From positions 121,457-185,456 of the forward strand of contig CAVSTS010000008.1 in NCBI GenBank assembly GCA_963730925.1: DNA of 64,000 nt, written 5' to 3'. The DNA comes from an uncultured Alphaproteobacteria bacterium (lineage in GTDB: Bacteria; Pseudomonadota; Alphaproteobacteria; Sphingomonadales; Sphingomonadaceae). This document shows positions 1 through 64,000 of the stretch, piece after piece. Position numbers and translations under genes: made by a program. The notes below the pieces were generated by a model. It worked only from the letters and a program-made list of their open reading frames with translations, ran no database searches and was not told where the DNA came from. Position 1 is the first letter of the stretch. The number at the start of each line of letters is the position of its first letter.

Positions 1-94
1 CCTGATTCGCGGTTGCGCTTCGCCCGGGCCCCTTCTATCTAGCCGCGGCCTTGGCTCCCGCCGCGACCTCGTCGTGACACTTGCGGGTTCCGGT

Positions 95-171
95 CGGGGA
101 GTAGCTCAGCCTGGTAGAGCACTGTCTTCGGGAGGCAGGGGCCGGAGGTTCGAATCCTCTCTCCCCGACCA
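95..171 (+). tRNA. tRNA-Pro, anticodon CGG, CCA encoded
   Basis: Cloverleaf folded by hand: acceptor CGGGGAG/CTCCCCG, D arm GCTC-AGCCTGGTA-GAGC, anticodon stem CTGTC/GGCAG with loop TTCGGGA, T loop TTCGAAT, 3' A-CCA. Confidence 0.9.
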
Positions 172-275
172 ATTTTTTCTAGAAGTTACGGTCCATGTGG
201 CGCCGCTGGCTGGCCCAATTGTCCGAGGTATGTCTGCGCTACGCCTAAAAAAGGGTCCGCGGAAAGAGCCGCAGC

Positions 276-303
276 ATGTCCGCTTTCCACCCTAAGCGGG
301 CAT
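276..303 (+). repeat. 28-nt hairpin element, copy R1 (ATGTCCGC TTTCCACCCTAA GCGGGCAT)
   Basis: Matches the 12-member family consensus (8-nt arms, 12-nt loop). Lies 105 bp downstream of tRNA-Pro. Confidence 0.75.
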
Positions 304-395
304 CGCAGTCATTCGGGCGGACGCTGATCCGCTAGCGAAACAATCTGAGACCTCACGAAAACAACCGCCTAGAATTCTGCGCAACCCACAGTTGA

Positions 396-1448
<1,053 letters not shown>

Positions 1449-1590
1449 CTAGCGCCCGAGGCCATCGCCCAAGAGCTAAGATCCAACAAATCCGGAGGTA
1501 GCTGAAGTGCACATGTTTTCGCCTGAGTTCGACAACCTGCAAACGCAAGGTGCGTCGTCCTCAGAAAACCGCGGAAAACAAGCCGCCCCG

Positions 1591-1638
1591 TGTTTTCGGG
1601 AGGCAGGGGCCGGAGGTTCGAATCCTCTTTCCCCGGCC
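1591..1638 (+). repeat. Direct repeat of the 3' half of tRNA-Pro (att-like remnant, not a functional tRNA)
   Basis: TGTTTTCGGGAGGCAGGGGCCGGAGGTTCGAATCCTCTTTCCCCGGCC matches tRNA positions 123-170 at 45 of 48 nt, in the same orientation. No 5' half is present to pair with it. Confidence 0.8.
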
Positions 1639-1639
1639 T

Positions 1640-2794
1640 TTATTCCGCGAGTACCTCGCGCCCAATCGCGCCAATAGTCGTGCATCCCGTCAGCGCCATT
1701 GCGACGCGCATTTCGGCGTCGATCAGCCTCAGCACATGGGCCACGCCCTGTTCGCCTCGCGCAGCGAGCGCATAGGCCCAAGCCCGCCCCAACAGGACGA
1801 AATCTGCCCCCAGAGCGAGCATTCGCACGACATCGAGGCCGGATCGAACGCCGCCATCGACAAGGATCGGCAGGCGGCCGGCGATCGTATCGGCAATCGG
1901 GAGAAGGGCGCGCGCGCTAGACAGAACGCCATCAAGCTGGCGTCCCCCGTGATTTGAAACGACGATCGCATCGACGCCGCTTCCGGCCGCTGCTCGCGCG
2001 TCGTCGGGATCGAGGATACCCTTGATCACCAGCGGCCCTTTCCATTGCCCGCGCACCCACTCGACGTCCTTCCAGGTGACGCTCGCGTCGAAGTTCGTTC
2101 CCACCCAACCCATCAGGTCGGCGAGCGCAGCGCCAGATCCGAGCAGTGGCTCGAGGTTGCCCATCGTGTGCGGACGCCCGTGGACGCCAACGTCCCACGC
2201 CCAGTCCGGCCGCGCCAGGACCTGCCGGAGCCGGTTCAACTTCCCGCTTGTCGAGCCGGAAAGGCCCGTCCGATAGTCACGGTAGCGCGTTCCAGGCACA
2301 GCCAGATCGACGGTGAGCAGCAAGGCGCCGCACCGCGCCTCCTGCGCCCTGGCGATCATCTCGCGGACAAATCCGCGGTCCTTGACGATGTAGAGCTGGA
2401 ACCAGAGCGGAGCCTGCCGGGCGACTTCGTCGATCGAACAGGCGCTGAGCGTAGACAGGGTGAAAGGTACGTCCGCTGCAGCCGCGGCTTTGGCCGCCTG
2501 CACCTCACCGCGGCGGGCATAAAGGCCCGAAAGGCCGACGGGGCCGAGGCCGATCGGCATCGCCCATTTCTGCCCGAACAATAACGTCGAAAGGTCGATC
2601 GTGGAAACATCGCGAAGCACCCGCTGCCGAAGTGCGACCGCTTGCAAATCCTCGACGTTCCGCCTGAGCGTCACCTCATCGTATGATCCGCCGTCGAGAT
2701 ATTCGAACAGGAAATGGGGCAGCCGCGCTTTGGCAAGTGCGCGATAATCGCTGACGTTGGCTGCATCTCTCATCATCCCCCGAATTGCAGCCAC
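1640..2794 (-). CDS. lldD: FMN-dependent alpha-hydroxy-acid (L-lactate) dehydrogenase
   Basis: 384 aa with an SNHGGRQLD active-site block and a glycolate oxidase/LldD-type TIM-barrel layout. Confidence 0.8.
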
Positions 2795-2829
2795 GGGTGC
2801 TTACCGCAAGAGTGCGGCGGCGAACGCGG

Positions 2830-3447
2830 CTAGCCAGCCTTCGCTGCGGCGACCGCCTCGCGGACCCGGCCAAGCGCCAGCCCGACTGGATCAGTTTCGC
2901 CCATCAACTCGAAGCTGCCATTCAGCGCATAGGTGCAATGGCCATGCACTGTCGCGATGAGCGACCGGGCGAGGCGCTCGACGTCGATTTCGCCAATGTT
3001 TGTGACGACCGCCGACAGTTCGCGGATAACGATCAATGTCAGCCGCCGCCGGGTCTCATTGTCTTCGGGCGGTAGCGGCATGCCCGACGGAAGGCGATGG
3101 TCGTAGATCGCCATCCACAGGTTGGTGTGTTCGCGCGCGAAATCGAAATAGCCCTTCACGAGCACGCCGATCCGGTCGTCACCGGCCGCGTCGAGCCGGC
3201 GCTCGACGAAATCCGACCATAAGGTGAAGGTGCGGGTGTTGATTGCCACCAGCAAATCATCGAGGTTGGTGAACAGATTGTAGATCGTCCCCACCGAATA
3301 GCCGATCGCGCGCGCGACCTGCCGGGCCGAGAAGCGGGCGAAACCGTACTCCTCCATCTGGCGATGGCCTTCCGCGACGATCAGCTCGCGGAGCTCTGTC
3401 CTGCTATGGTCCGACCGGCGGCCCATGGCGCTGTTGTATCGGTTCAA
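2830..3447 (-). CDS. TetR family transcriptional regulator
   Basis: N-terminal HTH FSARQVARAIGYSVGTIYNLF. The TTG at 3447 is uncertain; an alternative ATG at 3426 gives MGRRSDHS. Confidence 0.8.
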   Translation of the reverse strand: MNRYNSAMGRRSDHSRTELRELIVAEGHRQMEEYGFARFSARQVARAIGYSVGTIYNLFTNLDDLLVAINTRTFTLWSDFVERRLDAAGDDRIGVLVKGYFDFAREHTNLWMAIYDHRLPSGMPLPPEDNETRRRLTLIVIRELSAVVTNIGEIDVERLARSLIATVHGHCTYALNGSFELMGETDPVGLALGRVREAVAAAKAG

Positions 3448-3489
3448 TTGAACACTGTCTAATTTTTCTATTGAGCGATGTTCAATTAA
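3442..3489. promoter_or_regulatory. Putative TetR operator pair in the divergent TetR/DUF2339 intergenic region
   Basis: Perfect 12-bp palindrome GTTCAATTGAAC at 3442-3453. A related GTTCAATTAAT site lies at 3480-3490. Confidence 0.45.
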
Positions 3490-3518
3490 TGCTAATATTG
3501 GTTGCGAGAGGATCTCCG

Positions 3519-6408
3519 ATGTTCATGTGGCTGGTCGTGATCGCACTCGCAGGGTTCGCATTTCATCTGCAGTCGCGCCTTCGTCGGGTCGAGGAGCAGC
3601 TCGCCGACTTCGATCCGGGCAGACCTTACGAGTTCGCACGGACGCGGCCTGAACCTGCAACCGCCCCGGAGGCCGCAGCGGCCCCCGAACCGAACGCGAC
3701 GCGCGAACTTCCCGGCACCCCCGAGTACCGCCCGGCGGTCGTCTTCTATGGCGAAGTGCCCCCAGTCGAGCTAGTTAGTGAGGCGGTCGAGGCGGTCGAC
3801 GTGGAAACGGAGCCCGAGCGCCGGCCGTGGAGCCTTGGGATCGGCTTCGAGGAACTGTTCGGCCGCCGACTGCCGATCTGGGCCGGGGGGATCACGCTCG
3901 CCGTCGCCGGCATATTGATCGTGAAGCTGTCGATCGAGTCCGGTCTAATGACCCCTCCGATCCGCGTGATTTCAGGCCTCGTTTTCGGAACGCTCCTGAT
4001 CGGAGGAGCCGAGCTTGCGCTGCGCGTCGAGGGACGAATCCGCGATGCGCGCGTGCGCCAGGCGCTCGCCGGTGCCGGTGTCGCCAGCCTCTACTCGAGC
4101 ATCCTCGTCGCTGTGAACCTCTACCACCTCATCAACCCGTTCACCGCGATGCTCGGAATGGCCGCGGTGACGGCGCTCGCTTTGTTCCTCGCCACCCGCT
4201 TCGGTCCACCGAGTGCGCTGCTCGGACTCGCCGGCGGCCTCGCTGCGCCAGCGCTGGTCGGCTCGACCGAGCCCAACGTACCTCTGCTGTCCGTCTACCT
4301 CGCGCTCGCCGTCTCTGGTCTCTGCGCTTTGTCGCGCAGCCAGCGCTGGGCTTGGCTCGGTATGAGTGCCCTAGTCGGCGGCTTCGGTTGGGGCATCTTG
4401 CTGCTCGTCGGCGGCATCCTTGACACCCCAAGCGCCATCTCGTTGGGCCTCTACCTGCTGTTGCTCGGCGTCGGCATTCCAGCGCTTGGGTTTGCCGGCG
4501 GCCGCAAGAACCAGTTGCAGTTGATCGCCGGCCTCGTCGCGGCGGTGCAGATGGCCGTGCTCGTCGCCACCGGCGGCTTTGCGCTCCTCAACTGGGCGCT
4601 GTTCGGAATGCTGTCGGTAGCCTCGATCTGGCTCGCCCGGCGCGATCCGGCCCTGTCGCGGCTGCCCGCGGTCGGCATGCTGGTCGCCCTATTGCTGATG
4701 GGCGTCTGGACCACTCCGAGGGTCGCCGACTTCGCGCTCGTGATGGTCGGCTGTGCACTGATCTACGGCGGCCCGGCGGTTCGACGCTTGTGGCGCTCGG
4801 GCGGCCTGCTCGAAGCGTCGGAGGTCGGCGCGCTCGGCCTTGGCGCACTCCTCCTGTCGATGTACCATTTCCATCATTCGGACGGCTCGGACGACCTCTC
4901 GTTCGGCCTGCTCGCTGCCGGCTTGTCGCTCGTCGTCGGCGCCTGCGCCGCACTCGGCTGGGCGCACCCCGATCGGCGCAGCGACCCGCGCTTCGCGCTG
5001 CTCGCCACTGTCACCGCCATTCTGCTCGCCGCCGCCGCGCTCCTGCTCCTGCCGATCTGGGCGGCCGCAATAGCCCTCGGCCTGGTCGGCCTCGCACTGA
5101 TGCACCTCGGCCAGGTGGCCGACGATCCTCGGCTGGAGCCGGTCGCATGGATCTTCGGAGCCGCCGGAATACTCACGTATTCCTATTCACAGGTAGTCGA
5201 CGGGACGGACTTCGATGAGTTCGATCGACTCGCTTCACTGGGCGGCGCAGTCCGCGATTGCCGTGCTGTTCGCCTGGCGTGCGCGGTTCGAGCTCGGCCG
5301 CATCTTCGCGCAATTCCTGGCGCCGATCCTGCTCTTCGTCGCTCTAGCCGCGGTCCTTCCCGAACGGGTCCAGCCGTTGATCGCGCCCGTGCTTCTGGTA
5401 GCGATCGCGGTGCTCGGCGACCGTCTCGACCAACGCCTGATTCCGGCGCTGGCGTCGAGCGTGCTCATTGTCGTCGGCTGGGCGCTGCCGCCCCTGTTCG
5501 TGTGGAGCACCGCGGGCGCCGCTTCGCTCGCCGGCTCGCCGGTGCTGGTGACCGCTGTCCCGCCCGTCGAGGACGCCCTCACCAAGCTCCTCGTCCCGGG
5601 CGCACTTGTTGCCGCGACCGTGCTGATCGCCGCCAGGCGCCTTCGATCGATCGAGCGGGTGTCGGGCTGGTCGATCGCCGGCTTACTCGCCGCGATCGGA
5701 GTACACAGCCTCTACAAGCATGTCTTCGCGATCGCCTCACCGCAAACTTTCGTCGTCCTCGGACTTGCCGAGCGCACGGTGTGGGAAGTGGCGCTCGCGG
5801 CGGCTGCGCTGCTCGCGATCCGCCTTCATCGCGCTCTGCCAGCGCTGCTGTTCGCAATGGCTGCAGCGGCCCACGAGACGCTCTATACCTTGCTCATCCA
5901 CAATCCCCTGTGGACCCCGCAGGCCGTTGGCGTCTGGCCCGTCATCAACCTGCTCCTTCCCGTCTACGTACTCGCGCTCGGCCTGGCCGTGGCCGCACGG
6001 CGCGCCGTCCAGCCTCTCTCGGGCGTGGTCGCGCGAGGTTTGGACGTCGTGCAGATGGCGCTGATCGTGCTGTTCGCCTTCTCCGAGCTACGCCAGCTGT
6101 TCCACGGCACCCTGCTGACCGAGCCGGGCCTGCCCGTCGCAGAGGACATCCTCCGCTCGATCCTCGCCATCGCGCTCGCCATCGGCTTTCTCCTCTGGGG
6201 CATTTACCGCCAGCAGCGCGCCTGGCGCATCGCGAGCCTTGCGCTGATGCTCGCCGCGGTCGGCAAGGTGTTCCTCTTCGATGCGTCGGGCCTCGAAGGC
6301 GTTACCCGCATCGCCTCATTTGTTGCGCTGGGGCTTAGCCTGATCGGGATCGGCTGGCTTTACGCCCGCCACGTCGGCAGCGACAAGGTCGCCACCGCGC
6401 CAGCCTGA
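3519..6408 (+). pseudogene. DUF2339-type polytopic membrane protein, reading frame broken near 5197-5230
   Basis: TM-rich translation runs in frame 0 from ATG 3519 (RBS GAGAGGA) to about 5220, then continues TM-rich in the +1 frame (ORF 5215..6408). The frame-0 continuation turns into R/P/A-rich nonsense. Confidence 0.65.
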
Positions 6409-6415
6409 CCGAGGT

Positions 6416-6458
6416 CCTTGCGAGGGCGGCCACGGCTCGCTTCGCTGCGCTCGCAAGG
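6416..6458. terminator. Stem-loop between convergent genes (possible bidirectional terminator)
   Basis: CCTTGCGAG (6416-6424) pairs with CTCGCAAGG (6450-6458). No clear U-tract. Confidence 0.3.
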
Positions 6459-6461
6459 CGC

Positions 6462-7277
6462 TTAAGCGGCGAAGCTTGGGTCGAGGCGGTAGGCCTTGCG
6501 CTTGAGCGCCGGCCACGCAAGCAGGTTCGCTGCGAGCGGCAGGCCGATCGCGCCTTGCTGCGCCGTAATCTCCGGTGAGCCTTGGGGCGGACTGTTCAGA
6601 TTTTCGCCCGCCGACAAGGCCATGATCTGAGCCTGGCACGCGCGCTCGAGATAATAGATGCGGATGAAACACTCGCCGACATTCTTGCCGACAGCGAGGG
6701 TGCCGTGGTTCCTCAGGATCATCGCATTCTTGCCGCCAAGGTCCTCCACCAGCCGCTCGCGCTCACCTAGGTCGACCGCGACGCCCTCATAATCGTGGAA
6801 GGCGACGTCGCCGCGGATCAGCATCGCGGTCTGGGTGAGTGGCAAAAGGCCCTCTGAATTGGCGGACACCGCTTGGCCGGCGGGGGTATGAAGATGCATC
6901 ACCGCAAACGCGTCTTCGCGCGCCATATGGATCGCCGAATGGATGGTGAAGCCGGCCGGATTGGTGATGAACGGGGTCGGCTCCACCGGATTGCCGTTCA
7001 CATCGACCTTGATCAGCGAAGAGGCCGTCACCTCCTCGAACATGAGGTTATAGGGGTTCAGCAGGAAATGATGCTCTGGCCCTGGAATCCTCGCTGACAA
7101 ATGCGTGAAGATCAGGTCGTCCCAACCATAATGAGCGACCATTCGGTAGGCTGCGGCCAGATCGACCCGGACTGCCCATTCTTCATCGCTGACCTTCCCT
7201 GCGAGTGACTCGATCTCAACCGATTCGAGCGGTTTGAGGCCGCCCATTCCTCGGTTGATGTCGTCGACCCGGTTCAT
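6462..7277 (-). CDS. Class II aldolase/adducin family protein
   Basis: 271 aa with the conserved HLH/HNHG-type blocks (VMHLHTPAG, LRNHGTL) typical of the family. Confidence 0.7.
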   Translation of the reverse strand: MNRVDDINRGMGGLKPLESVEIESLAGKVSDEEWAVRVDLAAAYRMVAHYGWDDLIFTHLSARIPGPEHHFLLNPYNLMFEEVTASSLIKVDVNGNPVEPTPFITNPAGFTIHSAIHMAREDAFAVMHLHTPAGQAVSANSEGLLPLTQTAMLIRGDVAFHDYEGVAVDLGERERLVEDLGGKNAMILRNHGTLAVGKNVGECFIRIYYLERACQAQIMALSAGENLNSPPQGSPEITAQQGAIGLPLAANLLAWPALKRKAYRLDPSFAA

Positions 7278-7915
7278 GCGGGCACCTCCTGTCGGTCGGG
7301 ATGGGCCTTAGCGAAGGCTTCGAGTTGGTCCGCATTTCCATCGGCGCGCAGCAGCGTTGGATAATCGTCGATCGGCACATTGAACCGCCGCGCGTTGAAG
7401 AGCTGGGGAACGAGGCAGATATCAGCGATCGTAGGCTCGTCGCCGAACAGGAATCGTCCAGCGCCCGGCTTGGCCATCGTTTCGAGCGCGCTCAGTCCCT
7501 CGTTGATCCAGTGGGCATACCAGACGTCGCGCTGCTCCTGCGGGATGTCGAGCGGCCCGGACAGATATTTGAGCACTCGCAGATTGTTCAACGGATGGAT
7601 GTCGCAAGCGATGGCGAGAGCCATGGCGCGAACATGCGCCCCGTCAGCGGGATCGCGCGGGACGAGCGGCGGGTCGGGAAATATCTGGTCGAGATAGACG
7701 ATGATCGCGAGGCTCTGGGTCAGGCGGTGCCCGTCTATCTCCAGCATCGGGATGAGGCCCTGTGGGTTGAGCTCGCGATACTCGTACGATTTCTGCTCAC
7801 CTTCGAGCAGGTCCACCGGGCGGCTCTCATAGTCGACGCCCTTGAGGTTGAGAGCGATGCGCGTTCGATATGCGGCGGACGAACGGGGGGCGTCGTAGAG
7901 GACCGGCCGGATCAT
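7274..7915 (-). CDS. maiA: Maleylacetoacetate isomerase (zeta-class GST)
   Basis: 213 aa with the N-terminal SSAAYRTRIALNLKG and NPQGLIPMLEIDG...QSLAIIVYLD pattern of GST-zeta. Confidence 0.75.
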   Translation of the reverse strand: MIRPVLYDAPRSSAAYRTRIALNLKGVDYESRPVDLLEGEQKSYEYRELNPQGLIPMLEIDGHRLTQSLAIIVYLDQIFPDPPLVPRDPADGAHVRAMALAIACDIHPLNNLRVLKYLSGPLDIPQEQRDVWYAHWINEGLSALETMAKPGAGRFLFGDEPTIADICLVPQLFNARRFNVPIDDYPTLLRADGNADQLEAFAKAHPDRQEVPA

Positions 7916-7925
7916 GGGCGGCTGC

Positions 7926-8330
7926 TTACTCCGTCGCCATGAATGGCGCCACTACCTCCGGGGGCACGCGGATAGGACGGCCGGAGGCCTTGTCGATGAT
8001 CGCCCAGTCGGTGCGTGAGCGGACGCAGACCCGCCCGTCATTGCCCGTGAACTCGACATGCCGGTCGAACTTGGCCCCCTTCGGCGCCTCTCCTACCCAG
8101 GTAAGCGCGGTGATCCGGTCGCCTTCAAAAGCGGCGCGCAAATAGTCGATCTCGTGCCGGATCACGACCCAATAATACGCGTCCTTATGCTCCTGCGGTG
8201 CGATCGAATCCCAGTGAGCGACCGCGACTTGCTGGATCCATTGCACCCACACGGCATTGTTGACGTGTCCGAGCTCGTCAATGTGCTCCGGGCCGGCGTG
8301 GAAATCGAGCTCGAACGTCGGGCGGGTCAC
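7926..8330 (-). CDS. Acyl-CoA thioesterase, 4HBT/YbgC-like hotdog fold
   Basis: GTG start overlaps the ptrB stop (GTGA). Carries the ELGHVNNAVWVQW motif. The longer 322-aa ORF N-terminus is R-rich and overlaps ptrB. Confidence 0.65.
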   Translation of the reverse strand: MTRPTFELDFHAGPEHIDELGHVNNAVWVQWIQQVAVAHWDSIAPQEHKDAYYWVVIRHEIDYLRAAFEGDRITALTWVGEAPKGAKFDRHVEFTGNDGRVCVRSRTDWAIIDKASGRPIRVPPEVVAPFMATE

Positions 8331-10396
8331 TTGCCGGTCTGCGTCAGGATGAACGCATAGGTCTCCGCGACTTCGGTCAGGCCTTCCCAACGGCCGGACT
8401 TGCCGCCGTGGCCGGCGCCCATGTTGATCTTGAGCAACAGCAGGTTGACGTCGGTCTTGGTGGCGCGGAGCTTCGCGACCCATTTGGCCGGCTCCCAATA
8501 AGTGACGCGCGGATCGGTGAGCCCGCCGGTGATCAGCATCGGCGGATAATCTTGCGGCTTCACATTGTCGTAGGGGCTGTAGTCGCGCATGTGGTCGAAC
8601 ACCGTCTTGTCGGTGATCGGATTTCCCCATTCCGGCCATTCGCCCGGGGTGAGCGGAAGAGTGTCGTCGAGCATGGTGTTGACCACATCGACAAAGGGTA
8701 CGTCGGCGACCGCGGCGCCCCACAATTCCGGGTCGGTATTCACGACCGCACCGACCAACTCCCCGCCGGCCGATCGGCCGTTGATTGCGATCTTTCCCGC
8801 ACTGGTGAAATCGGCGGCGATCAGCCCTTTCGCCACATCGACGAAGTCGTTGAACGTGTTCGTTCGCTTGTCGAGCTTGCCGTCGAGGAACCATTTGTAG
8901 CCGAGGTCGTCGCCGCCGCGGACGTGCGCAATCGCGCAGACCCAGCCGCGGTCGAGCAGACTGATGCGATTGCTGTTGAAAGTGGGCGGGATAGCGAAGC
9001 CGTAAGAGCCGTAGCCATAGAGGAAGAGCTTGCCCGAGCCGTCCCTCTCGAAGCCCTTCTTGTATACGACCGACACCGGGACTTTCGCGCCGTCGCGCGC
9101 GTCCACCATCAGCCGTTCGGTCGCATATTGTTCGGCGTCATAGCCGGACGGAATCTCCTGGACCTTCCGGACCTCCAGCTCGTCCGTCGCCGGATGATAA
9201 TCATAGGTCGTCATCGGCGTGACCATCGACGAATAGCCGAGGCGGTAGGAGTCGGGCGCAAACTCGGGATTGCCGTGGAAGAAGGCGCTGTAGCTTGCTT
9301 CCTTGAACGGGATCCGCCGCTCTTGGCCCGCATAAGTGCGCAACATGAGCTGATCGAGGCCGTCGACGCGGCTGCTGATCGCGAGATGGTCGCGATAGGA
9401 TGTGACGCCGGTTAGATAGACGCGGTCCGAGCCGGCGATCACCGTCCGCCACTCGCCGGGGTTCGCGGGATCGGCTTCGGCGATGCGGAAGTTCACGTGA
9501 TCGTCGTTGGTGTGGAGCCACAGTTTCCCGTGCGCCGCGTCGACATGATATTCGCGGTTGGGTTTGCGCCGGGATATGAGCATCAGTGGTTGCGATGGAT
9601 CGTCGGCGGAGACGAACCGGACTTCGCTCGTCGCATTGTCACCGGTCGAGACGAAGATGAGGCTCCGGTCCTGCGAATGGCCGACACCGACGCTGAAACC
9701 GAGCTCCTCGGTCTCTTCGTAAATTGTGACGTCGTCGGAGGGGGCGCTACCGAGCCTGTGGTAACGCGCGCGATAGCTCCGCCAGTGCTCGTTGACCTCC
9801 GTGAATACAATTCCGGCGCTGTCGCTTGACCACACCGGCTGTCCGATGGCGATCTCGGTCACTGTTTCGAGATGGTCGCCCGTGGCGAGATCGCGAATGC
9901 GCAGGTGGAAGCGTTCGGAGCCCTTGTCGTCGACCAGAACCGCGAGCAGACGCCCATCGGGACTGACTTCCAAAGCGCCTAGACGGAAATAATCCTTGCC
10001 TTCAGCCTCGACCGGCTCGTCGAAGATAATCTCTGTTGAGCCACCCTCATCATCGACAGGTTTGCGGTACCAGGTCCGGTACTGCGCGCCTGGCCGGAAT
10101 GCCCACCAGTAGGTGAAGCCGCCGTCGCGTAGCGGAACCGAGCTGTCCTCCTCCTTGATGCGGCCCTTCATCTCCTCGAACAATTCGTCGATCAGCGGCT
10201 GCTGATGCTTCGCCCAGGCCTGGAAATAGTCGTTCTCGGCGTGGAGATTGGCGAGCACGTCCGGGTCGCTCACCTCTGGATATTTGGGGTCGCGCAGCCA
10301 GTGCCATGGATCGTCGATTGTGACGCCGTGGCGCTCGTAGCTGTAGGGCCGCTGCTCGGCGAGCGGCGGGGCGGGAAGGGAGACCGGCTTGTCCAT
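8327..10396 (-). CDS. ptrB: Oligopeptidase B / prolyl oligopeptidase family S9 serine peptidase
   Basis: 689 aa with an N-terminal beta-propeller region and a C-terminal GRSAGG nucleophile elbow and GAGHGG block. Confidence 0.85.
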   Translation of the reverse strand: MDKPVSLPAPPLAEQRPYSYERHGVTIDDPWHWLRDPKYPEVSDPDVLANLHAENDYFQAWAKHQQPLIDELFEEMKGRIKEEDSSVPLRDGGFTYWWAFRPGAQYRTWYRKPVDDEGGSTEIIFDEPVEAEGKDYFRLGALEVSPDGRLLAVLVDDKGSERFHLRIRDLATGDHLETVTEIAIGQPVWSSDSAGIVFTEVNEHWRSYRARYHRLGSAPSDDVTIYEETEELGFSVGVGHSQDRSLIFVSTGDNATSEVRFVSADDPSQPLMLISRRKPNREYHVDAAHGKLWLHTNDDHVNFRIAEADPANPGEWRTVIAGSDRVYLTGVTSYRDHLAISSRVDGLDQLMLRTYAGQERRIPFKEASYSAFFHGNPEFAPDSYRLGYSSMVTPMTTYDYHPATDELEVRKVQEIPSGYDAEQYATERLMVDARDGAKVPVSVVYKKGFERDGSGKLFLYGYGSYGFAIPPTFNSNRISLLDRGWVCAIAHVRGGDDLGYKWFLDGKLDKRTNTFNDFVDVAKGLIAADFTSAGKIAINGRSAGGELVGAVVNTDPELWGAAVADVPFVDVVNTMLDDTLPLTPGEWPEWGNPITDKTVFDHMRDYSPYDNVKPQDYPPMLITGGLTDPRVTYWEPAKWVAKLRATKTDVNLLLLKINMGAGHGGKSGRWEGLTEVAETYAFILTQTGK

Positions 10397-10446
10397 GCCG
10401 CGCTCTTAACGCGACAGCCGCTGACCGGAAGGGGAAAAGGTCATGA

Positions 10447-10474
10447 ATGTCTGCTTTGGGTGGAAAGCGGACCT
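10447..10474 (-). repeat. 28-nt hairpin element, copy R12, the only inverted copy
   Basis: ATGTCTGCTTTGGGTGGAAAGCGGACCT on the + strand is the reverse complement of the family consensus. Intergenic between ptrB and the MBOAT gene. Confidence 0.7.
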
Positions 10475-10647
10475 TACGATTCCGAATAGGTCTAGTCGCA
10501 CAGAACAGGCCCCGATCCGGCTTGCGCTAAGTTGTTGCGCGTGCAAGCGTCTCGCCAGGCAATCCGCTAACTTTTGCGGCCGGCGCGTACAGCTTGGGGG
10601 AGTTGTCGCATGAACAGTGGGGCGAGCGGGCACCGGTCGAGTGCCCG

Positions 10648-12066
10648 ATGATCTTCAATTCGCTAACCTTTTTGGCTTTTTTTGCGATCGTGCTGGCTCT
10701 GCACAACGCACCGTTCAGCTGGCACCAGAAGAAGATCAATCTGCTGATCGCGTCTTATCTTTTCTACGCGGCGTGGAATCCGCCGTTCGTCATTCTGCTT
10801 TGGGTCTCGACGGTTGTAGATTGGTGGGCGGCACAATGGATGGTGCGCGCCCGGCGCGAGCGGACTCGCAAGCTGTGGATGCTGACCTCGGTCATCGTGA
10901 ATCTCGGCATGTTGGGCTATTTCAAATACGGCGGTTTCCTGCTCGAAAATTTCGTGAGCATCGCCGCCTCGATCGGAATCATCTACCATCCGCCGCAGTG
11001 GGGCATCGTCCTTCCCGTCGGCATCAGTTTTTATACGTTTGCCACGCTGTCTTACACGCTGGACGTCTATCTGCGGCGCTCGGCGCCCGCGGGCAGCTTC
11101 CTCAATTATGCTTTGTTCGTGACCTTCTTTCCGCACCTGGTTGCGGGACCTATCATGCGGCCGACCGAACTCGTCCCACAGTTCGAGAAGCCGCGTAAGG
11201 CGACTGCCAATCAATTGTTCTTCGGCCTCGCTTTGCTGACTCTCGGCTTGTTTCAGAAAGTGGTGCTCGCGGACGGCTTTCTCTCGCCAGTAGTCGAAGC
11301 GGTCTACGATGCTCATGACAAAGTCCCGGGCATGCTCGACAGCTGGGTCGCGACGCTCGCCTTCGCTGGCCAGATTTTTTGTGATTTCGCGGGCTATTCG
11401 ACTTCGGCGATCGGAGTGGCCCTGTGCCTCGGCTTCGCCATGCCCGACAATTTCCGCTTTCCCTATGGCGCGGTCGGATTCTCCGACTTCTGGCGCCGCT
11501 GGCACATCACATTGTCATCCTGGCTGCGCGACTATCTCTACATACCCCTCGGTGGAAACCGCCATGGAGCGGGACGGACCTATATGGCGCTGATGGGCAC
11601 GATGCTGCTCGGCGGATTATGGCACGGAGCCAACTGGACCTTCGTCGTGTGGGGCGGGCTCCACGGTCTCTATCTATCGGTCGAGCGCTGGCTGCGAGGG
11701 CGCTTCAAGGGCTTCACTCCGGGACGAATCACACTCGTCGGCCTTGCGCTTCTCACCTTCCTCCTCGTGAACATTACCTGGGTGTTCTTCCGCGCCAAGA
11801 CTTTCGAAGAAGCCCATACGGTGCTCACCGGCATGGCCGGCATGTCGGTAAACCCGGAGCCGCTAATTGCTGCCGGGCCGATGATGATCGCGGTGTTCAT
11901 CGTCGGCGGCATTTTCGCAACCCATGTGGCGATGCGGAACACGACGCTTGAAGTCGTGCTCGAACGCTCGCCATCGATGGTCGTCGCCTGCGTCTGGACT
12001 CTGATGGCCTTCGCGGTGCTGGTCGAACAGGGGCAAGGCAATGCCTTCATCTACTTCGCATTCTGA
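10648..12066 (+). CDS. MBOAT family O-acyltransferase (AlgI/PatA-like)
   Basis: Start chosen at MIFNSLTF. Polytopic protein with the conserved WRRWHITLSSWLRDYLYIPLGG and LWHGA blocks, including the MBOAT histidine. Confidence 0.85.
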   Translation: MIFNSLTFLAFFAIVLALHNAPFSWHQKKINLLIASYLFYAAWNPPFVILLWVSTVVDWWAAQWMVRARRERTRKLWMLTSVIVNLGMLGYFKYGGFLLENFVSIAASIGIIYHPPQWGIVLPVGISFYTFATLSYTLDVYLRRSAPAGSFLNYALFVTFFPHLVAGPIMRPTELVPQFEKPRKATANQLFFGLALLTLGLFQKVVLADGFLSPVVEAVYDAHDKVPGMLDSWVATLAFAGQIFCDFAGYSTSAIGVALCLGFAMPDNFRFPYGAVGFSDFWRRWHITLSSWLRDYLYIPLGGNRHGAGRTYMALMGTMLLGGLWHGANWTFVVWGGLHGLYLSVERWLRGRFKGFTPGRITLVGLALLTFLLVNITWVFFRAKTFEEAHTVLTGMAGMSVNPEPLIAAGPMMIAVFIVGGIFATHVAMRNTTLEVVLERSPSMVVACVWTLMAFAVLVEQGQGNAFIYFAF

Positions 12067-13252
12067 GGCCCATGGGGGCGACGTGCGGGGCGTCCGCGAA
12101 GGTGCGCTCCCGTCGGGTCTCAGGAAAACCGCTGCGAACCGACCCGGTCAGGCGCAGCCGGTCCCGACGCGCGACATTCCGACGCAGCCATGGGCGCGGA
12201 TCGGCACGATCGTTTTCTTCGCCCTCGTCGTGCTGCTCTCATTTTGGGAGTGGCAAGCCCGGTCCAGCATCGGCTTGCGGGCAGGGGATCTCGACGACAG
12301 CCCGCAGGCCTGGGCAGAGCAGCGGCGCCTCGCCGACGCGGCTCCCGTCACCATCGTCGGAGACAGCCGAATCCTGTTCGACACGGATCTCGATCGCTTT
12401 CAGCAACTGACCGGCATCCGTCCGGTGCAGACGGCCATCGTCGGGACTAACGCCCGAGCGCTTCTCGAGAGCTATGCCAACGATCCGAAGTTCAAAGGGC
12501 TCTTGATCCTCGGCCTCGCCGATCTCAGCTATTTCCGACCGCAGGGTGTCGGTATCGGCGGACCGTATCTCAAGAATTTCGAAAAGAACGATAAGCCCTC
12601 ACAGCTGACCGGCCTGTGGCTCGATCGCTGGCTTCAGCGGCATTTGGCGTTCATGGATTCCGACTATCGGCTGAGCCGCTGGATTGCGCGCTTCGACCAT
12701 GGTTTGCGCAAGGAAACGTACGGTCCCTACGACGAAGTCTGGAAGATCTCGGAGACCCTCGACGGTCGACAATATTTCATGTGGGACCGGATCGAAACCG
12801 ACTCCTATTTGCGGGATCATGCCAGGCACGCCTGGAACGTATTCAAGGGTCCGCCGCTACCGCCGTTCATTGCGAGAAACGTGATCGCTCGAAGCGCTGA
12901 AGCTGTTCGGCGCATTCGCGAGCGCGGCGGTGATGTGATCTTCATTCGACCGCCTTCTGCCCCTGAGCTGCGCGTAGTGGAAGACAAGAGGCTTCCGAAG
13001 TCGATGGGTTGGGATGCACTTCTGACGGGCGCGAACGTTAAGGGCATTCACGCCGATGATCTCGCACAGGCGCAGAAACTGGTGATCCCCGAATGGTCGC
13101 ATCTCAACCGCAAGTGCGCGACCGTGTTCACCGACGCTTACGTTCGACGTCTGGTGACGCTGACTCCGCGCCTCAAATTGCAAGCAGGTGCCCCGCCTCC
13201 GCTCAGTCGCGTCGATTGTGTGCCAATCAGCAAGACATCAGCGCCGACTTAG
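12041..13252 (+). CDS. Membrane-anchored hypothetical protein, candidate periplasmic partner of the MBOAT enzyme
   Basis: Single N-terminal TM (IGTIVFFALVVLLSFWEW) followed by VTIVGDSRILFD, which resembles SGNH block I. Overlaps the MBOAT stop. Start codon uncertain. Confidence 0.5.
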   Translation: MPSSTSHSEAHGGDVRGVREGALPSGLRKTAANRPGQAQPVPTRDIPTQPWARIGTIVFFALVVLLSFWEWQARSSIGLRAGDLDDSPQAWAEQRRLADAAPVTIVGDSRILFDTDLDRFQQLTGIRPVQTAIVGTNARALLESYANDPKFKGLLILGLADLSYFRPQGVGIGGPYLKNFEKNDKPSQLTGLWLDRWLQRHLAFMDSDYRLSRWIARFDHGLRKETYGPYDEVWKISETLDGRQYFMWDRIETDSYLRDHARHAWNVFKGPPLPPFIARNVIARSAEAVRRIRERGGDVIFIRPPSAPELRVVEDKRLPKSMGWDALLTGANVKGIHADDLAQAQKLVIPEWSHLNRKCATVFTDAYVRRLVTLTPRLKLQAGAPPPLSRVDCVPISKTSAPT

Positions 13253-13389
13253 AGAAGCGCCTCAGGAATCGCAGGCGATCACGGCGCATACAGAACGATG
13301 CATTCACTGCTTTTTGCGGACACGCGCACGTCCCTGGGTCTTTAAGAAGGGCCGATGTTGGCCTAGCTGAGAGGTGAGGGAGCTAATCC

Positions 13390-15195
13390 ATGTCCAGCTA
13401 TGCCGACCGCCTGAAAGCGCTGCGCGAGCAGCTCAAAGCCGAACAGCTCGACGGCTTTGTCGTCCCTCTGACAGACGAGCATATGAGCGAATATGTTGGG
13501 AGCTACGCTCAGCGCCTGGCATGGCTGACCGGGTTCCAAGGCTCGGCCGGTTCTGCCGTCGTCTTGCCCGAGGAAGCGGCGATCTTCGTCGACGGTCGCT
13601 ACACTCTGCAGGTCCGCCAACAGGTTAGCCCGACCGAGTGGAGCTATCAGTCAGTGCCGGAAACGAGCACGACCGACTGGCTCAAGGAGCATGCGCCTGA
13701 AGGCGCGCGGGTCGGCTACGACCCATGGCTGCACACCAGCGACTGGGTGAAGAAAGCCAAGGAAGCGCTCGCCAGCCGTGGAGCGGAGCTCGTTCCGGTC
13801 GGGCGCAACCCCATCGACGAAATCTGGGCGGATCGGCCCGAGGCGTCGAAGGCCAAGCTGGTCGTCCAGGCGGACGAATATGCCGGCAAATCGGCGGCCG
13901 AGAAGCGCACGGAGATCGGCGACTGGCTCACCAAGCAGCACGCGGACGCAGCGGTGCTGTCCGCTCTCGATTCTATAGCCTGGGCGTTCAACGTCCGCGG
14001 GGAGGATGTCACCCACACCCCCGTCGCGCTGGCTTACGCGCTGGTCCACGCCGACGGCACTGCTGACTTGTTTGTGGCTTCGGAGAAGATCGGACCCGAT
14101 GTCGGGAAGCATCTAGGCAATGGCGTGCGGCTTCACGAACGTTCCGAATTCGAAAATGCGCTCGGCGGGCTGACGGACAAGACAGTCGTCGTCGACCCCG
14201 AGCGTGCCGTCGCCGCAATCTTCGACGCTTTGGAGCGCGCGGGCGCGAAGATCCTGCCGCTGCGCGATCCTGTGGTTCTTCCCAAAGCCGTCAAAAATCC
14301 CGTGGAGATTGCCGGTCAAAAAGCCGCGCAGGAACGCGACGGGACCGTCATCGCGCGCTTTCTCCGCTGGATCGACGAGGAGGCCCCAACAGGAGAAGTC
14401 GACGAGCTGCTCGCTTCGGACAAACTTGAGTCCCTGCGCCGCGAATCGCCCGCGTTGCGCGACCTCTCCTTTGACAGCATCTCAGGTGCGGGTCCGAACG
14501 GCGCCATCGTCCACTACAAGTCGAGCGAGAAGACCAATCGGAAGCTGGAGAAGGGCTCGCTCTACCTCATTGATTCTGGCGGACAATATGTCGACGGCAC
14601 GACCGATATCACTCGCACCGTGCCGATCGGCGAGCCCACCGATGAAATGCGTGATCGTTTCACCCGAGTGCTGAAGGGCCATATCGCGATCGCGACCGCC
14701 GTTTTTCCGAAGGGCACACGCGGCAGCCAACTCGATAGTTTTGCCCGGCGGCCCTTGTGGGAAGCGGGTCTCGACTATGCTCATGGGACCGGCCACGGAG
14801 TTGGCAGTTTCCTTTCGGTGCATGAGGGGCCACAGCGCATTTCGCCGGTCGGGAGCTCCCAAAGCGGTGGCGACGAGCCGTTGCTTCCGGGCATGATCCT
14901 TTCCAACGAGCCGGGATATTACAAAACAGGAGAGTACGGGATTCGCATCGAGAATCTTGTGCTCGTCGTCGAGCGCGAGATCGAAGGCGCCGAAAAGGAA
15001 ATGCTTGGCTTTGAAACCCTGACCTTCGCGCCGATCGACCGCCGGCTCGTCGCGGCGGAAATGCTGGAGCCGGAGGAGCTGATCTGGCTGAATTGCTATC
15101 ATGCTCATGTGTTGGCCAAGATCGGGCCGAGGCTGTCCGGGCCGGATCTGGCCTGGCTTCAGCGGGCCTGCGCTCCGATCGAACCCACAGCCTAA
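13390..15195 (+). CDS. pepP: Xaa-Pro aminopeptidase (M24B, aminopeptidase P)
   Basis: 601 aa with HGTGHGVG, NEPGYY and IRIEN metal-ligand blocks. Confidence 0.85.
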   Translation: MSSYADRLKALREQLKAEQLDGFVVPLTDEHMSEYVGSYAQRLAWLTGFQGSAGSAVVLPEEAAIFVDGRYTLQVRQQVSPTEWSYQSVPETSTTDWLKEHAPEGARVGYDPWLHTSDWVKKAKEALASRGAELVPVGRNPIDEIWADRPEASKAKLVVQADEYAGKSAAEKRTEIGDWLTKQHADAAVLSALDSIAWAFNVRGEDVTHTPVALAYALVHADGTADLFVASEKIGPDVGKHLGNGVRLHERSEFENALGGLTDKTVVVDPERAVAAIFDALERAGAKILPLRDPVVLPKAVKNPVEIAGQKAAQERDGTVIARFLRWIDEEAPTGEVDELLASDKLESLRRESPALRDLSFDSISGAGPNGAIVHYKSSEKTNRKLEKGSLYLIDSGGQYVDGTTDITRTVPIGEPTDEMRDRFTRVLKGHIAIATAVFPKGTRGSQLDSFARRPLWEAGLDYAHGTGHGVGSFLSVHEGPQRISPVGSSQSGGDEPLLPGMILSNEPGYYKTGEYGIRIENLVLVVEREIEGAEKEMLGFETLTFAPIDRRLVAAEMLEPEELIWLNCYHAHVLAKIGPRLSGPDLAWLQRACAPIEPTA

Positions 15196-15590
15196 TGAAC
15201 GGCAAGTCGCTCTACGATTTCCCGATTCATCTTGGACTTGGCGCGCGCGCCATTTCCGAATCGCAGTTCACGGGCCCGGAGTGGTACGACGAATATCTCG
15301 AGCGGCACGCTGGCGATCTCGACGAAGGGCGGATCGTCAGTCTGTTCCGCTTCGAGGAAAGTTGGACGAGTTGGGAGATGCACCCCGCCGGAGACGAGGT
15401 TGTTTGCTGCCTCCAGGGACAGATGACGCTGCATCAGGAGCTGCCGGACGGGTCGAAATGCTCCTATTCCCTTAGCGCCGGCGATTATGCCATCAATCCG
15501 CCCGGGGCCTGGCACACGGCGGATGCCGAAGGGCCGGTGGTTGCGCTCTTCATCACGGCTGGAAAGGGCACCACGCATCGGCCGCGCTAG
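15195..15590 (+). CDS. Cupin domain protein
   Basis: ATG at 15195 sits immediately after the pepP stop. MHPAGDEVVCCLQG...AWHTA cupin motifs. Confidence 0.6.
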   Translation: MNGKSLYDFPIHLGLGARAISESQFTGPEWYDEYLERHAGDLDEGRIVSLFRFEESWTSWEMHPAGDEVVCCLQGQMTLHQELPDGSKCSYSLSAGDYAINPPGAWHTADAEGPVVALFITAGKGTTHRPR

Positions 15591-15703
15591 CCCCGCGGCT
15601 TCTCCTTCTCGTCGGTCGCGCGCCCTTGAGCCTTGCGCTTGCGCAAATTCTCTCGGAGCGCCGCAGCCAGCCGTTCCTGGCGTTCCGTGTCTTTCGCTGC
15701 CAT
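15587..15703 (-). CDS. Small basic hypothetical protein (38 aa)
   Basis: ATG ORF MAAKDTERQERLAAALRENLRKRKAQGRATDEKEKPRG. Called only from ORF shape and composition. Confidence 0.3.
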   Translation of the reverse strand: MAAKDTERQERLAAALRENLRKRKAQGRATDEKEKPRG

Positions 15704-15795
15704 ATGAACCACATGGCTCGCGCGCTCCCGGCTCGCAACCCGGGTTGACAGGCGAAGGGCCACGCCGTCATAGGCGCGCCACTTCCGGACAAAGT

Positions 15796-15870
<75 letters not shown>

Positions 15871-15954
15871 CCGCCTTCTACAACTGATCCCGGGGATCAG
15901 CGGAGCAGGCGATCCCCGCATTGACGCTCGCACCTGGGCTCGCCATGCGGCGGA

Positions 15955-16956
15955 ATGCGCTTCTTCTCGGACAATGCCGCGGCCGCGCACCCCAAGGTCA
16001 TCGAGGCGATCATCGCCTCGAACCGGATCGACACCGCCTATGACGGCGATGCGTGGAGCGCTCGACTAGACCTTGCCTTTTCCGAGCTGTTCGAGACCGA
16101 CGTTCGTGCTTTCTGGGTGACGACCGGGACTGCCGCGAATTGCCTCGCGCTCGCAGCAATCTGCCCGCCGTATCGCGCGATCCTTTGCCATAGGGACGCG
16201 CATATCGAGGTGGACGAGGCGGGTGCTCCGGGGTTCTTCACCGGCGGCGCCAAGCTCATCCTCCTCGACGGTCCGGGCGCCAAGATCAATCCGGAAACCG
16301 TAACGCAGGCCTGCGATCGCGTTCGCAAGGACGTGCATCAGGTACAGCCAGCGGCCATGTCGATCACCAATGCGAGCGAATATGGGCTCGTCTATCGCGC
16401 GGATGAGGTCGCCGCTCTCGGCAAGCTCGCGAAACAGCGCGGCCTCGCTTTTCATATGGACGGCGCCCGGTTCGCCAATGCGCTCGCGACAACCGGCGAG
16501 AGTCCGGCCGACGTGACGTGGCGCGCAGGCGTGGAGGCCCTCAGTTTCGGGTTCGTCAAGAACGGCGGACTCAACGCCGAGGCGCTGATCCTCTTCAGGA
16601 CTGAACTGGCGGACGAAATCGAAGTGCGGCGGAAGCGAGCGGGCCATCTGCTTTCCAAAGGACGCATGCTGGCCGCACAAATCCTTGCGCTGCTCGAAAA
16701 CGGCCTGTGGCTCGACAATGCGCGGGCGGCGAACGCGGCGGCCCAGTCTCTGGCGAAGGCCGCGCCGGATCGGCTCATCTATCCGGTTGAGGCGAACGAG
16801 CTATTTCTTCGCACGAGCGTGGATGAGGCGGAGCATCTGCGGCGCCAAGGCGTGGATTTCTACGACTGGGGACCAGGAGAGATTCGTCTGGTTACCAGCT
16901 GGGACCAGCGGGACGCCGAGGTCGCGCAGCTAGCCTCAGCGATTGCCGCGCTGTGA
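15955..16956 (+). CDS. ltaE: Low-specificity L-threonine aldolase (PLP-dependent)
   Basis: 333 aa starting MRFFSDN, with GTAAN and FVKNG lysine blocks typical of beta-eliminating lyase/threonine aldolase. Confidence 0.75.
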   Translation: MRFFSDNAAAAHPKVIEAIIASNRIDTAYDGDAWSARLDLAFSELFETDVRAFWVTTGTAANCLALAAICPPYRAILCHRDAHIEVDEAGAPGFFTGGAKLILLDGPGAKINPETVTQACDRVRKDVHQVQPAAMSITNASEYGLVYRADEVAALGKLAKQRGLAFHMDGARFANALATTGESPADVTWRAGVEALSFGFVKNGGLNAEALILFRTELADEIEVRRKRAGHLLSKGRMLAAQILALLENGLWLDNARAANAAAQSLAKAAPDRLIYPVEANELFLRTSVDEAEHLRRQGVDFYDWGPGEIRLVTSWDQRDAEVAQLASAIAAL

Positions 16957-17882
16957 GCGGCGGACAAGGATCCAGTTTCAGGAACGTCACGCTCCCTTTC
17001 ATCATTTTCACGGCGATCTGGGGCTCGACTTGGATCGTGATCCGCGACCAATTGGGTATCGTTCCAGCGCAGTGGTCGGTGACCTACCGCTTCGCCATCG
17101 CCGCCGTTGCGATGGCAGCGGTCGCCGCATTCAAAGGACACGATCTGCGGCTCGCCCGCTCCGCTCTGACACCGGTCGCGTTCCTCGGCTTCACCCAATT
17201 CTCAGTGAATTTCCTCGCGGTATATCTCGCCGAGCGGCACATCACTTCGGGGGTCGTCGCGACGATCTTTGCCCTGCTGATGATCCCGAGCACGTTGCTT
17301 GCCTGGGCATTCCTCGGCCACAAGCCGACGACCCGTTTCCTCTCCAGCTCGCTGGTCGCGATCGCCGGAATTGCTTTGCTCTTCGTCCATGAGTTTCAGC
17401 AACATTCCGCTCGCGCGGCGGAGATCAGGGCTGGCATCGGTCTTACCTTTGTCGGAATGCTTGGCGCGGCGGCGGGAAATGTCCTGCAGGCGCGGGACGA
17501 AGTCCGCCGGATTCCGTTGTTCCCGATGATCGCCTGGTCGATGGCTGCAGGAGCACTCATCGACGGAGCCATTGCGTTCGCGATGACGGGTCCGCCGGTC
17601 TTCGACACGCGCCCGGGCTATTGGCTCGGCTTGCTCTATCTCGCGCTGCCCGCCTCGGTGCTCACCTTCAGCCTCTATTACCCCGTCGTCCGCAAGATCG
17701 GGCCCGCGAAGGCCGCTTATTCAAGCGTATTGGTGCCGATCATCGCCATGGCCTTCTCGACGGCGATCGAAGGTTATCGCTGGACCGCCATTGCCGTGAT
17801 CGGCGCCGTCCTTGCCCTTGGCGGCATGATTGGCGCACTTAGCCGACCGCGCGGCGTCCTGCCTGCGCCGGACGCCGCCTAA
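16953..17882 (+). CDS. EamA/DMT family transporter
   Basis: About 10 predicted TM segments in two EamA-like halves. The start overlaps the ltaE stop. Confidence 0.75.
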   Translation: MSGGQGSSFRNVTLPFIIFTAIWGSTWIVIRDQLGIVPAQWSVTYRFAIAAVAMAAVAAFKGHDLRLARSALTPVAFLGFTQFSVNFLAVYLAERHITSGVVATIFALLMIPSTLLAWAFLGHKPTTRFLSSSLVAIAGIALLFVHEFQQHSARAAEIRAGIGLTFVGMLGAAAGNVLQARDEVRRIPLFPMIAWSMAAGALIDGAIAFAMTGPPVFDTRPGYWLGLLYLALPASVLTFSLYYPVVRKIGPAKAAYSSVLVPIIAMAFSTAIEGYRWTAIAVIGAVLALGGMIGALSRPRGVLPAPDAA

Positions 17883-17888
17883 GGGTGA

Positions 17889-18284
17889 TCAGCCCTTGCG
17901 GTTGGCGAGATATTGATCCTTGCTGATCGCATGGACTGCCGTGATCGGGCACCGCTGAGTTCCCGACGGATCGGGGACGATCAGCTCCGCGTCCATGCCC
18001 TCGCATACGAATGAGCCCCCGCCCGTTGCCCGGATGCCGACGCTCGTCGCGAAGTTGATATTGTTCGGACAACCGCCGCCGAGGGTCAGATGATAGTAAC
18101 GGCTGGCCCCCACCTGGACGTCCACATTGCCATCCTTGGTTGCGTTGAAACTATTGACCTCGCTCGGAAGGAAACACTGCCGGCCGCTGGCCTGGGTGCT
18201 TGGAGTTCCGGCCTGCTGTCCCGCGCACCCCGCGAGAGCCGCGCAACCCAATAACGAAAGGACGAACGTCGAAGATTTCATCAT
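17889..18284 (-). CDS. Cys-containing lipoprotein, paralog A
   Basis: Lipobox LAGC. Conserved RQCFL..EV, CP, CEG and PDP.G...C pattern shared with the neighbouring gene. Confidence 0.7.
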   Translation of the reverse strand: MMKSSTFVLSLLGCAALAGCAGQQAGTPSTQASGRQCFLPSEVNSFNATKDGNVDVQVGASRYYHLTLGGGCPNNINFATSVGIRATGGGSFVCEGMDAELIVPDPSGTQRCPITAVHAISKDQYLANRKG

Positions 18285-18344
18285 GGCGCATACCCCTGTC
18301 TCAGTCCGACCGGACCGCCGATTTTAGATCAAACTGCTGTTCGC

Positions 18345-18776
18345 TCAAGCGCGCTTGACGGAGCGCGTTCCAGTCGGCCGGATCGAAGCGACTTCACCGG
18401 GGGTCAACCGCCGGATGTCACTGACGAAACAGCTGCGGTTCAGGCCGATCGGGTCAGGCGCGATCAGGAACGAATTCTGGCCTTCGCAAAGCCAGTTCGA
18501 ATTGCGCGGTCGGATCGCGATCTGCATCAGCCAGTCCATATGCGGGCAGGAGCTGTTCAGCCGCATGCCGAACCAGCGGTCGCCACCCACGTTGACGTTC
18601 ACGAAACCGTCCGGGCCGGGCGTATAGCTGTGGACCTCATTGGCGAGGAAACATTGGCGTGCACTGGATTGTCCGATTGCCTCGGACGTCCCGTACGGCT
18701 GTGCCGCGCAGCCGGCCAATGCGCCGAAGCTGGCGAGTGAGCCGACTAATGCAAGGATTTTGACCGGTTCAACCAT
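18345..18776 (-). CDS. Cys-containing lipoprotein, paralog B
   Basis: Start chosen at MVEPVKIL. Lipobox LAGC. Same four-Cys pattern as paralog A. Confidence 0.65.
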   Translation of the reverse strand: MVEPVKILALVGSLASFGALAGCAAQPYGTSEAIGQSSARQCFLANEVHSYTPGPDGFVNVNVGGDRWFGMRLNSSCPHMDWLMQIAIRPRNSNWLCEGQNSFLIAPDPIGLNRSCFVSDIRRLTPGEVASIRPTGTRSVKRA

Positions 18777-18894
18777 CGCGCTGCTCCTCCAAGGGGCGTC
18801 AGCGGGTCCGCGACTCGAACGCCCCGACATTGGCATTCGCCAACCTATCATAAATCCGGCTGCCACGATGCGCTCGATCGAGCGTTAAGCCGAC

Positions 18895-19116
18895 ATGCCC
18901 TCTACCGTCATCCGCCGTTTCGCTTACGATCATGAAGCGAGCGAGTTGTGGGTCGAATTCGTCACCGGCCGCCGCTACGTCTATTCCGGCGTGCCGCCGC
19001 AAGTCGCCGAAGCGCTCGGCTTGGCTTTCGCCAAAGGCGTCTATTTCAACACACGCATCCGCGATCGCTTCCCGCATCGGGAGGTCGAGCGCCATGACCA
19101 CGCAACCGAATCCTAA
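18895..19116 (+). CDS. KTSC domain protein
   Basis: 73 aa with the FAYDHEASELWVEFVTGRRYVYSGVP pattern typical of the KTSC domain. Confidence 0.65.
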   Translation: MPSTVIRRFAYDHEASELWVEFVTGRRYVYSGVPPQVAEALGLAFAKGVYFNTRIRDRFPHREVERHDHATES

Positions 19117-19141
19117 TGTGCGCCTTAGCGCGACACGCTGG

Positions 19142-19687
19142 CTAACATTCGATCGTGGAGATGCGCCACCGTCGCTGTTCTTCCGTCGAACCGGGCACGT
19201 CGTTCACTCGGCGAAGAGTCACTTCTCCAGAACATTTGAACGGTTCGTTGGACTTGGTCTCGCCGTAAAGGATCACCGGGATCGTGATGTAGATGGAACC
19301 CGCCGCACCCTCCATGTCGCCGGGATTGCCGATTTCGAGATGCGCGTCCGAGTAACCTTTCAGTCTTGATTCGAATTGCGCTGCACCATTCGGATCGCCC
19401 CACAAAGCGCGCGCCTCCGCGAAGCGCTTCTGTTCGATCAGGGCGCCATAATGCTGCACCACCTGGCCCGCGCCTTCCGCGCTCTTCGGGTCGATCGGAC
19501 CTGTAGGTTCGGCGAGCGGCGTCGGCTGATTCGCCAGCACGGCATTCGTGACGACGTTCTCCGGCGCAGGTGGAACCGCGGCGTTCGTCGACTCGGCGGG
19601 CGCATTGGTGGCCGGCTGTTCCGTCTGTCGATTGCACGAGCAAAGCGCCAGCAAAGTCACCGAAAACATAAAACCGACTGATTTCAT
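19142..19687 (-). CDS. Lipoprotein, function unknown
   Basis: Start chosen at MKSVGFMFSVTLLALCSC (lipobox). The upstream part of the 274-aa ORF is low-complexity. Confidence 0.6.
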   Translation of the reverse strand: MKSVGFMFSVTLLALCSCNRQTEQPATNAPAESTNAAVPPAPENVVTNAVLANQPTPLAEPTGPIDPKSAEGAGQVVQHYGALIEQKRFAEARALWGDPNGAAQFESRLKGYSDAHLEIGNPGDMEGAAGSIYITIPVILYGETKSNEPFKCSGEVTLRRVNDVPGSTEEQRRWRISTIEC

Positions 19688-19768
19688 CACCGACCCTCCA
19701 TCCGGAACCGGTCCGCCACCGGTTCGTTCGTTTCGCCAATACAACAGCAAATCACAGGGAGAGTTTCC

Positions 19769-19972
19769 ATGGCCGATGATCGCGACAACGGCGAACGAAC
19801 GACCATCGTGGAAACGGGCGGTGGCGGGGGAGGCGGAGTCCTTGCCGTCGTCCTTCTCATCATCGTCGTGCTGGTCTTGCTGTTCTTGTTCCGTGGCCAA
19901 CTCGGTCTCGGCGGGAGCAAGACCACTGTCGAAGTCCCAGACAAGATCGACGTGAACGTCAACCACAATTGA
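19769..19972 (+). CDS. Small single-pass membrane protein
   Basis: 67 aa with a G7 run followed by the strongly hydrophobic VLAVVLLIIVVLVLLFLF. A terminator follows. Confidence 0.45.
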   Translation: MADDRDNGERTTIVETGGGGGGGVLAVVLLIIVVLVLLFLFRGQLGLGGSKTTVEVPDKIDVNVNHN

Positions 19973-20017
19973 GTGCTCGAACGAGCGCGGGCGGGTTGCG
20001 AGTCCCCGCCTGGGCGC

Positions 20018-20052
20018 GGGCGCGGCTCAAACGAGCCGCGCCCGTTTGAGTT
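20018..20052 (+). terminator. Rho-independent terminator-like hairpin
   Basis: GGGCGCGGCTC-AAAC-GAGCCGCGCCC followed by GTTTGAGTT. Confidence 0.5.
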
Positions 20053-20096
20053 CAGGTTCGTTTGAGTTTCTGGGGCCGACGCTCTAACCGGCGCGC

Positions 20097-21383
20097 ATGT
20101 CAGACGTGCTTCGTTACTTGACCGGGTTCGGCAGCCATTTCGCGAGCGAGGCGGTCGACGGTGCGCTTCCGACGGGCCGCAACTCCCCACAGCGTCCGGC
20201 TTATGGTCTCTATGCCGAGCAGCTGTCGGGAAGCTCCTTCACCTCGCCACGGCACGAGAATCGCCGGTCCTGGTTGTACCGGATGCGGCCCACAGCGGAT
20301 CACCCGCCGTTCGTCGTTTATCAGGGGGCCCCGCTCTTCGCCGCGCCGCCCTCGGTGAGGCCGCTCGCGCCGAATTGCCTGCGCTGGAATCCACCGGCCG
20401 ATCTGCCTGCAGATGCAGATTTCGTCGACGGCCTTGCAACCATGCTCCACGCCCGCATCCCCGAGGATCTCGAGGGTTGTGCGGTGCACCTCTATCGGGC
20501 GAGCAAGAGCATGGACGACCGCGTTTTCGTGGATGCAGACGGTGAGTTGGTCATCATACCGCGTCAGGGCGCAATTGAGGTCCAGACCGAGCTGGGCCGA
20601 CTTGAGATTGGGCCGGGTTCGATTGGAATCGTGCCCCGAGGAATGAAGTTCAAAGTCCAGCTGCTCGAAGGGGAATCGTTCGGCTATGTCGCCGAAAATT
20701 ACGGGCTGCCGTTCCGTCTGCCCGAACTGGGTCCGATCGGTTCCAACGGCCTGGCCAACCCACGCGATTTCGAAGCGCCCGTCGCCTGGTTCGAGGATCG
20801 CGACGAGCCGACCGAAGTCATCCAGAAATCCCTGGGCCACCTCTGGGCGACGACGCTCGAACATTCGCCGCTCGACGTGGTCGCGTGGCACGGCAATTAT
20901 GCGCCCTGCCGATACGACCTCTCCCGCTTCAATGTGATCGGCACCGTCAGCTTCGACCATCCCGATCCATCCATCTTCACCGTGCTGACCAGCCCAAGCA
21001 ACGTTCCGGGTCGCGCCAATGCCGATTTCGTGATTTTCCCGCCGCGCTGGATGGTCGCAGAGGACACATTCCGACCGCCCTGGTTCCACCGCAATGTGAT
21101 GAGCGAGGCGATGGGACTGATCAGCGGCGCCTACGATGCAAAGTCCGAGGGCTTCGCACCGGGCGGTCTCAGTTTGCACAATTTGATGAGCGGCCACGGG
21201 CCGGACGTCGAAAGCTGGCGCAAAGCCGGTGCGTCCGAGCTCAAGCCGGTCAAGATTGAAGGATCGATGGCGTTCATGGTCGAAACCTGTTGGCCCTATC
21301 GACCGACCGATTGGGCGCTCGACCGCGCGCAACCGGACTATGACCAAGCGTGGTCGGGTTTTCCCAAGGCGCAGCTGCCGTGA
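20097..21383 (+). CDS. hmgA: Homogentisate 1,2-dioxygenase
   Basis: 428 aa starting [15 protein letters not shown], colinear with HmgA throughout. Confidence 0.9.
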
Positions 21384-22663
21384 TCGACGAGACGAACGAT
21401 CCGTCGCGGGTCAGCTGGGTCGAAACCGCCCAAGGCAGCGATTTTCCAGTTCAGAACCTGCCGCTCGGCATTTTCTCCGTGGGGAATAGGCGTCGCCGTG
21501 CGGGCATGGCGATCGGAGACTTCGTGCTCGATCTCGTCGGTATCGCTGACTTGCTCGACGAGGAGTGGCGCGAGGATTTGTCGCAACCGGTGCTCAATGG
21601 CTGGCTTGCGCGCGGTTCGGACGCTCAGCGCGAGCTTCGTCTGCGCGTACAGGAGATACTGAGCGATTTGCGCTACCGCGATGACGTCGAGCCGGAGCTG
21701 ATCGGTCAGACGGAAGCGCGCATGCACGTTCCCTGTTTCGTCGGCGATTACACCGATTTTTACGTCGGCATTCACCATGCGACGAATGTCGGGAAGCAGT
21801 TCCGGCCCGACAATCCCCTGCTCCCGAACTATAAATATGTGCCCATCGGCTACCACGGGCGGGCGAGCTCTGTTCGAGCGTCGGGCGAACCCGTCATCCG
21901 GCCCCACGGCCAGCGAAAGGCGCCGGACTCGGAAGCTCCCGAATACGGCCCAAGCGCTCGTCTCGATTACGAATTGGAACTCGGGATCTGGATCGGGCGC
22001 GGCAATGAGCTGGGATCGCCAATCCCGATTGCCGAAGCTGCCGATCATATCGCCGGCTATTGCCTGCTCAACGACTGGTCCGCGCGCGACATTCAGGCGT
22101 GGGAATATCAGCCGCTCGGGCCGTTCCTCGCCAAGAATTTCCTGACCAGCGTCTCGCCTTGGATCGTCAGTCCGCAGGCATTGGCGCCCTTCCGCAAGGC
22201 CATGCCGCCGCGGCCATCGGGCGACCCGGCACCGCTCGCTTATCTCGATGATCCGGCCGACCGGAAAAAGGGCGCGCTGGAGATCCAGCTCGAGGTCACT
22301 TTGTCGACCGAGCAGATGCGTTCAGCGGGCGTCGCGCCGCACGTGCTGTCGCGCGGCTCGGCCGATGCGGCAATGTACTGGAGCGCGGCGCAGATCGTCG
22401 CCCACCACAGCTCCAACGGTTGCAACCTTCAACCGGGCGACCTCATCGGGACCGGGACCTTGTCGACGGACAGCGTCGAGGGATTGGGATCGTTGCTGGA
22501 GATCAGCCAGGGAGGAAAGCAGCCGGTACAGCTTCCGACGGGAGAGACCCGCAGCTTCCTCGGGGACGGTGACGAGATCATCTTGCGCGCGTGGTGCGAG
22601 CGCGAAAGCGCGGTTCGCGTCGGTTTGGGGGAATGCGTCGGCCGGGTCGTGGCGGCCGCTTGA
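21380..22663 (+). CDS. fahA: Fumarylacetoacetase
   Basis: GTG start overlaps the hmgA stop (GTGA). Contains [11 protein letters not shown] and DYTDFY blocks and a FAH C-terminal domain. Confidence 0.85.
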
Positions 22664-22712
22664 GCGCACACCGCCGCGCCTGCTAAGTCATTCCCGGGAG
22701 GGCTGATTTCGC

Positions 22713-23414
22713 GTGTTGTTCCGCCAGCTGTTCGAGCCGCAATCCTCGGCTTACACCTATATGATCGCCTGTGAGGACACACGCCGGGCGGCGCTGATCG
22801 ATCCGGTGCTGGAGACGGTCGAGCGCGATCTCAAGCTGTTGCGCGATCTCGGCCTTACGCTCGAATATACGATCGAGACTCATATTCACGCCGACCACGT
22901 CACGGGCGCGGGGCGTTTGCGCGAATTGACAGGATCAAAGGCGGCGGTTCCGGAAAAGAGCGGGGCCGATCACGTCGATGTGGCCGTCCGGGAAGGCGAG
23001 CCGATCGTCGTTGGCGGGTGCCGGCTGAATCCGCTCTACACGCCCGGCCATACCGACGATCATCATTCTTATTTCCTCGACCAGCCTGGCGCCGGAAGGG
23101 TGTTCACCGGAGACGCTTTGTTGATCGATGGCTGCGGGCGGACCGATTTCCAGAACGGCGATTCGGCGACGCTCTACCGTTCGGTCCACGAAAAGATCTT
23201 TGCGTTGCCGGACGAGACTCTGGTTTACCCCGGTCACGACTATCAGCACCGGCGCGTAAGCAGCGTCGGCCAGGAGCGGGAGCGCAATCCGCGCCTTGGC
23301 GGAGGGCGAACCGTCGAGGAATTTATCGCCATCATGGGCGGCCTCAACCTGCCGCCCCCGAAGAGGATGGATGTCGCGGTTCCCGCCAATCGCGAATGCG
23401 GCGAGATCGGCTAG
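22713..23414 (+). CDS. MBL-fold metallo-hydrolase, ETHE1-like persulfide dioxygenase candidate
   Basis: THIHADH motif, TPGHTDDH, and GDALLIDGCGRTDFQNGD typical of the ETHE1/PDO subgroup. Confidence 0.7.
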   Translation: MLFRQLFEPQSSAYTYMIACEDTRRAALIDPVLETVERDLKLLRDLGLTLEYTIETHIHADHVTGAGRLRELTGSKAAVPEKSGADHVDVAVREGEPIVVGGCRLNPLYTPGHTDDHHSYFLDQPGAGRVFTGDALLIDGCGRTDFQNGDSATLYRSVHEKIFALPDETLVYPGHDYQHRRVSSVGQERERNPRLGGGRTVEEFIAIMGGLNLPPPKRMDVAVPANRECGEIG

Positions 23415-23821
23415 CGCTCGTTGTCCCAGATCATATGGATGATCCGCCAGCCGAGCTCGGGATGGCGGAACAGCTGGATGGAATTGATCCCGCGCCGCTC
23501 TGGCTGCTCGTCATCGAGCGAGCTTCGCGCCTCATAGCCGCTCCACACGTGCGCGATGTTGCCGAACAGGTCGATTCGCCGTTCCGTTTCGATCTCGTAG
23601 AAAGCATTTGCGTCGAAGAAGGGCTGGGTGTTTTGCGCATAATCGTCGAGGGTCATGCTCAACATCTGCGGCCGGCCCGAATCGTCGACCCAGGTACGCA
23701 CCTGCCGCGCCTCGGGCAGGAAGCAATTGTCCTGCCGCGACCAGTCGCGAGGGCCAGCCGGTCCCGAAATCATCGCATACATCTCATCGACGACGGCGCC
23801 GATCGCTTCATTGTCCGTCAT
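23411..23821 (-). CDS. NTF2/SnoaL-like fold protein
   Basis: 136 aa with size and pattern consistent with the DUF4440/SnoaL-like family. No signal peptide. Confidence 0.5.
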   Translation of the reverse strand: MTDNEAIGAVVDEMYAMISGPAGPRDWSRQDNCFLPEARQVRTWVDDSGRPQMLSMTLDDYAQNTQPFFDANAFYEIETERRIDLFGNIAHVWSGYEARSSLDDEQPERRGINSIQLFRHPELGWRIIHMIWDNER

Positions 23822-24017
23822 GCCCGCTCCTCGTTAAGGCCGAGAGCCAAGTGCTAGGTCAGGGTGTTCCGGATTGGAAGCCGGGCCCACCAAGCGCTTG
23901 ACTCAACTCGACAAACGACCAACGAGGCCCCGGTCATTCCGGGGAGTGAGGTTTTCGTGGAGATCACAGTTGGAAGGCGATGGCGCATCGCGGTCGACGC
24001 TGTAAGCTTCGGCTGAC

Positions 24018-25361
24018 ATGACGATGGCCCTTGACTTACCACCGCTCGATGAGCGGCAGGTCAGCGATCCCCGGAGCGACATACGCACGGGAATGCTGGT
24101 GATGGCGGGGTTCCTCCTCGCCATATTGCTCTGGGCGGGTTTCATGCCGCTCGCCGACGGTGTTCACGCGCGCGGCGTGATTGCGGTGTCAGGCAACCGC
24201 CAGGCGGTTCAGCATCGCGACGGCGGCCTCGTGACTGCCATCCATGTTCGCGAAGGGCAGAAGGTGCGGGCGGGAGAGCCGCTGATCGACCTCGCCGCGC
24301 CGGAGCTTCGTGCCGCCGAACGTGCGCTGACGAGCGACTATCTCACCCTGCTTGCGCAGCGCGCCCGTCTGCTTGCCGAGCGTAGTGGACAGCGCGATCT
24401 TGCCACACCGGCCGAATACGCCGGTCTTTCGGCTGACGATCGCGAACTCGCCCGGCAAGCGCTCGAGCTGCAGCGGTCGCAAATGCGGGCACGGACGGCG
24501 GCGCTTTCGGCGCAGAAGTCCGTGCTGCTTCAACGCTCGAGACAACTCGCCGAACAGCGATCGGGTTACATCAAACAGCGCGGCTACGCGGCCGAGCAGG
24601 AGGGGCTCATCGCCGAGGAGTTGGAGGGTCAGCGCAAGCTTCAGGCGAAAGACCTTGCACCGCTTTCGCGAGTTCGATCGCTCGAGCGTGCGCAGGCCGA
24701 CCTCCAGCGTCAGCAGGCCGCACTCGCCGCTGAACATGCGAGCGCGGGCCAGACGATCCGCGAAACGCGGATGCAGGACCTCAGCCTGTCGCGCAAATCG
24801 CTCGAGGATGTCGCCGCCGAACTGCGCGACACGCAGGAAAAACTATCGGAGCTGCTGCCGAAGCTTATCGCCGCGCGCGAGCAGCTCGAGCGATCTCGTC
24901 TCCGAGCGCCCACCAGTGGGACGGTAGTGGGCCTTTCTGCCTTCACTGTCGGCGGTGTGATCGAGCCGGGCAAACCGGTGATGGAAATCGTACCCGAGGG
25001 CCGGTCGCTCGTCATTCGCGCGCAGGTCGATCCCACCGATGCAGACGAGGTTGCAGAGGGCGAAACGGCGCAGGTCCGCTTCGTCAGCGTACACGACCGC
25101 ACGCTTCCGTTGCTGCACGGCACGGTCCGGACGATGTCCGCCGACAGCTTTCAGGACAAAAGGACCGGGCGTTCGTATTTCCGCGCCGAAGTCGTGGTGC
25201 CCGGGGCGGAAATGAACCGCGTCCGTCAGACTCTTGGGCACGGCAATCTGCGGCCAGGACTACCGGCCGATGTCGTGCTTTCCGTGCGGAAACGGACGGC
25301 CCTCGATATGCTATTCGGTCCTTTGGCCGGGACTTTCTGGCGGTCCTTCCGTGAGCAATGA
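24018..25361 (+). CDS. HlyD family type I secretion periplasmic adaptor, copy 1
   Basis: 447 aa with an N-terminal TM, long coiled-coil and C-terminal beta-barrel/lipoyl blocks (RAPTSGTVVGL, RSYFRAEV, LRPGLPADV). Confidence 0.85.
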   Translation: MTMALDLPPLDERQVSDPRSDIRTGMLVMAGFLLAILLWAGFMPLADGVHARGVIAVSGNRQAVQHRDGGLVTAIHVREGQKVRAGEPLIDLAAPELRAAERALTSDYLTLLAQRARLLAERSGQRDLATPAEYAGLSADDRELARQALELQRSQMRARTAALSAQKSVLLQRSRQLAEQRSGYIKQRGYAAEQEGLIAEELEGQRKLQAKDLAPLSRVRSLERAQADLQRQQAALAAEHASAGQTIRETRMQDLSLSRKSLEDVAAELRDTQEKLSELLPKLIAAREQLERSRLRAPTSGTVVGLSAFTVGGVIEPGKPVMEIVPEGRSLVIRAQVDPTDADEVAEGETAQVRFVSVHDRTLPLLHGTVRTMSADSFQDKRTGRSYFRAEVVVPGAEMNRVRQTLGHGNLRPGLPADVVLSVRKRTALDMLFGPLAGTFWRSFREQ

Positions 25362-25370
25362 GCTGATCCA

Positions 25371-27086
25371 ATGAAGCTCGCCGGAATCGACTTCCCGCCG
25401 GTAATTGCCGACGCCCTCCGGAGCTGCAAACCGCACTTCGTCGCGGCTGCCGTTTTCAGCTTTCTCATCAACCTCCTGTATCTCGCACCGGCGATTTACA
25501 TGCTGCAGGTCTACGACCGGGTCGTCGCGACCGGCGCCAAGACTACGCTGCTGTTCATCACCATCGCGCTCGCGCTTGCGCTGGTCGCCTTGGCCGCCCT
25601 CGACATGGTTCGAAACCGGCTGCTCGTCCGCGCGAGCCTGCGCCTCGATAGCGTGCTTGCGCCGAAAATCCTGCAGCAGGTGATGTCGACGAACGCGGCT
25701 GCGGCGAGCCAGGCAATGCGCGATTTCGATTCCGTCCGGACGACGATCGCCAGTCCCGTTGCCGGCGCGCTGTTCGACGTGCCATGGATGCCGGTCTTCC
25801 TCCTAGCCGCCTTCCTGCTCCATTTCTGGATCGGAATTCTCGCGATCGTGTCGGCAGCGATCCTGATCGGCATCGCCTGGTTTAATCAGCGCTCGACGCA
25901 GCAGCGGATGGAGATCGCCACGCAGGCAATGGCCGCCGCGCACGCCTCACAGCAAGCGACGGCAATGCATGCCAGCACCATTCGTGGTTTGGGCATGCGG
26001 GGTGCGATGATCGCCCGCCAGCTCTCTCATCGGGGCGTCGGAATCACGAATACGACGACCGCGCAATTTGCCGGCGGGCGGCTGTCCGCGGTTAGCCGAT
26101 TCTTCCGCCTCTTGGTCCAGTCGCTCGCGCTCGGTCTCGGGGCCCTGCTTGCGATTGCGGGCTACATTTCTGCCGGGGCGATCATCGCCGCTTCGATCCT
26201 GCTTAGCCGCGCCCTTCAGCCGGTTGAAAGCCTTATCGGCGGATGGGCCGCGCTTACTTCGGCCCGGGCGGCGGCGCATCGCCTAGCGGCGGTCCTGCAA
26301 AGTAGCGGGCCGGAACGCATCTACACGACCCTGCCTGCGCCTCGCGGCGAAATCGATCTCGAGCAGGTCGGTTTCCGTGCAGCGGACGGGCGGCCAATTC
26401 TATTGGGTGTGACATTCCGCGCCGAGCCAGGGCACATTCTTGGCATCGTCGGACCCAGCGGTTCGGGCAAGACGACTCTGGGCAAGATCATCGTTGGCGC
26501 GTTGGACGCGAGCGTCGGCACAGTGCGGATCGACGGTGCTCAGCTCAGCGATTGGGAGCCGGATCGGATCGGGCGCCACATCGGCTACATGCCACAGGAG
26601 CCGTCGCTGTTCGACGGCACGATCAAGGAGAATATCGCTCGTTTCGACGGCGAGGTCCCGGGGAACGATCCGGCAGGAGTCGACGAAGCGGTCGTGGCCG
26701 CAGCGCAAGAAGCCGGAGTCCACGAACTCATCCTGCAACTGCCCAATGGCTATGACACGCGGCTTGGGCTGGGCGGAGCCGGCCTGTCTGCCGGCCAGGC
26801 GCAGCGCATCGCCTTTGCTCGTGCGCTCTATGGCGCACCACAGATCCTGCTGCTCGACGAGCCGAACGCCTTCCTCGATTCGGATGGCGAAACGAGCCTC
26901 GTCCGGGCGATTGCCGCCGCTCGCGGGCGCGGAGCGACTGTGATCGTCATCGCTCATCGCCGCGGCGTGCTCGAGGCCGCCGACCGGCTGCTGGTGATGG
27001 AAGCGGGCAAGCCGAAGATGATCGGGCCGGCCCGGGAAGTGGTAGCGCGCTTATCGAGTCCGCAGGCGTCGGGGACCGAGGGATGA
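25371..27086 (+). CDS. Type I secretion system permease/ATPase (PrtD/AprD-type, no C39 domain)
   Basis: 571 aa with an N-terminal 6-TM domain, Walker A GPSGSGKTT, signature LSAGQAQR and Walker B ILLLDEP. Confidence 0.88.
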   Translation: MKLAGIDFPPVIADALRSCKPHFVAAAVFSFLINLLYLAPAIYMLQVYDRVVATGAKTTLLFITIALALALVALAALDMVRNRLLVRASLRLDSVLAPKILQQVMSTNAAAASQAMRDFDSVRTTIASPVAGALFDVPWMPVFLLAAFLLHFWIGILAIVSAAILIGIAWFNQRSTQQRMEIATQAMAAAHASQQATAMHASTIRGLGMRGAMIARQLSHRGVGITNTTTAQFAGGRLSAVSRFFRLLVQSLALGLGALLAIAGYISAGAIIAASILLSRALQPVESLIGGWAALTSARAAAHRLAAVLQSSGPERIYTTLPAPRGEIDLEQVGFRAADGRPILLGVTFRAEPGHILGIVGPSGSGKTTLGKIIVGALDASVGTVRIDGAQLSDWEPDRIGRHIGYMPQEPSLFDGTIKENIARFDGEVPGNDPAGVDEAVVAAAQEAGVHELILQLPNGYDTRLGLGGAGLSAGQAQRIAFARALYGAPQILLLDEPNAFLDSDGETSLVRAIAAARGRGATVIVIAHRRGVLEAADRLLVMEAGKPKMIGPAREVVARLSSPQASGTEG

Positions 27087-28417
27087 CGAGCCTTGCGACC
27101 TATTCCCCCGAGGCGGAAGCGCGCGCCGGCGATCCTCGGCGAGAGATCGTCACAGGCGCTTCGATTGCATTCTTCTTCTTCGTTGTGTTGCTTGGCGCGG
27201 CGGCGCTGATCCCCCTTAATGCCGGCGTGCATGCGCAGGGCAGCATTGCCGTGCTGGGCAATCGCCAGGCGGTGCAACATAAGGAAGGCGGGATCGTCAC
27301 TTCCATCCACGTGCATGAGGGCGATCATGTTCGCGCCGGCCAGGTCTTGGTCGAGCTTGCCGCGCCCGAGTTGAAGGCGGAGGAACGCTCGCTGACGAGC
27401 GAATATTTGTCGCTCCTGGCCGGGCGTGCACGTCTGCTCGCCGAGCGTTCCGGACAACGCAACTTCGCCACTCCGCCCGAATTTGCGGCCTTGCCTCCGT
27501 CGGACCGGGAACTTGCAGCGCAGGCGCTCGAACTTCAGCGCTCGCAGATGCGGGCGCGCGCCTCTTCGCTTAGCGCGCAGCAGTCGGTCTGGCGCCAACG
27601 TTCGCTGGAGCTCGGCGAACAGCAGTCGGGCTACGCGCACCAGCGTGCCTCCCTTCAGGAGCAGCAGCGGCTGATTGCCGACGAGCTGCAAAGCCTGAGG
27701 CAATTGCAGCAGAAGGGGTTTGCATCCACCAACCGTATCCGGGCCTTGGAACGCGCGGAGGCGGAGCTCAAAGCGCAGGAAGCGCAGATGGTCGCCGAGC
27801 ATGCGCGTGCGGGCGAGGGCATGGGCGAAGCGCGGATGCAGTCGCTCAGCCTGAACCGCACAACGATCGAGCAGATCGCCGCCGATCTGCGCGACACGCA
27901 GGCGAAGCTCTCCGAAGTCGTTCCCAAGCTCGTCGCGGCGCGCGAGCAATTGCAGCATTCCCTCGTGCGCGCTCCGGCTAGCGGTCGAGTCGTCGGACTC
28001 TCGGTGTTCACCGTGGGCGGTGTTGTCTCCCCTGGACAGACGCTGATGGACGTCGTGCCCGAGGATAAAGTCCTTGTCGTTCAGGCGCAGGTCCAGCCGA
28101 TCGACGCGGATGACGTCTATCCCGGTCAGGCCGCGCAAATCCGCTTCGCCAGCGATCGGGATCGTTCGCTCCCCTTTTTAGAAGGTCGAGTGCGCACGAT
28201 TTCGGCCGACAGCTTCACCGATGAGGAAAGCGGACGGTCCTATTTCAGGGCGGAGATCGAAGTGCCCCCGTCCGAAATGGACCAGGTTCGCGGAATTCTC
28301 GGCCGCGGCGAGTTGCGGCCAGGCCTACCGGTCGAAGCGATCCTTGCCGTGCGCAAGCGCTCGGCCTTGCAATATCTGGTCGGGCCGCTGGTGGGCACCA
28401 TCCTGCAGCGTGAATGA
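27083..28417 (+). CDS. HlyD family type I secretion periplasmic adaptor, copy 2 (paralog of copy 1)
   Basis: 444 aa, colinear with copy 1. Identical runs include GNRQAVQH, RARLLAERSGQR, ALELQRSQMRAR, RSYFRAE and LRPGLP. The start overlaps the ABC gene stop. Confidence 0.85.
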   Translation: MTSLATYSPEAEARAGDPRREIVTGASIAFFFFVVLLGAAALIPLNAGVHAQGSIAVLGNRQAVQHKEGGIVTSIHVHEGDHVRAGQVLVELAAPELKAEERSLTSEYLSLLAGRARLLAERSGQRNFATPPEFAALPPSDRELAAQALELQRSQMRARASSLSAQQSVWRQRSLELGEQQSGYAHQRASLQEQQRLIADELQSLRQLQQKGFASTNRIRALERAEAELKAQEAQMVAEHARAGEGMGEARMQSLSLNRTTIEQIAADLRDTQAKLSEVVPKLVAAREQLQHSLVRAPASGRVVGLSVFTVGGVVSPGQTLMDVVPEDKVLVVQAQVQPIDADDVYPGQAAQIRFASDRDRSLPFLEGRVRTISADSFTDEESGRSYFRAEIEVPPSEMDQVRGILGRGELRPGLPVEAILAVRKRSALQYLVGPLVGTILQRE

Positions 28418-28438
28418 AGCGGGGCGAGTGTGTCGGTT

Positions 28439-29489
28439 CTATCGACTGGGCGGCGCCGCGGAGTCGCGCACGATCAGCGTGTGGGGAAGTACGCGCTCGG
28501 GTTTATGCTCGTCATTCGACCCTTCCATCCGGAGCTCATTCATCAGTAGCTCGATTGCGGCTTGAGCCATTTCGGCTACCGGCTGGCGGATCGTGGTGAG
28601 CTCGGGCCATACCGTCGTTGCGGGCGCCGTGTCGTCGAATCCCACGACGCTGAGGTCGCGCGGCACTTTGAGGCCGCGGCGATGGGCGATGTTCACCACC
28701 GCGGCGGCCATATCGTCATTGCTGGCGAATATCGCCGTCGGAGCCGGGTCTCGCATGAGCAGCCGCTCGCCAGCGACCAAGCCTGATCGGTAGGTGAAAT
28801 AGCCCTGTTCGATCGGCGCTGCGTGGGCGTTCAGTCCAAATTCCTGCAGCGCTGCAACGAATCCGCGGAAGCGCTCCTCGCTTGCGGTCATATTCGGGTG
28901 ACCGCGCACGAACCCGATTTCGCGATGCCCAAGCTCAAGCAGGAACGTCGTGACCTCCTTGGCCGCCGCGAACTCATCAATGCGAACATTGAGGAATTCG
29001 GCTTGCTGCACGCTCATGGCTACCGTGACCATGGGTATGCCGGACGCCGAGACTTGCGAACGCACCGCTGCCGATTCCGACAAGGGCGGAGTCAGCATCA
29101 CACCGTCGAGACCCGACTGAAGGAAACGGCGAACCGCCTCGCTTTGTTCGCTCGTGCTTTCCGATTCGCAGGCTTCGAGGACGAGTTGAGCTCCGGTGGT
29201 TCGTCCGCCTTCAAGAGCGCCGAGCAGCAATTGGCTGAGATAGGCCGCACTGGGATTGACGTAGAGGAGCCCAATGTGAGTCGGCTCGCCAGCCGCCAGC
29301 GCTCGCGCAGCCGCGTTCGGTGAATAGTTGAGGTCCTCGATCGCTTTGAGCACCGCCTCGCGAGTGCTGTCACGGACGCTGCCCTTGTCATTGATGAACT
29401 CGAGAAACGGTCATCGCGGACACGCCGGCGCTGCGCGCGACATCCTCAATCGTTGCACTACCCCTGCCTCGGCGGCTGGCCCGTGTCAT
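28439..29489 (-). pseudogene. LacI family regulator with frame-disrupted HTH region
   Basis: The body (ORF 28439..29353) lacks an HTH. The HTH (SATIEDVARSAGVSAMTVSRV) is encoded upstream in another frame. A one-base insertion sits in GTTCATCAATGAC (about 29393-29399). The ATG at 29489 is out of frame across the C5 run at 29460-29464. Confidence 0.7.
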
Positions 29490-29642
29490 CGAACTCCTTT
29501 GTGTTCCCGCTGCTATTGAAGCCGTGGAAGAATGGCAATTCGGCCGCGACCCGCATCACCACGTCACGCCCAGCTTCAACATCGAGATTGCGCCGCACAG
29601 CTTTCGCGTGTTCAAGAAGCCTGAGCAGGGGAAGGAAGCGCA

Positions 29643-31241
29643 ATGACCTTGGCGACAATCGATATCGTAGTGATCGTCCTCTACGCGATCGGCATCTTCG
29701 GCCTCGCGCAATGGGTGAGCCGCGAACGCGCGGGGCACGTCAAGGATACGTCCGACTATTTCCTCGCCTCGAAGAACCTGCCGTGGTGGGCGATCGGATC
29801 GTCTTTGATCGCGGCCAACATCTCGGCGGAGCAGATCGTCGGCATGTCCGGTTCGGGCTATGCGATCGGCCTCGCCATCGCTTCCTACGAATGGATGGCC
29901 GCGTTGACATTGCTGATTGTCGGCAAGTTCTTCCTGCCCATCTTCCTTACCAACAAGATCTACACGATGCCGCAGTTCCTGGAGCAGCGGTACGGCAAGC
30001 TCCTGCCAGTGATCATGGCGATCTTCTGGCTTGCGCTTTATGTGTTCGTGAACCTCACCTCGATCATCTGGCTCGGCTCGATCGCGGTGAACAAGGTCGC
30101 CGGGATCAACCAGGACGCGGCGCTTGTCATCCTCGGGGTGTTCGCTTTGGCTTACCAGCTGTTCGGCGGGCTCAAGGCTATCGCTCGGACCGACATCGTG
30201 CAGGTGACGTTGCTGGTTTTCGGCGGCCTCGTGGTGACGTGGCTCACTCTCAACGAGGTGGGCGGAGGCCAGGGCGTCATTGCCGGGTTCGAGACTCTGA
30301 CGCACCGTCTCCCAGGCCACTTCGACATGATCCTCGACCCCAGCAATCCTTTCTTCAAGGACCTACCGGGGATCGCCGTGCTGGTCGGCGGAATGTGGAT
30401 CGCGAACCTCAGTTATTGGGGCTTCAACCAGTATATCATCCAGCGCGCCCTTGCAGCGAAGAGCATCGGCGAGGCGCAAAAAGGCGTGGTCTTCGCCGCC
30501 TATCTGAAATTGTTGATGCCGGTGATCATCGTCATTCCCGGAATTGCGGCGGTGATCCTGGCGCCCAATCTGGCGAAACCCGACGAAGCCTATCCGACGA
30601 TGATGCGGTTGCTTCCGCCGGGTCTCCTCGGGCTCGTTTTCGCGGCGCTGGTGGCCGCGATCATTGCGTCCACCGCCTCTAAGATCAATTCGATCGCGAC
30701 CATCTTCACGCTCGACCTTTACGCCAAATGGCGCGGCGAGCGCACGCGCGCTGAAGACGATCGCGCGGAGAGCGCCGCAGAAGAGAAACATCTGGTGCTG
30801 GTGGGCCGCGTCGTCGCGGGCATCGCCGTGATCATCGCGCTGTTCGCGGCTCGGCCGCTCATCGGCAAGTCCGACCAGGCCTTCCAGTTCATCCAGGAGT
30901 TCTCCGGGTTCTTCACTCCGGGAATTACCGTGATCTTCCTGCTCGGGCTGTTCTGGAAGCGGGCAACCGAAGCGGGGGCAATCGTGGCGGCGGTAGCCTC
31001 GGTCGTCCTGTCCTATGTCTTCAAGGTCGTGATGCCGGACTTCCCCTTCATGAACCGGATGGGGCTCGTCTTCCTCATTAGCCTTGGGCTTGCTGTGGCA
31101 ATCTCGCTCGCCTTCCGCGGACGCGGCGATGCCAATCGGGTGACGATGGAGGGAGTGACCTTCCGCACGCCGGCAGTGTTCAACATCGCGGGTGTTGGCG
31201 TGATTCTCATCCTGATCGCCCTCTACGCGACCTGGTGGTAA
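29643..31241 (+). CDS. Sodium:solute symporter (SSS family, SGLT-like sugar transporter)
   Basis: 532 aa, about 13-14 TM, with SSS blocks GSSLIAANISAEQIVGMSG and YWGFNQYIIQRALAAKS. Confidence 0.8.
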   Translation: MTLATIDIVVIVLYAIGIFGLAQWVSRERAGHVKDTSDYFLASKNLPWWAIGSSLIAANISAEQIVGMSGSGYAIGLAIASYEWMAALTLLIVGKFFLPIFLTNKIYTMPQFLEQRYGKLLPVIMAIFWLALYVFVNLTSIIWLGSIAVNKVAGINQDAALVILGVFALAYQLFGGLKAIARTDIVQVTLLVFGGLVVTWLTLNEVGGGQGVIAGFETLTHRLPGHFDMILDPSNPFFKDLPGIAVLVGGMWIANLSYWGFNQYIIQRALAAKSIGEAQKGVVFAAYLKLLMPVIIVIPGIAAVILAPNLAKPDEAYPTMMRLLPPGLLGLVFAALVAAIIASTASKINSIATIFTLDLYAKWRGERTRAEDDRAESAAEEKHLVLVGRVVAGIAVIIALFAARPLIGKSDQAFQFIQEFSGFFTPGITVIFLLGLFWKRATEAGAIVAAVASVVLSYVFKVVMPDFPFMNRMGLVFLISLGLAVAISLAFRGRGDANRVTMEGVTFRTPAVFNIAGVGVILILIALYATWW

Positions 31242-31336
31242 AGTTGTGCCGTCAGCGGCACCTTCCGCTTGCGCATACGTATAGCGGCGACGAACACGGA
31301 TTTACCATTGCTGCGCCGACCGGCTAACGCCACGAC

Positions 31337-32794
31337 GTGTCAGTCAAAGCATCGACCCTGCTGCTATTCGGAGCGACCGGCGACCTCGCGCGCCGGATGC
31401 TCCTGCCTTCACTCTACGGACTCGATTCGGATGGCTTGCTGCCGGACGATTTGAGAATCATCGGAACCGCGCGAACCGAGCTCGATGATATGGCCTTTCG
31501 GGATCGGGCGGAAAGCGCGCTGAAGGAGCATTTGCCCGCCGATTTCTTCGAACGGGGGACCGCGGATCGATTCCTCGCCAGGCTCCATTATGTTCCGCTC
31601 GATATCACCGATCCGAACGGCTTCGAGCGCCTCGCCGAGACGATCGGCGACCCATGCAATGGTGTCGCGATCTTCCTCTCGACGGCGCCGTCCTTGTTCA
31701 AACCCACGATCGATGGCCTCGAGGCGGCGGGCCTCGCCTGTCCGACTGTGCGTATGGCGCTCGAAAAGCCGCTCGGCACCAATCTCGATTCGAGCCGGGA
31801 GATCAACGACGCGGTCGGTGCGGCTTTCCCCGAAGACAGAATTTTTCGAATCGACCATTATCTGGGCAAGGAAACCGTCCAGAATCTCCTCGCGCTGAGG
31901 TTCGCAAACCTGCTCTTCGAGCCACTGTGGAACAGCGCGCACATCGATCATGTGCAGATCACCGTCGCGGAGAAGATCGGGCTCGAGGGGCGGGGCGATT
32001 ATTACGACAGCACCGGCGCGCTCCGCGACATGGTGCAGAACCACATGCTCCAGCTTCTGTCCTTGGTCGCGATGGAACCGCCGACCGATTTCGATGCGAC
32101 CGCGGTGCGCGACGAAAAGGTGAAGGTGCTCCGTGCGCTCCGGCCAATCACGACCGACGACGTCGAGGCCAATACGGTAACGGGCCAATACACTCGCGGC
32201 GCGATCGATGGAGAACCGGTGCCCGGCTATGTCGAGGAAGTCGGTCACGAGAGCACCACCGAGACCTTCGTCGCCATCAAGGCCTTCGTCGACAATTGGC
32301 GCTGGAAAGGCGTCCCCTTCTATCTGCGCACCGGCAAGCGCATGCCGCAGCGCGACACCGAAATCTTCATCCAGTTCAAGAATGTGCCCTACTCGATCTT
32401 CGCTTCGCGGGGAGCGACGACCAAACCGAACAAGCTGGTCATCGGCTTGCAGCCCGAAGAAACGATCAGCCTGTTCATGATGGCCAAGACTCCCGGCCTC
32501 GACCGGCAGGGCGTGCGACTGCGCGAAGTTCCGCTCGACATCGGTCTTTCCAATGCCTTCAGCGAATACCGTCGCCGCATTGCCTACGAACGGCTGCTGC
32601 TCGATCTGATCGAAGGCGACCCGACCCTCTTCGTCCGCCGCGATGAGGTCGAGGCGCAATGGACCTGGATCGACCGCATTCGGGCGGCCTGGGCGGAAAA
32701 GGGCATGACTCCGCGTCCCTATGCGGCGGGCACGTGGGGGCCGTCAGCGGCGATCGCTCTCACCGAGCGCGACGGAATCAGCTGGCACGAGTAA
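31337..32794 (+). CDS. zwf: Glucose-6-phosphate 1-dehydrogenase
   Basis: GATGDLARR dinucleotide motif and RIDHYLGKE active-site motif. Confidence 0.92.
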
Positions 32795-32804
32795 AGGAGC
32801 CGTC

Positions 32805-34619
32805 ATGGCGCTCAACTCCACCATCGCGACCGTCACGGAGCGGATTGTCGAGCGATCGAGACACACGCGCCGTCGTTATCTCGATCTCATGCGCGAACAG
32901 AAGGAGCGGGGAATCAGCCGCCCGCGCCTCAGTTGCGGCAATTTCGCGCACGGCTTCGCCGCAGCCGGCGAGGACAAGTCAGCGATCAGCCATCTCTCCG
33001 GACCGAACATCGGCATCGTCACCGCCTACAACGACATGCTCTCCGCTCATCAACCCTACGGCCGCTACCCGGAGCAGATGAAGATTTTCGCGCGCGAGGT
33101 TGGAGCGACGGCGCAGGTGGCGGGCGGAGTGCCAGCAATGTGCGACGGAGTGACTCAGGGACAGGCGGGAATGGACCTGTCGCTGTTCAGCCGCGACGTG
33201 ATCGCGATGGGGACGGCAATCGCGCTCAGCCACGGCATGTTCGACGCGGCGGCTCTGCTCGGAATTTGCGACAAGATTGTTCCGGGACTGCTCATCGGTG
33301 CTCTGCGCTTCGGCCACCTGCCCGTGCTTCTGGTCCCCGGCGGCCCCATGCCGTCAGGGCTGCCGAACAAGGAAAAGCAACGCATCCGCCAGCTCTATGC
33401 CGAGGGAAAGGTCGGTAAGGAGGAACTGCTGAAGGCGGAATCGCGCTCTTATCATGCTCCCGGCACCTGCACTTTCTATGGCACGGCCAATTCCAACCAG
33501 ATGATGATGGAGCTGATGGGGCTGCACATTCCCAATGCCGCGTTCATCAATCCGGGCACGGAGCTTCGACAGGCACTGACGCGCGCCGCTGTACACCGGC
33601 TTGCCGAGCTAGCGAAGGACGGCGAACGAACCCTGTCCGAAGTGATCGATGAGAAATCGATCGTGAATGCGGCGGTGGGTCTGGTCGCGACCGGTGGATC
33701 GACCAATCATTTCATCCACCTGCCGGCGATCGCGAGAGCGGCGGGGATCGTCATCGACTGGCAGGATTTCGCCGAACTTTCATCGGTGGTTCCGTTGCTC
33801 GCGCGAATCTATCCGAACGGCTCGAAGGATGTGAACGATTTCCAGGACGCGGGAGGCATTGCGTTTGTCACCTACACGCTCTCCAGCGAGGGGCTGATCC
33901 ACACCGATACAGTGACCGCCGGCGCGGATTCCATGGATGCGTGGATCGGCAATCCCGAGCTGCACGGGGATGAGCTTATCTGGAAGTCGGCGGAGGAAAG
34001 CGCCGATATCGACATGTTGCGGCCTGTCAGCGATCCGTTCCTGCCCGACGGAGGCATGCGCCTGGTCCAAGGCAATCTCGGCCGGGCCATTTTCAAGACC
34101 AGTGCGGTCGACAGCGAGCGCTGGCTAGTCGAGGCCCCGGCGCGGTGCTTTTCCGACCAGAACGAGGTTCTCGAGGCCTTCAAGGCCGGCGAACTCGACC
34201 GCGACATGGCGGTGATCGTGCGCTTTCAAGGACCGCGCGCCAACGGCATGCCGGAGTTGCACAAGCTGACGCCCACGCTTGGTGTGCTGCAGGATCGCGG
34301 CCATCGCGTGGCCCTCATCACGGACGGTCGAATGTCAGGCGCGAGCGGCAAAGTGCCGGCCGCGATCCACGTGTCGCCCGAAGCATTGCCGGACGGCCCG
34401 CTTGCCCGGGTGCGCGACGGCGATGTTATCCGCCTGGATGCGAACAATGGTCAGTTGGAAGCGGTCGGCGTGGATCTCGCCTCTCGTGCCCCGGCGAACT
34501 CCCCTCCGCCTCCGGTCGGTACCGGCCGCGAGCTGTTCGCGCTGATGCGGGTGCACGCTAGCGAGGCCGAAGACGGCGCATCGGCCATGCTTGCCGCCAT
34601 GGAAGCGGAGCAGGCGTGA
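32805..34619 (+). CDS. edd: Phosphogluconate dehydratase
   Basis: ATG preceded by AAGGAG. IlvD/Edd family blocks (CDGVTQG, CDKIVPG). Confidence 0.9.
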
Positions 34620-35584
34620 GGCAGATCGCGGTCGCGGACGTCGGCGGGACTCACGCGCGCTTTGCGCTGGCCGAGGTCGATAACGGGCGGATCGTGTCGC
34701 TCGGCGAGCCGATGACGCTGAAGACCGCAGAGCATGCGAGCTTCCAGCTCGCTTGGCAGGAATTCGGTCGGCGCGCGCAGATCGCGCTCCCCGAAGAGCT
34801 CGCCATCGCCTTTGCCGGTCCAGTCGGTGGGGAGGTGCTGAAACTCACCAACAATCCTTGGGTCATTCGACCCTACCTGATGAAGGAGCGGCTCGGGGTC
34901 GAGCGTTTCGCTATCGTCAACGACTTCGGCGCCGTGGCGCACGCAGTCGCCACACTTGACGGCGAGAACTTTCGCCGCGTCTGCGGCCCGGACCGGCCGC
35001 TTCCCGCCGAAGGAGTCATCAGCATCATCGGACCGGGCACCGGCCTCGGCGTCGCCGCGCTGCTCAGGAAAGGCGACCTTTACGAAGTGATCGAGACCGA
35101 AGGGGGGCACGTCGATTTCGCTCCGCTCGACTCCCTCGAGGACAAGATCCTGAAGCAGCTGCGACGCCATTTCCGCCGGGTCTCGGTCGAGCGTGTCGCA
35201 TCGGGGCAGGGGCTGTGGAACCTCTATGAGGCGCTCGGAGCGATCGAAAAGCGGGACCTCATTTTCCACGATGACAAGGAGCTTTGGCCGGCGGCGCTCG
35301 AGGGCACGGATGGCCTCGCCACCGCCGCGCTCGACCGGCTGTGCCTGACGCTTGGAGCGGTCGCCGGTGACATGGCGCTGGCACAAGGCGCAGCCGCGGT
35401 GGTGATCGCCGGTGGTGTCGGCCTCCGCCTTGCGGATTATCTGCCGCATTCGGGCTTCCGCGACCGGTTCCTCGCCAAGGGGCGGTTCGAGCGACGAATG
35501 GACGAGATGCCGGTAAAGCTCATCACCTATCCGCAGCCCGGTCTTTTCGGAGCGGCGGCGGCATTCGCCCGGGAGTATCCATGA
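34616..35584 (+). CDS. glk: Glucokinase
   Basis: [15 protein letters not shown]-binding start. GTG overlaps the edd stop. Confidence 0.88.
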
Positions 35585-36186
35585 CCACCGACGACATCAT
35601 GCGAATCGCGCCGGTCATTCCGGTGCTCGTGCTTGAAGGCGAGGCGGATTGGGCGGCGCTGGGCGAGGCGTTCGTTGCCGCGGGACTCCCCGTGCTCGAA
35701 GTGACGTTACGCACTCCCGCCGCGCTCCATGCGATCCGACAAATGAGCCGAGTGCCGGGAGCGATAGTCGGGGCCGGCACCGTTCTCAACGAAGCCCAGC
35801 TCGCAAGCGCGATCGAAGCTGGCAGCCAATTCATTGTGTCGCCCGGTCTTACCGAACCGTTGGCGAGAGCAGTGTCGCGATCCGGCGTTGCCTATCTGCC
35901 CGGCGTTGCGACCGCCGGCGACATCATGCGTGGGCTAGACCTTGGCCTCGACCGCTTCAAATTCTTCCCGGCCGAAGCGGCCGGTGGGATTGCTGCACTG
36001 AAGGCGCTTTCGGCCCCCTTTGCGAATATCCGTTTCTGTCCGACGGGGGGAATCCGGGCCGGTACCGCAGCCGACTGGTTGGCGGTCGACTCCGTGCTCT
36101 GTGTCGGCGGGAGCTGGCTCTACCGAACCGACGACGATCTCGATGCAGTGGCCGAACGGGCGAGGGCAGCAGCGGCTCTTGTGTGA
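35581..36186 (+). CDS. eda: KDPG / KHG aldolase
   Basis: 201 aa with EVTLRTP and the Schiff-base lysine context FKFFPAEA. ATG overlaps the glk stop. Confidence 0.88.
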   Translation: MTTDDIMRIAPVIPVLVLEGEADWAALGEAFVAAGLPVLEVTLRTPAALHAIRQMSRVPGAIVGAGTVLNEAQLASAIEAGSQFIVSPGLTEPLARAVSRSGVAYLPGVATAGDIMRGLDLGLDRFKFFPAEAAGGIAALKALSAPFANIRFCPTGGIRAGTAADWLAVDSVLCVGGSWLYRTDDDLDAVAERARAAAALV

Positions 36187-36187
36187 C

Positions 36188-37726
36188 TCAGTTGACGATG
36201 AATTCGTAGCCGTCGCCCTCGTTGCGGCGGGCATTGATCCCTTTCGCGCGTAGCGCTTCGATGTGCGGCTCCAGGCGGCCGTTGAATTCCTGCTCGTCGC
36301 GCGGTCCGCGAGGCCGCCACGCGACCTCGGCAAAGGCGAGGAGACGAGGGAACGTCATGAATTCCAGGTAGCGATCGGAGCGGATGAATTCGGTCCACAC
36401 CGCAGCTTCTACTCCCAGGATCCGCGAAGCCTCGCCGGGGGTGAAAGCGTTCGGCACAGGCTCCCAGGCGAGGATCTTCGCGATGGAGGTTGGGCCGTTG
36501 TCGTTGCCTTCCCAGGGCGCGCCGGGCTCGCCGCGCGCCTGCGTATAATCGAAATAGACCTGATCGACCGGCGACATCACCAGCTCGTAGCCAGCCTTTC
36601 CGGCCGCATCGAGAACATCCGGCCGGCCCTTGCGCCACCACTGGATCACGACGTCCTTCGGAGCGCCCGCCTCGGCTTGCTCGTCCCAGGCCATCGGCCG
36701 CTTACCGAGACTTCTGATGATGTCGACGACCTTGCTCCCGAAATAAGCCTCGACATCTTTCGTGGTCTTGAGACCCTTTTCCGCCTTGAGGCGAATGACG
36801 TCGGGATTGTCCTTCCATGTCTCGTCGCCGACCTCGTCCCCGCCGAAGTGGATGTAAGGCGCGGGAAATATTCGCGCGACTTCCGTGAGGACGCCGCGAA
36901 TGAAATCGTAGGTTTCAGGTTTTCCCGGGTTGAACGTCCCGCTGGGGTCGAAGAATTCGGGATAGGCGCGCGCGCCCGATCCTGCATGGCCCGGCATCTC
37001 GATTTCGGGAACCACCATGATGTGCCGTTGCGCCGCGTACGCGACGATCTCACGCATGTCGTCAGCGGTGAAGAATTGCCGGACCTTGCTGTCGGCATGC
37101 GTGTTGTCGCCCTCCGCCCCGATCTCGGTCAGCTTCGGATAGCCGGGGATTTCCAAGCGCCAGCCAGGATAGTCGGTGAGGTGCAGCTTGAGCACGTTGA
37201 GCTTGTAGGCCGCCATCTCGTCGATGATGCGGAACATCATGGGCTTGCCGAAGAAGTGGCGGCTGACGTCGATCAGCAAGCCGCGCCAGCGGAAACGCGG
37301 CGAATCGGCGATCTGAACCGCGGGGATCGTGCGCGCTCCCTTCGAGTCTTTCGCGATCAGCTGGAGGAGCGTCTGAGCGCCATAGAAGAGCCCCTCCGGA
37401 TGCGACGCCTCGATCCGGACCTCGTTGCGAGTGACGGCAAGACGATAGGCTTCGCGACCAGGAACGATCGTTTCGGACACCAGCGCGAGACGGATGTGGG
37501 GTCTGCCACGCGCACTCCCCTTGAGGCGGAGCGCTTTTGACAGATAGGCCGCAGTCGCCGCCGCATCGCCCTGTCCCTCGACGGTCGTGTTTGCACGGAG
37601 GCGGAAATCGCCTTCGCCCCACGTCACCGACGAAGGGAGAGGAATGAGGGCAGGACGGGCCGCTCCGGCATAAGCGGGCAGGAAGGCGACGATTAGCAAC
37701 GCCACGCACAGCCGAATCATTCTCAT
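36188..37726 (-). CDS. Beta-N-acetylhexosaminidase (GH20), secreted
   Basis: Start chosen at MRMIRLCVALLIVAFLPAYAGA (signal peptide). Catalytic block HFGGDEV. Confidence 0.8.
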   Translation of the reverse strand: MRMIRLCVALLIVAFLPAYAGAARPALIPLPSSVTWGEGDFRLRANTTVEGQGDAAATAAYLSKALRLKGSARGRPHIRLALVSETIVPGREAYRLAVTRNEVRIEASHPEGLFYGAQTLLQLIAKDSKGARTIPAVQIADSPRFRWRGLLIDVSRHFFGKPMMFRIIDEMAAYKLNVLKLHLTDYPGWRLEIPGYPKLTEIGAEGDNTHADSKVRQFFTADDMREIVAYAAQRHIMVVPEIEMPGHAGSGARAYPEFFDPSGTFNPGKPETYDFIRGVLTEVARIFPAPYIHFGGDEVGDETWKDNPDVIRLKAEKGLKTTKDVEAYFGSKVVDIIRSLGKRPMAWDEQAEAGAPKDVVIQWWRKGRPDVLDAAGKAGYELVMSPVDQVYFDYTQARGEPGAPWEGNDNGPTSIAKILAWEPVPNAFTPGEASRILGVEAAVWTEFIRSDRYLEFMTFPRLLAFAEVAWRPRGPRDEQEFNGRLEPHIEALRAKGINARRNEGDGYEFIVN

Positions 37727-37832
37727 TGCGCTCCTGACCACGCTCCCGCGTGTGCACGTGCGTACGATCTCGTAGCTGGCGAACGTCTGCAATGGGTCTG
37801 CTGTTGTGATCGTGACTAACTCTAGTCCGTCA

Positions 37833-37910
37833 CCCCGGACTTGATCCGGGGTCCGCCTGCCTTTTGCAATCATAGGGTGAAGAACAAGCGGGTCCCGGCT
37901 CAGGGCCGGG
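37833..37910. repeat. Two GC-rich REP-like hairpins in the intergenic region
   Basis: CCCCGGA-CTTGA-TCCGGGG at 37833-37851 and CCCGGC-TCAGG-GCCGGG at 37894-37910. Both are common alphaproteobacterial intergenic palindromes. Confidence 0.55.
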
Positions 37911-37935
37911 ATGACAATGGGGGTAGCGCCTGCGG

Positions 37936-39015
37936 TTGCCGCGGCGCTCCAGGCTTGCCAATCATGCGCGCGTGAGCAGCCGAAATTGCACGATTGACGA
38001 CGTTGCCAAGGCGGCGGGCGTCGCGCGCGTGACCGTCTCCCGGGTCCTGAACAACGGCCAGAACGTTCGACCCGAGACCCGTGAGCGTGTGCGGCGGGCG
38101 GTCGAAGCGCTCGGCTATTCCGTCAATCCGCAGGCGCGCGCGCTCGCCAGTGGATCGAGCCGTCAGGTGATGCTGATCCATATCCACAACCCCGAACGCG
38201 AGCCCAACAGCTATTATCATGCGGGGCTTGAACTGGGCGCGCTCCGCGCCTGTTCGTCCCTCGGGTTCGATCTCGTCACCCGGGCGATCGATCCGGTGGG
38301 GGAGAATCCCGCCGACCTGTTGTCGTCGATCCTCGAACATGAGCGACCCGTAGGGATCGTGGTCTCGCCGCCGCTCTCGGATGACGTGCCACTCCTGACG
38401 TCGGTTCGGCGCGCCGGCGTGCGCATTGTCGCCATCTCGGCGGGCGAGCTCGGCCGAACCGCGGCGCCGGCCGTGGGAATCGACGATCGGAGCGCGGCCC
38501 GGGCGATTGGCGAACATCTGGTTTCGCTTGGACACCGCCGCCTGGGATTTTTGAAGGGCCCGCCGGAGCATCGCGCAGCGGCGCTGCGGTACGACGGCTT
38601 CGTCGACGCGTTGCGCAATGCCGGAGTCGATGACGAGCCCTGGACGGCGAACGGCGATTTCACCTTCAGGTCCGGAGTTGAAGCTGCCGAGCGCCTCCTT
38701 CGCGAGCAGCGATCGATCACGGCGCTCGCTTGCGCGAACGACGACATGGCGGCCGGAGCGATGCTCGCCTTCCACCGCGCCGGCCTTGAGATTCCGTCGG
38801 CGATTTCGGTTACGGGCTTCGATGACACGCCGATGTCGGAGATCGTCTGGCCGCCGCTGACGACGGTTCGGCAGCCCATCAAATTCTTCGCCGAGCGGGC
38901 GGTCCACCTCCTGTTCGAGCCCGGCGGCGACTTGGCCACTCCCTATGAAACGGTGCCCCACGAGCTGATTGTTCGCGAATCCACCGCCCCTCCGAACAGG
39001 TTCCGCGGAGCTTGA
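37936..39015 (+). CDS. LacI family transcriptional regulator (intact)
   Basis: HTH TIDDVAKAAGVARVTVSRVLNN followed by a periplasmic-binding-protein-like core. The exact start is uncertain. Confidence 0.8.
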   Translation: MPRRSRLANHARVSSRNCTIDDVAKAAGVARVTVSRVLNNGQNVRPETRERVRRAVEALGYSVNPQARALASGSSRQVMLIHIHNPEREPNSYYHAGLELGALRACSSLGFDLVTRAIDPVGENPADLLSSILEHERPVGIVVSPPLSDDVPLLTSVRRAGVRIVAISAGELGRTAAPAVGIDDRSAARAIGEHLVSLGHRRLGFLKGPPEHRAAALRYDGFVDALRNAGVDDEPWTANGDFTFRSGVEAAERLLREQRSITALACANDDMAAGAMLAFHRAGLEIPSAISVTGFDDTPMSEIVWPPLTTVRQPIKFFAERAVHLLFEPGGDLATPYETVPHELIVRESTAPPNRFRGA

Positions 39016-39039
39016 CAGACGTGCCCCTTTGCAGCACCA

Positions 39040-39057
39040 AATGGAAGCGCTTCCATT
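39040..39057. promoter_or_regulatory. Putative LacI-type operator upstream of the TonB-dependent receptor
   Basis: Perfect 18-bp palindrome AATGGAAGCGCTTCCATT, 63 bp upstream of the receptor TTG start. TTGACA at 39012-39017. Confidence 0.55.
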
Positions 39058-39120
39058 AGGGCATGGAGGCTCCGGCATGTTGCGCGTGAGCAAGGCAGGC
39101 CGAACAGGGGAGAGAGATCG

Positions 39121-42114
39121 TTGCCGAATCGCTCGCTGCGCTCGCGTCGTGCCGTGCTTTTGGCCGGTGGCTGTTGCGCCTCATTGCTCGCTGCCGGCCT
39201 GCCGTCCCAAGCCTGGGCTCAGACGCCTCCGGAACAGACTGTCCCGCCGAACCAAGGTACTGCGGTGCAGCCGAACCCGGATGCGGAACAGCCGGACACG
39301 GCGCCGATACCCGGCGAACCCGATGCACCGCAGCCGGACCAGGCCCCGGGAAACATTCCGCCGCCGCAGGATGAGGGCGCGATCGTCGTCACCGGCATCC
39401 GCGCCGGCCTCCGTTCGTCGGTCAACATAAAGCGCAGGGAACAAAGCATCGTCGAGGCGGTGTCGGCAGAAGACATCGGCAAGCTACCCGACATCTCCAT
39501 CGCCGAATCGATCGCGCGCCTTCCGGGCCTCGCCGCCCAGCGCGTTGGCGGCCGCGCTCAGGTCATTTCGATCCGCGGACTTGCCCCCGATTTCACGACA
39601 ACCTTGCTCAATGGCAGGCAGCAGGCGAGCTCGGGCGACAATCGCGCCGTCGAGTTCGATCAATATCCGTCGGAGCTCCTCTCCAGCGTCGTCATTTACA
39701 AGACGCCGGACGCCAATGTGGCCGGCATGGGCCTTGCGGGCACGGCCGACCTCAGGACTGTCCGGCCGCTTGAATTCGGCAAGCGCGTGATCGCGGTCAA
39801 CCTTCGCGGCGAGCTGAACGGGACGAAGAAGCTCAATCACGACGTAAAGCGCACCGGCTGGCGCGGCTCGCTCAGCTACATCGACCAGATCACGCCGGAG
39901 CTTGGGGTGGCGGTAGGTGTCGCCTATCTCGATTCCCCGTCGAGCACCCGGCACACCAGCGTCTACAATTACGAACAATTCTGTCCGGGGGGCGAGGATT
40001 TTTGCCTGTTTCTTCGCGACCAGATCTCACCCCATAGCGCGGACCTCGCGTTCTTCCCGACTGGCCAGGAAGTATTTGCGAGATCAAAAACCAACAAGCG
40101 TCTTGCGGCGCTCGGCATCGTGGAATGGCAACCGAGCGACCGTGTGCACTCCGTCCTCGATCTCTATTATTCGCGTTTCAAGCAGCGTGAAACGATGCGC
40201 GGGGCGCAGTGGTTCGACAATCTGTGGGTCGACAACACGAACTACAACAATGTTGTGACCGAGGACCGCGGCGGCACGCTGGTGGCGATCAGCGGCACCG
40301 CTACCAACATCTCGCCGCAGCTTCGCAACGACTACAACACGCGCGACGATTGGCTGTTTTCAGCGGGCCTCAACAATGCGTTCAAGCTGACCGACGAACT
40401 CTCGCTGCTGACCGACCTCAGCTACTCGCGCAACAAGCGCATCGAGAGCGTGACGGAGACTTATGCCGGCTTCGGGTGCTGCGTCCCCGCGGCGGTGCAA
40501 AACGATCACCGCGTCTTCGATACGATCAGCTGGGACGTCAGCGACAACATCAATGACAAGGGGTTCCCGAAGTACACCGAAGGCCTCAACTACGCTGACG
40601 CCAATCAGGTCTCGCTCGGCGATCGCGCGCCGTGGGGCGGCTGGGGGCATGACGGCCTCACCAAGGAGCCGCATGTCAAGGAGCAGGTCTACGCTGCCGA
40701 CGGCGGCTTCCGGTACGAACCGACCGGAAGCTCGCTCGAGTCGATCGACGTCGGGGCCAACTTTACGCGGCGCGACAAGAGCAAGTTCGTCGACGAGTGG
40801 GATCTTTTCCTCAAGAACGGCCGCATGCAGGTCCTGGTCGATTCAGACTTGTTGGTCGATCCGACCGACCTCGGATTCGCGGGTTTTGGCGATGTGATCG
40901 CCGTCGATCTGCCCGGCGGCGCGCTCGAGCGATATTACGACCGTTCGCCCACGGTGGATTCGAACCATTTCGACAAGGCGTGGAAGATCAAGGAGGACGT
41001 GCTCACAATCAAGGCGCGTGCCCAGTTCGCGTTTGGCAATCTCCACGGCAACATCGGCGTCCAGGCTGTCCACCAGAAGCAGCAGTCGGAGGGCCAACGG
41101 ATCAACTTTACCGCCACCCCACCCATCATCGAGCCTGTGACCGAAGGCGCGAGCTATTGGGATATTCTTCCTAGCCTCAACACCTATTACGATCTTGGTG
41201 GCGGCCACCGGATCCGCTTCGCCCTCTCTCAAGTGATGGCGCGCCCGCGCATGGACGAAATGCGGGCCAATCTGACCCCGTCGTTTAACAGCAATCCTTG
41301 CGGCGGGCAGTCCTGTCAGCCAGGGCAAGTAGTCGAAGTTTGGTCCGCGAGCGGCGGCAATGCGCGGCTCAAGCCTTGGCGAGCAAAGGCAGTCGACCTG
41401 AGCTACGAGTGGTACATCGGCCCCGCCAGCTACATTGCCATCGCCGGATTCTACAAGAAGCTCGACACGTACATCTTCAACCGCGTCTTCCCCTTCGATT
41501 TCAGTAGCTTCCCTGCCCCGCCGATCGATCCCAGCACGCCACCTGGCGTTATTATCAGTGAGATCGGCACCGTCACCATGCCGGCAAACGGCAAAGGCGG
41601 AAACATCTACGGCATCGAGCTCAGCGGGGCGCTCGAGCTTGGGCGCGTCGCCAAGTTCCTTGACGGCTTCGGCGTGATCGCCAGCTTGTCGAAAACCAAG
41701 TCGAACCTGAATCCGACGGACAATTCAGGCGAGGAGATCCGCATTCCGGGCCTGTCGGGCACGGTCTATAACGTGACCGGCTATTTCGAGAAGTGGGGTT
41801 TCCAGGCTCGGCTCAGCTACCGTTACCGTTCGAAGTTCAAGGGTGAGGTGGTGCAGTTGTTCACCAACCGCGGCTTCACCGAAATCCTGGCTGACAGGCA
41901 GCTCGACGGGCAGTTGGGCTATTCCTTCCCGGACACGAGCCAGTTCCGTAACCTCGGCATCCTGCTGCAAGTCTATAACCTGACGGACTCGCCCTATCGA
42001 ACGCGGATCGGCCTCGATCAGGGTGGACCTACGACTGCCAACGGCGGCACGTTCATCGAACAATATGAGAAGTACGGCCGCCAGTGGCTCCTCGGCTTGA
42101 ACTACAAATTCTAG
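39121..42114 (+). CDS. TonB-dependent receptor
   Basis: 997 aa with a signal peptide, a Pro/Gln-rich linker, a plug (IVVTG, DISIAESIARLPG), a long beta-barrel and a C-terminal LGLNYKF. Confidence 0.9.
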   Translation: MPNRSLRSRRAVLLAGGCCASLLAAGLPSQAWAQTPPEQTVPPNQGTAVQPNPDAEQPDTAPIPGEPDAPQPDQAPGNIPPPQDEGAIVVTGIRAGLRSSVNIKRREQSIVEAVSAEDIGKLPDISIAESIARLPGLAAQRVGGRAQVISIRGLAPDFTTTLLNGRQQASSGDNRAVEFDQYPSELLSSVVIYKTPDANVAGMGLAGTADLRTVRPLEFGKRVIAVNLRGELNGTKKLNHDVKRTGWRGSLSYIDQITPELGVAVGVAYLDSPSSTRHTSVYNYEQFCPGGEDFCLFLRDQISPHSADLAFFPTGQEVFARSKTNKRLAALGIVEWQPSDRVHSVLDLYYSRFKQRETMRGAQWFDNLWVDNTNYNNVVTEDRGGTLVAISGTATNISPQLRNDYNTRDDWLFSAGLNNAFKLTDELSLLTDLSYSRNKRIESVTETYAGFGCCVPAAVQNDHRVFDTISWDVSDNINDKGFPKYTEGLNYADANQVSLGDRAPWGGWGHDGLTKEPHVKEQVYAADGGFRYEPTGSSLESIDVGANFTRRDKSKFVDEWDLFLKNGRMQVLVDSDLLVDPTDLGFAGFGDVIAVDLPGGALERYYDRSPTVDSNHFDKAWKIKEDVLTIKARAQFAFGNLHGNIGVQAVHQKQQSEGQRINFTATPPIIEPVTEGASYWDILPSLNTYYDLGGGHRIRFALSQVMARPRMDEMRANLTPSFNSNPCGGQSCQPGQVVEVWSASGGNARLKPWRAKAVDLSYEWYIGPASYIAIAGFYKKLDTYIFNRVFPFDFSSFPAPPIDPSTPPGVIISEIGTVTMPANGKGGNIYGIELSGALELGRVAKFLDGFGVIASLSKTKSNLNPTDNSGEEIRIPGLSGTVYNVTGYFEKWGFQARLSYRYRSKFKGEVVQLFTNRGFTEILADRQLDGQLGYSFPDTSQFRNLGILLQVYNLTDSPYRTRIGLDQGGPTTANGGTFIEQYEKYGRQWLLGLNYKF

Positions 42115-42124
42115 GCTGACCTGA

Positions 42125-44095
42125 ATGTTTGAGTCGTCCAAGGCCGGTAGCGCCCGGTCGAGACTATTCCTGTGCCTTGCGTCGGCGTTGCTTGCATCGT
42201 GTCAGACGGCAGAGGCGGTTTGGCCCGCCAGGCCAGCGTCGGCGGTTACCGACCCTGTGCTCGATGCGAGGGTCCGTTCGATCGTCGCGGGAATGACCCT
42301 CGAGCAGAAGGTTGGGCAAATGACCCAGCCCGACATCCGCTCGGTGACGCCGGACGATGTCCGTCGCTACTATATCGGCTCGGTTCTCAATGGCGGCGGC
42401 GCCTGGCCGGGCATGAACAAGCATGCCACTGTCCAGGACTGGCTCGCGCTGTCCGACGCATTCACCCGCGCATCGATGTCGACCGACATGGCGGTGAAGG
42501 TGCCGGTGATCTGGGGCACGGATGCCGTGCACGGCCACAATAATGTCTACGGGGCCACGCTTTTCCCGCACAATATCGGGCTGGGCGCCGCGCACGACCC
42601 GAAGCTGATCGAGGAAATCGGCCGGGCGACCGCCGAACAAGTGCGTGCGACGGGGATCACCTGGGCTTTCGCGCCGACTCTCGCCGTAGTCCAGAACCCG
42701 CGCTGGGGCCGAACCTACGAAAGCTACAGCTCCGATCCCGAATTGGTGCGCCGCTATGCCGCGGCGATGGTCAGCGGGCTCCAGGGGCAGCTCGGAACTC
42801 CCACATCGGTGCTTGCGACGGCGAAGCATTGGCTCGGCGACGGCGGTACGTTCCACGGGGTCGACCAGGGCGAGACGCGGACGAGCGAAGCCAATCTCGC
42901 TCGAGTCCACGGCGCCGGCTATACCGCAGCTCTGGATGCCGGCGTGCAGACGGTGATGGTCAGCTATTCGAGTTTCACCGACACCGCGTCTGGCCGCGCG
43001 TGGGGCAAGATGCACGGCAATCCCCATCTCATCGGTGAGGTGCTCAAGCAGCGCCTCGGTTTCGGCGGTCTGGTGGTCAGCGACTGGAACGGCATCGAGC
43101 AGGTGCCGGGCTGCACCAAATTCCATTGCCCACAGGCGATCAACGCCGGGATCGACCTCGTCATGGTTCCAGATGATTGGAAGCAATTCATCGCGGCGAC
43201 GATCGAGGACGTCCGCGCCGGCCGAATCCCGATGAGCCGCATCGACGATGCCGTGTCACGGATCATTCGAGTCAAGATGGAGTCGGGCCTGTTCAATGCC
43301 TCTCCCTCGACAGGCCCGCACCCCAATGCGGTCGCGATGAATTCGCCGCCCGTGCGCGAGCTCGCTCGGGAGGCGGTGCGCAAGTCGCTCGTGCTGTTGA
43401 AAAACGACGGGGGGGTTCTGCCGCTCAAACGCGGCGGGAAAATCCTAATAGTCGGCAGGGGCGCTGACAGCCTGCCGATGCAGGCGGGGGGCTGGTCGCT
43501 GACATGGCAGGGCGATCAGACCAGTACGGCCGACTATCCCAACGCCGACACATTGCTTGCGGCCATGCGCAAATCCCTGGGGGCGGATCATGTCGATTAC
43601 AGCATCGACGGAAACGGCGTCGATGTCGGCCGCTACAGCGCAGTGGTGATGGTCGCCGCGGAAAATCCCTACGCCGAGATGAAGGGCGACATCACCTTTC
43701 CGGCATCCATGCGCCACAGTGCGCGCTATCCCGAGGATCTGCAGGCCCTGGAGCGCGTCAGCGGTAAGGGCGTGCCGGTCGTGACTGTGCTGTTTTCGGG
43801 ACGGCCGGTCGCGGCGAACGACCTTATCAACCGCTCCCAGGCCTTCGTTACTGCCTGGCTGCCCGGGACAGAGGGGCTTGGACTGACCGATCTGCTGCTT
43901 GCCCGTCCGGACGGTGGCGCCGCTTACGATTTCACCGGCCGGCTATCGTTCGATTGGCCGGCGGGGGACTGCCTGCCGCAACAAGGCGGAGTGCAGTTTC
44001 CGCGCGGGTATGGCTTGTCGTTCGCGAACCGATCCAAACTGGGCAACCTGAGCGAAGGGCCCGCGACCGTGGCATGCCCCGCGGATAGCCGCTAA
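42125..44095 (+). CDS. GH3 beta-glucosidase, lipoprotein/periplasmic
   Basis: Lipobox LASC, KHWLGDGG block and nucleophile context GLVVSDWNG. Confidence 0.85.
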   Translation: MFESSKAGSARSRLFLCLASALLASCQTAEAVWPARPASAVTDPVLDARVRSIVAGMTLEQKVGQMTQPDIRSVTPDDVRRYYIGSVLNGGGAWPGMNKHATVQDWLALSDAFTRASMSTDMAVKVPVIWGTDAVHGHNNVYGATLFPHNIGLGAAHDPKLIEEIGRATAEQVRATGITWAFAPTLAVVQNPRWGRTYESYSSDPELVRRYAAAMVSGLQGQLGTPTSVLATAKHWLGDGGTFHGVDQGETRTSEANLARVHGAGYTAALDAGVQTVMVSYSSFTDTASGRAWGKMHGNPHLIGEVLKQRLGFGGLVVSDWNGIEQVPGCTKFHCPQAINAGIDLVMVPDDWKQFIAATIEDVRAGRIPMSRIDDAVSRIIRVKMESGLFNASPSTGPHPNAVAMNSPPVRELAREAVRKSLVLLKNDGGVLPLKRGGKILIVGRGADSLPMQAGGWSLTWQGDQTSTADYPNADTLLAAMRKSLGADHVDYSIDGNGVDVGRYSAVVMVAAENPYAEMKGDITFPASMRHSARYPEDLQALERVSGKGVPVVTVLFSGRPVAANDLINRSQAFVTAWLPGTEGLGLTDLLLARPDGGAAYDFTGRLSFDWPAGDCLPQQGGVQFPRGYGLSFANRSKLGNLSEGPATVACPADSR

Positions 44096-44105
44096 CCATC
44101 TGCCC

Positions 44106-45599
44106 ATGCGCAAGATTCTCATCATCGGCGGCGGCACGGCAGGATGGATGACGGCCGCGCTGTTCGGAAAATTGTTCCAGGGCCTGTACGATATCGAGCT
44201 GGTCGAAAGCGAAACGATCGGCACCGTCGGAGTCGGCGAAGCGACCATTCCGGCCATCAAAAAGTACAATGAGCTCGTCCAGCTCGACGAAGCCGAGTTC
44301 ATGCAGCGCACGCAGGGCACCTTCAAGCTTGGAATCCAGTTCGTCGATTGGCTGCGCGACGGCCACAAATACATCCACGCGTTCGGAGTGATCGGCCAGG
44401 ATTGGGAATGGCTGCGATGCCATCATTATTGGCTGCGCGCCAATCAGCGCGGCCGCGGCCGCGATTTCGCCGACTTCTCGATCAATTGCGCCGCGGCGCT
44501 CAAGAACAAATTCATGCATGCGCGCGCCGACATGGCGGATTCGCCGATCGGTCATATCGCGCACGCCTTCCACTTCGATGCGTCGCTTTACGCCAAATAT
44601 CTGCGCGGGCTTGCCGAGCAGCACGGCGTAAAGCGGACCGAGGGCAAAATCGTTGACGTAGGCGTGCACGAGAATGGCGATATCGCCTCGGTCACGCTCG
44701 AAAGCGGTCAGACTATCGACGCCGACTTTTTCATCGACTGCTCCGGATTCCGTGGACTGTTGATCGGCCAGACGCTCGGGACCGAATATGAGGACTGGAC
44801 GCATTGGCTACCGTGCGACCGCGCCATGGCCGTGCCCTGTGCCCGGATCGATCCTCTGATCCCCCTGACGCGTTCGACCGCGCGCGCTCCAGGCTGGCAA
44901 TGGCGAATCCCGTTGCAGCACCGCACCGGAAACGGGCTCGTCTATTCGTCCAAGCATATCGACGATGATTCGGCCGAGGCCCTCTTGCTCGCCAATCTCG
45001 ATGGCGCGCAGCTCGCCAATCCCAACCGCCTGCGCTTCACCACCGGAAAGCGCCGCAAGATGTGGAACCGCAATTGCGTGGCGCTCGGATTGTCGGCCGG
45101 GTTCCTCGAGCCGCTGGAATCGACCAGCATCCACCTCGTCCAGTCGGCCGCGATCCGCCTCGTTCGCCTGTTCCCCGATCGGGCCACTGACCAGGCGACG
45201 ATCGACGAGTTCAACCGCCAGTCCGATTTCGAGTGGGAACGCGTCCGCGACTTCATCATCCTCCACTATTGGGCGAACGAGCGCGACGGCGAATTCTGGG
45301 AATATTGCCGCAACATGGACCTGCCCGCGACGCTGCAGCGCAAGATCGATCTGTGGCGTTCGAACGGCCGCATCTTCCGCGAAGACGAGGAGCTGTTCAG
45401 CGAGGAAAGCTGGATCCAGGTGTTCTTGGGCCAGGGCATTGTGCCGCGCGGTTACGATCCGCTCGTCGAGATCAAGAGCGATCCGCAGATCGAGCAGTTC
45501 CTCGGCAATATCGCCGCGACCATCGACCGCTGCGTCGAGGTCATGCCGACGCATGCGGAGTATGTGAACAAATTCTGCCCTGCGGAGCCGGTTGCATGA
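44106..45599 (+). CDS. Tryptophan-halogenase-family flavoprotein
   Basis: GGGTAGW FAD motif, GTFKLGIQF lysine block and the WQWRIP (WxWxIP) motif. Confidence 0.85.
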   Translation: MRKILIIGGGTAGWMTAALFGKLFQGLYDIELVESETIGTVGVGEATIPAIKKYNELVQLDEAEFMQRTQGTFKLGIQFVDWLRDGHKYIHAFGVIGQDWEWLRCHHYWLRANQRGRGRDFADFSINCAAALKNKFMHARADMADSPIGHIAHAFHFDASLYAKYLRGLAEQHGVKRTEGKIVDVGVHENGDIASVTLESGQTIDADFFIDCSGFRGLLIGQTLGTEYEDWTHWLPCDRAMAVPCARIDPLIPLTRSTARAPGWQWRIPLQHRTGNGLVYSSKHIDDDSAEALLLANLDGAQLANPNRLRFTTGKRRKMWNRNCVALGLSAGFLEPLESTSIHLVQSAAIRLVRLFPDRATDQATIDEFNRQSDFEWERVRDFIILHYWANERDGEFWEYCRNMDLPATLQRKIDLWRSNGRIFREDEELFSEESWIQVFLGQGIVPRGYDPLVEIKSDPQIEQFLGNIAATIDRCVEVMPTHAEYVNKFCPAEPVA

Positions 45600-47023
45600 G
45601 GCGCTCAGCGGCCGCGTTCCTGGCGTTCGTGCTGACCGCAGGTTGCGCCACAATCACCAAGGCTGCTCCGGGCGCTGCTGAAATGTGGCTGACGACGGCA
45701 GATGAAACACAAAAGCTTGCGTCGCGACCGGCCATCTTGCCAGCCGGTGCCGCTACGGGCGCCGAGGACATCACCATCGATTCCACCCGGCGCTTTCAAC
45801 GCATGCACGGCTTCGGCGCGGCGATGACGGATGCCTCGGCCGAGCTGTTCAGCCGGCTGCCGGAGGACAAGCGCCGAGCGATCATGACCGAACTATTCGG
45901 CCGGAAGAACGGCGGTCTCGGCCTGTCCTTCACGCGGCTTACGGTCGGCTCGTCGGACTTTTCGCGCACTCACTACAGCTACGATGACTCGCCCGGAAAC
46001 GCGCCCGACCCTGGACTTCGTCACTTTTCGATCGAGCCGGCGCGCCAGTATGTTCTTCCCCGCGTGCGCGAGGCACTGGCGATCAATCCCGACCTCATGG
46101 TGATGATCAGCCCGTGGAGCGCACCGGCGTGGATGAAGACCACGAAGAGCCTGATCAAGGGTCAGCTCGTGCCGGCCTATTATCCCGCCTTCGCCGATTA
46201 TCTTGCTCGAACGGTCGAAGCCTTCGGGCGCGAAGGCGTTCCGGTATCGATGCTGACCATTCAAAACGAGCCGGATTTCGAGCCGGACGACTATCCGGGG
46301 ATGCGCGTGAATCCGCCGGAAAGGGCGATCATCATCGGACGCCACGTCGGACCGGTCTTCAAGTCGCGGGGACTGAAGACGCAAATCCTCGATTACGACC
46401 ATAATTGGGATAATCCGGAGATGCCGCTTGCCGTGCTCCGCGACCAGCAAGCGCGCGACCAAATCGCGGGCGTCGCCTGGCACTGCTACGAAGGCGATGT
46501 TCCTGCGCAAACGCCGGTACATGACGCTTACCCCGACAAGGACGCGTGGCAGACCGAATGTTCGGGCGGGGACTGGTCGCCAAAGTTCGGCGAGGCACTC
46601 GGTTGGATGACCGACAAGCTGATCATCGGAGTCGCCAACAATTGGGGCCGCGGGTCGTTGATGTGGAACCTAGCGCTCGACCCGCGGCACGGCCCGCACA
46701 AGGGCGGATGCGGCGATTGTCGCGGGATAGTGACCATCGATCCGGCAACAGGCGCGATCACCCGAAACGTTGAATATTATGTGCTGGGCCATGCTAGCCG
46801 TCACATCTTCCCTGGGGCCTATCGAATCGCTGCGGCAAAGCGAGGGAAGGGTGTTGAAGCCGCTGCCTTCCTGAACGCCGACGGCAGCCGCGTCGCCATC
46901 ATTCATCGAGGCTCCGGCGAAAATCCTGTGACGATTGCAATCGACGGCGATCATTATTCCGTGCCGCTTCCCGCCGGATCTGTCGCGACCCTGCGCTGGA
47001 GCGAACAACGCGCCGCGAAGTGA
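45596..47023 (+). CDS. GH30 glycoside hydrolase (glucosylceramidase/beta-1,6-glucanase-like), lipoprotein
   Basis: ATG overlaps the upstream stop (ATGA). Lipobox LTAGC. Contains the FGAAMTDA and TIQNEPD blocks. Confidence 0.8.
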   Translation: MRRSAAAFLAFVLTAGCATITKAAPGAAEMWLTTADETQKLASRPAILPAGAATGAEDITIDSTRRFQRMHGFGAAMTDASAELFSRLPEDKRRAIMTELFGRKNGGLGLSFTRLTVGSSDFSRTHYSYDDSPGNAPDPGLRHFSIEPARQYVLPRVREALAINPDLMVMISPWSAPAWMKTTKSLIKGQLVPAYYPAFADYLARTVEAFGREGVPVSMLTIQNEPDFEPDDYPGMRVNPPERAIIIGRHVGPVFKSRGLKTQILDYDHNWDNPEMPLAVLRDQQARDQIAGVAWHCYEGDVPAQTPVHDAYPDKDAWQTECSGGDWSPKFGEALGWMTDKLIIGVANNWGRGSLMWNLALDPRHGPHKGGCGDCRGIVTIDPATGAITRNVEYYVLGHASRHIFPGAYRIAAAKRGKGVEAAAFLNADGSRVAIIHRGSGENPVTIAIDGDHYSVPLPAGSVATLRWSEQRAAK

Positions 47024-48309
47024 CGGACTCCGGGGCGGAGGAGCGCCGCTCGCTCGTGGCCTTCGCCGCGGTCACGACACTCTTTTTCGCCTGGGGCTTC
47101 ATCACCTCCAACAATGACCCGCTGATCGTGGCTTTGCGCGCCGCCTTCAGCCTCGACTATTCCGCCGCGCTTCTCACGCAAATCGTCTTCTTTCTCGCTT
47201 ATGGGCTGCTCTCGCTGCCGGCAGCGTGGGTCAGCAGCCGGATTGGCCCGGTCGATACGATACTCGCTTCGCTCGCGCTGATGGGCTGCGGGTGCATCGC
47301 CGTTGTCGTGAGCACCCGCGCGGAGAGTTTCTGGCCGATCCTTGCAGCCTTGTTCGTGCTCGCCGCCGGGTTCACCGTGCTCCAGGTGGCCGCCAATCCT
47401 CTGGCCGCCGAGCTCGGGCCGCGCAGGCGCAGCCATTTCCGGCTCAACTTCGCCCAAGCCTTCAACTCTCTCGGTGTGGTCCTGGGCGTTCATTTCGGAT
47501 CGCTGGTCATGCTTGGCGATCCGGTGTTGCGGTCGAGCGCGACCTCCATCCTCGACCCGGCGCGAAGGAACGAGGTGCTCGGAGCCATCGACCGTGCATT
47601 CCTGATTATGGGGGCACTGCTTGCCGGACTGCTCATACTCTTCACTTTGCTCCGCCGTTTTTTGTTGAAAGCCGCCCCCAACCATCGCCAAGCAATTCCG
47701 GACCGGACTTCCGACGTCCTGCGCTCGCCGTGGGGCATCTTCGGCGCGGTCGCGATCGGCCTTTATGTTGGCGCCGAGGTCTCGATCGGAAGTATCATGA
47801 TCAACTTCCTCAACCAGCCGCAGGTGCTCGGACTGCCCCTGGAGGATGCCGGCGCCTATCTCGCCAATTTCTACTGGGGCGGGGCATTGCTCGGGCGAAT
47901 CCTCGGTACGCTTCTGCTGACCAGGATTCGCGCGTGGCGCCTATTGGCGGCCTGCGGGATCACAGCCGTATTCTTGTGCACGACCGTGCTTGTCGGAAGC
48001 GGCCCCGTCGGCGGCTACGCTGCGCTCGCGATCGGCCTCACCAACTCGATCATGTTTCCGACTATTTTCGCCATTACATTGGAACGGTCCGGAGTTTCGC
48101 AGAGCTCGACGTCCGGTCTGCTGTGTTTGGCCATTTTCGGCGGCGCATTATTGCCGCTGGCGGTCGGAGCGGTTGCCGACCAGTTCGGGCTCGGTGTGTC
48201 CTTCCTCGTGCCGCTTGCGGCATACGCCTTCATCGCCATCTTCGCCGTCGCCGCGCGCAAATCCGCGGCACCCGCCAAATCGCATTCGGCGATCACCCCA
48301 ATCCCATGA
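47020..48309 (+). CDS. MFS glucose/galactose (FucP/GluP-type) transporter
   Basis: 12 TM with FFAWGFITSNNDPLIVALR, typical of the family. GTG overlaps the GH30 stop. Confidence 0.82.
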   Translation: MTDSGAEERRSLVAFAAVTTLFFAWGFITSNNDPLIVALRAAFSLDYSAALLTQIVFFLAYGLLSLPAAWVSSRIGPVDTILASLALMGCGCIAVVVSTRAESFWPILAALFVLAAGFTVLQVAANPLAAELGPRRRSHFRLNFAQAFNSLGVVLGVHFGSLVMLGDPVLRSSATSILDPARRNEVLGAIDRAFLIMGALLAGLLILFTLLRRFLLKAAPNHRQAIPDRTSDVLRSPWGIFGAVAIGLYVGAEVSIGSIMINFLNQPQVLGLPLEDAGAYLANFYWGGALLGRILGTLLLTRIRAWRLLAACGITAVFLCTTVLVGSGPVGGYAALAIGLTNSIMFPTIFAITLERSGVSQSSTSGLLCLAIFGGALLPLAVGAVADQFGLGVSFLVPLAAYAFIAIFAVAARKSAAPAKSHSAITPIP

Positions 48310-48322
48310 GCTGGAATTTGCT

Positions 48323-49162
48323 ATGATGCTTGCGGCAACGATCCTTGCGCTAGCGGCGCAGTCGACATTCACGGTGACCAACGCCAGCTACGACGGTCCG
48401 GTGCGACTGCCGCCTGATGCGCGGCTGGTGTGGCAGGATGAGTTCGAGGGCAAAAGTCTCAATCTCGATAAATGGTCCTTCGACACCGTGCGCAACAAGC
48501 AGGGCTGGCATAATGGAGAGCTGCAATATTATTCGGCCGGCCGCCGACAAAATACCCGCGTGGCCAATGGTGTGCTGACCATCGAAGCGCGTCACGAATC
48601 GCTAAGTTCCGCCGCGGATTGGGGCGGGCAGCATTACACCTCAGCCAGGATCGTCTCGAAAGGCGCGGGTTGGACCTACGGTTTTTATGAGATCCGGGCG
48701 AAACTCCCTTGCGCTCGGGGCACCTGGCCGGCGATCTGGATGCTGCCAGCCGACCTCAAGAAATGGCCGGACGACGGAGAGATCGACATCATGGAGCAGG
48801 TCGGGGCGGAGCCGAACCTCATTTATGCCTCGCTCCACACGCAATTGTTCAACCACGTGCTGAAGACCCAGCGCAGCGCCCAGCGGAAGCTGCCGACCAG
48901 CTGCTCGGCTTTTCACCGTTATCAGCTCGACTGGCGGCCGGACTCGATTACCATCGGTGTCGACGACCGCGGAATCCTGCGCGTCCGCAACGACCAGCCG
49001 GGGGGCAAGGGCGCCTGGCCCTTCGACGTGCCCTTCCATATGATCCTCAACCTCGCGATCGGCGGCGACTGGGCCGGTGCCAAGGGAATCGACGACGCCG
49101 CGATGCCGCAGCGGATGATCGTCGACTATGTGCGGGTCTGGCAGGTAAGAAACGACCGTTGA
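48323..49162 (+). CDS. GH16 beta-glucanase (laminarinase-like), secreted
   Basis: Start chosen at MMLAATILALAAQ. Catalytic ExDxxE motif as EIDIME. Confidence 0.82.
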   Translation: MMLAATILALAAQSTFTVTNASYDGPVRLPPDARLVWQDEFEGKSLNLDKWSFDTVRNKQGWHNGELQYYSAGRRQNTRVANGVLTIEARHESLSSAADWGGQHYTSARIVSKGAGWTYGFYEIRAKLPCARGTWPAIWMLPADLKKWPDDGEIDIMEQVGAEPNLIYASLHTQLFNHVLKTQRSAQRKLPTSCSAFHRYQLDWRPDSITIGVDDRGILRVRNDQPGGKGAWPFDVPFHMILNLAIGGDWAGAKGIDDAAMPQRMIVDYVRVWQVRNDR

Positions 49163-49210
49163 AGGCCTGGTGCGGGTCGCAGTTGACCTAGAACCGACCT
49201 CTTCTCTGAA

Positions 49211-49432
49211 AACAGGGAATTTCGGCGGATTCGACGGGAAAAACAGGCCCTCATTGGACCAGTCGCCTGATCCGGCCCTCCCCGAAGAACACTTTTTCGC
49301 CAGTTTGGGGCCGCGATCGCACTTTCCTGTTCTTCGCCAGAACAGGCATTCAAATCGACGTAACAGGGAGTTTACAACCTGTTTCGGAGGCGTTTGATCG
49401 CCGATAACAGGTAAAGCCTCGATCAAAGCAGG
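49211..49432. repeat. Cluster of seven exact AACAGG/CCTGTT hexamers plus one near copy, including two inverted pairs
   Basis: AACAGG at 49211, 49242, 49341, 49362 and 49406. CCTGTT at 49326 and 49378. AGCAGG at 49427. Inverted pairs span 49326-49346 and 49362-49383. Confidence 0.7.
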
Positions 49433-49435
49433 TAA

Positions 49436-49891
49436 CGGCCCCCTTTCGCTATCCTCCTCAACCTCTGCATCTGGAACAAGAGCAATGCGGGGATGGGCTC
49501 GCTCTATCGTTCCAAGCACGAGCTTGTGTTCGTTTACCGGGTTGGCTCGTCGCCCCACTTGAATGCCGTCGAACTGGGTAAGCACGGCCGCAATCGCACA
49601 AATGTTTGGGACTATGCGTCGGTTAACTCGATGGCCGGTAGCCGCCGCGAAGACCTTGCGCTCCATCCGACCGTCAAGCCGGTCTCCTTGGTTGCGGACG
49701 CCATCCAGGACGTCACCCGACGAGGTGATCTCGTCTTCGACATGTTCAGCGGGTCGGGGACCACGCTGATCGCAGCAGAGCGCACCGGCCGACACTTCCG
49801 CGGATGCGACATCGATCCGGTGTACGTCGACGTTGCTGTGGAGCGCTGGTCGCAGCTGACCGGCGGCACCCCCGTCGTGGAACGAGCATGA
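49436..49891 (+). pseudogene. 5'-truncated N4/N6 DNA methyltransferase (phage ParB-methylase type), C-terminal part only
   Basis: Open frame begins right after a TAA with ..NLCIWNKSNAGMGSLYRSKHELVFVY.., then HPTVKP and FSGSGTT motifs. The N-terminal SAM/DPPY part is absent. Confidence 0.7.
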
Positions 49892-50541
49892 GCGGACGTT
49901 GGGCCAAGGGCCAAAGCGGCAATCCTGCGGGGCGACCGAAGAAGCGGCGCCCGCATGTGTCGGCGTTCGACATCATCTTCGACCAGAGCCTCACCGTCGC
50001 GCAGAACGGTGTTCAGCGTGAGCTCACTGTCGAAGAAGTGCTTCAGCTCAAGACCTATCAGGCTGCGCTCAAGGGGAGCAAAATGGCGATCCGCGCCGTC
50101 CTCAAGATGATCCAAAAGCGGGAGGTCGCGCTCGCTAAGTGCGCGCCCGCCCCCGTTCACAAGCCGATGGACTTTCGTTGGGAGCACGATCCACGCAATG
50201 CTGACGCGGCAATGCTGCTGTTTGGTACTACCGTTCCCGACCCAAGCTGGTCAGGCCCGTGCCAATACAGAACGCGGATGAAACTCGCGACTTGGGCCAC
50301 GCAGACGGCTCTTAGTCGGCCGGGAAGAAAGTCACTCGAGCCGAAGCAAATTGAGGACATCGAACGGGCCACCTTCACCCCCAGAACCTCAAGTGGCCGA
50401 GGGGTGGTCAGAGATGAGCGAGAGCCCGCAATCCGAAGAGGTTGGTTACGGCAAACCGCCTGCCGCCACACGGTTCAAGAAAGGCCAGAGCGGCAATCCG
50501 AAGGGGCGGCCCAAGGGTCGACGCCGAGACACTCCTTATGA
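49888..50541 (+). CDS. DUF5681-type phage-associated protein
   Basis: N-terminal KGQSGNPAGRPKK signature. ATG overlaps the methylase stop. The C-terminal end is uncertain because it overlaps the next gene by 128 nt. Confidence 0.55.
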   Translation: MSGRWAKGQSGNPAGRPKKRRPHVSAFDIIFDQSLTVAQNGVQRELTVEEVLQLKTYQAALKGSKMAIRAVLKMIQKREVALAKCAPAPVHKPMDFRWEHDPRNADAAMLLFGTTVPDPSWSGPCQYRTRMKLATWATQTALSRPGRKSLEPKQIEDIERATFTPRTSSGRGVVRDEREPAIRRGWLRQTACRHTVQERPERQSEGAAQGSTPRHSL

Positions 50542-51127
50542 TCACCTTCTTGGACAGAGGGTCGCGTCCGGGAAGGCGGGAGCGAGGGCAGGGTCACTGC
50601 ACCTGAAGCCTTTCTTTTGCACATCACGAAGCGGGATGGAGGGGGATAGCTCGAGTGCTCGTGCGTCACTTGCGGCGATAGAAGAGGCGCGGAGCAGGCG
50701 GCCGACCTTTGAAACTCAGAACTTCACGCTCGTCTGGAAAAGCGTGAGTCCTGGCGGCGTCGGGTGTGCCCTGGATGCGCTCAGGATGGCACACAAGCTG
50801 CATCGGCATTCAGAGCAAGCTCGTTATCAACTTAATCCTTGGATCGTTGAAGCTGCACTCGCGCGGCTTGGCTCCCGACAGCTTTCAGTCGAAGAGCAGC
50901 GAACTGTCGTTGAGGCCACACGCACCGGAGAAGGTGAATTGGCCCGACTGGTGGAATGTCGATCAAGACCGGGATTAATGTCTGCTTTCGACCCATTCCG
51001 GACATTCCGCGCGGAGGTTGCCCTGCAACGGCCCACTCCAAGGCTGGATCAGAACGCGCGAGGTCTGACCTCCATGCCGAGTTGCGATGTTCTGGGGCGG
51101 GGCCTCGCCAGTCGCGGTAACGGCTAA
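50414..51127 (+). pseudogene. Second DUF5681-type gene, probably decayed
   Basis: VGYGKPPAATRFKKGQSGNPKGRPKG signature. Between about 50545 and 50640 the protein-like sequence (RVREGGSEGRVTAPEAFLLHITKR) lies in another frame. The 3' end runs through hairpin R2. Confidence 0.5.
50978..51005 (+). repeat. 28-nt hairpin element, copy R2
   Basis: ATGTCTGC TTTCGACCCATT CCGGACAT. Confidence 0.7.
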
Positions 51128-51256
51128 GCGTCGCTGTAGTTGAGCGCGCCACCATGGAACGCAAGGCGCCCAGACCACGTTACTTCCTTCCTGATTTCGG
51201 CATCCGCATCCGATTGGAATTGTAAGTTGCCTCGCGAGAAAAGGTCGGAACGGCGG

Positions 51257-52798
51257 ATGGAAGCGGCGCTGTACGAGCGTCTCGTCCAGTCGGTCGTGGA
51301 TTATGCCATCTTCATGCTTGACGAACAGGGGCATGTGTCAAGCTGGAATCCTGGCGCGGAGCGCATCAAGGGATACAGCGCGGATGAAATCCTCGGGGAG
51401 CATTTTTCCCGCTTCTACACCCCAGAGGATCTAAAGAGGGACATTCCGGGCAAGGCACTGGAAACGGCAAGACGGGAAGGTCGCTTTACAGCCGAAGGGT
51501 GGCGGATGCGGAAGGACGGCACCCGCTTCTGGGCTAGTGTCGTCATTGATCCGGTGATCGAGAACGAGAAGGTTATCGGTTTCGCCAAGGTCACTCGGGA
51601 TCTCACGGAACGTCGGGAGTTGCAGCTCGAGCTAGAGCGTTCACAAGAGGCGTTGTTCCAATCCCAGAAGATGGAAGCGGTTGGTCAGCTGACGGGCGGA
51701 ATCGCGCACGACTTCAACAATCTACTGACGGGAATCACTGGAAGCTTAGACATGCTGAAGGTGCGCCTTGCCCAGGGTAGGGTCAATGAGCTCGAGCGGT
51801 ACATCGTGGCGGCACAGGGCGCTTCAGGGCGTGCCGCCACCCTGACGCACCGTCTGCTCGCTTTTGCGCGTCGCCAGACGCTCCAACCCAAGGCGGTGAA
51901 CGTCAACACGCTGGTGAGCGGCATGGAAGAGCTCATTCGCCGGACGATCGGCCCCAATCTAAGGATGGAAACCGTACTCGCGGGCGGTCTGTGGAACTGT
52001 CTATGCGATCCCAACCAGCTCGAAAATGCGATCTTGAACCTGTGCATCAACGCTCGTGACGCGATGCCTAATGGTGGCACGCTCACCGTCGAGACCGCCA
52101 ATACCTGGCTTGACGATGCAGCCGCCAAGGAGCGTGACATGGAGCGCGGTCAATATGTCGCGGTCTGCGTGAGTGACACCGGCGCTGGAATGTCCCCAGA
52201 GGTGGCCGCGCGTGCGTTCGATCCATTTTTCACGACCAAAGCGGCTGGACAGGGCACCGGCCTGGGGCTGTCTATGGTCTATGGCTTCGCCAAGCAGTCC
52301 GACGGGCAGGTTCGAATCTATTCGGAGTCCGGTCAGGGAACGACGATAAAAATCTATTTGCCGCGTCACACCGGCAAGACGAAAGGGCAGGAAATCGAGA
52401 CAGAGCCAACGGAGAGACCTCGGACTGAGCTCGGCGAGACCGTTCTCGTGGTGGACGACGAGCCGACCATCCGGATGCTGATTGGCGACACCCTTGCCGA
52501 ACTTGGCTACCGAGCGATTGAGGTGGCAGATGCCGAGTCCGGTCTCAAAGTGCTTGATTCCGACGTCAACATCGATCTCCTGATCACTGATGTGGGGCTG
52601 CCCAGCGGCATGAGCGGAAAGGAGATGGTCGACACTGCGCGCGTGAAGCGGCCAAAACTCAAGGTGCTCTTCATCACGGGCTATGCCGAGAATGCCGCTA
52701 TCACCAATGGCCACCTTGAGCCGGGAATGGAGGTGATGAGCAAGCCCTTTTCGATGGACAAGCTTGCTGCCCGGATCCGCTCGATCATCGAGCACTGA
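51257..52798 (+). CDS. PAS domain hybrid sensor histidine kinase / response regulator
   Basis: PAS (FMLDEQGHVSSWNPGAERIKGY), H-box HDFNNLL, N-box NLCINARDAM, G-boxes DTGAGM and GTGLGLS, and a REC domain (VLVVDDEP, LLITDV, SKPF). Confidence 0.88.
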   Translation: MEAALYERLVQSVVDYAIFMLDEQGHVSSWNPGAERIKGYSADEILGEHFSRFYTPEDLKRDIPGKALETARREGRFTAEGWRMRKDGTRFWASVVIDPVIENEKVIGFAKVTRDLTERRELQLELERSQEALFQSQKMEAVGQLTGGIAHDFNNLLTGITGSLDMLKVRLAQGRVNELERYIVAAQGASGRAATLTHRLLAFARRQTLQPKAVNVNTLVSGMEELIRRTIGPNLRMETVLAGGLWNCLCDPNQLENAILNLCINARDAMPNGGTLTVETANTWLDDAAAKERDMERGQYVAVCVSDTGAGMSPEVAARAFDPFFTTKAAGQGTGLGLSMVYGFAKQSDGQVRIYSESGQGTTIKIYLPRHTGKTKGQEIETEPTERPRTELGETVLVVDDEPTIRMLIGDTLAELGYRAIEVADAESGLKVLDSDVNIDLLITDVGLPSGMSGKEMVDTARVKRPKLKVLFITGYAENAAITNGHLEPGMEVMSKPFSMDKLAARIRSIIEH

Positions 52799-53026
52799 TC
52801 TTCGCGCAATTGAGAGCGCATGACGAAGCGGTCGCAGGCGGCGTTGTGCATTTGATGGAGGTCACAAGGGGTCGGTTCCGAGAATTCGGAGCCAAATTCC
52901 GGATGTTCCCACATATGCCCGCGTAGCTCGGAAAAACCTAGCGCGCATGGTATGCATCTTCGGCAGGCGGGGAACTCGGGGCTTTCATTAGGGTAAGACT
53001 TTGACGAAGCCACCAGGGAGAATGCC

Positions 53027-53476
53027 ATGAGGAAGTTGCTTCTCATCAGCCTAACCGCGCTTCTCGTAAGCTCCGCCGCGCAGGCGCAGATGAATTCGAA
53101 GGACCTCAAATGGGGACCGGCGCCGCCCGGGCTTCCTGCGGGTGCCCAAGCTACGGTGCTTTCGGGCGATCCCGGCAAGGAGGGCATGTTCACCATTCGC
53201 CTCAAGTTTCCGGCGAACTACACAGTCCCGCCGCACCATCACCCGACGGACGAACTGGTGACCGTGATCGACGGCCAGGGTTCGTTCGGCATGGGCGACA
53301 CGCTCGACAAAGCCAAGGCTAAGAGGCTGGATGCGAACGGCTATGTCGCGATGCCCGCGAACATGAACCATTATGCGTTTACAGACAGCAGCGGAGCGAC
53401 GGTTCAGATCACGGCGCAGGGGCCGTTCCAGATTGTGTACGTCAATCCGAAGGACGATCCGCGCGCGACGAAGTAG
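53027..53476 (+). CDS. Secreted cupin domain protein
   Basis: Signal peptide ending AQAQ, PPHHHPTDELVTVIDG cupin motif, and an AGGGAG RBS. Confidence 0.7.
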   Translation: MRKLLLISLTALLVSSAAQAQMNSKDLKWGPAPPGLPAGAQATVLSGDPGKEGMFTIRLKFPANYTVPPHHHPTDELVTVIDGQGSFGMGDTLDKAKAKRLDANGYVAMPANMNHYAFTDSSGATVQITAQGPFQIVYVNPKDDPRATK

Positions 53477-53552
53477 CGACCCAAACATGCGGCGGGACGG
53501 ACAACAGTCCTCGCGTAGAAATCAGCAAGGTCACGGGCCTGACGAGCCGCCA

Positions 53553-53580
53553 ACGTCCGCTTTCCACCCAAGGCGAGGCT
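53553..53580 (+). repeat. 28-nt hairpin element, copy R3 (right arm degenerate)
   Basis: ACGTCCGC TTTCCACCCAAG GCGAGGCT. Confidence 0.55.
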
Positions 53581-53646
53581 GGCGGTCAAGTCTGCAAGGT
53601 CACGTCTGCTCCGTCCGGAACGCGGCTTGGATTACACGCCCTTCCA

Positions 53647-53675
53647 ATGTCCGCTTTCCGACCCAAAGCGGACAT
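53647..53675 (+). repeat. Hairpin element, copy R4 (29 nt)
   Basis: ATGTCCGC TTTCCGACCCAAA GCGGACAT with perfect 8-bp arms. Confidence 0.75.
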
Positions 53676-53754
53676 CCGCCGCCGAGAAGCGGGGCCGTGG
53701 ATTCGTCGCAGCCGCGGAAGGGTGCTACCTGCCGCCCTTCAAATGGGGAGAACG

Positions 53755-54171
53755 ATGATGCGGAAGATCATTCTCGTCGCGGGGATTGCGGCGCTTGCTG
53801 CATGCTCCAAGCAGGCCGCGCAAACCGACGACAGCAACCTGACAACGGGCAATGACGTCATCGCAACTCCGATCCCAGCCGCGTCGCCGATCAATGAAAC
53901 GACTTGGGAGTTCACCCAAAAGGGCAAGCCGATGCAGGAATCCATCGACGCCAACGGCAATTACATCACCACCTCCGGCGCCGAACACATCGACCACGGC
54001 ACGGTAGTGATGAAGGACGGCAAGGCCTGCTTCACCAGCGCTATGACGAAGGAGGGGGAGGAGTGTTGGACCGACCCACAGCTTGAAATCGGCCAGTCGG
54101 GCGAAACCGTGAACGACAAAGGCGAAAAATTGGCCCTCAAGCGCGTGGCCTACGTCCCAAAAACGATTTAG
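53755..54171 (+). CDS. Lipoprotein, function unknown
   Basis: GGGGAG RBS, MMRKIILVAGIAALAACS lipobox, 138 aa. Confidence 0.65.
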   Translation: MMRKIILVAGIAALAACSKQAAQTDDSNLTTGNDVIATPIPAASPINETTWEFTQKGKPMQESIDANGNYITTSGAEHIDHGTVVMKDGKACFTSAMTKEGEECWTDPQLEIGQSGETVNDKGEKLALKRVAYVPKTI

Positions 54172-54686
54172 CCGCGTCGAACGACGAGAAACCGGCGCGT
54201 AGATCACACTGCCTTACGAGCGGCCGAGTATCTGCCCGAGGAAAGCGGCAAGTCCGAGAAGGACACGATCTCCGAACTTCTCGGCATTCTCGATAATCGG
54301 GAGCTGCGCAAGATCCAGAAAACCATCAGAGCCAAGCCGGCGCTGTTTGCCCCCTGAAATGCCGCGCAGACCAACTCTCAAAGACCGGCTCGACGAACCG
54401 ACACTTCGGAGGCTCTACGAGAATGGGCTTTCAACAGGGCAGATCCGCGCCGCTCGCGAAGTGGCGGGAAGACATAGAATGGCCCAGCCAGGGGATAACC
54501 GACCGGGCCGCCGCCTCTCCGCTCTCGCAACGACTCACCAGCGCTTCGGGGGCGTGATGGCGAGTCGCAAAATCTCTATATCTCAACGTGCTAGCTCACG
54601 GAACGGGGGGCTTGGTGATCTGTTAGAGCGGTCATGACTTCCGATCCCGCTGGTCGCAACAGCCACGAAATGCCCGTCGACTAGCT

Positions 54687-54948
54687 TTGAAGGCTGAGGT
54701 CGGGATTTCGGCGGGCCGGGGGTACTCCCTTATCGCGTCCGCATCTTCGATGCCTCGCCTGAAGGTTGCAAAATCGAGTTCATTGAACGACCAGCGGTCG
54801 GGGAGCGCGTTTGGGTTAAGTTCGATGGCCTCGAAGCGCTTGAAGGCACGGTCCGCTGGGTGGACGGACACATGGGCGGAGTGTTTTCAGTCGCCCGTTG
54901 CACGAGGCCGTATTTCAGCGGCTCGCTCCAGCATCGAAGGAACTATAA
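54687..54948 (+). pseudogene. Decayed PilZ domain gene
   Basis: PilZ-like CKIEFIERPAVGERVWVKFDGLEALEGTVRWVDGHMGGVF in one frame. The expected C-terminus SRPLHEAVFQRLAPASKEL-stop lies in another frame (shift near 54880-54885). The N-terminus is also out of frame. Confidence 0.5.
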
Positions 54949-55518
54949 CGTACGTTTTCCGCACACTGCGGACATCACGAGGCCGAACGTGACAAAGATT
55001 ATTCTGTTGGCAACAGATCAAGAGCCCGAGGGCGGCAAGTGGCTTCTTATTCAGTGGCACCCGAGCGCTGACATGCGCATGGAGCAAAGCGGCGCGCGAA
55101 GAACGCAATACGTTCCCGACCACCTTTGGAACTTGTGGCAAAAACGAGGGCCAGCTCTCGCGCGCCAATTCGGCCTGGATCGGGTATATTATCGGGGCCG
55201 TCATCATCATGCCTAAGGTCCGAGTGGAGAGAAGCGCCCCGCCGATGCGGTTTGAGGCATGGCGTTAGGATCGGCTGTTACGTCTGCGGCGTCTCGCACG
55301 ATCATCGTACGACGAGATGGCTATAGCGCCCGCCTCTTGAACCGGCGCTCAACGACCCGGTTGCCGATTACGCGTCCTCAAGCTCCGGAACGACGCGGAC
55401 TCGGAACACGGACAGCAAGGTGTTCTTCAGGCGCGCGCAGTGCCAATTCCGCCTTTCGAGGAACCGTTTCTATATGGCCATTGCCAGTGTGCGAACCAGA
55501 CGTCGTCGCAACAGCTGA

Positions 55519-55546
55519 ATGTCTACTTTCGACCCATTGCGGACGC
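55519..55546 (+). repeat. 28-nt hairpin element, copy R5 (degenerate arms)
   Basis: ATGTCTAC TTTCGACCCATT GCGGACGC. Confidence 0.6.
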
Positions 55547-55665
55547 CGCAAGAGCGCGGGATCGACTGCCGACATTTGGACAAAAATCGTTTGACTGTCA
55601 TAGGTTAGAGGCGCAGCTTCTCCGTCCGGCGCGAGCGGCATTAGCGCCGAAGCAGGGGATAGCTC

Positions 55666-56097
55666 ATGAAACACCTGATCAAATACGCGGCCTCCGCGGC
55701 CGCGGGTGCAATCGCGGCTGTATCGATCGTCTATGCGCAGGCTCCAGTGGCTCCGCCGCCGCGCGCGATCGTCTCGCTCTACTATGCCGCGCCAGGACAT
55801 CAGGAAGCACTGCTCCGCTGGTTCGCCGACCAGGACCGGGTCGCTCAGTCTGCGGGTGTGGCTCCGATGCAGCTCTATATCCACACAGACGGGGACAGCT
55901 GGGACTTCATGGGCATCAACCCCGTCACCACTGATGCGCAAGATCAGGCGATGGACGCCGCGGCGAAAAAGCTTGGCCTGCAGTCTGGCCCGCGAGTGGC
56001 CCTGGAGTTGCGTAAACATATCGCGAGCCACACCGACACGTTCACGGTGGGGCCGATTAGCGCCGCACAGGCGCTCGAGCGGCTGGGTCGACAGTAA
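55666..56097 (+). CDS. Secreted hypothetical protein (143 aa)
   Basis: Signal peptide ending VYAQA. Coding-like composition. No recognised motif. Confidence 0.55.
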   Translation: MKHLIKYAASAAAGAIAAVSIVYAQAPVAPPPRAIVSLYYAAPGHQEALLRWFADQDRVAQSAGVAPMQLYIHTDGDSWDFMGINPVTTDAQDQAMDAAAKKLGLQSGPRVALELRKHIASHTDTFTVGPISAAQALERLGRQ

Positions 56098-56227
56098 GTA
56101 AGAGACGAGTCGCCCTCGCCTGGTCGCCGGGCGTGCTTCGCCAAAATCGTTGGAGCTGTGCGGCCCGGCCTCGCGTGAGCAGGCAAGGCACCTTCATGAC
56201 CGCGACTCTGTCGCGGTGTCTCTCGCC

Positions 56228-56255
56228 AATGTCCGCTTTCCACCCATTGCGGACA
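56228..56255 (+). repeat. 28-nt hairpin element, copy R6
   Basis: ATGTCCGC TTTCCACCCATT GCGGACAT with perfect arms. Confidence 0.8.
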
Positions 56256-56306
56256 TTAGACCGAGCTTCCCCCCTCCTATATACTAATAGCCAGCGTGGA
56301 GGCGGT

Positions 56307-56504
56307 ATGGACAAGACGGAGGCGCAAGCGGAGCGCGCCAGGTTACAGAAATTACTGGATGCTTACGAGGCGGGCCGCCTGATCCATCAAGACGAGGATG
56401 AGCGAGGCGAGTTAACGCGGGACGTGACGCCTGATCGAGCTGGCAACGTCCGCGCTAGAATCGCGCGCCTCGACCAAGTTATAGCCGAGATCAACGATGC
56501 CTAA
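56307..56504 (+). CDS. Small coiled-coil hypothetical protein (65 aa)
   Basis: ATG preceded by GGAGG. Begins MDKTEAQAERARLQKLLDAYEAG. Confidence 0.45.
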   Translation: MDKTEAQAERARLQKLLDAYEAGRLIHQDEDERGELTRDVTPDRAGNVRARIARLDQVIAEINDA

Positions 56505-56635
56505 CAATACGCGGGGGTTGCCCAGCCCATGCGATTGGCCGCGTCTGGTTTCCACGCATTCTTGCGGGCGAAATGCCGGCTTCAGCGAGAGCTTCGGCGA
56601 GGCGGTTATGCGCGTGGTAGTCTCGGCCTGGACCT

Positions 56636-56815
56636 TCAGGAATCCGGGTCGCCGCCACTCTGCTCGATCATCAATTCCACCCGCTCCAGATGCTCTTTGA
56701 ACTCTCCAGCCTCGCGGAAATCACCCCGACGTTCTGCCTCTTCCATAAACGCGATACAGTCGCGTTTCATGCGACGGAGGTTGTTCAGAAATTCTTCCCT
56801 CGTCGGCGGGGACAT
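56636..56815 (-). CDS. Small hypothetical protein (59 aa), below the cutoff of the supplied ORF track
   Basis: ATG preceded by GGAG. MSPPTREEFLNNLRRMKRDCIAFMEEAERRGDFREAGEFKEHLERVELMIEQSGGDPDS. Confidence 0.4.
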   Translation of the reverse strand: MSPPTREEFLNNLRRMKRDCIAFMEEAERRGDFREAGEFKEHLERVELMIEQSGGDPDS

Positions 56816-56969
56816 GCGAACTCCATGCGTACGCTAGGCGAAGAGAGGCCGCTTCAGAAGGCAGAGTCAATTGTCACAAACTCAAATTGAGATAGCCCAG
56901 AGAAGGGTCTGCTTTCCAATCAAAGGCGAACTGAGGCTCAAGCGAGTGGATCGGCGGCCCCACTATATC

Positions 56970-57194
56970 TCACCAAAGCGGTGTGACCGGACGATGCCTC
57001 TCTCTCGCCTGATCGACGTTCATGATCTTTGATTTGGCCTCTTGCCTGACGATATCAGCGCCGCTTGCGCTGCTGCAGACCAAGCGAACGCCTCCCCCCG
57101 GTAGGGGTTCGATTGCGGACACGGTGACCTTCTGCGCAGCGCAAAGGTCGAGGACTTCCCGTTCGCTCATTGCGAGCTGCATTGCCCTACTCAC
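56970..57194 (-). CDS. Small hypothetical protein (74 aa)
   Basis: Its start overlaps the stop of the upstream small gene by 1 nt. Contains MSEREVLDLCAAQKVTVSAIEPLPGGGVRLVC. Confidence 0.5.
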   Translation of the reverse strand: MSRAMQLAMSEREVLDLCAAQKVTVSAIEPLPGGGVRLVCSSASGADIVRQEAKSKIMNVDQARERHRPVTPLW

Positions 57195-57391
57195 TAGCAG
57201 GACCGGCCTTCAGCCGCTTTTCTTGCAGCATCTTCGACTCGATAGGTTTGAGTCCTGCGCACCCGATCCGCCATGTTGTCCCATGCAGAGGCGGCGCTCA
57301 GGCAACGCTCGCGCACGTTCACCAAGCGGGTGCCGTCAGCTTCTTCGCGGCACTGAGCCGCGCGTTCATTGTAAAAGTCTAACGTCGACAT
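57194..57391 (-). CDS. Small hypothetical protein (65 aa)
   Basis: MSTLDFYNERAAQCREEADGTRLVNVRERCLSAASAWDNMADR. First gene of a two-gene small operon. Confidence 0.5.
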   Translation of the reverse strand: MSTLDFYNERAAQCREEADGTRLVNVRERCLSAASAWDNMADRVRRTQTYRVEDAARKAAEGRSC

Positions 57392-57455
57392 ACGGAGCTA
57401 TCCTTTGATGCGGTGCCCAAGCTCCGCGACACTCGCGGAGCCCGGACCCGGGTGT

Positions 57456-57662
57456 TTAGGCGTTCTGCAGGTTCACCGCGCTGGCGCGGCCCCGCTTGTC
57501 GTTCTCCAGCTCGTAGGTGACACGCTGCTCGCGATCGAGCGTGCGCATGCCCGATGCTTCGACAGCGCTGATGTGCACGAACGCATCGCTGCTCCCGTCC
57601 TCAGGCTGAATGAAGCCGTACCCTTTGTCGTTGTTGAAGAACTTGACGGTTCCGGTGATCAT
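57456..57662 (-). CDS. cspA: Cold-shock protein, CspA family
   Basis: 68 aa with RNP1 KGYGFI and RNP2 AFVHIS. The upstream part of the 288-aa ORF is spurious. Confidence 0.9.
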   Translation of the reverse strand: MITGTVKFFNNDKGYGFIQPEDGSSDAFVHISAVEASGMRTLDREQRVTYELENDKRGRASAVNLQNA

Positions 57663-57862
57663 TTTGACAGTTGCTTCCGTGGCGACCGCCAATCGGCCCA
57701 CCATTGCTATGAGAGGCGAGAGAAGGAAAAGGAGCCGCAAAGCACCGTAAACCGTCCGAATGCGACTAGTAGCAACCCCTAAATCGAGCCTGTCACCGCA
57801 CTTAACAATGCGGACCCGACTTGACCTTACCTCCGAAGCACTAACTACCGTGGCTAGGGCGA

Positions 57863-57890
57863 ATGTCCGCTTTCCACCCATTGCGGACCT
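57863..57890 (+). repeat. 28-nt hairpin element, copy R7
   Basis: ATGTCCGC TTTCCACCCATT GCGGACCT. Confidence 0.75.
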
Positions 57891-57972
57891 TGGGTCGCGC
57901 TGCCACCCTATGCCGATGGAGCTCGCGGCTGGTGCAGAAGCCGGTTGAGACCAGCCTTGAGGGGACCGTGGG

Positions 57973-58335
57973 ATGACATACCGCCATTTGCGACGCCGTC
58001 TGCAAGCGATAGTCGATGCTGCCTTCGACGAATTGGATTCGCACTTCGGAGGCGATCCGGAAACCGCCGTGGAGCGACTTCCGGAGCCGCTTAATTCTGA
58101 AGAACACGCCTCGTACGCTGAGTGTATGTTCGCCGCCATGGGCATCCGGGGGGTAGCCGCAAGCACCAACAAAGTTTTACGGAGTCTGGACCGCGATCGA
58201 TCAGGCATTGCGGAGGGTAGCAGCGCGGAGAAATCGTACGCACGAATAGTGGAGTTCGCTGAGCGTACCCTTGAGACAGAGATGGCGAGATTCCGGCTGG
58301 CAGTTGAGCGGTATGAGAACACTAGAACTAACTAA
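57973..58335 (+). CDS. Hypothetical protein (120 aa)
   Basis: Coding-like composition. No recognised motif. Confidence 0.4.
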   Translation: MTYRHLRRRLQAIVDAAFDELDSHFGGDPETAVERLPEPLNSEEHASYAECMFAAMGIRGVAASTNKVLRSLDRDRSGIAEGSSAEKSYARIVEFAERTLETEMARFRLAVERYENTRTN

Positions 58336-58365
58336 CCTCCACGCGGCGCCCATACGCTCGGCCTT

Positions 58366-58393
58366 ACGTCCGCTTTCCACCCAAAGCAGACAT
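58366..58393 (+). repeat. 28-nt hairpin element, copy R8
   Basis: ACGTCCGC TTTCCACCCAAA GCAGACAT. Confidence 0.7.
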
Positions 58394-58407
58394 TGGGGGC
58401 CGAGTGA

Positions 58408-58908
58408 CTAGGTTATCTGCCGAATTATGCCTTCAGACCGAGCCACCGTTAGTCCGAGCTTTCGGATGGTCAGCTTCATTCGGGCCGATTTACCGTCAGG
58501 AAGCGGCGTGAGCCATTGTTCGGCTGACAAGCCGCCCTTCATCCTGAACTGGAACCGAAAGCGGCCCCCCACTTCCTCGATCCTAACCGGCCCACTCGCC
58601 TCAGTCATAGTCCCCGCATAGCGCCCCGGAGCGACCTGCCGTATTTCCCAGCGGCGGTCGTGTGGCGGACGGCCTTCGTCCTCAACTCTTTGCACAAGAT
58701 AAAGCGATCCATCACGCCTGATCAGCCCGCGACCAATGCTTCGTGTTCTAAAGGCCTTCTTCATGGCCACTTTCATGGTACTCACCGCGACTGTGCTGCC
58801 TTGGAAGAAGCGTAGAGGATCGCGCACCCGTCCGCTCCCCGCAGCACTTGATGTCAGTGCTGTGGCTACCAGGGCCATTGCGATCGCCGGTGTCCCTAGG
58901 TGCGTCAT
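58408..58908 (-). CDS. DUF3833-like protein
   Basis: GGGAGG RBS, start MTHLGTPAIAMAL, and the FFQGSTVA...RRWEIRQVAPGRYAGT pattern reminiscent of DUF3833. Confidence 0.55.
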   Translation of the reverse strand: MTHLGTPAIAMALVATALTSSAAGSGRVRDPLRFFQGSTVAVSTMKVAMKKAFRTRSIGRGLIRRDGSLYLVQRVEDEGRPPHDRRWEIRQVAPGRYAGTMTEASGPVRIEEVGGRFRFQFRMKGGLSAEQWLTPLPDGKSARMKLTIRKLGLTVARSEGIIRQIT

Positions 58909-58916
58909 GACCTCCC

Positions 58917-59144
58917 TTAACCCATGCGCAGCGGCTGACGATGCGCTCTTAGGGACGGACGCCGCTTGCGCGTGACCAGGTATCGAGTGACGAGCGCTAT
59001 AATCGTGAGTCCAATTCCAACGTATGCTGGCCACAACACGGCACCCGAGATCGCAAGCGCAGCTCCTCCAGACAACGTTAGTAGGCCGATTAGAGCCAAA
59101 GCGTCGAGGCCAAACAAAATGGCCGGCTCCTCTCCCAGACCCAT
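58917..59144 (-). CDS. Small two-TM membrane protein (75 aa)
   Basis: Two hydrophobic helices followed by a basic tail. Ends 9 nt before the DUF3833 start. Confidence 0.45.
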   Translation of the reverse strand: MGLGEEPAILFGLDALALIGLLTLSGGAALAISGAVLWPAYVGIGLTIIALVTRYLVTRKRRPSLRAHRQPLRMG

Positions 59145-59195
59145 ATGAACTCAACGCGGCGGGAGCCGGTTGAATTTCAGCCGGTTGTTGGCCGC

Positions 59196-59978
59196 TTATC
59201 GCTTCACCATAAAGGTGTAAGTCAATCCGACCCCGGCTGACAGCTGGTTCTTCGAGCCGAACTCGCGCACGATCGGTGACTTCGCAGCGCCGCTTACGAG
59301 CCGCTCGTAGCGACCAAAGCCAAAAAGACCCCAATCGCGGCTGAACTGGTAGGTCAAGCCGCTCGTCGCAGCTATGGCGTGCAACCCACCGTCCGGCCGG
59401 TATGCTTGGAGCCCTGACGCGGCGGATGCCTCTGGACTTACACCGAACCACTCACGCTGATATCGCGCGTCGGAGACAAGCAAACGCGGACCGATCGAGA
59501 CCACGTAGCGGTCTCCATCGCGCCACACATGATCAGCCCCGAGGCTCGCGACCAGTCCCTCATGCCCGCCAACTCCTTTGCGTATCTCGCCGCGCAAGCG
59601 AATCGAGTCGCTCACCTGGTATTGCGCAAAAGCCCCAGCTTCGAAGGTTCTCGGCACCTTGCCGACCTGGGCGCCGACTTCAGAATCGTTGCGACGGCTC
59701 TGGATGTTGGCAACGGGTCCGATCGAAAAGCCGCCGCTGGAGAGCAATTTGATGTCGAAGTTATCGTCCGGCGCCTCGAAGTCGAAGGGCCCCGAGTCTC
59801 GCTTGATCGCCAGGTCCCAGAGCGGAGCCCACTCGCGTCCGTCGGCACCAATATATTCGGGTCGGACTTGGGCGCCGAGGCCCACGCGCACACGGATGCT
59901 GTGGTCACCATCCTGAGCCATCGCCGCGTTAAGCGGGAGCAGGAGAACCCCCGACGCAAACACCCAGAAAATCTTCAT
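59196..59978 (-). CDS. MipA/OmpV family outer-membrane protein
   Basis: Start at MKIFWVFASGVLLLPLNAAMAQ (signal peptide), beta-strand-rich, C-terminal LTYTF motif. Confidence 0.75.
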   Translation of the reverse strand: MKIFWVFASGVLLLPLNAAMAQDGDHSIRVRVGLGAQVRPEYIGADGREWAPLWDLAIKRDSGPFDFEAPDDNFDIKLLSSGGFSIGPVANIQSRRNDSEVGAQVGKVPRTFEAGAFAQYQVSDSIRLRGEIRKGVGGHEGLVASLGADHVWRDGDRYVVSIGPRLLVSDARYQREWFGVSPEASAASGLQAYRPDGGLHAIAATSGLTYQFSRDWGLFGFGRYERLVSGAAKSPIVREFGSKNQLSAGVGLTYTFMVKR

Positions 59979-60046
59979 CCGCGTGTTAACAGCGGCAGCC
60001 GCACTTTGTTGCACGGCCATCCAGGCCCACTTCGACAGACCATCGC

Positions 60047-60074
60047 AATGTCCGTTTTCCACCCAAATCGGACA
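60047..60074 (+). repeat. 28-nt hairpin element, copy R9
   Basis: ATGTCCGT TTTCCACCCAAA TCGGACAT. Confidence 0.75.
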
Positions 60075-60239
60075 TTTGATGCTCAGCCAGAAGCCAGACT
60101 ATAAGTCCCCACGAGCGCCAGTGCGAACGCACAGTTCCGGCACATCTCAACAGGAGTGAGGCTTTGGAATCAAAAGCCCGTTTCTTTGATCAAGATTAAC
60201 GCGTAAGGGTATTCTACAGCTCAGACATCGGAGGGACCG

Positions 60240-61253
60240 ATGGCGATTCTCGCGGAGCTTTACGTGGCAACCCGCACCCGCAACACCGCGGATGCCGACA
60301 CCGAGAACCTTCCCGTCCTCGTCGTTAAGCGCGACGATGATGTGGTCTTCACCAAACCGCTGTTCGGCGGCGCGTTTCGAACGGCCCGCGGCTCAGGCGC
60401 CGTATGGCGGTTCGACGTGAGCAACGTGAACCTCAATTCTGCCGATCTCAGATTCGAACTCTGGGCTAGCGGCGACGATGCCTGGTCGCCCGAACATGTG
60501 ATCGCCTGGGGTATCTCCGGCCGTGTCGGCGATGAGCGCGTGATCCCCTTGGCGGCTTTCCTCGATCTCGCCAGCCCAGTCACTCCGGAGGGGAGCGGTG
60601 TGTGGATCAGCGGCGACACGAGCGAGGGAGAACGAGTCCTCTTTATCCCTTCAGTCGGTCGCGGCCTTGACGGCACCCGCGCCCGCCGCGTGATCGTCAT
60701 CAGCGCGACCGATCCATATGGGGCGATGTTTCCGGGCGGGGTCGGCCCGGGCGGCGACTTCGGCGACACTGGGACGGTCGGTCCGGTTACTCTCCAGGCT
60801 GGCGCCGCCGGGCGCCTCATGCTGAGCTACACGCTTCCCGCGACCCCCCAGGGAGATCTCGGCCATGGTCAAGGCGCGTTCTACATCGTCGACCTCGCAG
60901 CGCCGTTCAGCCGCGCCGATCTCGAGGGCGGGGCGTTCACGCTCACAATCGAATCCGAGGATTGGTGGACACCGGACTATTTCGCCGTCTTCGGCGCGGA
61001 TACCGCCAACTTTGGGCCGAACGCCCTGATACCCTTCGTCGCCGCATCGGCATTCGAGCTGCGTCAGATGAGCAGCGATCCAAGCGAGGGCTGGCACAGC
61101 ATGGTGTTGCCGACGGCAAAGGTGCTGCCGCAACGCCGCTTCCCGCCGGATGTCGACATCGATGACTTTGAAGGCGTGCTGGCTGCTAAGGGGCCCCACG
61201 ACGACGACCAGCAACCGCTGCCGGAGGACCGCGAGGTGAAGTCAGAAACCTGA
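60240..61253 (+). CDS. Hypothetical protein with two PLAT/LH2-like repeats and an acidic tail
   Basis: 337 aa. Internal repeat: LYVATRTRNTADADTENLPVLVV...DDAWSPEHVIAWG versus VIVISATDPYG...DWWTPDYFAVFG. No signal peptide. Confidence 0.55.
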   Translation: MAILAELYVATRTRNTADADTENLPVLVVKRDDDVVFTKPLFGGAFRTARGSGAVWRFDVSNVNLNSADLRFELWASGDDAWSPEHVIAWGISGRVGDERVIPLAAFLDLASPVTPEGSGVWISGDTSEGERVLFIPSVGRGLDGTRARRVIVISATDPYGAMFPGGVGPGGDFGDTGTVGPVTLQAGAAGRLMLSYTLPATPQGDLGHGQGAFYIVDLAAPFSRADLEGGAFTLTIESEDWWTPDYFAVFGADTANFGPNALIPFVAASAFELRQMSSDPSEGWHSMVLPTAKVLPQRRFPPDVDIDDFEGVLAAKGPHDDDQQPLPEDREVKSET

Positions 61254-61347
61254 GCGCATTTGCGGTGAGATCCTCGGCTCTGTCACTGTTGCGCTTGCGA
61301 CATCCCGATTAGAAGTCAGCTTGCGGGTCTTAAATGGGAGTCAGCAA

Positions 61348-61824
61348 ATGCAATGGTCGTCCGCTGTACTTGTCGCTCTCGCTCTTTCCGCTTGCGAAAA
61401 GGCGTCAACGCCAAGTCCTCCCATCACAGCCGCCGAAGCCACACGGATCGCTGAGCGCGCGGAGTCGACCTTCACCAAGGGTGATGTCAAAGCGATCATG
61501 TCGCAATACGCAAACGACGCCGTGATGATCGACGCCGGCTCGCCCGATCCAAGCACCGATCGCAAGGTGCAGTCCGGATGGGCGCAAACCTTCGTCAGCA
61601 TGCGGCCAGCCGACTACAAGGTGGTCGATCGTCGTATCCAGCTGCTGGGGGGCGACGCTTTTGTCAGCTCAGGGATCGAAACCTTCACCGTCGCGGCCGG
61701 AGCTGCTCGGCCCACCGTTAGTGCTCGCTTCACTGACGTATTTCAGCGCCAAAAGGACGGCAGCTGGAAGATCGTCAATGAGCACGTCTCAATGCCGCCA
61801 GAGCGACTAAGCACCGCCCACTGA
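61348..61824 (+). CDS. SnoaL/DUF4440-like lipoprotein
   Basis: GGGAG RBS, lipobox LALSAC, and the SWKIVNEHVS C-terminal pattern of the NTF2-like fold. Confidence 0.6.
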   Translation: MQWSSAVLVALALSACEKASTPSPPITAAEATRIAERAESTFTKGDVKAIMSQYANDAVMIDAGSPDPSTDRKVQSGWAQTFVSMRPADYKVVDRRIQLLGGDAFVSSGIETFTVAAGAARPTVSARFTDVFQRQKDGSWKIVNEHVSMPPERLSTAH

Positions 61825-61855
61825 GACAGAGGAGCGGGATCCAGGCGTGATGCCT

Positions 61856-61883
61856 GCGTCCGTTTTCGACCCATTGCAGACAC
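61856..61883 (+). repeat. 28-nt hairpin element, copy R10 (degenerate)
   Basis: GCGTCCGT TTTCGACCCATT GCAGACAC. Confidence 0.55.
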
Positions 61884-61893
61884 AAGCGACCGC

Positions 61894-62085
61894 TTAGTGG
61901 GCAGCGAGCCACGCATCGCTGCAGAGCAGAATGAGTTCTCTTCTCGCGCTCGGCTCAGTCAGATGACCTTCCACGACTTCTCGGTCGTGCGGAGGCAGAC
62001 GGCGGATGATTTCCGAAACGCTGCGGCACTGACCGGATCTGGCCAGCTCAAACGCCCGGTCGATGGCCGATCCCTTCGTCATCAT
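61894..62085 (-). CDS. Small hypothetical protein (63 aa)
   Basis: GGAGGG RBS. MMTKGSAIDRAFELARSGQCRSVSEIIRRL resembles small conserved alphaproteobacterial proteins. Confidence 0.5.
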   Translation of the reverse strand: MMTKGSAIDRAFELARSGQCRSVSEIIRRLPPHDREVVEGHLTEPSARRELILLCSDAWLAAH

Positions 62086-62155
62086 CCCTCCGTGGGTGAC
62101 CGACTGTTTTGCGTTGGGGATGTGTGCTTTTATGAGGAGACCCATCCCCGGGGCG

Positions 62156-62809
62156 TTATTCCTGATTTTCGTCGGTTTCGTCGTTAGCTTGTTCGTCTGC
62201 ACCACCAGCGTGCCCCGCAACAGTGTCTGCATCGGGCTCTTCTTCCGTGACGTTGGCCTCGACCTGTTGTTCCGTGAAGTCGGCCTCGGCAGTCTCTTCC
62301 TTCTCGACTAGTCCCGCCGGGTCGTTCGCTTCCGCAACCGACGTGAGCGCGCGCGGGACTGCGACCCGCTGGGGGTCAAATGGCGGCAGGACATCAGCCG
62401 CTTTGGCTGGCGCAGGACCGCCAACACCCCAATCGACATTCATGTTTGCGGCCGTGACGTTCTCGGCCCTAGTGACGTTCCGTGGCGCGGAAGCAGGGAG
62501 CCGGATCAGAGTGTAGACGCTGCTTCCAGATAAGAAGACGAGGAGCACGATCAACGCCCAATCCCGAGCGGGCCATTTCTGCAGCCGCCTCGGAAACAGC
62601 AGCCAGGCGGCAAGCCCGCATAAGATCAGCGTCCCGATCGCCCCGTTGCGCTTGAACGTGACAATCGTCGCTCGAAGATGCTCAGTCCCTTTGACTACCG
62701 TTTCACCATGCGGGCTCATCATCAGACCGATGCCCCACGTCATCACGGTCGCGAGCAGCAGAAGCGCGCCTAAAAAAATTCGGGCACGGCCAATTCCGCG
62801 ATTTTTCAC
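62156..62809 (-). CDS. Membrane protein with an acidic C-terminal tail
   Basis: Three or four TM segments followed by a D/E-rich tail. The GTG start at 62809 is a guess. The longer ORF runs through hairpin R11. Confidence 0.4.
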   Translation of the reverse strand: MKNRGIGRARIFLGALLLLATVMTWGIGLMMSPHGETVVKGTEHLRATIVTFKRNGAIGTLILCGLAAWLLFPRRLQKWPARDWALIVLLVFLSGSSVYTLIRLPASAPRNVTRAENVTAANMNVDWGVGGPAPAKAADVLPPFDPQRVAVPRALTSVAEANDPAGLVEKEETAEADFTEQQVEANVTEEEPDADTVAGHAGGADEQANDETDENQE

Positions 62810-62911
62810 ATCTGCCCTCGCTAGCGGCACTTTTCTGAAAGATCCTTCTGATGGAGGTCGACCTGTCCGGAGGAAGACTTGCCACCCGAGTCTGGTTCCC
62901 TCAGTCACTTC

Positions 62912-62939
62912 ATGTCCGCTTTCCACCCATTTCCGACAT
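62912..62939 (+). repeat. 28-nt hairpin element, copy R11
   Basis: ATGTCCGC TTTCCACCCATT TCCGACAT. Confidence 0.7.
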
Positions 62940-63191
62940 TGGCCGCTCAGGTCTCTTTCGACCATTGTGAACATAACGGTCTTAGCGGGTAAGCAGTTCT
63001 GGCGAAGAGCCTGCCCCTTAACAACGCTCTTCGAGGCGGGCCCCGCATATCACTCGCTTTGGTTTGTGCTCGAAGAGCCCGAGGGCCGGGCAACGACTCA
63101 CGCCGCCCCCGTAACGAACAACTAAATTCGTTGAACAAATGAGCGCATTATAGACGATTAAGTGAATGATCCGGCGTTGGGGGGCGAACCC

Positions 63192-64000
63192 ATGATCAGT
63201 CCGGTCAAATCGCGTCCGACCCATTACGACAATTTAGGCCTCACGCCGGCAGCTACACCCGACGAGATTGCGGAAGCATTCGCCAAACGGATCCACATAA
63301 GCATCACAAGTCCCGAAGAAGCAGTCGAGCACGCCGAGAGAATCTATATTGCATACGAGACGCTGCGAGATCCGATCAGCCGCAGCGCCTATGATGCGGC
63401 GATCGGGCTTTGGGATCAGCAAGCTGCGGCAGAGCGCGAAGTAAAACCATTCATCGGTGCCGGCGCACGCGAGTCGCCTGAGCACGAACTTTATGTCGCC
63501 TCACCGGGTCACACACCCAACCCAACAAAAAGGGGTCGGAGGCAGGCAAGGCGAGCCACCAAAGCAGCAATTGAGTGGCCAGTCCCAAAAGCGAAGACCA
63601 TCGGCGAGCCAGCAGTGACTCAGGTTGCCGGTAGCGATCGCGGAACGGCAGGTGGCCCACTCGGACCAACAAAGAAGGCCCGGCGGCAGGCACGGCACGG
63701 CAATCGACCAACGATTGGTCGCGAAGCACATGCTGCTCTCGAACAAACTAGTACAGCTAAGACGCCTGCGATCGAACCAATCGCGCAAAAACTTCGCAGC
63801 GACGCACACCACGGCACCAACCAGGCAAGACCAGGTCCTGCAAGTCACCGGCCTGCAATCAACCGAAACTCCGTGGGAGCACGAGCCGGTGTCATGATCG
63901 TGGCCTTTGGGGTTCTGATTATGGCCGTGGGACTGGTGAGAGGAAATCATGATCAAACGCACACTGCGCCTCCTCAGCCGATTGCAATCGACGGGCAGAC
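63192..64000 (+). CDS. J-domain-like membrane protein, 3' end outside the window
   Basis: Open frame from ATG 63192 to the window end, which is why it is absent from the ORF track. N-terminus HYDNLGLTPAATPDEIAEAFAKRI...YIAYETLRDPISRSAYD has J-domain shape but no HPD. A TM segment VMIVAFGVLIMAVGLV lies near the end. Confidence 0.5.
   Translation, partial: MISPVKSRPTHYDNLGLTPAATPDEIAEAFAKRIHISITSPEEAVEHAERIYIAYETLRDPISRSAYDAAIGLWDQQAAAEREVKPFIGAGARESPEHELYVASPGHTPNPTKRGRRQARRATKAAIEWPVPKAKTIGEPAVTQVAGSDRGTAGGPLGPTKKARRQARHGNRPTIGREAHAALEQTSTAKTPAIEPIAQKLRSDAHHGTNQARPGPASHRPAINRNSVGARAGVMIVAFGVLIMAVGLVRGNHDQTHTAPPQPIAIDGQ

Follow-up and report, generated by a model that had tools for sequence, protein, structure and literature searches.

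The window – the whole 64-kb stretch of DNA analysed here – contains an accessory segment (50978-62939) punctuated by a short repeated element of ~32 nt (Table 1). The element reads AATGTCCGC-TTTC[C/G]ACCCAWW-GCGGACATT, with two inverted arms (AATGTCCGC, weakly extended to GCTAATGTCCGC) on either side of an asymmetric centre. All 12 copies listed in an earlier sequence-only reading are present – though those at 56229 and 60048 start one base later than listed – and we identified an additional degenerate copy at 54948. Shuffled sequence contained no matches, and none is expected by chance. Where that reading had counted ten co-oriented copies in the accessory segment, we found 11 of 11 on the + strand, separating about 10 cassettes across ~12 kb. 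As it had also noted, the modules are small, with one to three accessory genes each. Its tRNA-Pro-flanked islet was not confirmed by a tRNA search, which recovered only one tRNA-Pro, upstream of copy 276, and one tRNA-Thr.

Some of this content recurs elsewhere. PAS-kinase genes lie beside or within arrays at 12 other loci, and relatives ~70% identical to the stretch 57454-57784 occur at three loci (L055, L066 and L072); the relative in L072 is flanked by two elements. The ATG of array site 3 opens an ORF (53647-54171) that may be spurious.

Table 1. Element copies, cassettes and cassette genes in the window.
Feature	Position	Strand	PWM	Remarks
Isolated copy, ATGTCCGCTTTCCACCCTAAGCGGGCAT	276-303	+	31.1	105 nt downstream of tRNA-Pro (95-171)
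Isolated copy, inverted	10447-10474	-	47.5	edge of ~3-kb two-gene segment 10594-13252
Array site 1	50978-51005	+	48.6	CGACCC centre
Cassette 1	51006-53552			two + genes, kinase then cupin
Hybrid histidine kinase	51140-52798	+		PAS/HisKA/HATPase/receiver; in cassette 1
Cupin protein	53027-53476	+		in cassette 1
Array site 2	53553-53580	+	14.5	degenerate right arm
Array site 3, TTTCCGACCCAAA	53647-53675	+		29 nt; one additional base in centre
Additional site, ACGTACGTTTTCCGCACACTGCGGACAT	54948-54975	+	15.8	degenerate; none in shuffles
Array site	55519-55546	+	35.8	CGACCC centre
Cassette	55547-56228			single ORF 55666-56097 (+, 143 aa), no Pfam match
Array site	56229-56256	+	58.2	perfect consensus
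Cassette	56257-57862			2 or 3 small ORFs, no function assigned
Array site	57863-57890	+	51.6	
Cassette	57891-58365			single small ORF 57973-58335 (+, 120 aa), no Pfam match
Array site	58366-58393	+	48.0	AA variant giving 11-bp arms and 6-nt centre
Cassette	58394-60047			minus-strand genes, including MipA-family outer-membrane protein 59196-60062 (-)
Array site	60048-60075	+	43.1	
Cassette	60076-61855			two + genes
337-aa protein	60240-61253	+		in cassette 60076-61855; no function assigned
DUF4440/SnoaL-like lipoprotein	61348-61824	+		in cassette 60076-61855
Array site	61856-61883	+	36.1	CGACCC centre; arms partly degenerate
Cassette	61884-62911			minus-strand ORFs, no function assigned
Final array site within window	62912-62939	+		

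Arrays and cassette exchange across genomes

Searching beyond the window, we found an exact 24-mer of the element in more than 118 genome stretches, mostly from Sphingomonadales; matches in Brevundimonas, Caulobacter and Phenylobacterium indicate that Caulobacterales also carry it. Among 90 multi-copy sequences (89 loci plus the window), 84 are fully co-oriented, and adjacent elements share an orientation in 358 pairs and differ in 17. The orientation-specific repeat family suspected from the window alone is real and spans many genomes. Elements are spaced at a median of 535 bp (interquartile range 355-927 bp), and 83% of spacers of 250-1300 bp contain one ORF over at least half their length (e.g., L017). 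These ORFs may lie on either strand relative to the site (96 vs 73). The commonest gene context of + copies is convergent gene ends, + meeting - (110 of 386), and copies are also found before genes and as tandem doublets.

Across 390 copies drawn from 119 sequences, information content is 1.6-2.0 bits at centre positions 9-18, position 13 (C/G) excepted, and about 0.7-1.1 bits at arm positions 1, 2, 6, 23 and 27 – bearing out the earlier impression that the loop is better conserved than the arms. Conservation ends about 3 nt outside the element on both sides.

Comparisons between genomes place the limits of variable DNA at the element. Two loci from different MAGs (L044 and L108) are 87% identical across exactly one spacer and have unrelated flanks; the homology sets in past one site's left arm and stops in the centre of the next site. 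Further inter-genome alignments stop exactly at elements, though only one of the 13 homologous cassette pairs is full length. Two Brevundimonas genomes have flanks that are 92-96% identical and wholly different array contents, with the break inside the first element. The window's two-gene segment at 10594-13252 is absent, together with its element, between orthologous genes in L090; at the spot equivalent to 10447, L110 carries a single cassette and two elements. Homology bounded at site centres and array turnover between relatives support the suggestion, made from the window, that the element is linked to module assembly. Positions 13 and 19-20 do not move with the downstream cassette in L044/L108, nor with the upstream flank in L078/L100; these pairs disagree, and the crossover point is therefore not consistently placeable.

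A small tyrosine recombinase beside the arrays

In every locus of first discovery, a gene encoding a tyrosine recombinase (PF00589) lies 0-150 nt from an element. The protein is ~205 amino acids long and comprises little beyond the catalytic domain – most of the N-terminal core-binding domain is absent – with conserved R, K, HxxR, H and Y catalytic residues. Its fold is nearest to XerA, XerH and Cre, with VchIntIA as a generic structural match only. It has no match to the integron-integrase model and lacks the IntI-specific insertion.

Arrays converge on the recombinase gene (>>> rec> <<<), and orientation flips there. At 16 places with relatives at least 66% identical, sites upstream of the gene are on its strand in 24 cases and opposite in 3, and downstream sites are opposite in 45 cases and on the same strand in 4. 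The proximal site lies 46-48 nt upstream of the start codon (its own start 73-76 nt before the codon). It departs further from the consensus than array sites do, and a conserved leader follows it. Recombinase relatives at 57-65% identity, which occur in other proteobacteria, are bracketed by inverted sites of their own, in which the arm is unchanged and the centre differs; site variants track recombinase clades. No recombinase gene was found within the 64-kb window. The array may continue beyond position 64000, and the gene, if present, is expected on that side, on the + strand.

A probable recombination site and its alternatives

The 28-base element is most likely the core site at which a small tyrosine recombinase, dedicated to it, assembles mostly one-ORF cassettes into arrays of one orientation in Sphingomonadales and Caulobacterales. 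A lox/dif-type double-strand recombination site serving a cassette platform is our best reading, preferred over a REP/HUH hairpin. The inverted arms are likely half-sites for recombinase binding, and the centre would set site polarity and host strand exchange. A circular cassette carrying one site – the putative intermediate – would recombine with a chromosomal site, leaving the cassette between two directly oriented sites. Successive insertions would build up a row of sites in one orientation, from which exchange between direct sites would remove cassettes again. A recombinase gene between two inverted sites would allow arrays to grow on both sides, pointing towards the gene. The ~205-aa enzyme would catalyse these events, with duplex rather than folded single-stranded DNA as its presumed substrate. 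Counting against this reading, the 12-nt centre is long relative to the classical 6-8-bp overlap region, CCACCC sites are followed by CGACCC sites 32-38 nt on in ordered doublets that the reading does not account for, cassette ORFs point both ways, which leaves the logic of their expression unaccounted for, the pairs compared disagree on the crossover point, and the recombinase is present in only 4 of 118 element-selected loci – implying that most arrays are served in trans or are relics.

An unlikely alternative retains the recombinase and cassette platform and has the site recombined as a folded single strand, like integron attC. Loop conservation and strand choice would then reflect recognition of the hairpin, near to the earlier reading apart from the enzyme class. 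The predicted DNA hairpin is stable (-12.7 to -15.7 kcal/mol, z about -9), the loop is the element's most conserved part, and orientation is strictly maintained. Arm changes, however, are mainly one-sided. At pair 6/23, 69 copies are changed on the left only, 69 on the right only and 37 on both sides; 26 of these 37 form Watson-Crick pairs vs 12.7 expected, a small compensatory excess. Because the arms vary independently, two protein-binding half-sites on duplex DNA fit better than a selected hairpin. Furthermore, arm sequence rather than pairing is conserved across distant recombinase clades, and a single 8-12-bp stem provides one duplex binding site, whereas a recombinase dimer on folded attC (IntI-attC) uses two. 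Of the earlier interpretation, mostly non-compensatory arm change and recognition by sequence, as opposed to a terminator role, hold; the single-stranded hairpin as substrate is not supported.

The resemblance to integrons extends to a tyrosine recombinase beside arrays of small, mainly single-ORF accessory cassettes, co-oriented imperfect-palindrome sites between them, a divergent recombinase-proximal site at a fixed position (cf. attI), recombinase-less arrays (cf. CALINs) and cassette content (GNAT acetyltransferases, SnoaL/DUF4440, cupins and toxin/defence-like genes). In contrast to integrons, the enzyme is small and without the IntI-specific insertion, two arrays converge on the gene rather than a single array leaving attI, cassette genes face both directions and arms do not co-vary. 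The sites are 28-34 bp and sequence-conserved, whereas attC sites are 57-141 bp, structure-conserved and carry R''/L''-L'/R' boxes and a GTTRRRY core that are lacking here.

Less probable still is that an older REP-like repeat spread by other means and that the recombinase is a selfish unit targeting it, not the cause of cassettes. Such targeting of attC or REP sequences is known for IS1111-type elements. The recombinase's presence in a minority of array loci, its many relatives on short contigs, like repeated mobile DNA, and the array-free units of other clades – a gene plus two inverted sites – fit such a unit. Convergence of arrays with an orientation flip exactly at the gene, the fixed distance of the proximal site and its leader, and cognate sites with the same arm in distant relatives argue otherwise, as do cassette homologies that break at site centres, which need site-specific exchange.

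We consider it very unlikely that a shufflon-like or phase-variation system inverts across the recombinase gene with arrays as a by-product. Inverted sites always bracket the gene, and the protein resembles ~200-aa FimB/FimE invertases in size and weakly matches NCBIfam invertase models; yet direct repeats prevail among the sites, a layout for excision or integration and not for inversion, cassettes are whole genes without a common partner to switch, and cassettes are gained and lost between genomes.

Slightly lower still we rate the sequence-only reading's own proposal of a REP/RAYT or IS200/IS605 hairpin for an HUH enzyme, oriented by replication strand. The palindrome is short, extragenic, present in many copies per genome and biased in orientation, and, as in REP/RAYT, an enzyme gene lies between inverted copies. 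That gene, however, encodes a PF00589 recombinase at fixed geometry instead of an HUH Y1 transposase. A search with approximate query sequences, which is weak evidence, gave no HUH transposase-like ORF in 1.67 Mb (window plus loci), and the Pfam lists of five recombinase-centred look-ups contained no RAYT/IS200 gene. Unlike REPINs, which are inverted doublets, the copies here repeat directly at the spacing of genes. The element is conserved across orders, whereas a REP family is usually confined to one species. Each array has its own orientation, which reverses over a few kb at the recombinase gene, so no replication-strand effect need be invoked.

A terminator, mRNA-stabilising hairpin or transcription-factor operator can be practically set aside: the element is intergenic, often at convergent gene ends, and folds stably, but no T-run follows it in the 390 aligned copies (position 29 is T in 75%, then A/C, then G), as had been noted in the window, an Rfam search gave no match, orientation is constant irrespective of gene strand, copies also precede genes or form tandem doublets, and cassette-bounded homology and recombinase geometry are left unaccounted for.

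Comparison with known site-specific systems

Among known systems, Acinetobacter pdif (dif) modules (PMC6449649, PMC13141974) are similar in that 28-bp two-arm sites bound one- to few-gene modules, which shuffle between replicons, and in that pdif is recombined by XerC/XerD and the recombinase here has an Xer-like fold. The pdif sites, however, are chromosomal-dif-like, use host XerC/XerD and alternate in orientation around modules, whereas here a dedicated small recombinase has its own flanking sites and direct repeats predominate. The present system is also mainly chromosomal and in Alphaproteobacteria.

The loxP/Cre, FRT/Flp and difH/XerH systems share the inverted binding arms, the asymmetric centre giving polarity, the catalytic residues, the nearest folds (XerH and Cre, with XerA) and the rule that direct repeats yield excision or integration and inverted repeats inversion. 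Unlike Cre, Flp and XerH, the enzyme here is without most of the core-binding domain; unlike loxP, FRT and difH, the site has a 12-nt centre (6 nt in the AA variant) and is multiplied into genome-wide arrays. Neisseria dRS3/NIME arrays are similar in that short inverted-repeat sites, targets of a site-specific recombinase, bound variable blocks. NIME blocks are 50-150-bp non-coding units, and the enzyme associated with dRS3 is an IS110/Piv-type DEDD transposase.

A literature search, as far as papers were searchable, returned no description of this system, and to our knowledge integrons are not known from the Sphingomonas-like group. If our reading is true, Sphingomonas-like bacteria would possess an integron-like gene-capture system.

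Element copies in the window and across genomes

We scanned the window with the 28-nt pattern, allowing up to three mismatches, and obtained 8 matches, against 0 in 100 shuffles. The centre alone, with one mismatch allowed, gave 9 matches where 0.28 were expected. Each of the 12 copies listed in the sequence-only reading is present, although two of them begin one base further on than listed (at 56229 and 60048), and a position-weight scan in which no shuffle rose above the threshold added a degenerate 13th. The co-orientation claimed for the accessory region held, with 11 of 11 copies between 50978 and 62939 on the + strand. The window has a G+C content of ~62%, and the array is somewhat lower at 59–60%; values stay at 0.59–0.60, below the rest of the window, over the stretch that starts near 49 kb and reaches the window end. 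An Rfam scan of the window matched only one tRNA-Pro and one tRNA-Thr. The window is assigned to the Sphingomonadaceae by its nucleotide similarity to L110 and L090 (Sphingomonas sp. LHG3443-2).

A logo of 390 copies defined a conserved span of ~32 nt, c.A-ATGTCCGC-TTTC[C/G]ACCCA[T/A][T/A]-GCGGACAT-T.G, with no conservation beyond it. The element is a short, extragenic, imperfect palindrome present in many copies, with two inverted arms around an asymmetric centre – as in lox/FRT/dif-type tyrosine-recombinase sites. We observed no T-run after the element and found that arm substitutions are mostly one-sided, bearing out the earlier remarks that copies lack a U-tract and that arm changes are mostly not compensatory. 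Terminator and operator readings of the element were rejected on position and orientation. The element opens with ATG, reading MSAFHPLRT... on one strand and ...GWKADI or GGKRT on the other, and it thus seeds or extends probably spurious ORFs, with examples in the window and in the ORF list of L017, an array-bearing stretch. Gene annotations of these genomes are likely to contain artefacts of this kind.

Scanning one genome per species for the exact 24-mer gave at least 118 stretches. Among the matches listed, nearly all are from Sphingomonadales (Sphingomicrobium, Sphingomonas, Allosphingosinicella, Croceibacterium) and some are from Brevundimonas, Caulobacter and Phenylobacterium. Exact copies also occur on a 1 kb contig of a Luteolibacter MAG (L003) and a 2 kb contig of a Geodermatophilaceae MAG (L013); these Verrucomicrobiota and Actinomycetota assignments probably reflect mis-binned Sphingomonadales DNA, not true hosts. 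A phage attachment-site family was rejected because a scan of viral contigs yielded only 10 matches.

A fuzzy scan of the 917 kb from the listed matches identified 395 copies. Full co-orientation was found in 84 of the 90 multi-copy sequences (89 loci and the window), and adjacent pairs pooled across all loci share an orientation in 358 cases versus 17 opposite. Copy spacing in the pooled loci has a median of 535 bp (interquartile range 355–927 bp), and some arrays are very dense, with 16 copies in 6 kb (L017), 14 in 8 kb (L040) and 9 in a Caulobacter stretch (L095). A separate class comprises 41 doublets of direct repeats 25–49 bp apart, nearly all of them 32–38 bp. Doublet order is almost always a CCACCC-centre copy followed by a CGACCC-centre copy, which points to either a composite site or two kinds of site that differ in compatibility.

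Coordinates of element copies, cassettes and associated genes (L-numbers are genome, metagenome or plasmid stretches compared with the window)
Sequence	Position	Feature
Window	276	Outlying copy, + strand
Window	10447	Outlying copy, - strand
Window	10397-13389	Recurrent insertion spot: one element and two genes
L090	2933-3043	Same spot, empty
L110	5697-6800	Same spot: two elements and one cassette
Window	13390-15195	Gene with the spot upstream of it
Window	49804-50541	DUF5681 protein gene, just upstream of first array site
Window	50978-62939	Array
Window	51140-52798	PAS histidine kinase
Window	53553	Copy with degenerate right arm
Window	53647	Copy with one extra base within centre; looser pair with 53553 (94 bp)
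Window	53647-54171	ORF opened by the element's ATG, possibly spurious
Window	54948	Degenerate 13th copy
L017	750-851	Doublet (~40 other places besides these three)
L021	5989-6051	Doublet
L075	1897-1961	Doublet
L042	5513-7894	PAS kinase
L024		PAS kinase
L016		PAS kinase
L119	9955-10000	Recombinase leader
L076	1848-2260	Small ORF downstream of recombinase
L119	10625-11064	Small ORF downstream of recombinase
L205	8167-8616	Toxin-/defence-like flank gene
L205	18682-20627	Toxin-/defence-like flank gene
L206	17428-19410	Toxin-/defence-like flank gene
L207	13236-15056	Toxin-/defence-like flank gene
L219 (E. coli IncY plasmid pPO125)	4900-5780	~59% identical relative, bracketed by inverted sites
L204 (P. 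aeruginosa pPA942-IMP45)	5930-6670	~59% identical relative, bracketed by inverted sites

Cassettes and their boundaries

We observed one plausible small gene per spacer in L017 (e.g., lipoprotein, GNAT-like), on either strand. Among 233 spacers of 250–1300 bp, 83% contain an ORF covering at least half of the spacer; spacer ORFs in this size range lie on the + strand in 96 cases and on the - strand in 73, with 25 ambiguous. Cassettes of the window array encode a PAS hybrid histidine kinase and a cupin protein, a MipA-family protein, a DUF4440/SnoaL-like lipoprotein and several proteins without a Pfam match. ORF clustering revealed no gene family common to most array loci. The largest family, PAS-histidine kinases at 12 loci, consists of cassette cargo or neighbours; these kinases, often receiver-domain hybrids, are the commonest family in or beside arrays, counting the window and those 12 loci.

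The sequence-only reading had asked whether hairpin-bounded modules are gained or lost as units; cassettes do behave as units delimited by the element, and we identified homology that stops at its copies. L044 and L108, from different metagenome-assembled genomes, are 87% identical over exactly one spacer (~730 bp). Their alignment starts directly beyond one element's left arm and runs to the centre of the following element, with unrelated flanks on both sides. Alignments likewise halt exactly at an element in L053/L072, L071/L102, L071/L101 and L078/L100. Two Brevundimonas genomes have flanks that are 92–96% identical and array content that is wholly different, and the break lies within the first element, whose copies differ from each other at positions 13 and 20. 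Within the window, the outlying - strand copy and two genes separate genes that are direct neighbours in L090 – an insertion spot whose occupancy also differs in L110 (see table). No second element was found at the right-hand junction of the window segment. Mapping of the crossover by polymorphic centre positions between homologous cassettes was set aside, as pairs were too few and signals conflicting.

The recombinase and its relatives

By clustering the ORFs of array loci, we identified a ~205-aa tyrosine recombinase in L004, L012, L049 and L076 (two in L076), in every case 0–150 nt from an element. Most sampled arrays have no recombinase in their own 8-kb block, and the gene is absent from the 64-kb window. 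The recombinase is 203–208 aa long, has PF00589 as its sole domain and matches no curated NCBIfam family at threshold, with only sub-threshold Xer and invertase matches. R58, K86, H155, R158, H181 and Y190 are invariant (alignment A1) and constitute the R-K-H-R-H/W-Y catalytic set. An AlphaFold model (pLDDT 79.7) comprises the catalytic domain and one N-terminal helix; the folds closest to it are XerA, XerH, Tn1549 Int and Cre (17–22% identity), and IntI is no closer than these, VchIntIA being a generic fold match only. A 412-aa phage-type integrase in L085 was rejected as the array enzyme because it is unrelated and lies 3 kb off the array.

We examined flank geometry at 16 places with a relative at least 66% identical, in DNA from genomes and metagenomes. 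Elements upstream of the recombinase are on its strand in 24 cases and on the opposite strand in 3, and those downstream are opposite in 45 and on the same strand in 4 – the arrays thus converge on the recombinase gene. Of the upstream sites, the one nearest the gene begins 73–76 nt ahead of the start codon and shows more degeneracy than the sites of the arrays. From this site to the start codon runs a conserved 46–48-nt leader (L119, L205, L206, L207, L121 and L076; alignment A3), in which an inverted repeat, CTCCAGCA..TGCTGGAG, overlaps the GGAG ribosome-binding site and may exert translational or operator control of the recombinase.

A search downstream of the recombinase found no conserved second gene. 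A ~100–130-aa ORF just downstream, on the recombinase's strand, is common to L076 and L119 only (~66% identity) and is probably a cassette, the alternative being a recombinase accessory factor. Within 10 kb on either side of the recombinase, some genes encode toxin- or defence-like domains (RES, MmeI-type restriction-modification, TIR and ScoMcrA_N). Like integrons and defence islands, the arrays may thus be stores of defence genes.

The recombinase has at least 8000 relatives, including relatives on 432 plasmids of rhizobia, roseobacters, Pantoea, Escherichia, Klebsiella, Pseudomonas and others. All have no annotation beyond integrase or recombinase. Relatives of 57–65% identity lack this element and have their own inverted sites on both sides, with the same arm and a different centre. 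We identified GCTWWTGGCCGGTTAGCGAC at many metagenome loci and on a P. aeruginosa megaplasmid, AATGTCCGCTTTCCACCAACAGCGGACATT in L196, and, on an E. coli IncY plasmid, half-sites AATGTCTGC and AATGTCCGC flanking the gene. The copy on pPO125 retains the AATGTCYGC arm, and a comparable hairpin overlies its ribosome-binding site. The 57–65% clades showed a flanking site pair only, with no arrays seen, so multiplication of sites into cassette arrays looks specific to the Sphingomonadales/Caulobacterales clade.

Candidate mechanism and comparison with known systems

Site-specific recombination at a lox/dif-type site by this enzyme, an activity that we infer from sequence, agrees with four observations: the conserved arm with its clade-specific centre, the independent variation of the two arms, the ending of cassette homology within the centre, and the direct repeats around cassettes with inverted repeats around the recombinase gene. 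Integration of circular cassettes would produce co-oriented arrays like those observed. The sequence-specific recognition of the element proposed from the sequence-only reading, and its tie to module assembly, both stand. As with lox, FRT and dif, a cognate enzyme carries the expected catalytic residues (alignment A1, PF00589 and fold), and distant clades share the arm but not the centre. Recombination of a folded single strand is possible but less likely: the element forms a stable hairpin, yet its arm substitutions are mostly one-sided.

The same reading had proposed a REP-like family moved by an HUH enzyme, and this mechanism is not supported. RAYTs are Y1 HUH transposases (PF01797), and REP copies typically form inverted pairs (REPINs/BIMEs). 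A short extragenic palindrome in many copies is common to both systems, but adjacent copies here are predominantly direct repeats. A tblastn search of 1.67 Mb, with approximate sequences of IS200 TnpA and E. coli RAYT as queries, found no such gene at E<=1, which is weak evidence, and PF01797 is absent from the Pfam lists of five look-ups around the recombinase, where the flanked gene is PF00589. Element orientation flips at this gene, so a replication-strand explanation is not needed.

Integrons are the textbook route by which bacteria stockpile and shuffle single genes, and the arrays resemble them in having co-oriented sites between mobile single-gene cassettes. IntI, however, is ~320 aa and has an IntI-specific additional domain, whereas the recombinase is far shorter and has no integron-integrase model among its NCBIfam matches. 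attC sites span 57–141 bp, are conserved in structure and contain a GTTRRRY core as well as R''-L''/L'-R' boxes, whereas the element is ~32 nt, of fixed sequence and without a GTT/AAC core. An integron has a single array, to one side of its integrase, and most of its cassettes share an orientation and are expressed from Pc; here, arrays converge from both sides and ORFs occupy both strands. In shufflons and invertase switches, inversion of a segment between oppositely oriented sites changes a gene product or a promoter; inverted sites here bracket the recombinase gene, but in the arrays whole genes lie between direct repeats. The closest known systems, with integrons, are the dif modules of Acinetobacter (PMC6449649, PMC13141974). 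Their pdif sites switch orientation from one side of a module to the other, whereas the sites described here do not. pdif sites also resemble the dif site of the host chromosome and are recombined by the host's XerC/XerD; the element lacks the ATAA/TTAT inner arms of proteobacterial dif sites, and a dedicated recombinase lies adjacent to it instead.

We regard the system as a tyrosine-recombinase cassette platform that lacks some defining features of integrons and some of Acinetobacter dif modules; a full-text literature search found no description of such an element or recombinase. With moderate confidence, we propose an undescribed, integron-like form of cassette capture in Sphingomonadales and Caulobacterales, in which a ~205-aa, near-catalytic-only recombinase would act on a 28–34-bp lox/dif-type site, with two converging arrays and many recombinase-less arrays round the chromosome. 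A wider family, with clade-specific sites sharing the AATGTCYGC arm, would reside on Escherichia, Klebsiella, Pseudomonas, rhizobial and roseobacter plasmids.

Surveys reportedly find no complete integrons in Alphaproteobacteria. If the system works as proposed, the element would mark cassette boundaries for annotators and flag spurious ORFs that start at its ATG, and the recombinase with its ~30-bp site could serve as a genome-engineering tool. The system would also explain the hypervariable accessory regions of Sphingomonas-like genomes, and would represent an independent solution to gene stockpiling and shuffling in a large soil and water group, in which the enzyme is far smaller and the site far simpler.
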